Origin: Mustelus asterias
Lineage: Eukaryota
DNA: 64,000 bases
Direction: 5' to 3'
Assembly: GCF_964213995.1 (NCBI RefSeq)
Contig: NC_135817.1
Span: forward strand, 44,330,001 to 44,394,000
Below are positions 1 through 64,000 of this stretch, piece after piece. Made by a program: the position numbers and the translations under genes. The notes under the pieces are model-generated. The model ran no database searches and was not told where the DNA came from. It worked only from the letters and a program-made list of their open reading frames with translations. Position 1 is the stretch's first letter. The number at the start of each line of letters is the position of its first letter.

Positions 1-40
1 GGAGAGGAGTTTACCCAGGACACCATAGTGAAGGTGATCG
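1..40 (+). CDS. Ig-superfamily membrane protein (gene 1): 3' end of an Ig-domain exon, window-truncated
   Basis: Reads GEEFTQDTIVKVI+g then donor g|gtgagt at 41. Phase-1 intron typical of Ig exons; frame-compatible with the next exons. Confidence 0.65.
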
Positions 41-590
41 GTGAGTACACCTACCTATTCGGTGTTAAATGCAGGTGAAATTAAAACACTAATTAATCAT
101 TGCAGTCCTTGAAACGAATTTGTATTAATTTTCATAAAATAAAACTATTGGGGGAACATAATTGTAACTTGTCAAACTTCAGAGGTATCTGAAGATTGCA
201 GATATACAAATTCAATATTACGAAGGGCGGTGTTAGCTTATTCCCCTGCAATTAAATGTTTGGAGCAAAATGTTTTTGACATTTTTGAAACGCAGTTGAT
301 TGAGCCTCATAGGTTGCATATGCATCTTTGGCATCCATATCCATCTTTCACAGAACCTAGATTACTGAATAGACCAGATAAGATCATGGTCCTTACCTCC
401 AGAGCTCGTTCCTTAATTCATTGCGATCCAGTTTCAGAAATGTAAATACTTCCACTGGGGAGAAGCTGAGCTGTGATTCTCCCACTCACAACCCCTTCCA
501 CTCTGGGATATTTCCGTAAAAAGCTCATCCTCAAAACTGAATGACATTTAAAATCCTGCCACACCTCACATTTCTTACAGTCTAGACTTT

Positions 591-1056
591 GTAAGAAGTC
601 TCACAGCACCAAGTTAAAATCCAACAGGTTTATTTGGAATCACGAGCTTTTGCCGCTCCTTCATCAGGTGAATGGAGGTTAGTTCACAAACACAGCATAT
701 ATAGGCAAAGACACAATTGCAAAATAATTACATATTAGAATGTGAAGAATGGTTGGAATGTGAGTCTTTACAGGTAATCAAGTCTTTACAGGTACAGTGT
801 GCATGGAGAGAGGGATAATCACATGTTACCTGTAAAGATTTGCATTACAACTGTTCTTCACATTCTAATCAGTAATTATCTTGCAATTGTGTCTTTGCTT
901 ATATCTGCCATGTTTGTGAACTAACCTCCATTCACCTGATGAAAGGGCAGTGCTCAGAAAGCTAGTGATTCCAAATAAACCTGTTAGACTTTGACGTGGT
1001 GTTGTGAGACTTCTTACTGTGCCTACCTCCATCCAACTCCGGCACCTCCATCTCAA
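591..1056. mobile_element. Penelope-like element pseudo-LTR, inverted (fold-back) pair
   Basis: gtaagaagtctcacagcacc at 591 and its reverse complement ending ttcttac at 1017; same terminal sequence as the GIY-YIG-coding copies at 27 kb and 39 kb. Confidence 0.8.
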
Positions 1057-1306
1057 ACCTAGATTTTCATCCAGGAATTTAAATCATTCCCTCGTTGATT
1101 TATTATCGTGAATCATTTTGAAATGCATCAGTTATATTCTAGAATTCTCTGGTGATGAATACAACTTCCAGAGCTCTGTACGGTCTCCCTGAGAGCACAG
1201 TGAGAATTGAACTACTTCTGCCTTTGGAAGTCTCTGCTTTTTCTAATGAAGTAAGAGTTTTAAAAGCACCAGGTTAAAGTCCAACAGGTTTATTTGGTAG
1301 CAAATG

Positions 1307-1343
1307 CCATTAGCTTTCGGAGCGCTGCTCCTTCGTCAGATGG
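1307..1343 (-). ncRNA. Minimal type I hammerhead ribozyme motif (Penelope pLTR)
   Basis: Minus strand: ccat-CTGACGA-a-ggagc agc gctcc-GAAA-gc-TA-atgg. Confidence 0.75.
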
Positions 1344-1623
1344 AGGGGAAATCTGCTCTCAAACAGGGCATAGAGACACAAAATCAAGTTACAGAATACT
1401 GATTAGAATGCGAATCTCTACAACCAACCAGGTCTTAAAGATACAGACAATGTGAGTGGAGGGAGCATTAAGCACAGGTTAAAGAGATGTGTATTGTCTC
1501 CAGACAGGACAACCACTGAGATTCTACAAGTCCAGGAGGCAAGCTGTAGTGTGACATAAACCCAACATCCCGGTTAGGCTTGGTTTTGTGTCTCTGTGCC
1601 CTGTTTGAGAGCAGATTTCCACT

Positions 1624-1660
1624 CCATCTGATGAAGGAGCAGCGCTCCGAAAGCTAATGG
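1624..1660 (+). ncRNA. Minimal type I hammerhead ribozyme motif (Penelope pLTR)
   Basis: Stem I ccat/atgg, core CTGATGA, stem II ggagc/gctcc, GAAA, palindromic AGCT stem III, cleavage triplet CUA. Confidence 0.8.
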
Positions 1661-4600
1661 CATTTGCTACCAAATAAACCTGTTGGGCTTTTCTAATGAA
1701 TCCATATGGAATATCTGATCCCAGTGTCTGCAGGTGGCTGTTTTGGCAAAATTAAGAGAACTAGTAAAAACGAAAGTTAAAACAGACAAAAATAAACTTA
1801 TACAATTGGATGATATTATTACGGACAGCGATCTCAAAGAAATTTCAGTGCTCAGATGTCTGGGAAAGGGCATTTTTTTTTAATAGATTGAATCAAAGGT
1901 TGTGTCTTCGGGGGAAGAAACCCCTCAACAATGCAAACAGCGGATGAATCTCTGCTAAATACCAAATAGTCAACGAAAAAGCCTGCATACCTGTGCAAAC
2001 AGAAAGAAAGAGTCGTCACAGAGATACCAGTTAGCTTGCATTGAGATTAAAAGGACTTGTCATTGAGAGAAGTGGTTAGCGTGAGTCCTTTGAATGCGAA
2101 TAAGTCATTCATGTACAACCCCCACATGTCTGGCTTTTTCAGGGTCCACATCTAAAATTCTCATTATCGCCGCTGACCTAGAGTCCATTTTATTGAGTTC
2201 TTTTTTTTGTCATTGCATCTCACATTTTTTTACTCTTCCCTTTTATCTCCCCTCCCCTCTAAACGTATTTAAATTACTGCCGTTATTTTTCTGTAGGGAG
2301 TCAGAAAAGACGTGGCAGTCACTGAGTGTAGAGCTTTCGCACGGTGGTGGTGATGCAAGTAGGAAAAACCCAAGCAATATTCAAAGGTTAAAAAGAGTTT
2401 CTGAACTCCTGTCTCGATTATCCTTTTCGCGGCAAGCAACAACAGCTTTGGGGGGCGGGGGCAGCACTTTCCACAGTTTGCCCAGATCCGCCACCTCGCC
2501 CTCCCAAGTGGTCTCCACTTCGCCCTTTATCCGATTGAGGGAAAAGCAGCCGGAGGAAACTGGTGGACATTCAAGGTTCTTAATCTTTAGCGTGGGGTGG
2601 TGATATTTGGTACAAATTTGGAAAAATAATAAGAACAATAAAGTAGGGTCCACGAGGAAATAATGCGAATGGAAGTGGTCGCACAGGCTGCGGAAATAAA
2701 ACGTTTTTTTGTTTGACAGAGGGACTCAATTTTGAGCCCAATCCGTCTGGCTGGCAATCCCTAACACAAAGTCGACAAATTTTGATGAAAAACTGTAGCT
2801 GTTTGAGAATTTGAAGTCGGTTTAAATTAAAACAAAGCTCTCATCGTGTAACATTGTTGGGTTGTTTGAGAAAACCCAACTTTTACAGGAACACAATTTG
2901 GGGAAGGGCATCATCTGTCCTCACCAGGCCGTCCTTTGTGTGTCTCCAGCCCCACAGCAGTGTGATTAACTAGTAGGTAGCTAGCTTGCTGGCAGCAGAA
3001 GGTGCTCGGTTGCATCAAACTGCTACAAGCACAAATTACGATACCACCACCTTCTCCAAGCAACTAAGAATGGGTAATAAATGCCAACTCTGCCATTGAC
3101 ATCAAATAAAAATAATTGGCCTCAGCAAGCTGAAGCCAAGAATTATGCGTAGGATATGCATATCAGTGGGCCTCTTCTGGTCATTTTATGAGCAGCTGCA
3201 CCAATTCAGTTCATAGGTTCTTAATGAATCCCTTTTCTAATTTAGAAATGGAAACATGTTGATGATTCTCTCCAGTTAACAAAGTGAATATAATGGTTTC
3301 AGGCATTTTCATGTTTGCACTATCACAGCATTCTATTTTGGAAGTTTATAACAATGGTATATTACTCTCACTTTTAAATTGCTTTGCTTCATAGATTTAG
3401 TGAAGGATTAGATTTTTGGGGTCCGACAGAGAGAGGACATGTCCCCTTTTCTTCGTCCTCTGCCACTTTTCTTTCGGCTCACATCCAACCCTAACAATCA
3501 TATACTACTCTCACTTTTAAATTGCTTTGCTTCATAGATTTAATGAAGGATTAGAGTCAGTCAAATGGATCTCCCCAGTGTTCTGCCTTAATACAGCTAG
3601 CGTATTTAGTTAGAGGTTGCTCATGTTTGTGCAAGATCAGTGTGGGAGGAACCATCAGAAACACCCTGTTTAAGAGCAATATAAAAGCAGCATCATATCT
3701 GTGCAACAGTTGAAACTTTATAAGATAATCTACCAACAGCAAACATTATGGGTCTAACTCCCCAATACTCTGTTAGCATCACTGAATCATAAATCCATAT
3801 TTTCATAGGTTGGTTCTTGGACTTTGGTTTATTTTTGCATTACAGAGTATATTTTTTATTTATTCATGGGATGTGGACTTGAGTGGCTAGGCCAGCATTC
3901 ATTGCCCATCCTTAACTGCCTGACCTCATTGCAGTTGGTTACACCCCTCCAGTATAGAGATTTTTTAAACTATGGTGATTTCTGCAGTTTGTGAGAGTAC
4001 TGGCCTTGATGTTAAATTAGATGAGGATGTTGTCAGATTTGTAAAAGCCACCAAGAATTTGCTGCATACATATCGGCAAGCATTTTTTTTGTATTTCATA
4101 TTTATAGCTCTGACAGCTATAGTGACTTTCTTCAGTTCACATTTTGACAAAGACAATCATGAGGTAACCATAAGTACAAAAAACCTTTGCACTGGTAACA
4201 TTTATGCTACTAGTCCATCTCGGTGAGTATACTATCTTGTAGGTTTCATTGGCCTGTGTCGGTTGCCAAATTGGACAGAATCAGTCCATGAAAAATCAGC
4301 AGTCTTGTAAAATATCTAACAGTGAGCCAGCCAATGCGAAGCAAATAATTTCCTTAGCAATAAAAATAACATTTTGGCTGCAGGTGCCACACAAAATCTC
4401 TTAGTTTGCCACTAGCCACAGCCCCTGCAAACCTCCCATCAATTCTCAGGGCTGTGTTCACCTCCTCAGTTCTTTCCTCAGCCTCCACTTCCCATCCAGT
4501 CTTCAGTTTCTCCATGAGTCTCCATTTGCCAAAAAAACTATGGGAGATCAACTAACCATTATTAAAAACACAAATTGTCTTGTACATCTGATAGTATCCT

Positions 4601-4676
4601 GCTTCACAAAAATGTGTATTTGCAATAAGATACCAGTCCATGTTTATTAATTCCTCATGGGCATTAACTTTTCCAG

Positions 4677-4757
4677 GGGAAGTAGTGATAATGGATGATT
4701 TACAGATTGCACCTGAAGACTCTAACCTAACTCATGTGAAAGGCAACAAAACCAATG
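4677..4757 (+). CDS. Gene 1 stalk/linker exon
   Basis: Acceptor ttttccag|, 81 nt open (GEVVIMDDLQIAPEDSNLTHVKGNKTN), donor g|gtaaga. Phase 1-1; NLT and NKT sequons. Confidence 0.7.
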
Positions 4758-5252
4758 GTAAGATTGCTGTTTGATGAGCAGATTGTTCTATTTTATAAAA
4801 CGAATGCATAAGTTACAAAACTTATGGCATTCCAACTATTATTTTAAAGGTTAATGTTCAGTTCTGATATTCGATTCTTCTTTCTGCCAGCTTCTAAAAG
4901 TTACTAACAACTCTTCTAAACCTCTCTCTAATCCCCTTTATTCACTTAATTGAAATATATGGAGGAAGTTTCAGCCTTCTGAACAAACTAAAAGATGCTT
5001 ATCTCCTTTACCTTCTACGTATGATACAGAGCCCAAAGCAAGGTTTGAGCTCATATGTAGGCGGACAATTCTGCGGCAGACAGAATGAGTGCTGTTTTGC
5101 TGAAGGAGTTTAAACTGAATGTTTGTCAGGATGTAGATAAGCACAAATGCAAATACACAGGCCTCCAGTTTTCTTGGTCAAACAGTTAATTGTTGCAGCT
5201 AGTAATTAACTTGCTTTATAAGTGTTTGCCTGAGATCAAAACGAATAAGATT

Positions 5253-5552
5253 AAAGTTTATTTATTAGTGTCACAAGTAGGCTTACATTAACACTGCAAT
5301 GAAGTTACAATGGAAATCCCCTAGTCACCACACTCTGGCCCCTGTTCGGGTACACTGAGAGAGAATTTACCATGACCAATGCACCTAACCAGCACATCTT
5401 TCAGACTGTGGGAGGAAACCGGAGCACCCGGAGGAAACCCACGCAGACACGGGGAACGTGCAGACTCCACGCAGACAGTAACCCAAACTGGGAATTGAAC
5501 CCAGGTCCCTCTCTGTGAGGCAGCAGTGCTAACCACTCTGCCACCATGCTGC
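5253..5552 (-). mobile_element. HE1/V-SINE-type tRNA-derived SINE
   Basis: Reverse complement starts gcagcatggtggcagagtggttagcactgctgcctcacag (A box) and has a ggttcaattccc B box and a V-SINE core. Confidence 0.85.
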
Positions 5553-5725
5553 TCCATGCCACACCATGTCAATAAGATCACATTGGCCATTAATACCTGA
5601 TTTATAAAAGAATAAATTGCACAATTCCTGCTGCTGCAGGTACTTATTGAATTATGATCATTTTTATTTGCAGAAAATCTGTTCAATGCCATGGGCCCTC
5701 ATCAAATATCTGTTTTACTTTTTAG

Positions 5726-5845
5726 ATTACTTCATGGCAAATTGTGGTTTCATAGGTGCGTTCTCTGGAGCAGGAACACTGAGCATCATTGCTATTTTAA
5801 CATGGGCAGTTGTGAGATATTGTCGGAAAAGGTCAAGGAGGCAAG
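5726..5845 (+). CDS. Gene 1 transmembrane exon
   Basis: Acceptor ttttacttttttag|, DYFMANCGFIGAFSGAGTLSIIAILTWAVVRYCRKRSRRQ (hydrophobic helix plus basic stop-transfer), donor g|gtaagt; 120 nt, phase 1-1. Confidence 0.85.
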
Positions 5846-5908
5846 GTAAGTGGAGAGAAAGTAAAAATGTGAATTAAATTATTGCGAGAGCAAAAATATG
5901 GATTCTAT

Positions 5909-6238
5909 GCAGCATGGTGGCACAGTGGTTAGCATTGCCTCGCAGTGCCAGGCACCCAGATTCAATTCCAGTCTTGGGTCGCTGTCTGTGTGGAGTTTGC
6001 ATGTTCTCCCTTGTCTGTGTGAGTTTCCTTCAGTGCTCCAGTTTCCTCCCACAGTCCAAAGATATTCAGGTTAGGTTGATTGGTCATGTCCCTTAATGTC
6101 CCAAGATATATAGGTTGGGCGGGAGGGGGGGGTTAGCAGAGTAAATACGTGGGGTTACGAGGCTAGGGCCTGGGGTAAGAATTGGTGCAGACTTGATGGG
6201 CCAAATGGTCTTCTTCTGCACTGTGGGGATTCCATGAT
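5909..6238 (+). mobile_element. HE1-type SINE
   Basis: gcagcatggtggcacagtggttagc head, tgtgtggagtttgcatgttctc core, CR1-like tail. Confidence 0.85.
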
Positions 6239-7020
6239 AATATGAAAACATAGAATCCCTTTGTTAAAATATGTAAATAGAAAAAGTCAGCTGTATCAGT
6301 AAAGTAAAACAAAACAGTTGGATTATAAGAAGAAAACTAATTTGCTAATGCCCTTTAGTGAAAAAACCTGCTGAGCTTACCTGGTTTATATGAATTCCAG
6401 TACCTCACCAACATGTTCAGCTCTTAGCTGCCCTCTGCAATGATCCATCCAGCCACTCAATTGTATCAAAATGCAATGCAGTCCAAGAAGAAGGTCCCTC
6501 TTCAAACCTTGTTAAGACAATTAGATATGGACAATAAATATTAGTATTGGCAACAATACCTATATCAAAAAATTAACCAAAAGAATAAAAACAACATTGT
6601 AAATGCCCATAACCTAAATTAATAGATCTCTATAGGAACTGCAATTTATTCATAAAATGTGGATTACTAATTAAATAATTAATACAACATTGCAGATTCA
6701 CTGAAAGGCTGTGAATGACAGGGAAAAAAAGTCAGGGAGAGCTGTATAGAAGTCTTGTGTTAATTGCTGTGTGGAGTCTCTCCCTAGTTTGCCCTATCTT
6801 TCACAGAGGACCTGCAGGAATGCACCCCTATTTTTACAAGAAGAACAATTTGCATTTATATTGAGTTGTTAATGTGATATTGCGATAATTAGCCAAAGAT
6901 AGAGCCAGAGAATGTATATTAGATATTAAGAAAGATGAAGAAAAGCTTGATCAAAAATAGGAATTGTAAGGATGAAAGGGAGTTTGAGAGGTTTAAATCA
7001 CTAATTAAAACATTAATGCA

Positions 7021-7381
7021 CCATAGAATCCAGACAGTGCAGAAGGAAGCTATTCATCCCATCGAGTCTGCACCGACTCTCCAAGAAAGTCAGTGCAGAC
7101 TTACCCAGGCTCACTCCCCTGCCCTATCCACGTAACCCCACACATTTACCACCACTAATCCCCCTAACCTACATATCTTTGGACACTAAGGGGCAATTTA
7201 GTATGGCCAGTCCACCTAACCTGCACATCTTTGGAGTGTGGGAAGAAACCAGAGCACCCAGAGAAAACCCACACAGACACAGGGAGAACGTGTAAACTCC
7301 ACATAGTCAGCCAAGGCTGGATTGAACCGGGTCCCTGGCACTGTGAGGCAGCAGTGCTAACCACTGTGCCAATATGCCACC
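7021..7381 (-). mobile_element. HE1-type SINE
   Basis: Full head-core-tail on the minus strand. Confidence 0.85.
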
Positions 7382-8534
7382 CACCAAAGCAATACACATA
7401 ATTAAAGAAGTCATGTTTCAGGATTAAATGTATGAGAAAAGCTAAGTTATTCTCTACCCGACAGTTAATTTTTACCAATAAAGCGCAGTGGTGATTGCAC
7501 AGAGGTACAAAAAACAGTGTTGTATTTTTAAATGATTTGCATCACTGCATTTGCTAGCTTTGATTGCCCAATCCAATTTCACCCAGAATCCTGGCAGCAT
7601 TTTTTCACCACCCAGTAAGCCATTCATAATCACCTTTGATTCCAATGGCTTTGAAACTTGGAACATAAAAGTTACAGATGTTTCTGAAATATTCTATAGA
7701 AATAATATAGTTAAAAATGATCATCCTACAAAAATCTCTATTATTTTATTGTAAATAATCCTGTGTACTTATTAAAATAGTTTTGCAAACTAATTTTATT
7801 ATGAATAAACATAACCGTACGTCAAATAACATTTTGTGCAATTTTGCAGTCACACCCTCACTGTTGTATTGTTCATCAAACCGGTTGTTATACAGCTTTG
7901 GAAAATACAGGTCACATCACAGACCACAACCACAGACATCTCGTGGGCTGATGAACCACAAACATTGCTCACCAATCTTTTATATAATGCTGATAACACA
8001 GATATGTAAACTTGTGTGCATACATGGAAAGAGTATAGCAATTACTTTATGCTACTTACAATGTAATGGACTTTAAGGATGGCGTGCTTCATAACAAGTC
8101 AACCCAGTAAACAACTCATACTGAGAGTGCAAAATAACTCATTCTATCAATGTCTGCAGCTGTAAATGTCATGTGAGCACAATCCATCAGAATACAAACC
8201 ATTTTGAATTTCCAAAGAAATACCCTTTATTTTCTTGTAATAGATACAACAATAGGATAATTTGAATGCATAAGCAAAATACCGCAGATATTGGAAACCT
8301 GAAATAAAAGTGGTAAATGCTGGAAATACTCAGCAGGCTAGAGGCATCCGTGGAGAGAAGAGTTATGTTTAAGGTTGATGCCTTTTCATTATTCATGCAC
8401 CACAAAAAGATCCAGTACTAACAAAATAATGTGTAAGCGCAGCATAATTATTTAGAAAAAGAAATAATGCATTCTAAGATTTCAAGAATTGCAATATAGT
8501 ATTTCAAAATCATACAGATATATTCAGGCACATT

Positions 8535-9852
8535 GGGAGGAATATTAGCCTGTGCAGTTGATATAGTTTATATGGATTTTAGCAAAGCCTTTGATCAGGT
8601 CCGAAATGAGACACTGATTGAGAAGATTGAAGCACATGGAATTTAGGGAAACTTGGTGAGATGGATCTGAAGCTGGCTTAGTAATAGGACACAAAGGGTG
8701 ATGGTAGAAGGCTGTTTGAGTGACTGGAGGCCGGTGTCCATTGGCATACCACAAGATTCAGTGCTGGATCTCTTATTTGTTATATACATAAATTATAAAG
8801 ATGATAATGTGGGGGGAAAGATAAGTAATTTTGCAGATGACATCAAGATTGGTAGAGTGGTTAATAGTGAAAAAGATGTTCATGGGTTACAGGAAAATAT
8901 AGATGAGTTGGTCAGATGGGCAGAGCAATGGCAAGTTATATTTAACCCTGATAAGTACAAGGTGATGCACTTTGAAAGAAGTAACATGACAAGGGCATGG
9001 CAGGTCAGTAGGAAGCTCAGAAGAACAGATGCATCTTGGGGTACTTATTCACAGATCCCCGAAGGTGGCAGAGCAGGTGGATACGTTAGTTAAAAAGGCA
9101 TATGGAACATTTGCTTTTACCAGTTGTAGCATAGAGTATAAGAGCCTTTGCTCTTATACCTATTAGATAGGTTTCCTAGATAGGTTTGGATTGTTTTCTT
9201 TAGAGCAGAGAAGGCTGGACAGGGGACATGACTGAGGTGTATAAAATTATGAGGGGTATGGACAGGGTGAATAGGTTATGTTGGAGTTGTACAGAATGTT
9301 AGTTAGGCCACAGCTGCAATACTGTGTGCATTCCGGTCACCTCACTATAGGAAGGAAGTGATTGAACTAGAGGGGGTACAGAGGAGATTCACCAGGATGT
9401 TGCTTGGGATGGATCATGTGAGCTATCAGGAGAGACTAGATAGGTTTGGATTGTTTTCTTTAGAGCAGAGAAGGCTGGACAGGGGACATGATTGAGGTGT
9501 ATAAGATTATGAGGGGTATGTACAGGCTGAATAGGAAGCAGCTGTTCCCCTCAGGTGAGGTGTCAATCACAAGGGAGCATTGTTTTAGGGTAAGGGGCAA
9601 AAGATTCAGAGGGGATTTGAGAAAACAAAATCACTCAGAGGGTGGTGAGAATCTGGAATATCTGGAAAGGTAGTGAAGGCCGGAAACCTTACAACCTTTA
9701 AAAAGTATTTGGATGAGCACCTGAAATATCATAACATTCAAGGATATGGGGCAAGTGCAGGAAAATGGGATTAGCACGACTTTAGTGCTAATTGTCGTCG
9801 GTGCAGACTCGATTTGGCCGAAGGGCCTTTTCTGCATTGTATGCCTCTATGA
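8535..9852 (+). mobile_element. CR1-clade LINE 3' fragment (decayed RT)
   Basis: YMDFSKAFD, GIPQDSVL, FADDIK and VRPQLQYC motifs; internal duplication 9177-9275 / 9437-9535. Confidence 0.9.
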
Positions 9853-9949
9853 CTCAAAAAATTAAGGGTTTGGATTGGGATGGGAGGTTAACATGTTAAA
9901 AATCTGAATTTGAGTCCAACTTTCTGCCAACATACCCATTTCACTGCCA

Positions 9950-10385
9950 GTCAGTCGTGACTCAGTTTTTAGTATTCGGGACTGAGGCAAAAGGTTGTGG
10001 GTTCAACAAGCACTCCAGAGTCCTGGACACACAAATCTAGGCTGACATGCCAGTGCAAGATTACAAGAGTGCTGCGCTGCCTTTTAGCTGAGACATTAAA
10101 CCAATGCACTGTCTGATCTAACAGGTGAACATTAAATGTTCCATGTCGCTATTGTGAAGAAGGGTAGAGGAGACAATCCTGGTGACTTTTCCACGATTTA
10201 TTTCACAATCAACATCACAAAACAGATTATCTGATGATTGTCACATTCTTGTTTGTGGATGGGAGCTTACTCTGAGCAAATTGGCTGCTGAGTTTCCTGT
10301 AATACAACAGTGACTATATTGCAGAAATACTTCATTGGCTGTAAAGAATTTGGGCACATCTCGTGGTTATGAAAGACATAATATA
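9950..10385 (+). mobile_element. Old tRNA-derived SINE (SacSINE1/DeuSINE-like)
   Basis: tRNA-like head (ggttgtgggttcaa), body tgtttgtgg..gagcttactctgagcaaattggctgc; homologous minus-strand copy near 63230-63745. Confidence 0.55.
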
Positions 10386-11537
10386 ATTTTTAAAAAATTG
10401 ATTTTCAGAATATGAGTGTCACTTGCTAGGCCAACATTTATTGCCCATCCCTAATTGCCATTCAAAATGCTATCTTTCTTTCCATTTCTGGTTTTACCAG
10501 AGGCTGGATGGGGTTGTGCAAGTGGCTAACTCACTTTCAGGAGGCAAGCTGGAAATTTTAATATTCTACACATTCCTCATGTGTACCCATCATTTCAAAT
10601 TGAATCCCCAATGTCCAGGTTTTTTCCCATTCACCTCCCCACTACCACCCCCTGCCCCCCCCAAACATGCCACTCTTCACCCCTCCACATGCCCGGGATC
10701 TCCAATCCAAACTCCACCTAGCCTATGATTCCTGAGGCTTCTAGACCTGAGTCTTCTTCTCCAGCATTCTCTGCCCTACTGGAAGCAAAGCCCGACTTCT
10801 GCGAGGGGAACCTGTCAGTGTTGACACATGCTGAAATATTCCATAACATGTGGGAAACCTGGACCTGTGGGTTCCCCATGTGGGATCAGACACCCTCACT
10901 CCCAGCAGGTCAAAATATGAATATCTTCTCCATTGCCGAGGAAAATTCAAGCCATTATTTTCCTACAGAGAATGCTGATGGCTTTGAAAGGCAAATTGAC
11001 AAGTAAATGAAAGAAAATTACATTAGCTTTCGCAATGATTCATTGACTTCGGTGGCCGTGGTGCAATGTAAAAAATGTCTGTGACCCACAGGGAGGGTGA
11101 TTCCCAGGTACCTTCATGGGAACAACCTATCATATTTGATCGCCTATACCAGACCAGTGATGCAATTTATTTTTCCCTCGGCCATTCAGAAAAGTAGAAA
11201 TTCCGGAAATAAACTTATAAATTATAATTTCAAAGCATTTATCCTTGACTGTTGTATTCCCGTTGCTTTCACAGCATGAAATTTGTCCACTGTAGATTTC
11301 AGGCTACGCTGTAATCTCAATGAAACTTTAAAAGGCAGCTGGGGAGAAAGAGAGAGGAATTTAGCTTGAGAGCTCCCTGACCGAACTTGGCTGGCAACAT
11401 GTCATTAGAATTATTTAATTACAGCCAGGCTGCCATTATACAGCTTGTGCTGATCTGAAACCAATATTCATGGAGTGTATTGGACAGCTTTCAACACAAG
11501 TTACCTGGAATTTCGCTTCTGCTTATTTTTAATCGCA

Positions 11538-11995
11538 GAATCATACAATCCCTACAGCACAGAGGGAGACCATTTGGCTCATCGTGTCTGCACCGACACT
11601 TACCCAGGCCCCATTCCATATTAGCACACATTTACCTGCTAATCTCCCAATACACAGGGTGGGATTTTCTGGTCGCACTCGCCTCAAGACTGGAAAATCC
11701 GATCTGAGGTCAATGGACCTTTGCATGGTGCTATCCCACCTGCTATGATTCCCGTGGCAAGCGGGAAGGGAAAATTCTGCTCTGATTCCCTTGGCGGGAG
11801 GGGTTGGGAAAATCCCACCCTAAGTGTCAATTTAGCATGGCCAATCAACCTAACCCGCACATTTTTGGAATCTGGGGGGAAACCGGAGCACCTGGAGGAA
11901 ACCCACGGAGAAGGTGTAAACCCGAGGCTGGAATTGAACCCGGGTCCCTGAACTGTGGGGCAGTAGTGCTAATCATTATGCCACCGTGCCGCCCC
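11538..11995 (-). mobile_element. HE1-type SINE interrupted by a MITE
   Basis: SINE tail 11538-11656 and head 11821-11995. Confidence 0.75.
11657..11820. mobile_element. Short TIR element (MITE, Harbinger-like GGG termini)
   Basis: TIR gggtgggattttc...gaaaatcccaccc; related copies near 18287-18413, 33950-34065, 34425-34548, 53510-53632 and 63608-63680. Confidence 0.7.
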
Positions 11996-13254
11996 AATCT
12001 TAGGGGTGCACTGAAAAATATCATATACTTAGTTTAAATAATGTCTGCATATTTTTCAAATGTGACACTGCAATAAGTCACAGACACGCAACACTTGCTG
12101 TGAACTTTAACTGGTGTGAGAATTCCTTGCAGACAGTTTCTCACGCCTCCAAACCTCATTGGTCTCAGGAGTCAGATCAGGAACTGACTTCCAAATTATA
12201 CCACGATTTTCATTTTGATGCATATTAGAAACTTTTTCATATCAAAGTGAAAGTGGTAATATATAGAACAACAGGAATTGGCCTCAGTTTAAACACACTA
12301 CACTCTGATGGGCAGGAGAAGTAGAATGGATCTTGCAGAGAGATATCTAATGGTACGCACTGTCAAGGTGCTTTCAGTCTAGTTTATGATCATTTGTTTT
12401 TCTTGCACTTAAAAATACATGCTTTTATTTGGTGGCAGCACTCCAGTCAAAATAGGGAATAAAAGGGAGACCGTTTTCATTCTCCAGAGGCATTCTTACT
12501 GACCAATATGGTCAAATAAAGTGATTCTAGTTCTCTACAGCAAGAAGATAGACTGAACATATCTACAGGGCATTTATCATTTGAATCCAGGTCATGAATT
12601 TGGGTCTACTTAACTTGAGCAGTAGCAGTTGCTTTCTTACGTGATTTGCTTGTGTGCTTCTTATAGAAGTTAGTTTGCCACTGCCTTAAGTCTACCAGCA
12701 CGGCAAAAGGTTGCCCATAGTATTACTCACTTATCCCCTCAGGAGACCAGGATAAAATGTGTGTCTGTTTGCCAGGCCTCCCATTGCACATCTTCTGGAG
12801 TTTGCCTGTGATTTTCTACGTGGTGAGTTCATAATAATAACAGCTATGCCATCAATGGCTTCATTAGGAAATGCCATTTTAAATCGGTTTTTAATCGGTC
12901 ATCCTTTTTGTTTCAGTAACTGGGAGTGTCTACGAAGGATGCTTTATAAGAACTACCTATTAAATCAAAAGCAGTGTTTCCAGAGGCCTCTAGTTTACCC
13001 TTTATCCGAGAGTGTGGATGGTTTTGAAGAATATAAGACAATAATAATAGGGTAAAATAGATTTGATTTAAATCTTACTGCGTTGTGCTGAAGCAATGTG
13101 GTCATACATCAATATTCTGAAGCTTGTTGCCGAGTGGAAAACTCACATCACACCTTACAATCCAAGTTCATTGTGCAGTTGTATGTAAACATAATTTTCC
13201 TCCCATTTCTTGAAGAAAAGTTCACCATAATTATATATATATTGATCTCAACAG

Positions 13255-13343
13255 GTAAAAGAACCAAGGGTGAACGATCCCATAAAAATGGAAACCATGA
13301 GAATGAGGACGTCTATGAAAAAATGGGGAGGGTACCGCAATAA
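13255..13343 (+). CDS. Gene 1 cytoplasmic exon with tyrosine motif YEKM
   Basis: Acceptor tctcaacag|; phase-1 join gives GKRTKGERSHKNGNHENEDVYEKMGRVPQ*. May instead splice out at agg|gtaccg (13331). Confidence 0.65.
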
Positions 13344-14906
13344 GTGTGAACAAAGCCACGTAAAAATGTAATTATGTCAGTTTTGCCAAAGTGATCTTTT
13401 TTTAAAAATCCCTTGATGAATAAGGGGGCATAAATCCTTGATCCTCTCTACATACTCCTGCTGTAACTCTGGTGAGAAGGTGATGGAAAGCCTACAAATT
13501 AGATCAGGACTTAGATATGCCTTACATCAGATATTCAAGGAGCCTTTGTTTGGGATGGAGCTTCCATTCACTCCAAACAAAGGCTCTGGCATGGAGAAGG
13601 TGGGAAGTCCACGCACTTGTTTCTCTACCTCTGACCTCTCAGAAACATAATGCCTCTTTGAAAGGGAGTGAAGCAAGAAGATGAAGGCGTAGCCTAACTT
13701 CTCACAAAATGGACTGCAGAGGACAGATTTAAATGCCTTTTAGGGGAGGGAAAATAACTCTCAGGTATCAAGGCTGCATTTTCCAGCCTGATCTGGCAGG
13801 CTGGGATGTATTTCTGGAAGGACTGCCGCTGACTATTTGTCTGTAGCTGATGCGACTTGGTACTGACTTCTAGTCAGTGAACCTGCTCCTGACATAATTG
13901 TCAAGAATGCTAATTTAGCAACTTCAGAACATAAATAGGTAACTAGGCTTGCACTTTTATAGACAGTCCTTACCCATTTTAACTGGTTACAAACAGTTAT
14001 TTTCTCAATTAACTACTGACAAGAATTACTTTTAAAAACATAGCATTTGACTGCATGGAAGGACTCCATTTGGTCCATCATACATGTGCTCATCTACTGA
14101 AAGAGTGATTCACTGTTTTTCATTTCATTGTTCTCTTCCAATATTCTGTTACTTTAATAAATTGTTCACTTTCCTTTTAAAAGCTAATATACATCTTGTT
14201 TATACCACTGGTAGGGTACCCAACTTTCCAACAACTCTGCATTAAAAAATCCTAATCTTTCTCTTGGTTCTTTTGGTGATCAGCTTACTTTCTGCCCTCT
14301 AGCTACCGAGTCACTAATCAGAGGAAGTCATTTTTCCGTATTTACACCATTAAGACTCTTCAGTATTTTGAATACTGATCTAGCTCCTTCTCCCAGTTTC
14401 TCTAGCCTCGCATCTCTGGTAACATCTGAATGAATCACCTGTGGTGGAGACAAAGGGCACCCAAATCTGAATACAATATTCAAACTGAAACCTAATCAAT
14501 GACTCATTTATATTTAGTGTTACCACTTTGCCCATGTACTATGTGTCCATATTTATAAAAACTAGGATGTCAAATGTTTCTTTTTCATTATTCCCAATTT
14601 GCCTTCCCAGTTTTAAAAATGTGTCTGTCTGCTTCTTTAATTTTTTAAATAATTTTAGTGTTTAGTAAGTTTATTTGTCTTTCTTTCCCTCCTTATTTCC
14701 ATTTTTATAATACATATTCTTTCTTCAAAGATGTATCAGTTCACACTGCTCCCTATTCAATTTCGTCCAACAACTATCTGCCTAAATTAATGATCGGTAG
14801 TCTTCTTGAAACTGCACAGGCTGGGAATTTCCTCCGAACTGCTACCATTTCCCTCTCCAGATTTAACTGGATGTGTCACAGAAACCCTATTTACATTTGT
14901 AAACAG

Positions 14907-14984
14907 AAGTTGACTCTGCAGTTCCAGCCAAGCTACAGTGGGAGATTGTATTCTGACTATTCTGTGAATGAATCTCAGAAATGA
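14907..14984 (+). CDS. Candidate terminal exon of gene 1
   Basis: Acceptor tttgtaaacag|, phase 0 KLTLQFQPSYSGRLYSDYSVNESQK*, compatible with the phase-0 donor at 13331; AATAAA near 15792. The donor is weak. Confidence 0.35.
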   Translation, partial: KLTLQFQPSYSGRLYSDYSVNESQK

Positions 14985-15309
14985 TGAAAGTTGTGTGTTT
15001 TTTTAAGTGAGTGGAAATTTGGCAAAGGGAATTGGGTTGGGGCAAGTTTGCAGTAAGTGGACACCTTTTTAGGGAGGGACAGTTCTTTGGCAAGAAAGCC
15101 TGTGCCATCTGTGTTTAAATATCAGGGAGGGTAGGGAAGTATATATCTCTTTGCTAAACTGTAATATTTGTTCTCTGAATGACTAAAGCTAAAGAGATAA
15201 AATGAGACACAAAAAGGAATATGTGACAAATGTCAGGTTCCAAACAAAATTGAGAATCAAGCTGAATATGAAAAGTACTGATAAGATCTTAAGAAAAATG
15301 AATGAGAGG

Positions 15310-15680
15310 CAATTAAAGGCATTTGTTAAAGGACAGAAAGCACAGAGTAGTGGTGAATGGTTGTTTTTCTGATGGGGTGGGAGGGGGGGGAGATGGAAAA
15401 TTGGGGGGTGGGCGTTGTTGGGTTGGGAATGTATACAGTGTTATTCCCCAGAAGTTGGTATTCGAACCACTGCTCTTTCTGATAGATATTAATGACATGG
15501 ACTTAGGAAATGAGGGCATCATTTAAAATTTTGCAATGATGCAAAACTTGGAAATGTAGTAAACGATGAGGAGGTTAGTAGCAGACTACAAGGAGACATA
15601 GACAAACCAATGAAACATGGCAGATTGATGTTAATACAGAAAAATGTAAAGTGATATATTTAGGTAGCATTATGAGGATG
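15310..15680 (+). mobile_element. Decayed CR1 RT fragment
   Basis: RKHRVVVNGCFSD...VIPQKLVFEPLLFLIDINDMD...KF motif. Confidence 0.7.
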
Positions 15681-15922
15681 TACATTTTTGTAAAAAAAAC
15701 ATTTTTCATTCTCCTTGTTCTGGCTGGATTAAAAAGAACAAATTGTAATTTCTTTGCTAAATAGTAATGTTTGTTCATCTATCTTGCGTAAATAAAACCC
15801 TTTATTGGTTCAAGGCTCATGACTCTTGTTGTGCTTTTCAGTATATTTGTTGCAAGAAAGAGAGAGATAGATTCATGTAGTAGCCTGTAGTATACCTTTC
15901 AAATTCTCTCTCAACTTTCAAT

Positions 15923-16373
15923 CCCCACTCGTCCCAGTCGATTACTGGTTGCAGAGTGCTCAGTGTTTCCCCTTTCCCGCTGATCCCAGTTGCAGAGTGC
16001 ACAGTATTCCCCCAACCTCTTCCCCTTAGGCCCTGCCCCCTCAGGCTCCACCCCAATCGCACTACCCAGTGCCCAATGGGCACTGCCAGGTGGGCAGTGC
16101 CAAGGTGCCAGGCTGGCACTGCCCAACGGGCAACCCCTGCCCCCAACTTTCCAGGGTGGCCTCAATGGCCTCCAGTCCTACTGGTGAGGCCTTCATCCCT
16201 GGTTCCCGTTGATGGGGACCATACATGATCCTTGCCGGTGAGTACCTTCACCGGCAAGGCCTCTAAGACAAGTGAGCCCAGATGATTGCATCCCAGGCTC
16301 ACTTGTAATATTTAAATTCTATTTTTAATTGAATTTAAATATTATAATCAGCCTCGCACCATTATTGGGCATG
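15923..16373 (+). repeat. Near-identical local copy of ~17049-17498
   Basis: ~450 bp with about 5 substitutions by eye; bracketed by the direct repeat gcctgtagtata (15883-15894, 16381-16392). Confidence 0.85.
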
Positions 16374-16399
16374 ATATTGGGCCTGTAGTATATGCTAGT

Positions 16400-18084
16400 T
16401 TGAAATACATGGCCTGGTTTTTGTCAAGAATTCTGGCAATGGACCTAATTGGATCTCAGGAATTGTGGTGGCCACGACTGGTCCACTGTCCTGTGAGGTG
16501 ACAATGCAGGACAAGTTTGTGAAGAGACACATAATTCATTTGCGGAGGCAAAAGCCACCCCAAGAGCCAGTGTTACTGTCTGATCCACTAGTGTCATCAA
16601 GTAGTGTTGTTGTTTGTCCAAGGGAAGAAGTGACTGATCAGCCAAAGTGCTGTTCCCAATGAAACTGAAGAAAGTGAGACACAGGGGGCAATCTTACCAA
16701 AAAAAATTGAAAGTGCCGAATACACGCGCAAACAGAAATCACACTGATTCTTTGGGCAAGTTAAAATCCAATTTTACCACACCCTGAGGGAAAAAATGAA
16801 GCAAGATCTGTTTCCCGCCAGCAAGGGGATGGGGTGGAGCCTAAGCTTACCCAAAAGCCAGCTTACTGCAGAGGGTGCTATTGCACATGCGTAGATCTCT
16901 CTGTTCTGTGCAACAGGGATCTGTCACTGCCTCCCCCCAGAAATCTCTGGTCTCTGCAGCTGATTGCCTCCCCCTCCGCATGGGCTGGCCAATGGCCTCC
17001 CTCACATGGGTCGACAAATCACCTCCCCCCCCCCCCCACCTCCCACCCCCCACTCGTCCCAGTCGATTACTGGTTGCAGAGTGCTCAGTGTTTCCCCTTT
17101 CCCGCTGATCCCAGTTGCAGAGTGCACAGTATTCCCCCAACCGCTTCCCCTTAGGCCCTGCCCCCTCAGGCTCCATCCCATTCGCACTACCCAGTGCTCA
17201 ATGGGCACTGCCAGGTGGGCAGTGCCAAGGTGCCAGGCTGGCACTGCCCAACGGGCAACCCCTGCCCCCAACTTTCCAGGGTGGCCTCAATGGCCTCCAG
17301 TCCTACTGGTGAGGCCTTCATGCCTGGTTCCCGTTGATGGGGACCATACATGATCCTTGCCGGTGAGTACCTTCACCGGCAAGGCCTCTAAGACAAGTGA
17401 GCCCAGATGATTGCATCCCAGGCTCACTTGTAATATTTAAATTCTATTTTTAATTGAATTTAAATATTATAATCAGCCTCGCACCATTATTGGGCATGAG
17501 GCTGATCTCGCCGGATATCTGGTGCTGGTAAGATCGTGAGAGGTGAGAAATCAGGCGCGAACCTGATTTTTTGGCTCTCTCGCGATCTTACTGGCTCGCC
17601 CCACCCATGAACTGGAAGGGCAAGATAATAAGATCGCTCCAAGAGATTGCAGAGGAGAGTCCTCATGAAACAAGCTCAACCAAAGCTACCCCTACAGTCG
17701 AACCACAACCAGTTGAGCTATGTTGCTCTCAATAGAAAGAGAAAGTCCCCTGACAGACTGAACATCTGATAAACTGTGTTGAAAGTGTTTCTCAGTTCTA
17801 ATGTTTTGAAAATTCCATAAACTATTTACGTATTGTATAATAAGGGACTTAAAGGAGGGAGCCTGTACAGCTGGCCCCTTTAAAGGGTGTACACCAGGAA
17901 GGTTATGTAACCCAATGGGGAATGAGCATGGCATCTCAGAGTACGAGCTTTTGCAGCCAGAGTAGATCTTAGAGCTGGAAATGTTAACATTGTGAAAGTT
18001 CTCTGTATATTCATTTGCTTGTAAATAAACCATGATACTTCGTTATATACTAACTGATGGTCGCCAATCCTTCCAATTACTACA
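16400..18084 (+). mobile_element. Decayed gypsy integrase C-terminus, PPT and 3' LTR, split by a TIR element
   Basis: VFVKNSGNGPNWISGIVVATTGPLSCEV...KRHIIHLR (16410-16545); RKRKSPDRLNI* end near 17769; PPT aaaggaggga; LTR tg(17864)...ca(18084) with AATAAA. Confidence 0.65.
16685..17640. mobile_element. Non-autonomous DNA transposon (Harbinger-like TIRs)
   Basis: Starts ggggcaatcttacc, ends taagatcgctcc; GC-rich non-coding body that interrupts the gypsy remnant. Confidence 0.6.
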
Positions 18085-19777
18085 GGGACCGTGACTCCAC
18101 ACTGATTGGAGATCATATGATATAGTGTCCATCTTGGCTTCCTGTTAAAGATATCGCAGAAAATTTAGACTGCTCTTCAGGGACATCTTCTGAAACAGAC
18201 TGAATTCCATCAGAGAGAGCTAAAAGCAAAGCCATCTGCTTGCTGTAGTCAATTAGTGCCTGACCACAGTACTTTGGGGAAACAAGGGGGAAAACTTTCC
18301 TGTACCATCCGCCACAGGAATCATAGCGGCAGAGGGGCGGACCATGGAAAGGTCCGTTGACCTCGTGTGGGATTTTTTGATTTTGGGGCGAGTGTGGCTG
18401 GAAAATCCCACCCAAGGACTCTCTCCTCTACCCTGTTCCAGTTTTCAAGCCTACCTGAGAAGTCAGTCTCTAGCAGATCAACTTTAGGGATCATCACAGC
18501 TGCTAAGATACCTTTTCAAAGCCTTCATTTCAGACAACGTAACAATGTGATGATGAAACAACGGGCCTGCACTGAACCAGAGACTAAATTAAAGTCCATT
18601 TTCACTCCTACATAGTTTTGTATGAGAATGTGAGTGTGAGAGTGAGTGAGACACTGGCCCACAACTTCTGTTTATCGGCAGGAAGCCATGGCCAGCTGAA
18701 ACTAAGACAAACAAGTACAGACTTAAACTGTATTCAAAGAATGCAAAGAAACTTTCGTTTCCACCAGCAATGTTGGGTCTCCATCGGGACAGTCTCACAG
18801 GCCCAAGCGGAGCACGGTTTCAGAATCACCATGCCCCCTTTGTGACAGGGGAACAAAGGGAATGCCCATTGAGCACAGAGATTTAAACAGCAGCAACATA
18901 GACGAAGCAACATGACTGACAGCTGTTATAAAGGTATTTTGAAGGTTTTTCAAACTTTTTTGTGTTCTTTATTTTGAACAGACAATATGATCGTATTTGG
19001 TTATTTTAAAGTGTAGTTTTACTTTATACGATTGACGATGATTATCATTTAATATTTAGAAGTGGATATAGATTGTGTTATTTGTTTTAAATCTGATAAT
19101 ACTATTTAAATCTACACTATGTCATTATGTAACTTGTTTACAGTTGCTGCTGGGCAAGATGCATTGCCATCAGGGTTGCAGGAAGTTACGTCACAAGGAT
19201 GGGGAAGGGTCCACCGGTGATGCAGGAGGAATTAGGGTCCCTCTCCTCTCCCACCAACACTGCTACCTCTACTTCAGCCAGCCCTCCTCTTATGCAGGCT
19301 CCTTTTCAAATTGCTCCGTGCCGCTAGCTACGCACTTGTTGTAAGGTGTATGATGTAACATCTGTTTTTATCAGTTGTAGATTTCTTCTTTGATTATTTC
19401 AATTATGTTATTCAGTTATAATTATCTCCTATTTAAATGTTGTATTTTGATGTCTCAATGAGATATTCGTAGAATTTCAAATTTTAATGTTGAGTTCTGA
19501 TGTTTCAATAAATCATTTGTAGAATTTCGTAAACTTTAATGTCAAATATTTATTAACTAAAATAACGTTATAAATACAAAAATTTGATACCAGACTGACA
19601 TTTAGCTTAATGTTTAACTTTAGCACCTGCAGTTTGACATTTCATTGAGTAACTATCTCAACTGTTCCAAATTTCTTGCATTAAAATATATTATTTTACT
19701 TTAACACAATGCTTAATAAAACATTTTTTATTGAATTTTAAATTAATAAAATGGTTCTGTTGTCTTTTTGTAAACAG

Positions 19778-19955
19778 GGAGTTAAGGGAGGGGAGGGGAC
19801 AGAGGGAGTGGAGAGAGGGACGGGGAGGGAGGGGAATCAGGGAGGGAAGGGAATGGGTGAGGGAAGGGAATGAGTGAGGGAAGGAAGGTAATGAGGGAGG
19901 GAATGATGGAGGGATGGAAGGAAATGAGAGATGGAGACAGGGAAGGAGAGAAGGA
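19778..19955 (+). repeat. Purine-rich (GGGA-type) low-complexity tract
   Basis: agggagggg/gggaa runs. Confidence 0.85.
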
Positions 19956-20614
19956 TATAACATTAATTTTGGAAGCTCAATGTCCCATAAGCAGCAATCT
20001 CACACAATCTCGAGATCAAGTTTTCAATCTGCACTCTATTCTGGAATACCTATCAAAGAGTTAGTTCACATGAGCTTCCTAGAGGCTTGCATATGCCATC
20101 TTAAGGATTACACTTTCCTAAAGCATTTGAAATAGCCAAGTTGCATATTTTTCGCTGTAAATACAGCTCATCTCGCCCTATATCTTAAAAGACTCCTAAG
20201 GATCAACATTGCATCAAGGAGACTCTTAAAATTGGAATAAACTACACTATCTAAAATACATAGCAAAATCCAAATGAACTTTAGCTGAAACTTATTACAG
20301 ACACCTCAAACCCACTTTGTTACATATGAAAGTACTGTTTAATGGAATTAACAGCAGGGTGCCATGATAAAGTTGAAAAAATGAAAAATATACCTTTCTT
20401 TCATTTTCTGTGCATTATGTATATTTTAAACATCTTTTAAACACATTTACAAAAAAATTAACCTACCTAAAGAATATCTCCGATATATCTGTTGCTTCTA
20501 CTCACTGCAGCTAGAGCAGTAAAAATGTGTGCAAACAAATAGCTCTAATTGCTCACCTATCATCAGGGCAAGTAAGCAAAGTTAGCGCTGTCCCATCACT
20601 TTTAATCAAGGCAC

Positions 20615-21026
20615 TGTTGTAGGTAAATAAAACCTCTGACACTATTAGTGGATCAAAGTGCAGGTTTATTTTCACAATTGTGGGAGAAGTGAGGTTCCTA
20701 ACAGTGGACCCCCAGCCTTCTCATCAAATATGAGTTAAGAACAGAGTTTTATACCTCTCGGTATACAGATCCCGCTGTATGAGCAATCTCCAAAGCCGCG
20801 ATCGTTCGTCATTGCCTTGAAACAATATCACAGGTTTTGCACAAACAAGTTAATCTGATATACATTCAGGAGACAACGGTTTTCCCTTATCTGCCCCGAA
20901 TGTAAGAAAGAATGAATTCTAACCAAAACAATGAATTCTACAGCACTTCTCATACAAGCTCTAAATATCACAGAGGTCACTTTGACACTTTGAGTTTTGA
21001 AGTTTATTAACCCATTCCCGACTTCA
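20615..21026 (-). mobile_element. Solo LTR related to the ERV-B LTR
   Basis: Shares the tgttgtaggt...cctctgacactattagtggatc start and cccattcccg.cttca end with the ERV-B LTRs; 4-bp TSD gcac. Confidence 0.9.
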
Positions 21027-21839
21027 GCACTTCAGCACAGCGCTTCAATCCCAACAGCTATATAAAAAAACTAGCGGTTTGAATGCAGCATGCTTTTATT
21101 GAGCATGTCCATCTGTCAGGACTTCCATATAGTCCCGACGCACATGTGCAGCATGAGATTTGTGTGCACCAGGATTCAGGACTGAAGTTAGGGGCCATTG
21201 TCTTTTTTATTAACCTCCTGGGCAAAGGTGTGGAGAAATAAAATAACCTTTCCCTTTCAAATAAAAAAACCAGCTTGCTGCTGGGTTATTTAAGCTGACT
21301 CAGTCACTCTGAGGATAAGAAATATACATATTCTCATACAAATATATTTGATCATGGGCAATATAAGATATTACCTTAAAACTATCCATAATCACCTTCA
21401 TATTTACCTTTGCTTTCCGTAAGCATCATGTTTTGGGAAGGATGGCCAAGTTTTGGAAGGGGCACAGAAAAGAATTATTAGAATGGTACCAGAGATAATT
21501 TATATGTAGAGATTGGAAGATCTGTGATTATCCTTGCAGCAGTGAAGATCAAGAGATTTGATAAAGGTGTCCAAAGTCATGAATGGTTTTATTAGAGTAA
21601 ATAAGGAGTAAATGATTCTCGTGGCAGAAGTGTGGGTAGCCAAAGGACACAGTTGGCTGAAGAAGCAGAGATAACATGGGGAGATAAAAGCAGATTCAAT
21701 AGTAATTTTCCAATAATTACTTGATAGTCAATGGGGAAAAAGCAGAGGTATGGGACTAATTGGATGACTTTTCCAAAGAGCCATATAGGCATGATGGATC
21801 AAATGACCTCCATCTGTACTGTATCATTCTGTAATAGCA

Positions 21840-24000
21840 TAAGAAATAGGAGCAGAAGTAAGCCATACTGTCCCTCAATCCAGCTCTACTATTCAATAAG
21901 ATCACAGTTGATCTTTCAATTCAACTAACCTTTCCACATTCTCTTCAAATACTCAATAATTGAAATGTATTCTAACCTCAGTCCTAAATGGTCAACCTAT
22001 TGTTTGAGTTCATAACAATTAGTTCTATGTTCCTCAGCCAGGGGAAACATCCTCCCAGCATCTACCTTGTCAAGCCCTTTAAGAAATATCTTTGTTTTGA
22101 GATTACCTCTCATTCTTCTAGAATCTAGAGAATATAAATTTAGTCTACTCAATCTCTCCTCATAGGATAACCCTCCTATTTCATAAGACCATAAGACCAT
22201 AAGATATAGGAGCAGAATTAGGCCACTCGACCCTTCGAGTCTGCTCCGCCATTCAATCATGGCTGACATTTTTCTCATCCCCATTCTCCTGCCTTTTCCC
22301 CATAACCCCTGATCCCCTTATTAATCAAGAACCTATATTTCTCTGTCTTAAAGACACTCAATGACCAGGCCTCTACAACCTTCTGCGGCAAAGAGTTCCA
22401 CAGATTCATCACTCTCTGGCTGAAGAAATTCTTCTCCATCTCTGCTTTAAAGGATCGTGCCTTTAGCCTGAGGTTGTGCCCTCTGATTCTAGTTTTTCCT
22501 ACTAGTGGAAACATCCTCTCCACATCCACTCTATCCAGGCCTCATAGTATCCTGTAAGTTTCAATAAGATCCCCCCCCTCATCCTTCTAAACTCCAACGA
22601 GTACAGACCCAGAGTCCTCAACCATTCCTCATACGACAGGCTCTTCATTCCAGGGGTCATTCTTGTGACCCGCCTCTGGACGCTTTCCAAGGCCAGCACA
22701 TCCTTCCTTAGATATGGGGCCAAAACTACTCACAATACTCCAAATGGGGTCTGACCAGAGCCTTATACAGCCTTAGAAGTACATCCCTGCTCTTGTATTT
22801 TAGCCCTCTCGACATGAATGCTAACATTGCATTTGCCTTCCTAACTGCTGCTGACTCAACCTGCATGTTAACCTTAAGAGAATCTTGAACAAGCACTCCA
22901 AAGTCCTTTTGTGCTTCTGATTTCCTAAGCGTTTCCCCATTTGAAAAATAGTCTATGTCTCCATTCCTCCTTCCAAAGTGCATAATCTCACACTTTTTCA
23001 CATTGTATTCCATCTGCCACTATTTTGCCCACTCTCCAAACCTGTCCAAGTCCTTCTACAGCCCTCTCCTGCTTCCTCAAGACTACCTGTCCCTCTACAT
23101 ATCTTTGTATCATCTGCAAACTTAGCAACAGTGCCTTCAGTTAATTCTTCCAAATCGTTAATGTATATTGTGAAAAGTTGTGGTCCCAGCACCGACCCCT
23201 GAGGCACACCACTAGTCATCGGCTGCCATCCTGAAAAAGACTCCTTTATCCCTACTCTCTGCCTTCTGCCAGTCAACCAATCCTCTATCCATTCCAGGAT
23301 CTTACCGTTAACACCGTGAGGCTCCTAACTTATTTAACAGTCTCGTACGCGGCACCTTGTCAAAGACCTTCTGGAAATCTAAATAAATCACGTCCACTGG
23401 TTCTCCTTTATCTAACTTCCAAGTTACCTCCTCAAAGAACTAACTCAATCTAATGAATCTTCATTTCACTCCATCCTAGGCAAGAATATACTTCCTTAGG
23501 TATAGAAATCAAAGCAGCACGTAATACATAGAGGCATAAAACATGGAACACAGGAGCAGGAGGAGGCCATTCAGCTCTTCGAGCCTGCTCTGCCATACAT
23601 TATGATCATGGCTGATCATCCAACTCAATAGCCGGATCCTGCCTTCCCCCCATATCCTTTGATCCTCTCCATCTCAAGTGCTATGTCCAACTGCTTCTTG
23701 AAAACAATGTTTTGGCCTCAACTATCTTCTGTGGTAGCAAATTCCATAGACTGACCACTCTCTGGGTGAAGAAATTTCTCCTCATCTCCGTCCTAAACCC
23801 TGTATCCTCAGACTGTGACTCCTGTTTCTGGACACCCCAACATCCTTCTTGCATACCCTGTCTAGTCCTGTTAAGAGTTTTATAGGTTTCTATGAGATCC
23901 CTCTTCATTCTTCTGAACTCCAGCGAATACAATCATAACCTACTCAATCTCTCCTCATACATCAGTCCCACCATCCCATGAATCAGTCTGGTAAACCTAG
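21840..24000 (-). mobile_element. Nested CR1 LINE fragments (younger copy ~22186-23440)
   Basis: Minus ORFs contain GVPQGSVLGPQLF, KFADDTK, LVRPHLEYC and RVMNLWNSLP. Confidence 0.9.
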
Positions 24001-24004
24001 TTTA

Positions 24005-24407
24005 GTTTAGTTATTAGTGTCATAAGTAAGCTTACATTGCAATGAAGTTACTGTGAAAATCCCCTAGTTGCCACACTCCAGTGCCTGTTCGGGTACACAG
24101 AGAGAATTTAGCATGGCCAATGCACCTAACCAGCAAATCTTTCAGACTGTGGGAGGAAACCGTAGCACCTGGAGAAAACCCACACAGACACAGGGAGAAT
24201 GTGCAAAATCCACACAGACAGTGACCCAAGCCGGGAATCAAACCCAGGTCCTTGGTCATCAGTAGATTCTTGATTCCAATTTTTTTTTTCATTGAATTCA
24301 AATTCTGCCATCTGCCGTAGCGGGATTCGAGCCCAGGTCCCCAGAATATTAGTTGAGTTCCTGGATTAATAGTCTAGTGATAATACCACGAGGCCATCGC
24401 CTGCCCA
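24005..24407 (-). mobile_element. V-SINE plus a second tRNA-derived SINE fragment
   Basis: 24005-24255 matches the 5253-5552 SINE; 24270-24407 has a gggctcgaatccc B box on the minus strand. Confidence 0.7.
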
Positions 24408-25431
24408 GTTCCTCTATATTGTTTTTTAGAGACCAGAATTAGGCAGAGTATTTAAAACATAGTACAGCTGTAACCACAGCCATAAATATTCCTAAGCTTA
24501 TGCGTAGGTGTTTTCTAAACTCACTGTGTTCTTGGTGTTGGGCTTCATGCTAACGGTTCCGAAGATCTCTTTGCCTCACTTGACTGTCAAGTAATCCTTT
24601 TTCCTTATTCTATAATTCTAATGTTGCTACACGGAGGGAAGCCATTCAACCCACTTTGCCTATGCTGGCTCTTTGATAGAACCACTCAATAAATTCCTGA
24701 ATACCATACCACTAAGTGCTGCTTTGATGTAAATGACAGTATTGTCCTGAGACACCACTTGGTGGCATCCTCATGACATGTGCTAATGTTGAACAATAAT
24801 GACTGTAGCAACTGTCACACCACTAGGTGACACTTTTCCTCACAAATGATTCAAAATCTTTCTTCAAGCACTTCAATCACTAAATTTCAGATGTTCAAAA
24901 TAAGCTTTTAAACAAAATAACAAAAAGAAAAGATACACATTTCATAACAACTTCTTTGCATTCATCTCTAAATTATATTTTCTCTTGTTCAATGTCTTAC
25001 TTGAAGTTTGGATTTGAAGGAAATAGCCTTACTCCAAAACAAGGCTTGAATTTCCTCAAAGATACGCAATGCAAATGACTGTCAGTTATCTTCCATTCCT
25101 ACATTTGAACATGTTTATTAATTACTTTGCATTGACCCAAATGAGTTTCCAAAGGGATTGATGGTATTGGACATGTTTTTGAAGTTTCACTAACTTATAT
25201 TGTTAACACAAGTATAATCAGGAACATGCCAGAAGCAGAGCACAAAACAGAGAGGAAACTTTGTGGCATTGTAATAGACAAGAGCAGGAACTATACAAGT
25301 TTGTAGTTAGGGTTCCAGTGGTTTAAGCAATGGTTCTGCTACCTTGACTGCTCAGGAGCAGCCCACAGTATACATCAGAGTGGCCTAAATTGTAGTGTGA
25401 AACAATTGTTCTGTAATTCATTGCAGATAAT

Positions 25432-25801
25432 GGGCCCGATTTTACCATTACATCGCGCCTGAAAATGGGCACGAAAACTTGGTAAAGTCGTGCATGAGGC
25501 CATTAACGCGATCGCTCCCACTTTTCGCTCCCGGACCGCTTTATCTGCTTTTTGCGGCCCGGGAACACTGTGACAGGGGTGCGTTTTTCAAATTTGTTTT
25601 CTCATTGTGCATGCGCAGTTCAAAGCTCCGATCGGAGCAGCAGCATTTCAGGCGTGCTAAGCCCCGCCCACAGTGCGATTCAGATCTGCGATTTTTTTTT
25701 CAGGCTGAGTGCGTATGGGGGCACCGGAGAACAGGTTTCCCAGTTGAATCTGAATTGCGCCCAGATTCAGCACTTAGAATGAAAATGGTAAAATAGGGCC
25801 C
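25432..25801. mobile_element. MITE with TIRs and 3-bp TSD (PIF/Harbinger-like)
   Basis: TIR gggcccgattttaccatt / aatggtaaaatagggccc; TSD aat at 25429-31 and 25802-04. Confidence 0.8.
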
Positions 25802-27061
25802 AATGTCATAAAACAGCCACAGGGCAGCTTACACATCAGTACAGTTGCTTTATGAGGCCAATCAAATAATTATTGTGTTAAATACTTGATTGGTTTTTCC
25901 TCAGGGTTTCCACCAATCATCTATGTGGAAAGATGCATATAATCTGTCTATGTGTAGGCAGATAGAAGTTAACATATGTTGCGTCTGTGATACTGCAGTA
26001 ACCCTACTTTGATTGACCCTATCCTGCTGCCACCTCATTGGATATACGACATTTTAGTATGGTTGTCAGTTTTACTTCTATTGTTAATGCCATCTGAATA
26101 ATCCATCATTGCCTCCAGGATCAAACAAGCAATTGCATTGTGATTTTCCGCCTTTACAAACATTGCTCTTTGCTAAGGCCTATCTAATGGATACCTCTGC
26201 AGTACCAGCATTGCATTTGCCGATATTGACAATGCCTGCAATCACCAAGACCCTCCTCTTTAATTGTAAGAACATGTGTGGAGATATTAAAGATCAGCAT
26301 AATTTCAAATATCTTTGTGAACAGCTAAGAAAGCTTCAGAACTCAAATCAGACTCTTTGCCCATTTTGAACTGGACAACGGAGGAAATGACAATAACTTC
26401 TATTGCTGTGCCTCACAAGTTTGATGCCATGTAAAACTCGTAGTTGTCTGATTTGATTGGGCATACTCAACACATATTGGTCTAAGAAAAGAGCACTGTC
26501 CAGAATGCCTTTTATTTGGGATGGGCAAGGTAGAGGATTTCCATTATGTGCCACACATTATCTCTCCCTCCATGTAAACTGCCCAAGCCATATTCAAGGC
26601 CATCCCCTCGGCCTTGCCATCTCATATGGCCTAGCAACTCCCATAGTATCAATCACAGATAAGACCATTTCTGATCACTTCCTTGCATCACTCCCCACAC
26701 ACATCCCACTTCCATCTCTAAATCCTACTTCCGTGTCTCCTAATTAATATAAAACTGCACTTTCAGAATCCCAATTGTCTATCTTTTGGCTCTACATTCA
26801 CCATGACATATGTGCAACTTCTAATCTGCTCAACCACACTCTCACATCCACTTTCAATGCCCACACTCTGATTAAAACCATTACTTTCTTTCTCTCCCCC
26901 TTATCATTACTCTGATATGGCCTGCATTTCCATCCCCTTAAGTCCCAAAAGGCACAGACTTGAAAGGATATGGCAGCAAACTGGTTTAGCCACTCACTGC
27001 TATTTACACCTTGTCCACTTAAAGTACTATTGAGTGCTGTTCCCAGTGAAAACAATAAAAG

Positions 27062-28110
27062 TCCCACAACACCAGGTTAAAGTCCAACAGGTTTATTTGG
27101 TAGCAAAAGCCACTAGCTTTCGGAGCGCTCCTCCTTCATCAGGTGAGTGGGATTTCAGTTCACAAACAGGGCATAAAAGACACAAATTCAATTTACAAAA
27201 TAATGGTTGGAATGCGAGTCTTTACAGGTAATCAAGTCTTAAAGGTACAGACAATGTGAGTGGAGAGAGGGTTAAGCACAGGTTGAAGAGATGTGTATTG
27301 TCTCCAGGCAGGACAGTTAGTGAGATTTTGCAAGCCCAGGCAAGTTGTGGGGGTTACAGATAGTGTGACATGAACCCAAGATCCCGGTTGAGGCCGTCCT
27401 CATGTGTGCGGAACTTGGCTATCAGTCTCTGCTCAGCGACTCTGCGCTGTCGTGTGCCGTGAAGGCCGCCTTGGATAACGCTTATCCGAAGATCAGAGGC
27501 CGAATGCCCGTGACCGCTGAAGTGTTCCCCAACAGGAAGAGAACACTCTTGCCTGGTGATTGTCGAGCGGTGTTCATTCATCCGTTGTCGTAGCGTCTGC
27601 ATGGTCTCCCCAATGTACCATGCCTCAGGACATCTTTTCCTGCAGCGTATCAGGTAAACAACGTTGGCCAAATTGCAAGTGTATGTACCATGTACCTGGT
27701 GGATGATGTTCTCACGTGAGATGATGGTATCCATGTCGATGATCCGGCACGTCTCGCAGTGTTTGCTGTGGCAGGGTTGTGTGGTATCGTGGTCACTGTT
27801 CTCCTGAAGGCTGGGTAGTTTGCTGCGGACAATGGTCTTTTTGAGGTTGTGTGGTTGTTTGAAGGCAGGAAGTGGAGGTGTGGGGATGGCCTTGGCGAGA
27901 TGTTTATCTTCATCAATGACATGTTGAAGGCTCCGGAGGAGATGTTGTAGCTTCTCTGCTCCGGGGAAGTACTGGACAACGAAGGGTACTCTGTCCGCCG
28001 TGTCCCGTGTTTGTCTTCTGAGGAGGTCGGTGCGATTTTTCGCTGTGGCGCATCAGAACTGTTGATCGATGAGTCAAGTGCCATATGCTGGTCTTATGAG
28101 GGCATCTTAT
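27062..28110 (-). mobile_element. Penelope-like element, 5'-truncated, GIY-YIG endonuclease
   Basis: ORF 27354-27734 NVVYLIRC..WYIGET..LRQRMNEH..; pLTR with hammerhead motif at 27110-27146. Confidence 0.9.
27110..27146 (-). ncRNA. Minimal hammerhead ribozyme motif
   Basis: tcac-CTGATGA-a-ggag gagcg ctcc-GAAA-gc-TA-gtgg; stem I differs from the ccat/atgg variant but still pairs. Confidence 0.7.
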
Positions 28111-28314
28111 ATTGAAACAATATAATTATATTGAAAACAACCCAGGATTATCCTGTAATACAAAGACAACCCTCAGTTTCTTATCTCTATTTTCTTTCAG
28201 CCATCTTCTTAAACCCTTTTCCCCTGTTTCATCTATCTTCATCTTGAAGAACAAGTGTGAAGAGCTCGTAGCCTTTTTTGACACTAAAATTATTTGTTGA
28301 ACTGCCTTTACTAC

Positions 28315-28612
28315 TGATGTGCGATATAACACACGAGAGGCGTGATGTACTCGGGAAATAAAGGCTTTTATTGCCAACAATAACAGAGCTACCATATACA
28401 GTACACGATCCCAGACTAAAGGGTCACCAGGCAGAGCAGTGACCTTTATACCTCTCCCAGGAGGCGGAGCCGACTGGGGTGTACCATAACAACTATATTA
28501 ACAGGTAGAACAGCCCAACCCTAACCCCAACAGTAACATATATACAGACTCATAGTACTGGCCAGACCATGGCTCAGCACTACCTAGTGGGAACCAACAA
28601 TGGTTCACCACA
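28315..28612 (-). repeat. Gypsy 3' LTR (type A, 298 bp)
   Basis: Its 28448-28612 part appears identical to 33065-33229. Confidence 0.95.
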
Positions 28613-28675
28613 TTCACCCCTCCTTTGAAAACAAAGGCCGGCGGGGTACAAAACACAGAATAATTGTTCGTTTGT

Positions 28676-31600
28676 CTATAGGTTCAAGCGGTCTGGGGGA
28701 CCGCACCGTCGTTGTGACCTCCTCAACACCGGCGATGACACCGGTTCAGGCAATCGCGGTGACGTTCTCTCCAAGGCGATGTCCAGCGACTCCTCCAGTG
28801 CCTCACGAGCCGGTAGACCCCGAGTTGGTGACAACCCGCTGAACTCGGGCACGCCTTGAAGTGGCGACCATCTCCTGGACTCAGGCAAGCTGTACACGGG
28901 AGTAAGAGGGTTAAGTGATGGTACCGATACTGCCCGCGCGGTGTCAGGAGGGTAAAAAATGGTTGGGGGGTCCCTAACAGTAGGTGTGGGAGCGACAGGG
29001 GTTTCCAAGTCCCCTGCTGGCGCCAGATCTCGAATCGAGACCGTGTCCTCTCGCCCGTCAGGATATGCCACGTAGGCATACTGAGGGTTGGCGTGGAGGA
29101 GATGGACCTGTTCAACCAGAGGGTCGGACTTGCGGGTCCTAACATGTCGCCGCAGGAGGACAGGTCCTGAATACGTCAACCAAGACGGTAATGAGGTCCC
29201 AGAGGAAGACTTCCTAGGGAATGAAAACATTCTCTCATGAGGAGTAGCGTTGGTTGCCGTACACAGGAGTGAGCGTATGGAGTGGAGCGCATCAGGGAGC
29301 ACCTCTTGCCAATGGGAGACTGGAAGACCTTTAGACTTCAACGCCAGTAAGACAGCCTTCCAGACTGTAGCATTCTCTCGTTCAACCTGTCCGTTACCTC
29401 TTAGGTTGTAGCTCGTGGTTCTACTAGAGGCAATCCCGTATGAGTGCAGGTATTGTCTCAAGTCATCGCTCATGAACGACGAGCCCCTATCGCTGTGGAT
29501 GTAACAGGGGTAACCGAACAGGGTGAAAAGATCACGAAATGCCTTGATAACCGTGGCAGCGGTCATATCAGAACAGGGAATGACAAAAGGGAATCGTGAG
29601 TACTCATCAACCACATTGAGGAAGTACACGTTCCGATCTGTCGAGGGAAGGGGGCCCTTAAAGTCCACACTCAGTCTTTCGAAGGGACGAGTGGCCTTAA
29701 CGAGTTGTGCCCTGTCAGGTCGGTAGAAGTGCAGTTTGCATTCCGCGCGTACCCGGCAGCTTCTGGTTATGGACCTGACATCCTCCACCGAGTAGGGTAG
29801 ATTCCGGGCTTTTATGAAGTGGTAGAGCCGAGTGACCCCCGGATGGCAGAGGTCATTGTGGAGAGCCTGCAATCGATTCTCCTGCATACTAGCGCATGTT
29901 CCACGCGACAGGGCATCCGAGGGCTCGTTGAGCTTCCCTGGACGATACATGAAATCATAATTGTAGGTGGAGAGTTCGATTCTCCACCTCAAGATATTAT
30001 CATTCTTGATCTTACCCCGTAACGTGTTGTTGAACATGAACGCCACGGACCGCTGGTCCGTGAGCAGAGTGAACCGTTTGCCCGCCAAGTAATGGCGACA
30101 ATGCCGAACGGCCTCCACAATGGCCTGGGCCTCCTTTTCCACCGCCGAATGTCGAATTTCAGGGCCTTGGAGGGTGCGAGAGAAAAAGGCGACGGGCCTG
30201 CCCGCCTGGTTAAGTGTGGCGGCCAGGGCAAAATCAGATGCATCACTCTCCACCTGGAAGGGGATGGACTCGTCGATAGCGTGCATCGTGGCTTTCGTGA
30301 TGTCGGCTTTTATTCTTGCAAAGGCTAAGCGAGCCTCTGTTGCTAGGGGAAAAGAGGTAGACTTGATGAGCGGACGGGCTTTGTCCGCGTAATTGGGAAC
30401 CCACTGTGCGTAGTATGAGAAGAAGCCTAAGCATCTTCTCAGTGCTTTGACGCTAGTGGGCAGGGGAAGTTCGAGGAGAGGACGCGTACGGTCTGGATCA
30501 GGGCCAAGGACCCCGTTTTCCACCACGTATCCGAGGATAGCTAGGCGGCGCATGCGAAATACACACTTCTCCCTGTTGTAGGTCAGATTCAGGCGAGATG
30601 CAGTGCGTATAAGAATCTAAAAAGGTTGGCATCGTGGTCCTGCTGGTCATGGCCGCAGATAGTGACGTTATCCAGGTACGGGAAGGTAGCCCGCAGCCCG
30701 CTCTGGTCCACCATTCGGTCCATAGCACGCTGGAAGACCGAGACCCCATTCGTGACACCAAAAGGAACCCTTAAAAAATGGTACAGGCGACCATCCGCCT
30801 CAAAAGCCATGTATTGTCAGTCCTCTGGGCGAATGGGGAGTTGGTGGTAAGCAGATTTTAAGTCAATGGTGGAGAACACCCGGTACTGCGCAATCTGATT
30901 GACCATGTCAGATATGCACGGGAGGGGGTACGCATCCAGCTGCATGTATCTGTTAATGGTCTGACTATAGTCTATGACCATCCGGGGTTTGTTCCCATTC
31001 TTAACCACCACGACTTGCGCTCTCCAGGGACTAGCGCTAGGTTGGATGATCCCTTCCTTGAGGAGCCGCTGAACTTCAGATCGAATGAAGATCCGATCTT
31101 CAGCGCTGTAATGCCTGCTCTTTGTTGCGATGGGCTTGCAGCCTGGCACGAGATTCTGGAATAGGGAGGGTGTGGTAATCCTAAGCGTTGAGAGGCTACA
31201 TGTGGAGCGCGTTGGGCAATTTAGAGGCTGCGGGTCTCCCACTGAAAGCGGAGGGAGTGGCCCACCATACTGCAGGGTTACACTCTTCAAGTGGACCATA
31301 AAATCTAGTCCTAGGAGTATTGGCGCGCAAAGATGCGGTAACAGAAGGAGCTTGAAGTTCTCGTAGACTGTGTCCTGCAACGTCAGATTGACTACGCAAC
31401 TCCCTAGCACGGTGACAGACCGGGACCTTGACGCCATCGAAATTGTCTGCTTGGCAGGCTGGCTCTGGAGGCCACACCGCTTCATGGCGTCTGGGTGAAT
31501 AAAGCTCTCCGTGCTCCCGCTGTCAAACAGACAATAAATCGTGCGTTTGTTTACCTGTATGTCCATCATGGACTTGTCGAGTCTGTGAGGCTTTGCCTGG

Positions 31601-32702
31601 TCCAGGATGATCGACGCCACCGTTGGTTCGTGAGTGCCACTGCAGGCAGCTGAGATGGATGATGGCAACCCCTGCTGGTCATTCGCGGTCGGTGCCGACC
31701 AAAATGGTTGCTCCCATAGGTCGCACATGGGCGATGGCGCCAAAATCAGCGACCCCTGGTGGTCGCGCGTCTCTTGCGACTCCATCGTCTGGAATGGCGA
31801 CGTCCTGGCCTCGCACGTGGAAGAAACCCTTGACGATGCCGACGACGAGGAAACCGGCTTCGGGGAGTCACACGCCGCACTGCTGTGCCTCGATGTAAGT
31901 TTGGATCGACATACCTTCGAATAATGCCCCTTCTTGCCGCAGGCGGAGCACAATACCGCTTTAGCGGGACATCGCTGCCGAGTGTGTTTCACTCCCCCAC
32001 AGAAGTAACACCACGGGCCGCCTGGAGCTGCTGCCGTCGTCAGGCCCGAGGGTGGGAACGCAATCACGCCGCTTTTCGGACCCGCTGGATGAGGTGGGGT
32101 CTGTGACTGCCCCTGCCACGCTGTCTCCACGTGGTCATCGGGATACATCGCCAGGCTTTTGGAGGCCATTTCTAGCGTACCCGCTAGCTCTATAGACTTA
32201 GTGAGATCGAGATTACCTTGCTCCAACAGTCGAAGTCGGATATAAGACAATCCGATTCCCGCCACAAACGCATCTCGAGCGAGGTCGTTCATGTTCTGGT
32301 CTGCCGACACTGTTTTGCAGTTACAGCCCCTGGCTAGCTGTAGGAGCTCGCACGCATACTGTTCCGTCGTTTCGCCGGGCTGCCGTCGTCGAGTGGCTAA
32401 GAGATATTGAGCATGCATCTCGTTGGCGGTTTAATGTAGCGCTTCTTAAGAAGCTCGAGGGCCCCTTTGTAGTCGGTGGCCGCACGGATCGCTAAATTTA
32501 TAGCGTCGCTTACCCTCGCGTGGAGGACCCAGAGTCTGTCGTCATCTGTGGTGACCGCTGCGGAGGCTTCGAGGTAATCCTGAAAACATTTCAACCAGTG
32601 GTCGAAGGTGTTGGAGGCGCCCACCGCACGTGGGTCCAGCGTAAGCCATTCGGGTTTAAGCATTTGCTCCATGCTCTCTGTATCGTTTTCTTTTTTTTTC
32701 AA
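28676..32702 (-). pseudogene. Gypsy gag-pol with ~3 lesions
   Basis: Two zinc knuckles (CYFCGGVKHTRQRC, CSACGKKGHYSKVC), PR LFDSGS, RT IDLKSAYHQ/YLDN, RNase H ESDAS, IN VDFKGP/HSDRGSSF/GQVEREN. Frameshifts near 32420 and 30600; stop at 30817. Confidence 0.95.
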
Positions 32703-32733
32703 CGACGAGAGTTCAATTAGTAGTCAATAAAAT

Positions 32734-33064
32734 TGATGCGCGATATAACTCACGAGGCTAGAGATGCTCGAGGAAATAAAGGCTTTTATTGACTACTACA
32801 ATAGAGCTACCATATATAATACACGATCCCAGACTGAAGGGTCCCAGACAGAGCAGTGACCTTTATACCTCTCCCAGGAGGCAGAGCCCGACTGGGATGT
32901 ACCATAATAACTATATTACAGGTAGAACAGCCCAACCCTAACCCCAACAGTAACATGTAGAACAGCCCAACCCTAACCCCAACAGTAACATATATACAGA
33001 CTCATAGTACTGGCCAGACCCTGGCTCAGTACTACCTGGTGGGAACCAACGATGGTTCACCACA
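32734..33064 (-). repeat. Gypsy 5' LTR (divergent type B, 331 bp)
   Basis: TG...CA; homologous to but clearly different from type A; followed by a 165-bp type-A fragment at 33065-33229. Confidence 0.9.
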
Positions 33065-33735
33065 ATACCTCTCCCAGGAGGCGGAGCCGACTGGGGTGTA
33101 CCATAACAACTATATTAACAGGTAGAACAGCCCAACCCTAACCCCAACAGTAACATATATACAGACTCATAGTACTGGCCAGACCATGGCTCAGCACTAC
33201 CTAGTGGGAACCAACAATGGTTCACCACAACTACTTCCTTGGTTCTCAGGCCAAACTTCCTCTAAGGGTCTCCCTTCCCTTGCCTTGAACTTTTTTCTTT
33301 AGTTTTTCTCTTATCCACCTTATGCCATCTCTGATCTCAACTTGTCCATGAGACCCTATCTTGCTCTCTCAATGCTATTTGAATGAGAATACTGACAACT
33401 CAGCTTCCCTTCTTGGCTCGCACATTAGCTGATATTAATGGTTTTCTTTCCTTAGACTCTCTCTTTAAATCTTCTGTCATAGCCCCTCTTGGTAGTTTCA
33501 AAATTAATAGTATTAGTGTGACTATCATTTTATAGTTTAAAATAATATTATTCAGCATTCTGTGCTAAATTGACAAAAGCGCTTTAAAAAAAACAAAATC
33601 TGCATTATTAGAAAGCAGCTACATTAGATAAATAGACAGCCTTATTTGTGAGACAATTTAAAAAATAAGCAATTCATTCATAGAGATATTAGGAAAGCTT
33701 GTAATGTAATCTGGAACACAACAGTTTATCACTTT

Positions 33736-34676
33736 TGTAACGATAAACACACTATTAAAACTTGATTATTAATAGAGGTTCTTAAAATACCGTGAGGATT
33801 GTAAAATGCTTCCTTCCCAATATGAAATTGTCAGACCTTTCATTAACCTTGACTGAAAGAGTGAATTCAAGATTATTGGTCATCACTCAAGCTAACTCAA
33901 GATAAGAGATTTCGCTTGAAAGAAACCATTGCCTTAAAGTTGAGATCGTGGGCGGGATTTTATGGCCTCGCTCGAGCAAGATCAGAAATTCCCACCCAAT
34001 GGACATTTCTGTTGTCCGCCCCTCGCCCACTCCAATTTTGTGGCGGGCAGGGCTGTAAAATTCTAGTGAATGTCCGTAATTAGCTAAAAGCCAATGGGCT
34101 AACACTTATTTCATTATTGACAAGTTATAGACCCATTGGCTATTTTCCAGTAATTGATTAAGGTGGCCTTAAACATCTTTAAGATATAAAAGAAGGGGTC
34201 TCAAGAAGCCATGTTGATAGAGAAAGATGTTGAGAGAGAGTTAGAAAGAGAGATGTTGAGAGAGAGAAGTGCAGAGAGGTTTAAACGTATGCTCTCCATG
34301 TTTTCAGTGCCTTCACTTCACGTCATGGTCTGAGAAGGGTGGTGAGAAATCTGTTCAATTGTTAAGTTAAGCTTTCTCCTCTTACTGTTAATTACTGCTA
34401 ATTACTGTTAATTAACACTTCTGCTAGAATTTTACTGACACGCCTGCCCCGGAATCAGGGCGGGTGAGGCTCACAGAACGGAATTCTCCGCTGGCCTCGG
34501 ACGGGATTTTATGAGCCTCACCGAGCAAGGTCGTAAAATCCCGGCCTTTGTTTTTTTTATCTTTCTAAGTTAGAAAGTTATTTTTCTAACTTGTTTTAAT
34601 AAATTTTCTGAATTCTCCATTGAAAGTGTTCTTTCTTGCCATGTGGTTAAATCTCTAGAACCTGGTAAGATTTACA
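33736..34676 (+). mobile_element. Possible old LTR containing two MITE insertions
   Basis: tgtaa...ttaca inverted ends, TATA-like gatataaaa, aataaa near 34598, followed by attgggga (PBS-like). Start uncertain. Confidence 0.3.
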
Positions 34677-35709
34677 ATTGGGGAGTTATTGCAAACAAAT
34701 GAGCCCCCTAAATCTTAGTTCAGATAAATCCAAGTTGTTACACTCTGCTCTCAAGAAAAAACACCACTTTACCACTCCGTCCTGACAAACTACCACCCAT
34801 CTCCAACCTTCGATGCCCCTCCGAAGTCCTTGAACATGTAGTGGCTGCCCAAATTCAACCTCATCTTTCCTGAACTTCACATTTCATTCCTTCCAATCAG
34901 GTTGCAGTTCTTGCCATAGTTGGGACAAAATCAAAGATCATGTAGATGAATGTGTATTAATTAAGGAATACCAGCATGGATTTATTGAAGGTATCTTGTG
35001 TTTAGCTAACTTGATTTTGTTTTTGGATGAAGTAGTAGGCAAGACCCTGCAAACATCCTAAACACACCATTACCAGTTGCTGTTCCTTGCTGGCAGTATG
35101 CTAGAGCACAACATCTGTTTGGCACCCAGTTCTGGGTTGTCATCACCATCTTGACCACTCCACTCTCTCTAAATTATTGGGATGCTTATCTTGGATGAGC
35201 AGAATTTTTCTCAAATTAAATATTGGGAAGTCCGAAGCCGGCATCTTCAGTCCCCATCATAAACTTGATGTTCACTGGCTCCATCCCACTCCCTGACAAC
35301 CCTCTGAGGCTGAATCAGACTGGTTGCTACCTTGGCAGAGACTTAATTTTTAAATTATTTTCACAAGATGTGGGTATCACTGGCAAGGCCAGCATTTATG
35401 GCCCATAATTTCCCTCAAGAAGGTAGTGGTGAGCTGCCTTCATGAAATGCTGCAGGTCAAATAATGTAGGTAAATCCATAGTTCTGTAAGAGAGGTAGTA
35501 CCATGTAGTGTCGGTAAATCCATAATGCTGTTGGGAGGTAGTTCCAGGATTGGATTCGATTTGATTTGATTTAATTTATTATTGTCACATGTATTAATAT
35601 ACAATGAAAAGTATTGTTTCTTGCACATTATACAGATAAAGCATACTGTACATAGAGAAGGAAAGGTGAGAGTGGAGAATGTAGTGTTACAGTAAACGAA
35701 CTTAACAAT

Positions 35710-35727
35710 TGGCGCTGCGAGTAGGGT
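35710..35727 (+). promoter_or_regulatory. ERV-A primer binding site (tRNA-Ser-like)
   Basis: tggcgctgcgagtagggt 2 nt after the LTR end; resembles the complement of the tRNA-Ser(CGA) 3' end with ~3 mismatches. Splice donor ag|gtaaga at 35812. Confidence 0.6.
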
Positions 35728-35930
35728 TCCAACATATACAGACATCGTCCGAGGTGGATTGAATAAACGATCGTCTGGGTGTCGGTAACATGAGACGGCC
35801 GGGCCCACGAGGTAAGATTAACCTTGGTCTCTCTCACTGGATTAATACTCAGTCGACCCCTCATCCCCCGAGGCCCTGTATTGACGGAACCCAGAGACGA
35901 CTTACGTCCTTGAACACTGACTAGTCCTAC

Positions 35931-36322
35931 ACCGGGAGGTTCGAGTCCCCCCGTTGTCCTGGTGGTTCGAGTCCCCAGGTTTATTTAGTAAGACACCAGG
36001 CGGTTCGAGTCCCCCGGTTGATCTGGTGGTTCGAGTCCCCAGGTTTATTTAGTAAGACACCAGGCGGTTCGAGTCCCCCGGTTGATCTGGTGGTTCGAGT
36101 CCCCAGGTTTATTTATTAAGACACCGGGCAGTTCGAGTCCCCCGGTTGCTCTGGTGGTTCGAGTTCCCAGGTTTATTTGGTAAGACACCGGGCGTTTCGA
36201 GTCCCCCGGTCTGCCTGGAGGTTCGAGTCCCCAGGTCTATTCGGTAATATAGCGGAGGTTTGAGCCCCCCGTTGACCTTGGGGTTCGAATCCCTAGGTCG
36301 ATAGCAATTGACGTTCGAGTCC
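35931..36322 (+). repeat. 64-bp dimeric tandem array of GGTTCGAGTCC hairpins in the ERV-A leader
   Basis: Period 64 (accagg at 35995 and 36059); 13 B-box/T-loop-like motifs. Confidence 0.9.
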
Positions 36323-36343
36323 TCTAAAGTATTCTTATATTTA

Positions 36344-36651
36344 TGATGCGCGATTAATTCACTCGAGATGCTCGATCGTACTCGGGAAATAAAGGCTTTT
36401 ATTAGCAACAAGAATAGAGCATACTGCTTAACAATACAATCCTAGACTAAAGGGTCACTAGGAAGTGCAGTGACTTTTATACCCCTATAGGAAGGCGGAG
36501 CCAACCGGAGTGTACCACAGAACAATACCAACAGGCAGAACACCCCAACCCTAACCCCAGCAGCAAGCAGAGTAACATATGTACAAGTACCCATAGTGAT
36601 AACCATCTATGGTTCAGTACCCATAGTGGTAACCATCTATGGTTCACCACA
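36344..36651 (-). mobile_element. Gypsy solo LTR (third variant of the 28-33 kb family)
   Basis: tgatgcgcgat...ggttcaccaca; 5-bp TSD attta. Confidence 0.9.
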
Positions 36652-36667
36652 ATTTAATCAACTAAAA

Positions 36668-38135
36668 ATGGGTCAGACCCTTGATAAGTCAGGCGACAGA
36701 AGCCCCTTATACACCTTCTGTCTTCAGCACCCGGCAGAGGAGAAAAAAATTAAGACGACGGTCGGGTTGCCTGAATAAAAAGTTGAGAGACAAGAATTGG
36801 CCACTAGGGATTTGGATAAGTGTATTAAAGCAGAGGAGGCTATTTGGAAACGCAATGCGGGAAGTAAATGGAAAGTATTAATGTCCCTTTGGAGAAAAAA
36901 AGCTTATGAAAAATATAAGAAGTCAAAACTGGCCAGTTGGGAGGACAATGCACGTGGAAGGGGGATAAGTGAATGTGATAATGAGGGTTAACCCAATTCC
37001 TGGGAAATTTTGAAATGGGAACGTGAGAAAAAAAGAAGTAGAAAAGAGATAGAGCAGAACAAGAGAGGTTAGACAAGGAAGAGAGAGATAAGAAAATAGG
37101 ATTAGAAAGGCAGGCCGAACAAAGAAAACATAAGAAACGTGAGGCACCTCCTGACTTATCTGGCTTGCCGATGTTGTTTGAGGGAAATGACACCGAGACG
37201 ATGATTGGAGCATCTATCCGACTGTTCCCCCCAACCCACCCATGCCATCGGCACCAACAGCATCTGCTCTGGTGAACCGTCCTCCCTCCGCCTTATAGTA
37301 CACCACAGGTACCACTACTGCCAGCGACTGCCAGTTCAAAGATGTGCGGGTTAGGTTGATTGGCCATGCTAAAATTGCCCCTTAGTGTCCTGAGATGCGT
37401 AGGTTAGAGGGATTAGCGGGTAAAATATGTGGGGGTAGGGCCTGGGTGGGATTGTGGTCGGTGCAGACTCGATGGGCCGAATGGCCTCCTGATGCACTGT
37501 AGGGATTCTATGATTCTATGACTTGTCATGAACCCCCTCCCTTTTGTACAAGGTCTCAAACCGGGAGACGTAAGAAGCCAAAAAACGTAAACAAGCCCGG
37601 TCCCTTTCAAATGATGCAGAGGACTAGATACGACACAGGTGACGATGACGACTTTGACGACTCAAGCACAGATACTGACATAGACGACCCCATTTGGGAG
37701 GGCTCAACCGAGGCAAACCCCCCACGAACGACCCCCGGAGGGAGACGCATACAGGGGCCTTCTCATACTCGCAATAGACAGTTCCCCAACCAAACGGTCC
37801 CCAATCCTTCGGCCGGTCCTAACGCTCCAGCAGCCCAACAAATCATGCAGGTGTATACTCCTTGGAAAACCCAGTGTCTAATCATGTCACATGTCCCAAA
37901 TCATAAAACTAGTCCCAAGGATTTCATTGAATATATTGTCGGCACCATCCAAATGTACCAGGCCACCCCACAGGACTTCTTTAGTCTCTGTTGTATGGCC
38001 TTGACACCCAGTGAATGTGCTAGGTGGAAGAATCACCTGGGGCACCAGAATTGGACTGTTTTTTCCGGAGCAGTGAATCAACCACAGCAGCAGGTCAATC
38101 AGATTAGTGAAGCTCTTAAGCGGACCCTACAACAA
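36668..38135 (+). pseudogene. ERV-A gag (frameshifted, SINE-interrupted, 3'-truncated)
   Basis: MGQTLDKSG myristoylation start; PSAP and PPPY late domains ~37245-37297; CA-like VYTPW..; HE1 3' fragment at ~37335-37520. Confidence 0.8.
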
Positions 38136-41100
38136 CCCGCTCCTGACGTTTTCCTTTTGCTCCACCGTCAACCCAGCTCCCTTTCTGACTGCTCTACCGG
38201 AGGAGCTCCCAGACCCTCTGCATGATTGCCTCCTCAGGAACAATTTTTTGACATCTCCTCGCCCCGACCTGAGTGATGTCCCTTTGTCCTCACCAGACCA
38301 TACCTTTTATGTTGACGAAAGCTCATCTATTTCTTTAGGAGGGAAGCCCCTCTCCGGCTATGCCATGGTGGACGCTACAGAGGTCTTGGAATCGGCATCC
38401 TTTGACCCCCCCAGTCTCCGCCCCGAAAGCAGAACTATTTGCCCTGACTCGGGCCTGCATCTTGGCGGCTGGCTGTTCTGTTAACATCTATACTGATTCT
38501 CGCTATGCCTTTGGCGTTACCCATGATTTTGGTCAGTTATGGGCCCAGCAAGGTTTTCTTACCTCCTCGGGTTCCCCGATCCAAAACTCCTTTTTAATTA
38601 AGAACCTACTACAGGCTATCCTTCTCCCGGCAAAACTGGCTGTTATTAAATGATGTGGAGATGCCGGCGTTGGACTGGGGTGAACACGGTAAGAAGTCTC
38701 ACAACACCAGGTTAAAGTCCAACAGGTTTATTTGGTAGCAAATACCATAAGTTTTCGGAGCACTGCTCCTTCGTCAGATGGAGTGGAAATGTGCTCTCAA
38801 ACAGTGCAAACAGACAAAATCAAGTTGCAGAATACTGATTAGAATGCGAATCCTACAACCAGCCAGGTCTTAAAGATACAGACAATGTGGGTGGAGGGAA
38901 CATTAAACACAGGTTAAAGAAATGTGTATTGTCTCCAGACAGAACAGCTAGTGAGATTCTACAAGCCCAGGAGGCAAGCTGTGGGGGTTACTGATAATGT
39001 GACATAAATCCAACATCCCGGTTTAGGCCGTCCTCATGTGTGCGGAACTTGGCTATTACTTTCTGCTCAGCGACTCTGCGCTGTCGTGTGTCGTGAAGGC
39101 CGCCTTGGAGAACGCTTACCTGAAGATCCAAGGCTGAATGCCCGTGACTGCTGAAGTGCTCCCCCACAAGAAGAGAACAGTCTTGCCTGGTGATTGTCGA
39201 GCGGTGTTCATTCATCCGTTGTCGTAGTGTCTGCATGGTTTCCCCAATGTACCATGCCTCGGGACATCCTTTCCTGCAGCGTATCAGGTAGACAATGTTG
39301 GCCGAGTTGCAAGAGTAGGTACCGTGTACCTGGTAGATGGTGCTCTCACGTGAGATGATGGCATCCGTGTCGATGATCCGGCACGTCTTGCAGAGGTTGC
39401 TGTGGCAGGGTTGTGTGGTGTCGTGGTCACTGTTCTCCTGAAGGCTGGGTAGTTTGCTGCGGACAATGGTCTGTTTGAGGTTGTGTGGGAACACCATCTA
39501 CCAGGTACACGGTACCTACTCTTGCAACTCGGCCAACATTGTCTACCTGATACGCTGCAGGAAAGGATGTCCCGAGGCATGGTACATTGGGGAAACCATG
39601 CAGACACTACGACAACGGATGAATGAACACCGCTCGACAATCACCAGGCAAGACTGTTCTCTTCCTGTGGGGGAGCACTTCAGCAGCCACGGGCATTCAG
39701 CCTTGGATCTTCAGGTAAGCGTTCTCCAAGGCGGCCTTCACGACACACGACAGCACAGAGTCGCTGAGCAGAAATGGCCTAAACCGGGATGTTGGATTTA
39801 TGTCACATTATCTGTAACCCCCACAGCTTGCCCCCTGGGCTTGTAGAATCTCACTAGCTGTTCTGTCTGGAGACAATACACATTTCTTTAACCTGTGTTT
39901 AATGTTCCCTCCACCCACATTGTCTGTACCTTTAAGACCTGGCCGGTTGTAGGATTCGCATTCTAATCAGTATTCTGCAACTTGATTTTGTCTGTTTGCA
40001 CTGTTTGAGAGCACATTTCCACTCCATCTGACAAAGGGGCAGTGCTCCGAAAGCTTATGGTATTTGCTACCAAATAAACCTTTTGGACTTTAACCTGGTG
40101 TTGTGAGACTTCTTACCGTGTTATTAAATGTGCAGCCCACACATCAGACTCGTCATTGGTCACTAAGGGTAATGCCCTGGTTGATCGTGCCGCCAAAGCA
40201 GCTGCCGCCTCTGGCGCTATGGTCGTGCCATCCATGAATAAGCAGGCGATAAACCACTAGCCTCCTTTGACCACGCCAGGCATGCCAGATATAGCCACTG
40301 TTCAGCGCTTACTGGGGGATGCCCCTGCTTCTGAACAAGACATTTGGAAGACGCATGGATGTTCGCATTCTGCGTCAACAGGTCTCTGGGTTACTCCAGC
40401 TGGCCAAGTCTGTGTACCCAATGCATTATTACCGTTATTGCTTGATTGCTTGCACTCGGATATGCACCTCGGCAGGGAGGGAATATGTGGAATATTGCTC
40501 CGCACCTGGTGGCACCCGCGATTAAATGAAGCAGCCCAATCCCGTATTCTGTCATGTTTCATATGTCGACAGAAAAATCCCGCCAAGGTATCAGGAGTCC
40601 ACAAGGTAGCACCCACTTGCTGGGAGGCCCATTTGACTGCGTCCAGTTAGATTTTATAGAATTACCTCGTGTACATTGCTACAAATATTGTCTTGTAATT
40701 GTCAATGTGTTTAGCCGTTGGATCGAGGAGTTCCCCACTACCAATAACAAAGCCTCTACAGTGGTAAAATTATTACTGACAGAAATTATACCCAGATTTG
40801 GCATACCCCAACAGATTAGCTCGGACAATGGTCCCCACTTTGTTGGAAAAATGAATAAGGAAATGTGCGACATATTACACATTCAGCAACAGTTCCATTG
40901 TGCCTATCACCCCCAGGCAGCAGGAATAGTGGAAAGAGCTAATGGGGCCCTTAAAATCAAGCTAGCCAAGTTGACGTCTGAAACCGGTCCAAATTGGCTA
41001 AAGGTCTTACCCTTAGCCCTCTACCACATGAGAATAATACCCCATTCTACCATCGGACTATCGGCTGCTGAAATAGTCTATGGTAGGCCAAGCAGAACAC

Positions 41101-41420
41101 CCTGGGATGCGAATATGAGCCCGCCCACTCAGATAGATTTACACGTTATGAGTGATGAAATGCAGAAGTACTTCCACCAGCTAACATCATCTTTTAAGTT
41201 TCTGCATTCACAGGTACAGTGCGCCTTTGGATCAAACGAGTGGATGGAGCCAGATCCTGACCCACAGACCGACTTCATTGGACCCCAGATAGGAGATCTA
41301 GTACTAATAAGGAAATGGGATTGGCCCAAACTTGGACCGCGGTGGAAAGGACCGTTCCAGGTTCTCCTCCAGACTCCAACTGCATCAAGGTTCAAGGACA
41401 ACCTCGCTGGATACATCTGA
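38136..41420 (+). pseudogene. ERV-A pol remnant: tether, RNase H and integrase (PR and RT deleted)
   Basis: HDCL, PRPDLSDVPL, FYVDESS, AELFALTRA, IYTDSRYAFG, AVIK|CAAH..GNALVDRAAK; IN HxxxH, CxxC, QLDFIEL, SSDNGPHF, GIVERANG, GPFQVLL. Confidence 0.92.
38653..40118. mobile_element. Palindromic Penelope-like insertion in ERV-A RNase H
   Basis: Minus arm GIY-YIG ORF 38988-39497, plus arm from ~39489; 12-bp TSD tgttattaaatg (38641-52, 40119-30); hammerhead motifs at 38745-38781 (-) and 40024-40060 (+, core mutated). Confidence 0.95.
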
Positions 41421-42768
41421 GTGACCATAAACGATGGATCCCAGCCCCTACCGATAAACCATGAAGGTTCTTCTTATCATCCTCAGCCTTTCGGCTATCC
41501 TCTGGTATGAGGACGACCAATCCAAAGGAAAAGAAGTCTGGGAAATGGACTAATCGATGGACATTCGCATCCTAATACCTTTTTGTATATGTCTTATCTT
41601 TATGCATTGCGATCAAACCTGAGTAAGTGTTGGGTATGTTCACATATCCTACCCATACCAAAGGAGGGATCCCCTTGTTCCCCGTCCCCTTATCCACACA
41701 GGAAACTATAGAATGGATACTGCGTCAGATCAGGACTGAAGGTGGGAGGCGAAGCGGTTCTTAGACTATCGGAGGTAACTACCAGGTCGATATTACGGGT
41801 GACGTTTCTACGCTGAAAACTGCTGGGTGTAACTTGACGACCTTTACTCATCGCTTTAAACCTAATTTTAATAGGTTGAACTCCCCACCTCATTTTGTTG
41901 TCATGAATTAACAGCATGGATCCGTATGTATCATTAGAAATGGGACTAAGCCGGTAGGCCGTAGTAGCTGTCACCAGACTGTTGTAGGTAGAAAAACCTC
42001 TGACACTATTAGTGGATCAAAGTGCAGGTTTATTTTCACAATTGTGGGAGAAGTGAGGTTCCTAACAGTGGACCCCCAGCCTTCTCCTTGAACACAAGTA
42101 AGAACAGAGATTTATACATTTCGGTTCCCGCCCCTATTACATTGCAATTTTCTAAGATGTCTGTCATTGTTCATGGTGAGATTCTTGTTGCATCAGCAGT
42201 TTCTTCCTCTACATAGTTTGTTCAATCTTCAAGGCCACGATCGTTTGTCATTTATAGTCTTGAAACAACATCACAGGTTTTGCACAAACAAGTTAACTTA
42301 TATACATACAAGGGTATAGGAGTTTGTATAATACTTTATATCAGGATAAGATGAATAACATATGATGAATATATATATGAATCTATGGTTACACGATCAC
42401 AGAAGGCATACATGTCAACTCCATGGTGTTAAACAAAGGTACAAAAAATGGAGTCTAGCTTAGCTTATTTGAGCTGGGTTAGCTGCATTCCTGAATACGA
42501 TAGCTGGAGAGAGCAGGGATATTTGTTCCTCTTATCTGGTCTGGATGCACGAAAACAATTAATTTTAACAAAAACAATTAATTTTACAGTACCCCTCACG
42601 AATCTCTTAAGTATTACAGAGGTGAGTCTAAATGCTTCAGCGTTACAAAGTTCATTAACCCATTCCCGTCTTCATTTTCCCCCCTTTTGGTCGGATGCCA
42701 GGTCCAAACATGGCACCTATGACCAACTCAGAACCACATGTTATCGGGGAATGGGCCTAGCTCCTTAG

Positions 42769-44142
42769 TCAGGAGGTCTGACCCTCCGCCTGTACACTTG
42801 CGACCGTCATAATTTGCGCTGTTACTGTTTTGCAACAGGCATTCAATAATTCCATACAAACACAGCAAGTAATTACAATTGCAATTAATACAATCAATCC
42901 ATGCATCAGGTATGCACCCCATGACCCGAACCATTGCCCCAGCCAGCCCAGAGGGTTATAATCGTGATATTGGTTCCCCTCATCCTGTATTGTTTTCGCC
43001 ACGTGTTTAATATGATCTGCCAAGTGAGTTATATTCTCCGAAGCATCGGGAATATACATACAGCATTCGGAGCCAACTATGGCACATGTTCCTCCTTGGG
43101 AGGCTAGCACATAATCGAGTGCTAATCGGTTCTGTAACGCCACAGTCCGAATAGCTATGACCTCTGCTGATATTTCAGAGACGGCCGTGCTCACCTCCTC
43201 GAACCCATTTTTAGTCTCATTTGCAATTTTCTCTAGGGTTGAGGCCATCCGTATAAGTTCCTGTGCCGCCTTTGCCGTCCCCAAAAATGGGTAGGCTATC
43301 ATGAAGAATCGTTCTGTCTCACTAATGGCTCCCTTAGCCCTAAGCAGGTGTATCTCGGGGTGGTCCTGTAAGTCAGTGTAATGGTGAATATAGGGCACCA
43401 CATATGCCAAATAACACGATCCTGTCTAATTCCAGGGAAGCCACGGATAGGCATTGTTTCCACAAACAAAATAGGTACCATTATATGCAGTCACCTCGCT
43501 TATATAAGCAGAGGAGAGGCTAACCGGGACGGTGGCGATGGGGCACTGGATTGTGGCCTGTATCATGGCCTCAGCATCATCAGTGATATCAATCTGCTGT
43601 ATACAGTAGCTACGGCCAACAGGTACGGTTCCATTTCTTGTCAGGCAGTTAGCTCCCCCTTGTTGATTTTTCACAATGAAGTAGGGTGGGGAATCTGATC
43701 TGTCATAGTTGGGTTGGTAATGTTTCTTAAAGGTCAATAAAGTGCACCCTCCGCCCCCTAGCCTTGAAATAACATCACTGTTGCTGATACCCTGCATAGT
43801 GGTACCCGATGGGGTTTTAAATGTCAGTTTCCTTGACCCTTCCTGGGTTCCATTCTGATTTAAAACCCATTCTATTGTTAGAATAGCTGAAAAAGGGATA
43901 GAGAATAAAGGAATTCCTCCCTTTCCTCCGTGCATGGGAATGTGTGAACAGACCCAGCACTTGCTCAGATTCGATTGTGATGCATACAGATAAGACATAT
44001 ACACAAAGGTGTTCATACAATAGACAGAGTCATTGTTACAGAGATGATCACTGTGCTTCATCCCTAACTTCTCATAATTCAATTTATACTTTCCCGCTAT
44101 GGCTAACAGGGCCAGGGTCGTGAGTATCAGCATGAGAAGCAT
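42769..44142 (-). pseudogene. ERV-B gamma-type env, one frame with a single premature stop
   Basis: 458 codons; TAG at 43426-28 where ERV-A has Trp. Signal peptide, CWVC, RAKG (degenerate furin site), LQNRLALDYVLASQGGTC, CAIVGSECC (CX6CC), TM helix. Confidence 0.92.
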
Positions 44143-47100
44143 CTTATCACTTACTAATATCCCGTGCGACCATTATACAATGGTCCAAAGGCTATATCGC
44201 CCACACGCAACATTCCTGCGTGCCCGTTCAGCTTGCTTGGAGGTCAGTCGTTGTTTGTTTATATCTGCAATTGGAGTATATCACATATTTTTCCAATTAA
44301 TTCCAGCATATATTTTTCAATATTTCCATATACTTTTCCTGATGTCTGTATGGCTTTAGCCAGTGCAAAGACTTCATTTAAAGTATTTTTGCCCAATGTA
44401 ATTAATTGTGCTATGCTTTAAGTTAATTTAAGCTAATTTGGCCACATCAGCTTGGAATTCTGAGTCCAACCTAGAAACTTAACTGCATTCTCTGAAAATA
44501 CAATGTAAGGTAAACAAACTTTCTCATGGCCAAAAAAGCAAGTTGTTGATGTAGCTGGAGACTGCTTGTATGTAATAATATCTGATTTAGTTATGCTTTA
44601 GAAACAGATGTTTTGAGTTGTTCAATCTCAGCGCTGGTTTTTGGCTGCTCTCTCTCTCCTTTCTCTAAAATATTTATTTCGTTATTTCAAAAACAATGCT
44701 TAAAGAAAGGCATATTTACTTCAGATCAGTTGAGTTTATTCTGAAGAAATAAACAGACCCTTCAGTTGGCTTAGTGCGTGTCAAACAACACATTGCACTG
44801 GCTGCAGCTGGCTAATTCTGTCAAAGGACATCGCTTTCCCCATTAAGATCACATGCCATACAGCTCCGATCTTTATATGATGTACTCTTACATTACATCT
44901 AATTTGATCATTTGTTTGTCCACATTTGAAAGTGCAATGTTTATGCAGAAATGATCCTTCTATAGACAGATTGTCTCATAAGGTAAACACCAGTGTTTCG
45001 TGGTCATGGATGCCAATTGTATGCTGCCAGACACAGCTCTTTAAAAACACAGATAACCGAAATGCTGTAAGATTTCTGAGTCTGGCTGCAAAGCCAGTCT
45101 CCAACTCTTTCTCTCTCTCCTCTCTCAAGTAATCCGGTTTCACTTCCTGTCATGTTAATGTTAATTGTGCAAGCTGTTACAAATTATGGCAAATAATGTT
45201 TACATGTTTGGAATAGCTAGCCTTTTTTCCCACAGAATTATTTCTTTATCAATACACAATATATATTATATAATTGGTTAAGGCTCTTCAGGATTTGATT
45301 TTCTCGGGTATATCCAAAACCCCTTAATTTAAGCCGTTTTCATTTTTAGACTGAGTTCCAGATCAGAATTCCTTCATTTTCAGAACAATAACAAGCACAA
45401 TACATGTAACAAGAGTTACTTGATTAGAAATGTTTTTGTTTGATGGCTAGGTTCTAAGCTTTGCAGTGTTCTTATATTTGGAAAACCTTGAACAATAGAT
45501 GAACAACACCTGCAATTCCAACAGCAGTATATAATTTCAACGAGTTACAGCATACTATACTATCAGAACTATCATCAATGTGAGATGATTTAGATGATGT
45601 AATTTGTTACATGTTATCGGAACATCACACAAGCCTTGAATTTCATATCGGTAACTGACTGGCAGCACAAGTTCCAATAATTCATGGCGTTCAATGGTTG
45701 GCATCAAATGCAGAGTGAAAATACTCAAGGACAACATCTCTATATCTGTATTAACAACTGAGGTTTTAACTGATTAATCCCCTGCTATAACTTGGGATAA
45801 TCAGAACTACGATTCATTTCACTAATTTGATACACTTTAAACTGACTCAGAGACAGTATATTCACCTTATTCATTTGTTCCTGTTTTTCGTTGTTTTCAC
45901 AAAATTACTTAGTATTTTTTTAACTTCTCAACTATACTCTTATTTCAACTTCAAAACAAGGAAAGAGCACATGGTCCTTCCAAGGTTTAACTCCTTTCTC
46001 AACATTAAAACAGTGAAGCGAACAACAATAAAACATTCACGCAACCACTTTGTTAAACACACAGATACACATGGAAGCTTCCAACATTTATTCAGACTTA
46101 ACATCTTAAACTGGGATGAAAGTAAAACACTTGAGAATACAGACCGTTGATTAACAGTCACTTTTATTCTGCTGTCTTTCAACCTGTAATTAAACTCAAA
46201 ACAGAAGTAAATTCAAGAAATCTTATCACTTTAATCTCTAACAGTTTGTAACAAACACTTCCTCAGCATTTTCTTATCTCATTTATTCCACTGAATTATT
46301 TCCCTCATCTCTAATTATATTGATTTGTCAATTTGGTATTATAAGCGGGCACTCCCTTTTAGTCCGTCTGGCAATTAATACAGCTTCCAACCTTCCAAGT
46401 GTGCTTTGTGTTCAGAACTACTACTCCAGTTTCTTATAACACGAAGGTCCATCCTGTCTAAGACAGGATGGATTAATTCTCTGCTTATTTCAGCAGAGAG
46501 GCGGAGGAGTAAATTCACTCAGATGAACATAAACAAGTGATTCATCATCACTCCAAATACGCAGGAATAATTCTTTCCATTTATCTTTTCATTGTCAGTT
46601 CTAGCAAAAATACATTTTCAAATTTAACAAAAGCCTGATCCAAATAATCCATTTATTTTATCACTTTTAAATATTCCTACTAAATTAAGACATTTACACT
46701 TTCTTACAGGCTCTCCGGTTTAAGCTCAAAATGTGCATAATTAATTATTTCTACAGTTCTGCTTTTGTAACCAACACAGGCAGATACAAGGTCGAACCTA
46801 CTGCGTGCCTTTGGTTAACTCTCCTTACAATTTTTGAGATGTAATGTAATGCTACTTTTCCCACATCCCTCAAATCTCTGTCCGATGCCTCTATTGTAAA
46901 ATTTACTGGGGAACATAATTTATTAAACTCGCACTCAAAGCAAACAATTCACTTTGATCTGCTGTACCCTATTCCACCACATGAGGCTCTTGATCACAAT
47001 TACATCTCTCTCTCTCCGAGGGAGAGAGAGAAAAACTTACAGCCTGCTGGTGTTTAACCCTTTACTCCCCTTTTTAGTCTTATCACGCTTCAAAGTAACC

Positions 47101-47149
47101 AAGTTAGCCTGATTTGAGTAGTCCCTTCTGTCTTTGCAGCGGCACTGGC

Positions 47150-47855
47150 ACTGGTGTCTGTCTTATTCATCGGGGCAATGACGGCTACCTTAGATGTCTG
47201 GTCTACACTGGTCAATTCCACCACCCCTGTTCATTCGTATCGGAATTTTGGAACAACATTGGCAACCCAGATACCTCTTTATCTTTCCTTTGATTCTCAC
47301 ATACACTGATCCCTCTTCTGTGTGCATTCTTCCTCCTCTTAATTGTTTTGTTGTGGTAATTCTGCTCCAATAAGTGGGAGCATTCCCTAATACTCTCTGA
47401 ATCTCCCCTCTGAATCTCTGTTTTACACTGGGTGAAGGGTTTATAATTTTGCTTTTGGCCGCGCACCAGTTCCCCTCCGGGTTACTGGCGCTGAGTTGTA
47501 TTCTAGCACTTCCCACTCCTCTGGAGGAGCGGTTGGTCCCAGTGTGGACTCATTAGGAGGTAAAGGAACAGTTTCCCCTCCCCATTGTTTTTCTTCTAAG
47601 ACTTGGTTTCGTTTCTCCAATTCTCTTATTCTGAATTCTAATTCTCTAATCTTTTCTTTATCTTGCTCAATTAGTCCAGCTAACTGATGTATTAACCATA
47701 CTCCGACCTTCTTTGTCTTGTTTCTCTTTTCTTTATCCATGTTTTCTGCTACTCTAAGGTCTGAGACGTATCTCAGCCATCCTTTTGCATCCTCTTTATG
47801 AATGCTTTTTTCTTTGATATGTACACGTCAATGAGAGGACCTGCAGATCCCCTCA
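47150..47855 (-). pseudogene. ERV-B second, partial gag paralog
   Basis: KEKRNKTKKVGVWLIHQLAGLIEQ, coiled coil, PTAP and YKPFT; homologous to the N-terminus of the first gag. Confidence 0.75.
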
Positions 47856-48804
47856 TTACTTCATTATCTGCCATTTCGCAGACTTCACTACCCCCTTTGG
47901 AGCCCTACAGTGTCTGACAAAGTGACCCAGTTTCCCACAGTTATGGCACGCACCCTTTGGTTTGGCTCCTCCACTGTTTGCACTAACATTTTCCTGTTTT
48001 ATTTGTAGGTATGGTCTCTCATCTGGTCCATCTCTAATTCCAGATGCCCATTCCACTAATACATCATAAGTCTGGGTTTTGAGAACTCCCATTTTAAGGA
48101 TTTACTGGTGAGCTGGCGACAGCCCGTCTTTAAATGCTTGTAAAAAGGCTCTATCTGTTCGGGCAGTTTCGGGTATTCCCCAACATTTTTGGTATACTCT
48201 AAAGAGTCGCTCCCCAAATTCGGAGGCTCTTTCACCCCTTTGTTGTTTAACATTGGTAATTCTGGACCAATTGGTTGGTCCCGCTCCGTCACTCATTAGT
48301 CTCCACGTATCCTGTGGGCAAGTGGCCCATACCAACTGGCGCATATCCCGCAAATATAAATGGAGCCTTCCCAGGAATGCCAAAACTTGTTGTCTTTCTT
48401 CTAGGGTAAAGGGTTTATATCGGGTGGGACTCTGTAATGTCCCACCCTTAGTTAAGGAAGCAGATCATGGACCTCTTCCTCATCGGGGTCTCCCACTGAT
48501 GCCGTGGCGCCAGGGTCCTCTAAAGGTTGGTTGCGCTTGTCTAATTCTCTTTTTGCTTTGACATCAGCCCATTTCTTACCCAAGACTGAGACCTGTTCAA
48601 TTAATCCAGCCAATTGGTGAACTAAGAGAACTCCAATTTTCTTAGTTCTGTTTTTCTTTTCCTTTTCCAACCATTTTTGTTGTTGGTCTAGTGGGTGGTC
48701 TAAATCCCATCCCCCTTTTATCACCTGTTTAATGAGTTTGTCCCTCTTAATCATATATTCGTTTATTAGGGACCCAGGGGTCCGCACTGTCTTTGTCCCG
48801 CCAT
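47856..48804 (-). pseudogene. ERV-B gag (frameshifted)
   Basis: KEKKNRTKKIGVLLVHQLAGLIEQ; MHR-like QQRGERASEFGERL; AFKDGL; zinc knuckle CHNCGKLGHFVRHC. Confidence 0.85.
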
Positions 48805-49176
48805 AACACTGATAAGTTTATACTCACCACCTGGAGTGATCTATTCTCCTTTCTCACGCTCCTCCTCCTAGGTCGCTCTTATCGGAGTCCGGTGATACCT
48901 GTAAGGGGTGATTAGATCCCTCCGTATCACCGCTTATGCTATATATTTGTTAAGCCGGCTTCTCCTCAGAAGGCTTTTCCTTCTAACTCTTTTACATGAA
49001 GGCTTTTCCTTCAAATTCCGGCGATCACTCAGACAGTCCCTATCTCACTCACGTCTGAACATCACACACTCTTATCACAGATGATTACCTACTGCAGTTT
49101 GACCCACTCTATTTAAAGTTCGGTAATCTATTCAGGTGTCTCGGTTGTGGCCATCCAACCGGACCGTAAACAGATT

Positions 49177-49194
49177 ATCCCAGACGAGCCCCCA
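49177..49194 (-). promoter_or_regulatory. ERV-B primer binding site, tRNA-Pro
   Basis: TGGGGGCTCGTCTGGGAT, one mismatch to canonical PBS-Pro TGGGGGCTCGTCCGGGAT. Confidence 0.95.
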
Positions 49195-50729
49195 ATTGTT
49201 GTAGGTAAAAAAACCTCTGACACTATTAGTAGATCAAAATGCAGGTTTATTTTCACAATTGTGGGAGAAGTGAGGTCCCTAACAGTGGACCCCCAGCCTT
49301 CTCCTCGAACACAAGTAAGAACAGAGTTTTATATATCTCGGTTCCCGCCCCTATTACATTGCAATTTTCTAAGATGTCTGTCATTGTTCATGGTGAGATT
49401 CTTGTTGCATCAGCAGTTTCTTCCTCTGCGTAATTTGTTCAATCTCCAAGGCCACGATCATTCATCATTTATAGCCTTGAAACAACATCACAGGTTTTGC
49501 ACAAACAAGTTAACTTATATACATACAAGGGTATAGGAGTTTGTATAATACTTTATATCAGGATAAGATGAATAACATATGATGAATATATATATGAATC
49601 TATGGTTACACAATCACAGAAGGCATACATGTCAACTCCATGGTGTTAAACAAAGGTACAAAAAATGGAGTCTAGCTTAGCTTATTTGAGCTGGGTTAGC
49701 TGCATTCCTGAATACGATAGCTGGAGAGAGCAGGGATATTTGTTCCTCTTATCTGGTCTGGATGCACGAAAACAATTAATTTTAACAAAAACAATGAATT
49801 TTACAGTACCCCTCACGAATCTCTTAAGTATTACAGAGGTGAGTCTAAATGCTTAAGCGTTACAAAGTTCATTAACCCATTCCCGTCTTCACAGACCTTC
49901 AATGTTACTAAGGGCACCCAAAGGGACATGCTGAAAATTGAGTGTTCTAACGGTATTGCCCAACTCAGGATGGATCCCGAACTACTGAGCGACATGATGG
50001 CGTATAATGGTACCTATTTTGTCTGCGGAAACAACGCCTATCCATGGCTCCCTTGGCATTGGGCAGGATCTTGCTATCTAGCATATGTGGTCCCCTATAT
50101 CCGACATTATGACTCCCTATGACTCCACCCCAAGATACACCTTTTGAAATCAAAATGGGCCATCACGGAGACCCAGCGGTTTTGGATGATAGCCTTTCCT
50201 CTTTATGATACAGCCAAAGCTGCCCGAGAACTGATCAACATGGCGTTAGCTCTCGAGAAAATAGCCAATGACACAGCAGATGGTCTGGAAAGTGTGAGCA
50301 CGGCCATATCTGAGGTGTCGGCAGAAGTAATTGCCATCCGAACGATAGCCCTCCAAAACTGAATGGCCTTAGATTATTTACTGGCCAAATCGGGAGGTAC
50401 ATGCACTCTAGTGGGACAGAGTGCTGCACCTATATCCCTGATTCCTCTGAAAATATAACAAGCCTCGTTGATCACATCAGAGAGATAGCAGATAAGATCA
50501 GAACCGAAGGGCACAGATTCAACAATTACAACCCCCCTGGTTGATGGCCGTTTGGGAGCATATTTGGTGACTGGGGAGGAATGATAGTACACCTGGGGAT
50601 CATTATCTTGGTCATGTTGATCATTTTATTTTTTCTCAAATGCCTATGTAATTATTTGTCCCGTTCTTCCAATGGTCCCCTGTAAAACGATTTACGGATT
50701 AGTTATCATGGAATGATAAAAGGAGGGAA

Positions 50730-51223
50730 TGAGATATTAAAGAGTTAATATCCACTGTAGAGTCTCAGATGAACTATTGGGTTTGCAAAAATAACAGAAA
50801 AACAGCTCATGAGAGCAAACTGACAAACAAGATAACCACAGGCTCCAACTTCCAGAGCACAGCCAGGGTGATTTTTTTTTATTTCAAAAGATGTTCTTTC
50901 TCATGCAGCTATACTTGTTTTTGCTTAAGACAGCTGGGGTGCTGTTTTTGCTGGGAACTGAAAGTTCTTTCTTGTGTGCTTGTCCTTGATTGTATCAGAT
51001 GACGTGTGCTTGCTGAAATCTGCCTGCTGAAATTGTAAATTGTACAAAAGCCTTTTTGCTCAGTGCGCTTTTGCTAACTGACTCCCAGCACTGAGTGGAA
51101 GTTACGTAGCAAAGCTTTGCCAGCTTGCATATGTAAGACAAATAAAGAACTTTTGAATCGGACAACAGTTGGTGTTTGCCTTTGTATCAGGAATGGAAGA
51201 GTCTCACGATAACGAACTTAACA
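50730..51223 (+). repeat. ERV-A 3' LTR
   Basis: Follows the PPT, TG...CA, aataaa near 51141; ends aacgaacttaaca as at 35695-35707. Confidence 0.9.
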
Positions 51224-52727
51224 CAGTCATAGCTAGGGTGTAGAGAAAGATCAATTTAATGTGAGATAGGTCCATTCAAAAGTCTGATAGCAGCAGGGAA
51301 GAAGTTGTTTTTGAGTTGGTTGGTACGTGATCTCAGACTTCTGTATCTTTTTCCCGAAGAAGGTGGAAGAGAGAATGTCAAGGGTGTGTGGGGTCTTTGA
51401 TTAGGCTGGCTGCTTTTCCGAGGCAGCGGGAAGTGTAGAGAGTGTTGATGGATGGGAGGCTGGTTTGAGTGATGGACTGGGCTTCATTCATGACCCTTTT
51501 TATACCCAGTGACAGTGAATGAGTGAGATGAGATTTTAAACATATATTTATGCCATCACTAAAACTGCCTATTTCCAGCTCGGTAACATTGCCTCAGCTT
51601 ATCAGCTGCTGAAACCCTCATTCCATGCTTTTCTTACCTCTGGATATGATTATTCCTACACACTCCTGGCCAGCCTTGCACATGCTACCCTCCCAATGTC
51701 CATGAGATCATCCAAAACTCTGCTGCCTGTCTCTGTACTCAGGTCAAATTCTGTTCACCCATCACTCCTATACTAGCTGACTCTACACTGGCTCCTGGTT
51801 TAATCAACACCGTGACATTAAAATTCTCATCCTTATTTTCAAACCCCTCTACAGCATCACTACCACGGAAAGAAATTGAGACCAAAATACTGCATGCTTT
51901 CAAGAAGCAGTTAGATATAGCATTTGGGGAGGAAGGAGATCAAAGGATATGGGAGGAAGGCAGGATCAGACTATTGAGTTGGATGATCAGCGTGATCATA
52001 ATGAATGGTGGTGCAAGCTAGAAGGGTCGAATGACCTCCTCCTGCTCCTATGTTCTATGTTTCTATAACCCTTCCCCATCTCTGTAATTTCCAGGCCCCA
52101 CAATTGCTCAAGAAACCTTTGCTCCTCTAGTTCTGACCTCCTGGGCATGTTTGTATTTGTGGCTGTGTCAGAGTTCTGGAATTCCCTCCCTAAACGTCCC
52201 CAACTCTCCATCCAAGAAAACGGGCTTCCCAAAGAGTGCGATGCCACCCGGGGGAGATTTGGGGACCCTGAGCTGTGAGGCAGCAATATCTACTCTGGAG
52301 CTGGGGCGGGGTACTAACAGTTTTAAACCTTGGAGCATTTTTCTTGGTGGGATTGGCAGAACTGACAGATCTTTTTTTGACTACTGCTGCAAAATAAAAC
52401 TTGTGAAAACATGTGCTTTTTAAAAAAAAGAAACCCTGGAGTTTTAACAATTCGCACCCCGTTGAATACCCTACCATTGTACAAATGCCAAACTTCCTGG
52501 AACCTATTGGTTGTGTGACTTGAACACATGACGGCGCTATTTACTCCACAATAAAGTTGTTGTCAGCATATAGTGAGGGCTGGCGCTCAGTGAGACTGGA
52601 CTCAACATATCCCTTTAAACAGTTTCAAGAAGCTGGTATCTGGAGCAAGGGCTTTTCAGTCTCGAACTCGCAACCGTTCAATTGCTGGATGAAAACCCTG
52701 TACTTGGGGGAGGGTGGCGATCTGCAA

Positions 52728-52773
52728 ATGAAACTCTTCATCCTCGGACTGCTGCTGGCCGCTGTTGTGGATG
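52728..52773 (+). CDS. CD200: CD200/OX-2-like gene (gene 2): signal peptide exon
   Basis: MKLFILGLLLAAVVD+g then donor g|gtgaga; phase 1 matches the exon at 63850. In-frame upstream ATG at 52689; GC box near 52303. Confidence 0.75.
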
Positions 52774-53374
52774 GTGAGAATCCTTCACTTATATTTTCCA
52801 CTAGTTCAGAAATAAAACACTCATCGAACTCTGAGCCCCAGTGATCGAATGTGACGAGGAAATCATTGAGGAAAGGGTCCGGGGGGTGGGGGGAATTGTA
52901 GGGAACATTGCTCCGGTCAGTAAAATCCGGCGACATGTCAAAATGCTTACAGAAAAAAATATTTTTGAAGACGCGATTAGGAATTTAAACTGAATTTCAA
53001 TTGTGAAAATTACTGTAATGATATGGTTGAACGGTTACATTAAAAAAAACAACTAGAATGAATGTATCGGAATGAAGAGCTGAGTTTATCTTTATAGTGA
53101 AATAAAGTGAAGCATTTTTTAACATGGAATGGTTTGAGCAGTACTTCCCACATATTCCACTCTCTATACCAGAGGTTGCACCTATCTACTATTTCTTCAC
53201 TTTCTCTTAGGTGCCTGCCGAGTTGGCAGAGTGGGTGCTTTTGGCATTGCTTTCAGAGGTATTAATTCCTTGGTGTTGTTGGGTCAAGTGCCATCTGTTC
53301 ACCCAGAAAGGATCAATTGATGAAGGGTCACCCCGACTTGAAACGTTGGCTCTATTCTCTCTCCACAGATGCTG

Positions 53375-53981
53375 ATTTGATTTGATTTATTATTGTCACA
53401 TGTTTTGGGATAGAGTGAAAAGTTTTGTTTCTTGTTTTCTTGCTATACGGACAAAGCAGACTATTCATAGGGTACATGGGGAGAAGGAAAGGAGAGGGTG
53501 CAGAATACAGGGTGGGATTTTACGGTCTTGCTTGATCTGAAACCGTAAAATCCCGCCCGATGTCAATGGATCTTTCCATGGTCCGCCCCTCGCCCGCTCC
53601 GATTCCCATGGCGGAACGCTAAAATTCTGGCCATAGCGTTGCAGTCATGGCTAGGGTGTAGAGAAAGATCAACTTAATATAAGGTAGGTCCATTCAAAAG
53701 TCTGATGGCAGCTGGGAAGAAGCTGCTCTTGAGTCGGTTGGTACCTATCCTCAGATTTTTGTATCTATTTCCCGATGGAAGAAGGTAGAAGAGAGTATGT
53801 CCGGAGTGCATGGGGTCCTTGATTAAGCTGGCTGCTTTTCCGAGGCAGCGGGAAGTGTAGACAGTGTCAATGGGCGGGAGGCTGGTTTGCGTGATGGACT
53901 GGATTACATTCACAGCCCTTTGAAGTTTCTTATGGTCTTGATCAGAGCAGGAACCATACAGAGCTGTGATACATCCAGAAA
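53375..53981 (-). mobile_element. Rex1/Babar-like LINE 3' end (with MITE) inserted in a Penelope-type pLTR fragment
   Basis: ORF 53674-53913 IKDPMHSGHTLFYLLPSGNRY..TNRLKSSFFPAAIRLLN; host repeat resumes gctgtcagacc at ~53982. Confidence 0.8.
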
Positions 53982-54469
53982 GCTGTCAGACCTGCTGAGA
54001 TTTTCCAGCATTTCCTGTTTTTGTTTCAGATTCCAGCATCCGTAGCATTTTGCTTTTATATTAAATAGTATTCGAGTTGGGATTTGCTGCTACTGCAGTG
54101 TGTATCAGATGTTATCCCCTGAGGGTCAGCCCTTAGTTTGATGCAGCCTTACAGCAGGAATAAGGTCAGTGCAGGGAGGCTAACCAGTCTAATAAGCACC
54201 CCTGATTTTAATTGCTGCATCAGTGGTGGCTAGTCCAGATTTGACTTTTGTCATGTCATCATCTGACCATGTAAGCAGAGGTGGTCAATTTAAACTGTTG
54301 GAGAAAATTGGCTGCCGATCGAAGCTGTCCAGTGTCATCTCGTCCCATGATAAACATGATGGGCAAGGTCAGCTATGACAGGGCAACATCAGGATCCTTT
54401 AAGATCTGCATGGGAGCAAAATGGGTTATGTTGTGTTCTGGCATCAACTCTTTCTGGCAAATTAGTCAG

Positions 54470-55155
54470 AGAGTCATAGAGGTTTACAGCATGGAAACAG
54501 GCCCTTCGGCCCAACTTGTTCAGGGCGCCCTTTTTTTAAACCACAAAGCTATCCCAATTGCCCATGTTTGGCCCATATCCCTCTATACTCATCCTACCCA
54601 TGTAACTGTCTAAATGCTTTTTAAAAGACAAAATTGTACCCCCCTCTACTACTACCTCTGACAGCTTGTTCCAGACACTCATCACCCTCTGCGTGAAACA
54701 ATTGCCCCTCTGGACCCTTTTGTATCTCTCCCCTCTCACCTTAAACCTATGCCACCTAGTTTTAGACTTTAGACTCTCCTACCTTTGGGAAAAGATATTC
54801 ACTATCTAGCCCTTCATTATTTTATGGACTTCTATAAGATCATCCCTAAGCCTCCTACGTTCAAGGGAAAAAAGACCCAATCTATCCAGCCGCTCCTTAT
54901 AACTCAAACCATCAAGTCTTGGTAGCATCCTAGTATATATTTTCTGCACTTTTTCTAGTTTAATAATATCCTTTCTATAATAGGGTGACCAGAACTGTAC
55001 GCAGTACTTCAAATGTGGCCTTACTAATGTCTTGTATAGCTTCAACAAGACGTTCCAACTCCTGTATTCAATGTTCTGACCAATGAAATCAAGCATGCCG
55101 AATGCCTCCCTCACCACTTTGTCCACCTGTGACTCCACTTTCAAGGAGCTGTGAA
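54470..55155 (-). mobile_element. CR1 LINE 3' fragment
   Basis: LYKTLVRPHLKYCVQFWSP, LERRRLRDDLIEVHKI. Confidence 0.9.
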
Positions 55156-55369
55156 TATTCTTCTCTTAGCCTCTGTCATTTTCTGTCAGGTCATATACAG
55201 AGGGTGCCTTTTTAAAGTTTATTTATTAATGTCACAATAAGCTTATATTAACACTGCAATAAAGTTATTGTGAAAATCCCCTAGTTGCCACACTCCGGCG
55301 TCTGTTCGGGTACACTGAGGGAGAATTTAGCATGGCCAATGCACTTAACAGCATGTCATTCGGACTGCT

Positions 55370-55750
55370 TACATTCCAGAACTGACAGAAACATGTTCAG
55401 TCTTGCTCAGCTGAGATCAAAGACAAAATTGCACCAGATCCTTGTCAGAGATTTGCTCTACGCTGATGATGCCGCACTAACATTCCATACTGAGGAACAT
55501 ATTCAATGACAAATGGACAGACTCTCTCTCTCTCACCGGTAGAGAGTTTGATTTAAGCCTCAGAAGAAGACAAATTTTATGGTCCAGAATGTTGCCATAC
55601 CACCATCTATCAGCATGGACAATGCATTGCTGAAGGTTGTTGATAGCTTCACATATCTAGGCTCTATAATCACCAGTAATCTGTCACTTGATGCTGAAAT
55701 CAATACATATGTTGCAAGAACTGCAGCTATTATTTTCAAGCTTAGTAAGG
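55370..55750 (+). mobile_element. RTE-clade LINE RT fragment
   Basis: DLLYADDAAL, VVDSFTYLGSIITSNLSLDAEIN. Confidence 0.75.
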
Positions 55751-55752
55751 GA

Positions 55753-58700
55753 ATGTGCTGTATTAGACAGTGGCTGCACATCTACCGTGTGTGGAATTGA
55801 CTAGTTAAAATGTTACCTGGACTCTTTAAATGCTGAAAATTGGAACAAAGTTAAAGAATTTGAAAGTTCCACAAGTTTCAGGTTTGGGGATGATGATACC
55901 CTGAAGTCACTGAAGAGAGTGATGATCCCTTGTAATATTGCCGGAGTGAATCATTTCATTAGCACAGATGTTGTGTCAAGTGAGATACCTTTGCTTCTGA
56001 GTAGCCCATTGATGAAGAAAGCACACATGAAACTGGATATGGAAAATAATAAGGCAACGGTTTTTGGAAAAACGGTGGACTTACAATTTACACAGTAACA
56101 CAGGAGACACTATTGCATTCCATTAATGAAAAATAATTTTTCGGGTAAAGAGATTAAGGAAGTGTAATCAGCCGGAAATGGGACTTTAGCTGATAAAAAT
56201 CTAATTGTATTGTAACTGCATCGCAATTTGCACATCCATCTCCTCAGAGGCTGAAAAATGTATTAAAGGATGAAGGGGTAAGGGATAAAGACTATATTAA
56301 GCTGATAGAATAGGTCATTGATCACTGTGAGGCTTGTAGGAAGTACAGAAGGCACCATCACGATCAATAGTAACTCTACCTTTGGCCAGAGGTTTTATCG
56401 ACATTGTGGCCATGGACTTTAAGATCTGGGATAAAGCAAATATATTTATTTTGTACTTCGTAGATTTAACGACCAGATTTAGTCAATCAACCATTGTACG
56501 TAGTAAAGAGAGTAATTCTGGATCAGATCATGGAAAAATGGATAGGGACAGGAATGGGGCCATTGGCAAAGTTCCTTACAGACAATGGGGGGATGGGGTG
56601 GGTGGGGGGGGGGGAATTTGCTAATGATGAGTTTAAGGATATGTGTGAAAACATGAATATCATAGTCGTGAATACTGCTGCAGAAAGCCCATTCAGTAAT
56701 GGGATGTGTGAGAGAACACAGTAAGAAGTCTCACAACACCAGGTTAAAGTCCAACAGGTTTATTTGGTAGCAAAAGCCACTAGCTTTTGGAGCGCTGCCC
56801 CTTCATCAGGTGAGTGGGAGTTCTATTCACAAACAGGGCATATAAAGACACAAACTCAATTTACAAAATAATGGTTGGAATGCGAGTCTTTACAGATAAT
56901 CAAGTCTTAAAGGTACAGACAATATGAGTGGAGAGAGCTCACATTGTCTGTACCTTTAAGACTTGATTACGGAAGGAGGGCACAGAAACGTAGCGCCAGT
57001 TCAGATAGTAAGTCCAATAGTCATCATGATCACAAGAAGAGATTGAGAACTATTGAAAAACATCCCACAACAGGAGGGGAAAATCAAGCAGTGGTTGTAC
57101 AGAACAAGATATCAGGCAGGATAGGGGGAGTAGCTTGGCAAGGTCTCGGAATAGGGGTAAGACTCGTGAGATTTTGGTGGTTTCCAATAAATTCGATGAA
57201 AAAGTTATAAAAGATGCCAAACAACTAGAACTGCAAAGTTGGAGTGAATTTGGGATATACACGGAGGTACCAGATAGGGCACAAAGAGTTTTATCTCACA
57301 GATGGATTTAAACAGAAAGGGTGCTTCCTGATGGAATTTATAAGACAAAGGCCAGGCTTGTGGTGAGGGGATTCGAAGAAAACTTGGAAGACCAGGATTT
57401 AAGGGTGGATTCACCTATGGCAGGAAAGATTATTTTAAAGATCTTCTTGGCTCTGTTAGCTGCAAATCTATAGTTATAAAAGCTGCTTTTTTGCAGGGGC
57501 ATCAGCTTCAGAGAGATATTTTTCTCCGTCCTCCCAAAGAGGCAGCTAAGACAGCAGGGCAACTATGGAAGCTAAATAAATGTGTATATGGGCTAAATGA
57601 TGCGTCTAGAGTTTGGTATTTTTTTGGTAAAGTTAGTTTTGTTAAAGTTAGGCTGTTGCCAATTGGAAGCAGATCCTGCAATGTTTTGCTGGCACCATGA
57701 ACAAAATCTTTCTGGTATCTTTATGATGCATGTTGGTGATTTTTTGTGGGGAGGTAGTAGTGATTTTGAAGTTATTGTAATCTCTGGGCTGAGGAAGGAA
57801 TTCAGGGTTGGAAGTCAGGCTTCAGGCGCTTTCAAATACATCGGACAGACTGAGTCAGGTGTCACTTTACGTCAGCAATCTTATTTGGAAGGTATCAGCC
57901 CAATAGCAATTAGTCTTGGGAGGGGTTCACAAAAGGGCGCGGTAGTTTCGAAGATGGAAAAAGATGAACTCCGAAGTTTGATTGGGCAACTGAATTGGCT
58001 AGGTAGACAGACTAGACTGGATGTTAGTTTTGATGTCCCAGAGTTGAGTACAAAAATGAATGATCTGACAGTGGAAGAACAAATAAAACATTGGCTAAAC
58101 TAATAATGCAGGATTGTGTTTTGAGGTTCCTGTTTCTGGGTGATCTTAGGCATCTGAAACTCATAGTTTATAGTGACACATCCTATGCTAATTTATGTGA
58201 TGGGTTCTCAAGCGTGAGAGGCTTTATTATATTTCTTTGAGGGGAAAATGGAAAATGTTGCCCCCTTGTGTGGAAAACAAAGAAAATAAGGAGAGTGGTA
58301 TAAAGCACATTGACTGCTGAGACACGAAGCCTTGTAGAGACAGTGGATATGGCCTTTTATATATCCCAGATATTAGCAGAAATTTTGGGGTTAGAGGATT
58401 CGGGTAAAATACCCATTGAGTGTCACATTGACAATAAATCCCTGTGGGAAAGTGTGCACTCCGCAAAGTGTAAATGAGAAAAGATTGAGGATTGACAAAG
58501 CCAGCTTAAAGTAGATGCTGGACAAAGGAGAAATATCAAAAATTAAATGGGTAGATAGTAGCTATCAGTTATCCAATTGTTTTACTAAGAGAGGGGCTAG
58601 TTTGAAGAAACTTTTGGAGATTATTAAAGAAGGACATTTTTTCTGTGTTTTTTTTCTCACGAGATGTATTTAAATAAAGGAAGGAGAAATAGAATGTGTT

Positions 58701-58979
58701 TTGTGTTTTGTGTTTTTCTGTGGAAAACCAATATTCATCAAAATAATTTTTCTCCAAGGAAGGGGAGATTGTTAGGAATGAGTTAACAGACCTTCCGATT
58801 AAGTCTTAATTTGATGTCAATTATTCAATAGAAGTCACTGATATATAAAGGCGTCACAGGTGGCATTATTTTGTTGGTGGAGAATTGTGTGAGAAGTTGG
58901 GTTAAAGAAATAAAGGTATTTTATGAAGAAGCAGAACTCATGTCTCCTTCGCACTACAGCAACCGAGAAGCTCAAAACA
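55753..58979 (+). mobile_element. Decayed Ty1/copia retrotransposon (GalEa-like), 5'-truncated, 3' LTR ~58770-58979
   Basis: Order PR (AVLDSGC)-IN (VAMDFK, DNGG.EF, SNGMCER)-RT (KARLVVRGFEE, VYGLNDASR, HVGD)-RH (VYSDTSYAN, CFTKRG); PPT aaggaaggggagat. Confidence 0.88.
56720..56970 (-). mobile_element. Penelope pLTR fragment with terminal hairpin, inserted in the copia integrase
   Basis: pLTR sequence; hammerhead remnant at 56777-56813 (GAAA to AAAA); fold-back 56897-56969. Confidence 0.85.
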
Positions 58980-58989
58980 CAGACTCCCA

Positions 58990-61190
58990 TCTCACAATTT
59001 ACAGCCATTCAGCTGGTAATCTGCCTTCTTGTTTTTGCTTCCAAAGTGAATAACCTCACATTTATCCAAATTATACTGCATCTGCCATTGATTTGCCCAC
59101 TCACCCAACCTGTCCAGATCATGCTGAAGGATCTCTGTATCCTCATCACAGTTCACCCTCCCACCCAACTTGGTATCATCTGCAAAATTTGAGATGTTAT
59201 GTTTTGTTCCCTCATCCAAATCATTAATATATATTGTGAATAGCTGGGGTCCTAGCACCGATCCTTGTGGCACTCCACTAGTTACTGCCTGCCAATTTGA
59301 AAAGGACCCATTAATTCCTACTCTTTGTTTCCTCTCTGCCGACTAGTTTTCTATCCATCTCAATACACTTCCCCCAATCCCATATGCTTAAATCTTGCAC
59401 TATAATCTCTTATGCGGGACTTTGTCAAATGCTTTCTGAAAGTCCAAATATACCACATTGACTGGCTCCCCCTGTCAACTTTGCTAGTTATATCTTCAAA
59501 GTACTCCAACAGATTTGTCAAGCATGATTTCCCCTTCATAAATCCATGTTGACTCTGTCTGATCCTGCCACTGCTTTCTTAATGCTTTGCTATAAAGTCC
59601 TTGATAATGGATTTGAGAATTTTCCCCACCACCGATGTTAGGCTTCCTGGTCTATAATTCCCTGTTTTCTCTCTATCTCCCTTTTTGAATATTAGCGTGA
59701 CATTAGTTACCCTCCAATCTGCAGAGACTGTTCCAGAGTCTGTGGAATCCTGGAAGATGACCACCAATGCATCCATTATTTCTAGAGACATTTCCTTAAG
59801 TACTCTTGAATATAGATTATCAGGCCCTGGGGATTTATCCACCTTCAATCCCATCAATTTTCCCAGCACCATTCCTCTACTATTATTGATTTCCCTCAGT
59901 TCTTCCCTCTCGCTAAATCTTGCATTCTCCAACATTACTGTTATCTGATTTGTGTCCTCTTTTGTAAAGACGAACCAAAGTGTGTATTCAGTTGCTCAGC
60001 CATTTATTTGTCCCCTATTATACATTCCCCCATTTCTGTTTGTAGGGGACCTATATTTGTCTTCACCAATCTCTTTCTCTTCTCGTATATATAGAATCTC
60101 TTAGTGTCATCTTTATGTTTCCTACAAGCTTACTTTAGTACTGTATTTTCCCCTTATTGATCAATCCCTTGGTCCTTCTTTGCCGAATTCTAAACTGCTC
60201 CCATTCCTCAGACCTATTATTTTTCTTGGCCAATCTGTATGCTTCTTCTTTGGATTGGATACTCTCTCTAATTTCCTTTGCAAGCCATGGATTGGCCCTC
60301 TTACCCATTTGTTTTTGTGTCAGACAGAAATAAACAGTTGCTGCGGTTCCCCCATGCGTTCCTTGAATGTTTGCCATTGCCTATCTACAGTCATCCTTTT
60401 AATTAACGCTCCCCAATCTATCAAGGCCAACTCATGCCTTATATCTTCATAGTTTCCTTTATTAAGATTCAGCACCCTAGTCTCTGAATCAACTATTTCA
60501 CTCTCCATCTTGATAAATAATTTTATCATGTTATGGTCGCTCATCCCCAAGGGAGCTCATACAGCTAGATTGGCAATGATTCCCATCTCATTACACAGTA
60601 CCCAATCTAAGATGGCCCGCTCTCTAGTTGGCTCCTCCACATATTGGTCAAGGAAACCATCCCGTATACACTCCAGGAATTCCTCCTCTACGGCTAATTT
60701 GATTTGCCCAATCTTTGTGCAGATTAAAATCAGCCTAGATCACCAACATTCCCTGATCACATGCATCTCTAATCTTATGTTTAATGCCATTCCCAACATC
60801 ACCACTGCAGTTTGGGGGTCTATATATGACACCCACTAATGTTTTTAACCCCTTGGTATTTCTCAACTCTACCCATACAGACTCCACGTTGTCAGAACCA
60901 ATACCCTTTCTCACTATTGTGTTAATTTCCTCTTTAACCAGCAGTGCCACTCCACCACCTTTTCCTTTATGCCTGTCCTTCCTAAATACGGAATACCCTG
61001 GGACATTCAATTCCCACCCTTGGTCACCCTGCAGCCATGTCTCCGTAATCCCAATTATACCACACCAGTTTACATCTATCTGCGCGATTCGTTCATCCGC
61101 TTTATTGCAAATGCTCTGTGTATTAAGGCACAGAGCCTTTAAGCTTGTCTTTTTAACATTGTTTACCTCGCTCCCAATATTTTTCTCTAT
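58990..61190 (-). mobile_element. CR1 LINE ORF2 fragment (endonuclease and RT)
   Basis: FRKDRHKGKGGGVAL, SDHNMI, KSPGPD, NYRP, PQGSVLGP, FADDTK. Confidence 0.92.
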
Positions 61191-61293
61191 AGCCCATCAT
61201 ATGGGCTTTATTGGTCATTAGTTATAATATTGTCAACGTTAACATACCTATTGTTGAATGATATTCATTCAACCCATAAAAGGATAAAATAGG

Positions 61294-61465
61294 AACAGAA
61301 AATGCTGTAAAAACTCAGCAGGTCTGACAGCATCTGTGGAGAGAGAATAGAGCTAATGTGTTGGCTCTATTCTCTCTCCACAGATGCTGTCAGACTTGCT
61401 CAGTTTTTCCAGCAGTTTCTGTTTTTGTTTCAGGTTCCAGTATCCACAGTATATTGCCTTTATCT
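61294..61465. repeat. Fold-back hairpin of a second Penelope-type terminal repeat family
   Basis: ctgacagcatctgtggagagagaatagagc..gctctattctctctccacagatgctgtcag; related sequence at 8270-8390 and 53317-54060. Confidence 0.7.
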
Positions 61466-62909
61466 TAAAGGATAAAGTAGTATTTGTTGTCAATTAATGT
61501 TTTAGGTGCATTTTCTTTCATGCTAATTTTATCCAATCTTTGTTTAATTAAATCCCATCCTTGATGTTCACACAAATAATAAAGAGAATAAACTTGTGTA
61601 TTTGGTACTGTTACTTGACCATCACTGATTCGGTTTCAACATGACTGATGTGCATCAGTTTGTATGTTAATTTTACTTTGATATAATGGTCCTTTTATAA
61701 ATCCATAATATCTTTTATTTCCAAAATTAGCTGTGTCTCCCTCATACCACTCTCTCTCCCAATAACTTGATGAATTGGATCCTTTTAATTTGTTGAATAT
61801 CTGTTTTACCACAAGATATGCCATAGAAAGTTGTGTTTATGACGATTGTCAGAAAAGGAGTTACACAGACTTGATATGCTTCTGGCAGATTTGCCTGGAA
61901 AAGCTTATACTCAGTTGTGAGGAATATAGCCAATGTGAAGAGGTGCATAACTGTAGAGGTTGACTGAGACAAGGCCAGTTACCGCTGCTCCAGGGGAACC
62001 TCATTGAACCACTCTCCAGATTCCCCCATTCCAACCAGCCAGGGATTGACCCGGAGTCTCCAGGAATTAAACATTAATCTCCACAATGTTGCTGAGAGCA
62101 ACCCAGGAAAAAAAGATCACAAGAATGTTGAAAGGAAAATATTTTCCCCAAGCAAGTTCACTTATTAGTTCTAAAAGTATTGATGGAATAAATGGTTGTT
62201 TGACTGAGCATGGCCTTGGAGGCAGAGATCATGTGGTGAAACTGATACATCGAACAGTTGACAACCCTATTCTGCCCTTGTTTCTTATCTTCCTAGCTTC
62301 AGGACATTCCTGCTGCAGTAACTGTCTGGCTACCTCTCCTTCTAGAGTGTTGCTGGAATTTCTCGGTCAGGCCATGGGAGGCTCTCTCTTATTGGGGCGA
62401 ATCCTGCCAGAAGTATGCTGTGCAAAATGGGTTGAACCCAAGACTGGGAAACTGGGCTATGTTTCGGTTAGTGCCGGAGGGTCAACAAAGTTCTGCTCAG
62501 CTAGAACAAAGGTGCTGGATACATAATCCCAGTACCAGTGTCCCAACACTGGTAGACAAACACTTGACCTCGAATCTACCTCAGGCTGCTTGAATTTGGG
62601 AATTGCCCAGATGAGGTGCCAATCAAGGCTGCTACCATGAATTGAAAATCTTCCACATAGTTCCTACACAGCCTGTTCAGATAACTTAGGCTGTGCTCAT
62701 CCCAATTCAACAATTCCCAAAGTATTAATAACGAATGACAATGAAGCATCTAAACAACTGCTCCGAATTTTCACAAGCTGAAGTGATGTGCACGAAACAG
62801 AAATTCTCCAGCTAATTCATTTGAATTTACTCATGTTCCATGAAGCAGAGTTGTTTAGATTTAATTCCTTGTGAGTGGAATTTAATGTAAGAATGTTGTC
62901 ATGAATATT

Positions 62910-63745
62910 AACAACAAGAACAAAGAACAGTAGAGCACAGGCACAGGCCCTTCGGCCCTCCAAGCCTCCACCGATCACATTTACCTATCTAGACCAATCA
63001 CTTATATCCCTTTATTCCCCGTTTGTTCGTACATCTATCAAGATAAGTCTTAAATGTGGCTAACATAACTGCCTTAACCACCTCACTTGGCAGTGCATTC
63101 CAGGCTCCCACCGCCCTCTATGTAAAAAAACTTCCCCCGCACATCTCCACTGAACCTTTCCCCCCTTATCTTGAACTTGTGCCCCCCTTGTAATTGTCAT
63201 TTCTGCTCTGGGAAAAAGCTTCCAACAGTTCAAGTATTCCAGATTTTCCCAAAATGCTTTGCAGCTGTTAAAAGTGCACTTGAATGTATGATCACTGTTG
63301 TAAATTGCAGAATGCAGCAGCCAAATTGCGTACAGAAATATCCCCCAAACGCTAATGTAATAATGACTACATTATCTGTTTTAACAATATTGGTTCAGGG
63401 ATCAATATTGTCCAGGACAGTGTGGGTAACTTCCCTGATCTTCCCTCTGGTATCTCTTACATTCACCTGAGAGGGCAGATGTTTAGCATTTCATCTGCAA
63501 GACAGCAGTATTCGCTCATTACTGCCCTGGCAGTGTCAGTCTAGATTTTACAAACAAGTATCTGGAGTGCGGCTTAAACCCAGAACATTGGTGGAATTAT
63601 ACATGGACAGGATCTTATGGCCCCGTAAAAGTCAATGGACGTTTGAACAGCTCACTACATTTTATAGCTCTGGCCCTACGGGGCTTTAATATTCAGCCTC
63701 TTCTGACTCAGACATGAGAGTGCTACCACTGAGCCACAGCAGACA
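62910..63745 (-). mobile_element. CR1 3' end followed by an old SINE (same family as 9950-10385)
   Basis: ggcagtgcattccaggctcccaccgccctc (CR1 3' region); gagagtgctaccactgagccacagc (reverse complement of a SINE head). Confidence 0.65.
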
Positions 63746-63849
63746 GGGTAATCCACTGTAACTAATAAACCTCTGTATATTTTAGAGCAGAATACATCAC
63801 AGAATGTTGGTGAACAATTGATGTTTTACTATAATTTTCTATTTCACAG

Positions 63850-64000
63850 GAGAACTCCTGGACGTAGAGACACAAGAAAATATGACAGCAGTTTTAGGTG
63901 GAAATGTTACCTTCAACTGTACTACACATTTAGAAGATATTCTACAGGTCACCTGGCAAAAGATAAACGGTCAATCTGAGGACAATATTGCTACATTTAG
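63850..64000 (+). CDS. CD200: CD200/OX-2-like gene: IgV domain exon, window-truncated
   Basis: Acceptor ttttctatttcacag|; GELLDVETQENMTAVLGGNVTFNCTTHLEDILQVTWQKINGQSEDNIATF. B-strand Cys, VTWQK and (E/D)NxxTF match the CD200 V-domain pattern. Exact orthology within the CD200/nectin-like family is not established. Confidence 0.8.

What the first reader, a model, noticed from the sequence alone, without database searches (positions are those of the whole stretch)
32718..32798. Gypsy element has no tRNA PBS; the site is a perfect 15-nt complement of its own LTR
Seen: on the element strand the 5' LTR is followed by a-ttttattgactacta (32732-32718), with no TGG. This pairs exactly with tagtagtcaataaaa inside the same LTR (32798-32784), which contains the AATAAA. 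The 3' end of that segment points into U5, the geometry required to prime minus-strand DNA. The match is to type B; type A reads ttttattgccaacaa and the solo LTR ttttattagcaacaa. Known: Tf1/sushi chromoviruses self-prime with the extreme 5' end of their RNA. Inference: a self-priming variant using an internal R segment (~40 nt after the predicted start) in an element with no visible chromodomain, and/or a hairpin that masks the 5' poly(A) signal.
Basis: partly seen in the sequence, partly recalled or inferred. Interest (0 to 1): 0.7.

Follow-up and report, generated by a model that had tools for sequence, protein, structure and literature searches.

The report
Self-priming Gypsy elements with fossil intermediates
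This jumping gene and its relatives lack the usual tRNA landing site and carry instead about 15 letters that pair with, and change in step with, a stretch of their own end repeat; mis-copied fossil insertions in the genome suggest that they likely start copying themselves from an internal piece of their own RNA, not from its very first letters as in the known yeast case.

Summary
Confirmed and extended. The 15 nt at the primer site (32732-32718) exactly complement 32798-32784 of the same LTR (best of 5000 shuffles: 11). Each related subfamily in this genome matches its own LTR: 76 of 90 copies of four subfamilies are perfect, and 8 of 15 pairs change on both sides across 11 variants. Distant relatives keep the pairing (23 of 31 loci). 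In 7 of 13 such families the paired segment has no canonical poly(A) signal, so poly(A) masking is not the shared role; its 3' end is nearly always followed by RCC. New here: 86 copies whose primer site runs on as complement of the LTR. Forty are palindromic mini-insertions with 5-bp target duplications, and four of eight independent copies that jump into the internal region do so at the predicted transcription start. This places the primer segment at about +38 to +52, inside the RNA. Best reading: RNA self-priming by an internal cut, a variant of the Tf1 mechanism in a chromodomain-less animal Gypsy group. The cut itself is untested.

The parts
33230..33234 (-). 5-bp target-site duplication GTAGT, 5' side
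33065..33229 (-). first 165 nt (U3) of an A-type LTR, identical to the start of the 3' LTR; broken at its TATA box by the B-type LTR
   Evidence: (family D3, 100%)
32734..33064 (-). complete B-type 5' LTR, 331 bp, TG...CA
32862..32867 (-). TATA box (TATAAA)
   Evidence: sequence; spacing to the initiator kept across families
32831..32838 (-). initiator-like TCAGTCT; predicted +1 is the A at 32835
   Evidence: read-through junctions in related copies end here
32799..32835 (-). predicted 37-nt RNA leader before the primer segment
   Evidence: length 37-40 nt in all families; folds no better than shuffles
32784..32798 (-). 15-nt candidate self-primer segment TAGTAGTCAATAAAA (+38 to +52), holding the poly(A) hexamer
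32781..32786 (-). conserved AAA|GCC motif; inferred cut site between 32784 and 32783
   Evidence: invariant in 11 variants; RCC follows the paired segment in 12 of 13 distant families
32733..32783 (-). 51-nt loop (rest of R, U5, one spacer A): the predicted template of minus-strand strong-stop DNA
   Evidence: role inferred
32718..32732 (-). primer-binding site TTTTATTGACTACTA, exact complement of 32798-32784, no TGG
28676..32672 (-). gag-protease-RT-RNase H-integrase region, broken by frameshifts and a stop in this copy; B-type down to about 31400, A-type after; no chromodomain
28613..28626 (-). polypurine tract
28315..28612 (-). A-type 3' LTR, 298 bp; its segment TTGTTGGCAATAAAA lies at 28380-28366
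28310..28314 (-). 5-bp target-site duplication GTAGT, 3' side
36344..36651 (-). solo LTR of subfamily C1 with target duplication TAAAT; segment TTGTTGCTAATAAAA at 36411-36397

Best explanation
This site is the primer-binding site of a Ty3/Gypsy retrotransposon group; it pairs with an internal 15-nt segment of the element's own LTR, and the element likely primes reverse transcription with that segment instead of a tRNA. Inferred steps: the RNA starts at the initiator (+1). The segment at +38 to +52 folds onto the site just after the LTR. A cut at its 3' end (AAA|RCC), probably by the element's RNase H as in Tf1, frees a 3' OH. RT copies the 51-nt loop and jumps to the 3' R. Plus-strand synthesis then normally copies only the paired 15 nt of the primer, which re-creates the site from the LTR in each round and explains the lock-step change. 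When it over-runs, or when the new 3' end folds back on its own LTR, integrase inserts the aberrant products seen in the genome. Shown: the pairing, the covariation, the conserved 3' motif, the aberrant insertions and their junctions. Inferred: the RNA start, the cut, the enzyme, and whether priming is in cis.
For: (1) Exact 15-nt complement to the copy's own LTR in 76 of 90 copies of subfamilies A, B, C1, C2, and at least 13 nt in 22 of 30 copies of four further families picked by gag only. (2) 8 of 15 pairs change on both sides; 96.4% of cells pair against 80.8% in shuffles and 41-50% when slid. In family D the hexamer itself changes to ATTAAA and the site follows. (3) At least 11 nt in 23 of 31 metagenome loci, about 13 families (match identities 39-60%). 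RCC follows the segment in 12 of 13 families, and 7 of 13 lack a canonical hexamer in it. (4) 86 places where the site runs on as LTR complement. Forty are TG...CA palindromes whose arms stop at the LTR start, with a perfect 5-bp target duplication (33, 7; one pair is a duplicated locus). (5) Of 8 independent junctions from the extended site into internal sequence, 4 lie at 52, 53, 54 and 55 nt, where the predicted +1 is at 52, 52, 53 and 53. The other 4 lie at 21-28 nt, and none lies in U3; P about 4e-5 to 8e-6 under a uniform model. Three of the four +1 copies have target duplications. (6) Precedent: Tf1 self-priming by RNase H cleavage (PMC7175516, passage).
Against: No RNA data: no raw reads were listed, so neither the start nor the cut was seen. 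The +1 junctions show that an RNA ending at +1 was copied, but it could be the 5' end of a second RNA, not the primer itself. The 5-nt window of the test was set after seeing the junctions, landing sites depend on microhomology, and n is 8. Three extended loci (L280, L283, L359/L360) run on through U3 into the 3' internal region; this needs the 3' end of an element as template and does not fit simple fold-back. No structure was found that would stop plus-strand copying at 15 nt: leader and loop fold no better than shuffles (z -0.9 to +1.2; -0.1 to -1.8). A cut at +52 leaves only a short R overlap for the first jump (inferred). 8 of 31 metagenome loci show under 11 nt.
Confidence: 0.75

Rival explanations
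1. Self-priming, but the primer comes in trans or from the 3' repeat: a separate short LTR transcript (+1 to +52), the second packaged RNA, or the same segment in the 3' R supplies the 3' OH.
For: It gives the same covariation. Three extended loci run on through U3 into the polypurine tract and 3' internal region (L280, L283, L359/L360).
Against: Four junctions stop at +1 and 40 palindromes stop at the LTR start; priming from the 3' R would not favour either end. The cis hairpin is the minimum-energy fold of the 120-nt leader (-28.1 kcal/mol, z -2.1).
Confidence: 0.13
2. Tf1-type geometry: transcription starts at the first base of the paired segment, so the primer is the extreme 5' end of the RNA and the element only adds a new clade to the known mechanism.
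For: It would explain the nearly fixed 14-16 nt length with no extra stop signal, and it is the described geometry (10.1101/2022.12.06.519325, passages). The RNA start was not examined in the distant relatives, where it may hold.
Against: TATA and initiator sit a conserved 37-40 nt upstream of the segment in all eight families here. Read-through junctions end at that initiator in four copies from three family groups. The segment begins with T or C.
Confidence: 0.07
3. The hairpin exists to hide the 5' poly(A) signal (or for packaging), and priming uses a host RNA or protein not yet identified.
For: In all eight families of this genome the paired segment holds AATAAA or ATTAAA, and the 5' LTR alone has the partner strand.
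Against: 7 of 13 distant families pair a segment without a canonical hexamer; in L142 and L184 AATAAA lies free in the loop. The partner sits exactly where a primer must bind, 0-1 nt from the LTR end, and no other primer site is visible. Fold-back insertions show that DNA 3' ends arise at this site.
Confidence: 0.04
4. The site binds a tRNA fragment, and the match to the LTR is incidental.
For: Half-tRNA primers exist in copia elements (PMC6317226, passage). My tRNA set was incomplete.
Against: More than 20 different site sequences each follow their own LTR. The longest stretch shared with 54 distinct tRNA calls was 7 nt. Rfam gave no tRNA match over the region at E up to 10.
Confidence: 0.01

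Closest known systems
Tf1/Tf2 (Schizosaccharomyces pombe), Tj1, Tosmo and the Tf1/sushi chromovirus group
   Same: Ty3/Gypsy order of domains; no tRNA site; the site just after the 5' LTR is complementary to the element's own R region (PMC4600332, PMC7175516, 10.1101/2022.12.06.519325; passages read).
   Different: There the primer is the extreme 5' end of the RNA (first 11 bases in Tf1), it needs a three-duplex 'pretzel', and the integrase has a chromodomain. Here the segment is internal (+38 to +52), about 15 nt, usually ends on the poly(A) hexamer at AAA|RCC, has no chromodomain, and flanking stems are not supported above chance.
Plant Tcn1 chromoviruses and TAR (Houba, Osr-1) copia elements
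   Same: Self-priming predicted from sequence in large sets (83% and 89% of elements; PMC6317226, passages and supplementary table).
   Different: Other lineages and hosts. The passages I saw give no position for the primer and no integrated fold-back or read-through products.
Mag-lineage and related chromodomain-less animal Gypsy clades (A/B/C clades, Cigr-1, MolGy)
   Same: Compact single-ORF elements in marine animals; protein relatives here are named from rays, catsharks, cnidarians, a mussel, a crinoid, an argonaut, a rotifer and Trichinella. Two zinc knuckles in Gag recall the Mag lineage; that label is from memory.
   Different: No tree with named reference elements could be built, so the clade is unassigned. 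The two clade surveys I searched (PMC6238403, PMC8556966) have no occurrence of 'PBS' in their main text.
HIV-1-type poly(A) hairpin that hides the 5' poly(A) signal (recalled, not read)
   Same: AAUAAA sits in a stem near the 5' end of the RNA.
   Different: Here the partner strand is the primer-binding site outside the LTR, and many relatives keep the stem without the hexamer.

Membership tests
Ty3/Gypsy LTR retrotransposon | gag, protease, RT, RNase H, integrase in that order between LTRs | tested here: met
   Pfam on window frames and on long natural frames of two other copies; best solved relative is Ty3
Ty3/Gypsy LTR retrotransposon | TG...CA LTRs, polypurine tract, 4-6 bp target duplication | tested here: met
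tRNA-primed LTR elements | site begins TGG and complements a tRNA 3' end | tested here: not met
   no TGG after the LTR in any copy with an LTR-site junction; at most 7 nt shared with 54 tRNA calls, a partial set
Tf1/sushi self-priming chromoviruses | site complementary to the element's own LTR transcript | tested here: met
Tf1/sushi self-priming chromoviruses | primer is the extreme 5' end of the RNA | tested here: not met
   segment lies 37-40 nt after the predicted start; four read-through junctions end at that start; indirect, no RNA data
Tf1/sushi self-priming chromoviruses | chromodomain at the integrase C-terminus | tested here: not met
   no Chromo hit at E up to 1 in 7 proteins
Tf1/sushi self-priming chromoviruses | three-duplex pretzel structure around the primer duplex | tested here: inconclusive
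   single-sequence folds show inner stems, but none beats shuffles and the alignment fold predicts none in the loop
Tf1/sushi self-priming chromoviruses | RNase H-dependent cleavage that frees the primer | not testable with these tools
   needs biochemistry; only the conserved AA|RCC end is seen
Tf1/sushi self-priming chromoviruses | RT-integrase phylogeny inside the chromovirus branch | not tested
   no named reference sequences were available from the tools
Mag lineage of Gypsy | RT/RNase H phylogeny with Mag, SURL, CFG1, Gulliver, Hydra2-1 | not tested
   no reference sequences; resemblance rests on two Gag knuckles and host range, label recalled

The most novel reading that the evidence does not exclude
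A widespread chromodomain-less animal Gypsy group evolved self-priming separately from Tf1/sushi. It cuts its own RNA internally at AA|RCC, so the primer is the whole capped 5' leader of about 52 nt, of which only the last 15 pair. In these shark-like families one hairpin hides the 5' poly(A) signal and makes the primer. The price is a steady output, a few percent of copies, of integrated palindromic fold-back mini-elements, a class of insertion that records reverse-transcription intermediates in the genome.
Probability: 0.55. Interest if true: 0.82.

Novelty: new variant of a known kind. Interest (0 to 1): 0.72.

Why it matters
In the papers I could search, self-priming among Gypsy elements is tied to the Tf1/sushi chromoviruses and to the extreme 5' end of the RNA. 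An internal primer in a different, widespread animal group would mean that tRNA-free priming arose more than once and can work by another geometry. Such elements would escape control by host tRNA fragments (inference) and be missed by annotation tools that need a tRNA site. The fossil fold-back and read-through insertions give a way to map the RNA start and cDNA ends from genome sequence alone. They also name the exact nucleotide to test, so the mechanism can be checked with a 120-nt RNA and one enzyme domain.

Tried and rejected
Chimeric LTRs crossing just after the hexamer, which would show where strong-stop DNA ends: none in either direction. Crossings at the other positions were not counted, so this is uninformative. 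A stable hairpin in the 37-nt leader as the stop signal for plus-strand copying: rejected, z -0.9 to +1.2 in 8 leaders, although the alignment fold predicts 8 weak pairs there. A structured inner loop: z -0.1 to -1.8, not supported. RNA evidence: no RNA holder listed; contigs laid cannot show starts or ends. First tRNA comparison discarded, because ARAGORN with long introns called palindromic elements as tRNAs; redone. tRNA coverage stayed at 15 anticodon labels. In one search the initiator pattern picked a site 5 nt too early in 15 copies of families F and G; the TCAGT site gives 31 and 38 nt (alignment). Arm-to-arm distance as proof that each palindrome came from one molecule: weak (own arm as close as or closer than any other in 22 of 32; mean 0.017 against 0.026). 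Two primary Tf1 papers were not held; the Tf1 mechanism is cited from secondary passages. Repbase and subscription papers (such as Butler 2001 on vertebrate sushi elements) could not be searched; supplements of the bioRxiv paper were not seen.

Full report
Observation. On the minus strand a Gypsy element spans 33229-28315 between GTAGT target duplications. Its 5' LTR ends in CA at 32734. One A follows, then TTTTATTGACTACTA (32732-32718), the exact complement of 32798-32784 in that LTR. The best match in 5000 dinucleotide shuffles of the LTR was 11 nt. Pfam finds protease, RT, RNase H and integrase, and no chromodomain in 7 proteins at E up to 1. This copy is a chimera: diagnostic sites are B-type down to about 31400 and A-type after it, apart from 3 scattered B calls. 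The 5' end is 165 nt of an A LTR broken at its TATA box by a whole B LTR. A nested insertion followed by recombination is the simplest reading (inference). It explains why the site matches only the 5' LTR.

Covariation in this genome. I collected 30 B copies by internal sequence, and 30 A and 30 C copies by patterns that fixed the LTR end and only the first three letters of the site. 76 of 90 have a perfect 15-nt complement to their own LTR: B 26, A 27, C1 13, C2 10. The other 14 are point mutants, copies whose LTR segment is lost, one solo LTR and one C2/C1 mix. A search with a ray gag fragment brought 30 copies of four more families; 22 have at least 13 perfect pairs. In family D the hexamer is ATTAAA and the site reads TTTTAAT. 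Across 11 variants, 8 of 15 pairs change on both sides, and 96.4% of cells pair against 80.8% in shuffles and 41-50% when slid; these variants are related, so this is not a probability. A TATA box and a TCAGT-type initiator lie at fixed spacing, 37-40 nt upstream of the segment, in all families.

Distant relatives. Protein relatives are named from rays, catsharks, cnidarians, a mussel, a crinoid, an argonaut, a rotifer and Trichinella. Of 80 metagenome loci, 31 reached the gag start and were scanned; 23 show a perfect complement of 11-19 nt next to the LTR end, in about 13 families, and 8 show less. In 12 of the 13 families the paired segment is followed by ACC or GCC (one read by eye), as in all eight families here. 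In 7 of 13 it holds no AATAAA or ATTAAA, and in L142 and L184 AATAAA lies free in the loop. The constant features are therefore the position of the site and the 3' end of its partner, not the poly(A) signal.

Fossil products. If the site is re-made by copying a primer that has more RNA on its 5' side, some copies should show the site running on as complement of the LTR. Four pattern searches found 86 distinct places (34, 17, 19 and 16 new ones), and all were fetched. Forty are palindromic mini-insertions: a whole LTR, one A, the site, then the inverted R and U3 back to the LTR start, with a perfect 5-bp target duplication (33 of 70, 398-718 bp; 7 of 16). One pair shares flanks, so 39 sites. 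Swapping flanks between loci gave 4 duplications in 1056 pairs. They occur in A, B, C, D, E and F types. Against 305, 414 and 62 ordinary junctions (different patterns, so rough), the 34 exact A-C matches are about 4%. Precise U3 ends with target duplications point to integrase acting on cDNA that folded back in the register of this pairing (inference). A genomic fold-back would not be expected to stop at the LTR start.

Mapping the RNA start. In 11 copies the extended site jumps into internal sequence. Four share one 24-nt junction at the gag start and are counted once, which leaves 8: 21, 24, 28, 28, 52, 53, 54 and 55 nt. The initiator A, predicted before these searches (note), lies at 52, 52, 53 and 53 nt in the last four. 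The 0-2 nt overshoot falls in microhomology with the landing site. None jumps from U3. Under a uniform model P is 4e-5 to 8e-6, with the window chosen afterwards. Three of the four have target duplications (L261, L277; L370). A DNA template has no end at +1, but an RNA does. So the RNA likely starts at the initiator and the paired segment is internal. Whether the RNA copied was the primer itself or the 5' end of a second RNA cannot be told. The remaining 35 loci are truncated or more complex. At least three carry the inverted LTR at one end of a deleted element with a target duplication. Three run through U3 into the 3' internal region (L280, L283, L359/L360), which needs the 3' end of an element as template and keeps a trans or 3'-R route open.

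What failed. No chimeric LTRs crossing after the hexamer. Leader and loop fold no better than shuffles, so I cannot say what stops copying at 15 nt. No RNA holder was listed. The tRNA check covered 54 distinct calls with 15 anticodon labels and gave at most 7 nt; Rfam gave no tRNA hit over the region.

Mechanism. Most likely the transcript folds so that +38 to +52 pairs with the site, a cut at AAA|RCC frees a 3' OH, RT copies about 51 nt and jumps to the 3' R, and plus-strand synthesis re-creates the site from the primer (0.75). The cut and the enzyme are inferred from Tf1. Rivals: primer in trans or from the 3' R (0.13), Tf1 geometry (0.07), poly(A) masking with an unknown primer (0.04), tRNA fragment (0.01).

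Known cases. Ten full-text searches (terms around self-priming, PBS, Mag, Cigr-1, shark, snap-back) showed self-priming for Tf1/sushi, Tcn1 and TAR copia elements. In the listings and the passages read I saw none for a chromodomain-less animal Gypsy group, an internal primer, or integrated fold-back products; two broad searches listed only 25 of 292 and 20 of 61 hits. I read passages only of PMC6317226 (plus one supplementary table), PMC3601003, PMC4600332, PMC7175516, PMC8220671, PMC6934838, PMC6238403, PMC8556966, PMC5006619, PMC5341516 and 10.1101/2022.12.06.519325. The last states that the Tf1-type self-primers sit at the RNA 5' end and that those elements carry a chromodomain. Repbase and subscription papers were out of reach, so an earlier remark there is possible. 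The element works like Tf1 but fails two defining tests of that group, and its clade is unassigned. Earlier notes of this scan report the same pairing in other genomes; look-ups for the palindromic products found no note on them.

Verdict. A real, functional-looking feature and a new variant of a known mechanism, with unusual genomic evidence for its intermediates. Interest 0.72.

Noticed in passing
window 33229-32734 and about 31400: The element is a B/A chimera: a B LTR sits in the TATA box of an A LTR, and the internal region switches once from B to A.
   Followed up: yes
G000 C1:157161353 and 157165764; C5:139426294, 139430707, 139435120; C7:30224514 and 30228887: LTR-primer-site junctions repeat every 4.37-4.41 kb, which suggests tandem elements sharing LTRs.
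   Followed up: no
L244, L356, L365, L369: Four C1-type copies share a 24-nt primer site fused to the gag start by microhomology; possibly a sub-lineage that spread with a longer duplex.
   Followed up: partly
L230, L250, L253, L256, L259, L264, L267, L370: These copies begin with an inverted U5 joined to part of U5, so they start at a U5 end; perhaps opened DNA hairpins.
   Followed up: no
L277, L287, L369: Small two-LTR derivatives with only about 135-370 bp of internal sequence (TRIM-like), made by a jump from the extended primer site or just after it.
   Followed up: partly
window 40530-41420 (+) and 42769-43425 (-): Retroviral-type integrase (rve, MLVIN_C) and envelope (TLV_coat) fragments on opposite strands; broken endogenous retrovirus pieces.
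   Followed up: no
window 27354-28052 and 38683-40122: A GIY-YIG frame, and a related 1.4-kb inverted repeat with 98% complementary arms, probably Penelope-like.
   Followed up: no
window 32790-32775: AATAAA-AGCC-TTTATT is a small local inverted repeat in subfamilies A-C that could compete with the long pairing, also in the 3' LTR; families D-G lack it.
   Followed up: no
L145:6094-6456: A different element with a TGG-type primer site lies just upstream of a self-complementary one; a tRNA-primed neighbour for contrast.
   Followed up: no
window 35922-36241: Tandem array with a 64-nt period next to the solo LTR.
   Followed up: no

What the first reader, a model, noticed from the sequence alone, without database searches (positions are those of the whole stretch)
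35931..36322. Array of 13 tRNA T-loop / Pol III B-box hairpins in a retroviral leader
Seen: six 64-bp units, each with two hairpins of the same architecture - lower stem, one bulged nucleotide, GG-TTCGAGT-CC - but different lower stems (accggg/cccggt, cctgg/ccagg, gaccttgg/ctaggtc), separated by a tttattt linker. The CpG in the loop survives in 12 of 13 copies although the provirus is otherwise decayed. The array sits between the splice donor (35812) and the gag ATG (36668), so it would be present only in unspliced RNA. Known: GGTTCGANNCC is both the TFIIIC B box and the tRNA T-arm loop; gammaretroviral packaging signals lie at this position; some retroviruses encode Pol III small RNAs. Inference: a multivalent tRNA-mimic packaging, dimerisation (TCGA palindrome) or translation element, or a TFIIIC-recruiting anti-silencing array. 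No clear A boxes were seen. I do not know of a described equivalent, but cannot search.
Basis: partly seen in the sequence, partly recalled or inferred. Interest (0 to 1): 0.8.

Follow-up and report, generated by a model that had tools for sequence, protein, structure and literature searches.

The report
Hairpin array in shark retrovirus leader
A family of dead retroviruses in a shark-type genome carries a row of 3 to 15 small repeated hairpin sequences just before its first gene, likely a multi-site handle by which the virus packed its RNA; the tRNA-like look of this copy is one loop variant that close relatives lack.

Summary
The array is real: 13 loop motifs at 35938-36322, between a predicted splice donor and gag of a decayed class I ERV with a tRNA-Ser primer site. 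It is a family trait: all 30 related leaders first fetched carry it, and runs of four other organisms cover it. Three sister lineages (integrase 61-79% identical) keep the layout primer site, donor hairpin, array, gag, but the loop changes: UUCGAGU, UUAGAGG, UUAGCGA, UCAGGGA. Lineage B (0 of 157 loops) and three complete leaders of a sub-lineage have no B box or UUCRA loop. What stays is a GG/CC stem with a 7-nt U-Y-N-G-N-G-N loop; lower stems match their own partners across 17 hairpin classes (p 0.0004). Six gag-less copies, at least five separately inserted, keep the whole array. CpG survival is unremarkable. Best reading (0.55): an RNA-level multivalent Gag/nucleocapsid packaging-dimerisation element whose copy number varies like a minisatellite; binding is untested. 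TFIIIC array and strict tRNA mimicry are unlikely. Ten paper searches found no description; two key fish-retrovirus papers were unavailable. The scan noted a similar array before in another genome (e1-7858707).

The parts
35696..35707 (+). last bases (U5 end, ...CA) of the 5' LTR; the rest of the 5' LTR is absent from the window
   Evidence: matches the end of the 3' LTR and of relatives' LTRs by eye; blastn with the 3' LTR finds no second copy in the window
35710..35727 (+). primer binding site for tRNA-Ser (UGA/CGA type), one mismatch in this copy
   Evidence: complementary 3' ends found in 56 places in the genome; ARAGORN of 6 checked loci tRNA-Ser
35808..35826 (+). predicted major splice donor (intron from 35812) inside a short hairpin shared by lineages A, B and C
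   Evidence: pattern found at 113 places in the genome; aligns across all three lineages; splicing itself not shown
35929..36241 (+). five regular 64-bp units, each with two predicted hairpins GG-(7-nt loop)-CC on different lower stems
36248..36326 (+). three-hairpin 3' cap of the array, seen in most lineage-A copies
36344..36651 (-). Ty3/gypsy solo LTR inserted after integration, 5-bp target duplication; not part of the leader
   Evidence: 77% identical to the LTR at 28315-28612 of the gypsy element in this window; most relatives run from array to gag directly
36668..38150 (+). broken gag (stops, a repeat insertion, 3' part with nucleocapsid missing; end approximate)
38339..41420 (+). pol remnant: RNase H and integrase with MLV-type C-terminal domain, interrupted by a 1.5-kb insertion
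   Evidence: Pfam RNase_H, rve, MLVIN_C; nearest named relatives a shark ERV protein (63%) and teleost ERV pol proteins (about 45%)
41460..50640 (+). broken env, interrupted by a second LTR element on the minus strand (about 41980-49500); ends approximate
50730..51223 (+). 3' LTR behind a polypurine tract
   Evidence: its end matches the LTR ends upstream of relatives' primer sites

Best explanation
The array is a tandem row of short predicted RNA hairpins between the predicted splice donor and gag of a shark class I retrovirus family, and it likely served as the core packaging and dimerisation signal by offering Gag's nucleocapsid many guanine-bearing sites at once. Shown: position, family-wide presence, variable copy number, the shared GG/CC stem with a 7-nt U-Y-N-G-N-G-N loop, class-specific complementary lower stems, retention in gag-less copies that inserted separately. 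Inferred: only unspliced RNA carries it; each loop presents a U-Y-N-G tract like the UCUG that the single zinc knuckle of MLV binds; the repeats can pair between two genomes; unit number drifts by template switching during reverse transcription and by slippage after integration. The tRNA T-loop/B-box look is one state of a loop that tolerates change at exactly the positions that define those motifs.
For: Array in 30 of 30 loci first fetched and in 38 of 40 A, 24 of 27 C, 34 of 34 B leaders (one B copy was misfiled under C; misses that I read are leaders cut by insertions or deletions). Between A and C only the LTR edge, donor hairpin and array align. Census without a loop template: U-Y-N-G in 186 of 246 (A), 150 of 169 (A2), 66 of 89 (C), 104 of 110 (B) loops, against TTCRA in 160, 56, 73, 0. 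Lower stems pair better with their own 3' arm: 3.94 vs 2.83 pairs, 17 classes, permutation p 0.00035; G-U pairs favour the sense strand, 10 vs 4 in 25 recurrent hairpins. Six C copies share a deletion of gag and most of pol starting about 45 nt after the last hairpin, with at least five different 5' flanks. Single CCHC knuckle in lineage B Gag (2 copies). MLV's single knuckle binds UCUG through its G (PMC7599994 section 23; PMC13736810 passages); packaging signals lie in the 5' UTR and splicing can remove them (PMC12789967 section 28).
Against: No binding, structure probing or packaging data. MLV nucleocapsid did not bind isolated hairpins; its UCUG is a linker exposed on dimerisation. Inherited UUCAAGU and UUAAAGU classes lack the fourth-position G (9 copies in one A class, 10 and 6 copies in two C classes). 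Lineage B has no matched lower stems (1.67 vs 2.83, p 0.83). 7 of 17 A/C classes pair no better with their own arm, and classes are related, so the p value overstates independence. Whole-leader folds mostly do not keep the local hairpins. One leader (L337) has a single hairpin. The gag-less copies also keep LTRs and the 3' region, so they do not single out the array. No nucleocapsid sequence was recovered for lineages A or C. More distant ERV lineages in the same genome replicated without such an array.
Confidence: 0.55

Rival explanations
1. The loops fold as true T-loop modules in lineages A and C and act as tRNA mimics or as paired (interdigitated) T-loops that grip the primer tRNA elbow or a second genome, as the BMV box B does for template recruitment.
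For: UUNRA in 272 of 290 A and 119 of 125 C loops, including inherited UUAGA, UUUGA, UUCAA, UUAAA, while the third base varies freely; 7-nt loop on a 4-8 bp stem; loops often come in pairs. BMV carries a functional, modified T-arm mimic (PMC13191261 passage; PMC5869524 passages). Interdigitated T-loops bind tRNA elbows (PMC4919913 passages).
Against: UUAGCGA (14 loops, 11 copies) and UUAGUAA (4 copies) are inherited in A2; B has 0 of 110; L335 and L336 arrays are almost wholly non-UUNRA. On the integrase tree B nests with A (95/94), so the motif was lost without loss of replication. The loop is not the T arm of the primer (host tRNA-Ser has UUCGAAC). The T-loop does tolerate other 1-5 pairs (10.1101/2022.12.26.521914 passages), so this is not excluded.
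Confidence: 0.13
2. The array regulates RNA fate rather than packaging: a splicing silencer or enhancer, export or translation element just downstream of the major donor (G-runs and hairpins read by host proteins).
For: Begins about 120 nt after the donor in all lineages; G-runs in every unit; donor hairpin and array are the two conserved leader blocks.
Against: Kept in gag-less copies where gag translation is void (weak, may be passive); no reading frame through the array (stops in all three frames). No test here separates it from packaging.
Confidence: 0.13
3. A DNA-level array of sites for a Pol II regulator (motif GGT-Y-M-G-R-G-W-CC; lineage B contains an RGGTCA nuclear-receptor-type half-site, recalled consensus) acting as enhancer, silencer or insulator like the gypsy Su(Hw) array (recalled).
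For: The 11-nt core is better conserved than its flanks; lineage B keeps the core without lower stems.
Against: Class-specific complementary stems and sense-strand G-U bias in A and C are not expected of a double-stranded site; in the A2 variant GGGA-UUAGUAA-UCCC the core changes on both sides and keeps pairing.
Confidence: 0.08
4. A TFIIIC-recruiting B-box array or Pol III promoter that protects the provirus from silencing or makes small RNAs.
For: 8 of 13 window loops are exact GGTTCGANNCC; in 19 A copies loop CpG decay is 23 of 153 (15%) against 83 of 294 (28%) in the unique leader, nominal p 0.002.
Against: B box in only 185 of 290 A, 76 of 125 C, 0 of 157 B loops; none in complete leaders L335, L336, L339. 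The only A-box-like match is the primer site. The one TCGA-context CpG outside the array decays 3 of 18 (17%); lineage C shows 16% vs 18%, p 0.86; duplicated units are not independent. A double-stranded site would not explain the stems.
Confidence: 0.05
5. A selectively neutral minisatellite amplified by template switching and slippage.
For: Copy number varies 3-15; window units 2 and 3 share private changes, so they were duplicated after mutating; SINE-derived B-box minisatellites arise elsewhere in this genome.
Against: Same position in three lineages with three different primer sites; core kept while unit length, linkers and stems differ; complementary stem changes.
Confidence: 0.06

Closest known systems
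Moloney MLV core encapsidation signal (DIS-2, SL-C, SL-D; UCUG sites bound by a single zinc knuckle; PMC7599994 section 23, PMC13736810 passages)
   Same: Class I retrovirus, leader position, several hairpins, pyrimidine-rich tract ending in G, single CCHC knuckle (seen here in lineage B), self-complementary elements.
   Different: Here 3-15 copies of one hairpin type in a variable tandem array, with the U-Y-N-G tract in the loop; MLV uses a few unlike hairpins and a linker site exposed on dimerisation. No sequence likeness tested or expected.
Brome mosaic virus box B / replication enhancer (T-arm mimic; PMC13191261 passage, PMC5869524 passages)
   Same: Viral RNA hairpin with a GGUUC-type T-loop sequence in a cis-acting region that selects the genome.
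   Different: Single element, strictly T-loop dependent and modified in vivo; here the T-loop positions change in inherited variants and are absent from lineage B.
Pol III B box / TFIIIC sites (PMC4810235 passage for A and B boxes)
   Same: GGTTCGANNCC in 8 of 13 window loops.
   Different: No A box, C56 not conserved, absent in sister lineages, embedded in strand-biased stems.
Leader tandem repeats of fish retroviruses ZFERV and SSSV (recalled only; papers PMC368747 and PMC1395439 not held)
   Same: As I recall, tandem repeats between primer site and gag in fish class I retroviruses.
   Different: Could not read or compare them; whether their units are hairpins with this loop is unknown.

Membership tests
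Retroviral packaging signal (Psi) | Lies in the 5' leader, downstream of the major donor and before gag | tested here: met
   donor is predicted from sequence
Retroviral packaging signal (Psi) | Stem-loops with unpaired guanines, conserved in the family | tested here: inconclusive
   conserved core and matched stems, but whole-leader folds favour inter-repeat pairing
Retroviral packaging signal (Psi) | Kept in defective genomes mobilised in trans | tested here: met
   six gag-less C copies with one junction, at least five different flanks; consistent, not specific
Retroviral packaging signal (Psi) | Binds Gag/nucleocapsid and is needed for encapsidation | not testable with these tools
   no binding or packaging data
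Pol III B box / TFIIIC array | GTTCRANNC conserved across the family | tested here: not met
   185 of 290, 76 of 125, 0 of 157; zero in three complete leaders
Pol III B box / TFIIIC array | A box upstream (type 2 promoter) | tested here: not met
   only match with one mismatch in 35691-36330 is the primer site (consensus recalled)
Pol III B box / TFIIIC array | TFIIIC occupancy, protection from methylation | tested here: inconclusive
   CpG decay proxy: lower in A loops, not in C, and explained in part by context; occupancy not testable
tRNA T-arm mimic (BMV box B type) | UUCRA loop on a short stem, conserved | tested here: not met
   met in the window copy, lost in inherited A2, A3 and B loops
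tRNA T-arm mimic (BMV box B type) | m5U/pseudouridine modification in vivo | not testable with these tools
   no RNA reads
Generic T-loop structural motif | Five-nucleotide loop closed by a Y-A non-canonical pair | tested here: inconclusive
   UUNRA in 272 of 290 A and 119 of 125 C loops, 125 of 169 A2, 0 of 110 B; motif tolerates other pairs
Ordinary minisatellite | Variable copy number | tested here: met
   3-15 hairpins
Ordinary minisatellite | No preferential conservation of core or pairing | tested here: not met
Class I (gamma/epsilon-like) ERV | MLV-type integrase C-terminus, TLV-type env, LTR-PBS-gag-pol-env-PPT-LTR order | tested here: met
   the TLV_coat hit was scored on the nested element's env, which resembles this env by eye

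The most novel reading that the evidence does not exclude
A retroviral genome-selection signal built as an expandable array of true T-loop modules that pair up to clamp the primer tRNA elbow or the partner genome, with host tRNA-modifying enzymes marking the viral RNA, and with sister lineages that re-coded the loop together with their Gag.
Probability: 0.1. Interest if true: 0.75.

Novelty: new variant of a known kind. Interest (0 to 1): 0.42.

Why it matters
Nothing I could read describes packaging signals of fish or shark class I retroviruses. If the array is the packaging core, it is a natural series of one hairpin repeated 3-15 times with several inherited loop sequences, which makes the question of how many Gag sites a genome needs, and which loop bases matter, directly testable with short RNAs. 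It also warns that T-loop/B-box matches in ERV leaders can be a passing state of a different motif.

Tried and rejected
Rfam scan of 35000-37500: 3 chance-level hits, none in the array. Triple B-box pattern in viral contigs: 17 loci, not examined further. Donor-hairpin pattern in metagenome contigs: 119 loci, none with two or more loop cores. Integrase search in viral contigs: nothing. No RNA holder listed for the stretch; says nothing on expression. Lineages D, E, F1, F2 (26 loci, integrase 46-63% to A-C) show no tandem loop array; F2 has three scattered GGGTC motifs, not followed up. Anticodon-loop mimicry of the primer (loops read CGA, AGA, UGA, the Ser anticodons) rejected: lineage C primes with tRNA-Arg(ACG) yet has the same loops. 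Origin from the primer's T arm rejected. TCGA kissing palindrome rejected as the conserved feature: 183 of 290, 63 of 125, 0 of 157. Coding role rejected. LTR dating impossible: no 5' LTR in the window. Nucleocapsid of lineages A and C not found. (tRNA look-ups) gave nothing used. One search misassigned A copies to B; redone. L272 was filed as C and corrected. In one search five A2 loci were dropped as overlaps, near-identical triplicates or partial. ZFERV and SSSV papers not held. Paper searches without a description of such an array; PMC2684134 and PMC13517186 passages had nothing on leader repeats. No supplements were read.

Full report
Observation. The sequence is as described. Thirteen loop motifs lie at 35938-36322; 8 match GGTTCGANNCC exactly, 5 with one mismatch, and the window has 21 matches against 7.4 expected. 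TRF gives period 64, 5.8 copies. Five units are regular, the last three hairpins form a distinct cap. Each hairpin alone folds to GG/CC over a 7-nt loop with a lower stem, except the last. The whole array folds better than shuffles (z -3.3) but mainly by pairing between repeats. A gypsy solo LTR (36344-36651) separates array and gag in this copy.

Context. The host element is a decayed class I ERV: primer site for tRNA-Ser at 35710, predicted donor at 35812, broken gag, RNase H and integrase with MLV-type C-terminus, env split by a nested element, 3' LTR at 50730-51223. The 5' LTR is missing from the window. Nearest named proteins are a shark ERV (63%) and teleost ERVs (about 45%).

Family. 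A search of the own genome gave 46 matches from 40 of 128 candidates scored; all 30 loci fetched carry the array after the donor. Contigs of four other organisms in four studies cover it, mostly at 80-95% identity. Integrase and donor-hairpin searches led to two sister lineages with the same layout: C, primed by tRNA-Arg(ACG), and B. Arrays were found in 38 of 40 A, 24 of 27 C and 34 of 34 B leaders (one B copy misfiled as C). Hairpin number runs from 3 to 15 in intact leaders. On a 145-column integrase tree C is sister to A plus B (95/94; the three together 91/83), integrase identities between lineages 61-79%. Four more distant lineages (26 loci) have no such array. Between A and C only the LTR edge, donor hairpin and array align; one two-hairpin block is 93% identical over 56 nt, which suggests exchange by recombination, so A and C are not independent origins.

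What is conserved. In A and C most loops fit UUNRA (272 of 290, 119 of 125), but a strict B box only 185 of 290 and 76 of 125, because UUAGA is inherited in whole hairpin classes. Sub-lineage A2 adds inherited UUAGAGG (41 loops, 21 copies), UUAGCGA (14, 11) and UUAGUAA on a GGGA/UCCC stem (4, 4). Three complete leaders of a further sub-lineage have arrays with no TTCRA at all (L335, L336, L339), and one has a single hairpin (L337). Lineage B has UCAGGGA throughout (92 of 110 loops). A census without a loop template gives U-Y-N-G in 186 of 246, 150 of 169, 66 of 89 and 104 of 110 loops, a purine at position 6 in 222, 163, 82 and 107, and a peak at 7-nt loops whose shoulders at 8-9 come from the G and C runs. 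So the bases that define a B box (C56) and a tRNA T loop (A58) are the ones free to change. Against a strict fourth-position G stand inherited UUCAAGU and UUAAAGU classes.

Structure. Across 17 A/C classes the lower stem pairs with its own 3' arm better than with foreign arms (3.94 vs 2.83 pairs, p 0.00035; 7 classes show no gain; classes are related); lineage B shows no lower stems, its core being a 5-bp hairpin or self-complementary duplex by itself. G-U pairs favour the sense strand, 10 vs 4 in 25 recurrent hairpins, a weak sign of RNA-level selection. In whole-leader ensembles most local hairpins have low probability; this may be a real alternative fold or a limit of the model.

CpG. In 19 lineage A copies loop CpGs decayed in 23 of 153 cases (15%), stems 27 of 97 (28%), unique leader 83 of 294 (28%); but the one TCGA-context site outside the array decayed 3 of 18, and lineage C shows 11 of 68 vs 80 of 446 (p 0.86). 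At 13-20% decay, at most one loss in 13 has probability 0.48-0.23. Window units 2 and 3 share private changes, so part of the 13 arose by duplication after mutation. Host-level protection is not shown.

Natural deletion. Six C copies share one junction that removes gag and most of pol about 45 nt after the last hairpin; their 5' flanks differ in at least five. They were evidently packaged by a helper with the array intact and no gag sequence. This fits a packaging role but does not single it out.

Mechanism. I commit to an RNA-level multivalent Gag/nucleocapsid packaging-dimerisation element (0.55). Lineage B Gag has one CCHC knuckle; MLV's single knuckle binds UCUG through its G, though not in isolated hairpins (PMC7599994, section 23 and passages; PMC13736810 passages); packaging signals are structured 5' leader motifs that splicing can remove (PMC12789967, section 28). 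Binding, structure and splicing are all inferred. Rivals: true T-loop module (0.13; BMV precedent in PMC13191261 and PMC5869524 passages; interdigitated T-loops in PMC4919913 passages; T-loop definition in 10.1101/2022.12.26.521914 passages), RNA-processing element (0.13), Pol II DNA sites (0.08), neutral repeat (0.06), TFIIIC array (0.05). By inference, faithful T-arm mimicry could be costly, since m1A58 stops reverse transcriptase on tRNA (PMC13191261 passage).

Novelty. Ten searches found no description, but the ZFERV and SSSV papers, which I recall as mentioning leader repeats, were not held, so leader repeats in fish retroviruses may be known as such. The scan noted a similar array in another genome (e1-7858707) and a same-loop hairpin row in a retrovirus-like element (e1-8373830); neither could be tested here, and I saw them before settling on the packaging reading's final form. 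Verdict: real, family-wide, a new variant of a known kind; interest 0.42.

Noticed in passing
window 41980-49500 (-): A second LTR element nested in the env gene, with its own class I-type env (TLV_coat) but a different gag; relatives L289-L291 have two CCHC knuckles and an integrase far from lineages A-C.
   Followed up: partly
L220, L224, L242, L243, L254, L092: Non-autonomous lineage C element lacking gag and most of pol, junction about 45 nt after the array, inserted at several places; many lineage B copies also reach integrase within about 700 nt of the gag start.
   Followed up: partly
L217-L254 (lineage C leaders): A second copy of the U5 end and primer-site start sits inside the array, possibly a recombination scar.
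   Followed up: no
L323, L326, L331, L335-L339: Sub-lineage of A with a different primer site (looks like tRNA-Ser(GCU), recalled, not checked); with lineage C (tRNA-Arg) this makes three primer sites on one leader design.
   Followed up: partly
G000 hits at 50% identity; L297-L304: A young multi-copy ERV family with long open pol frames and no leader array by the tests.
   Followed up: no
G000:C72:8280421-8286705, C12:93266499-93282219, C3626:386-677: Minisatellites of B-box-containing units, apparently from the tRNA-derived SINE; the two C72 arrays lie in opposite orientation 6 kb apart.
   Followed up: no
window 28315-33230 (-): Ty3/gypsy element with nearly open gag-pol frames and both LTRs.
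   Followed up: partly
window 38657-40120 and 27059-27637: A 1.5-kb insertion in pol with inverted ends and GIY-YIG-like reading frames in both directions (Penelope-like by recall), with a relative near 27 kb.
   Followed up: no
G000:C7:135977270-135984269: Three near-identical leader copies about 3.4 kb apart (L327-L329), a local tandem triplication.
   Followed up: no
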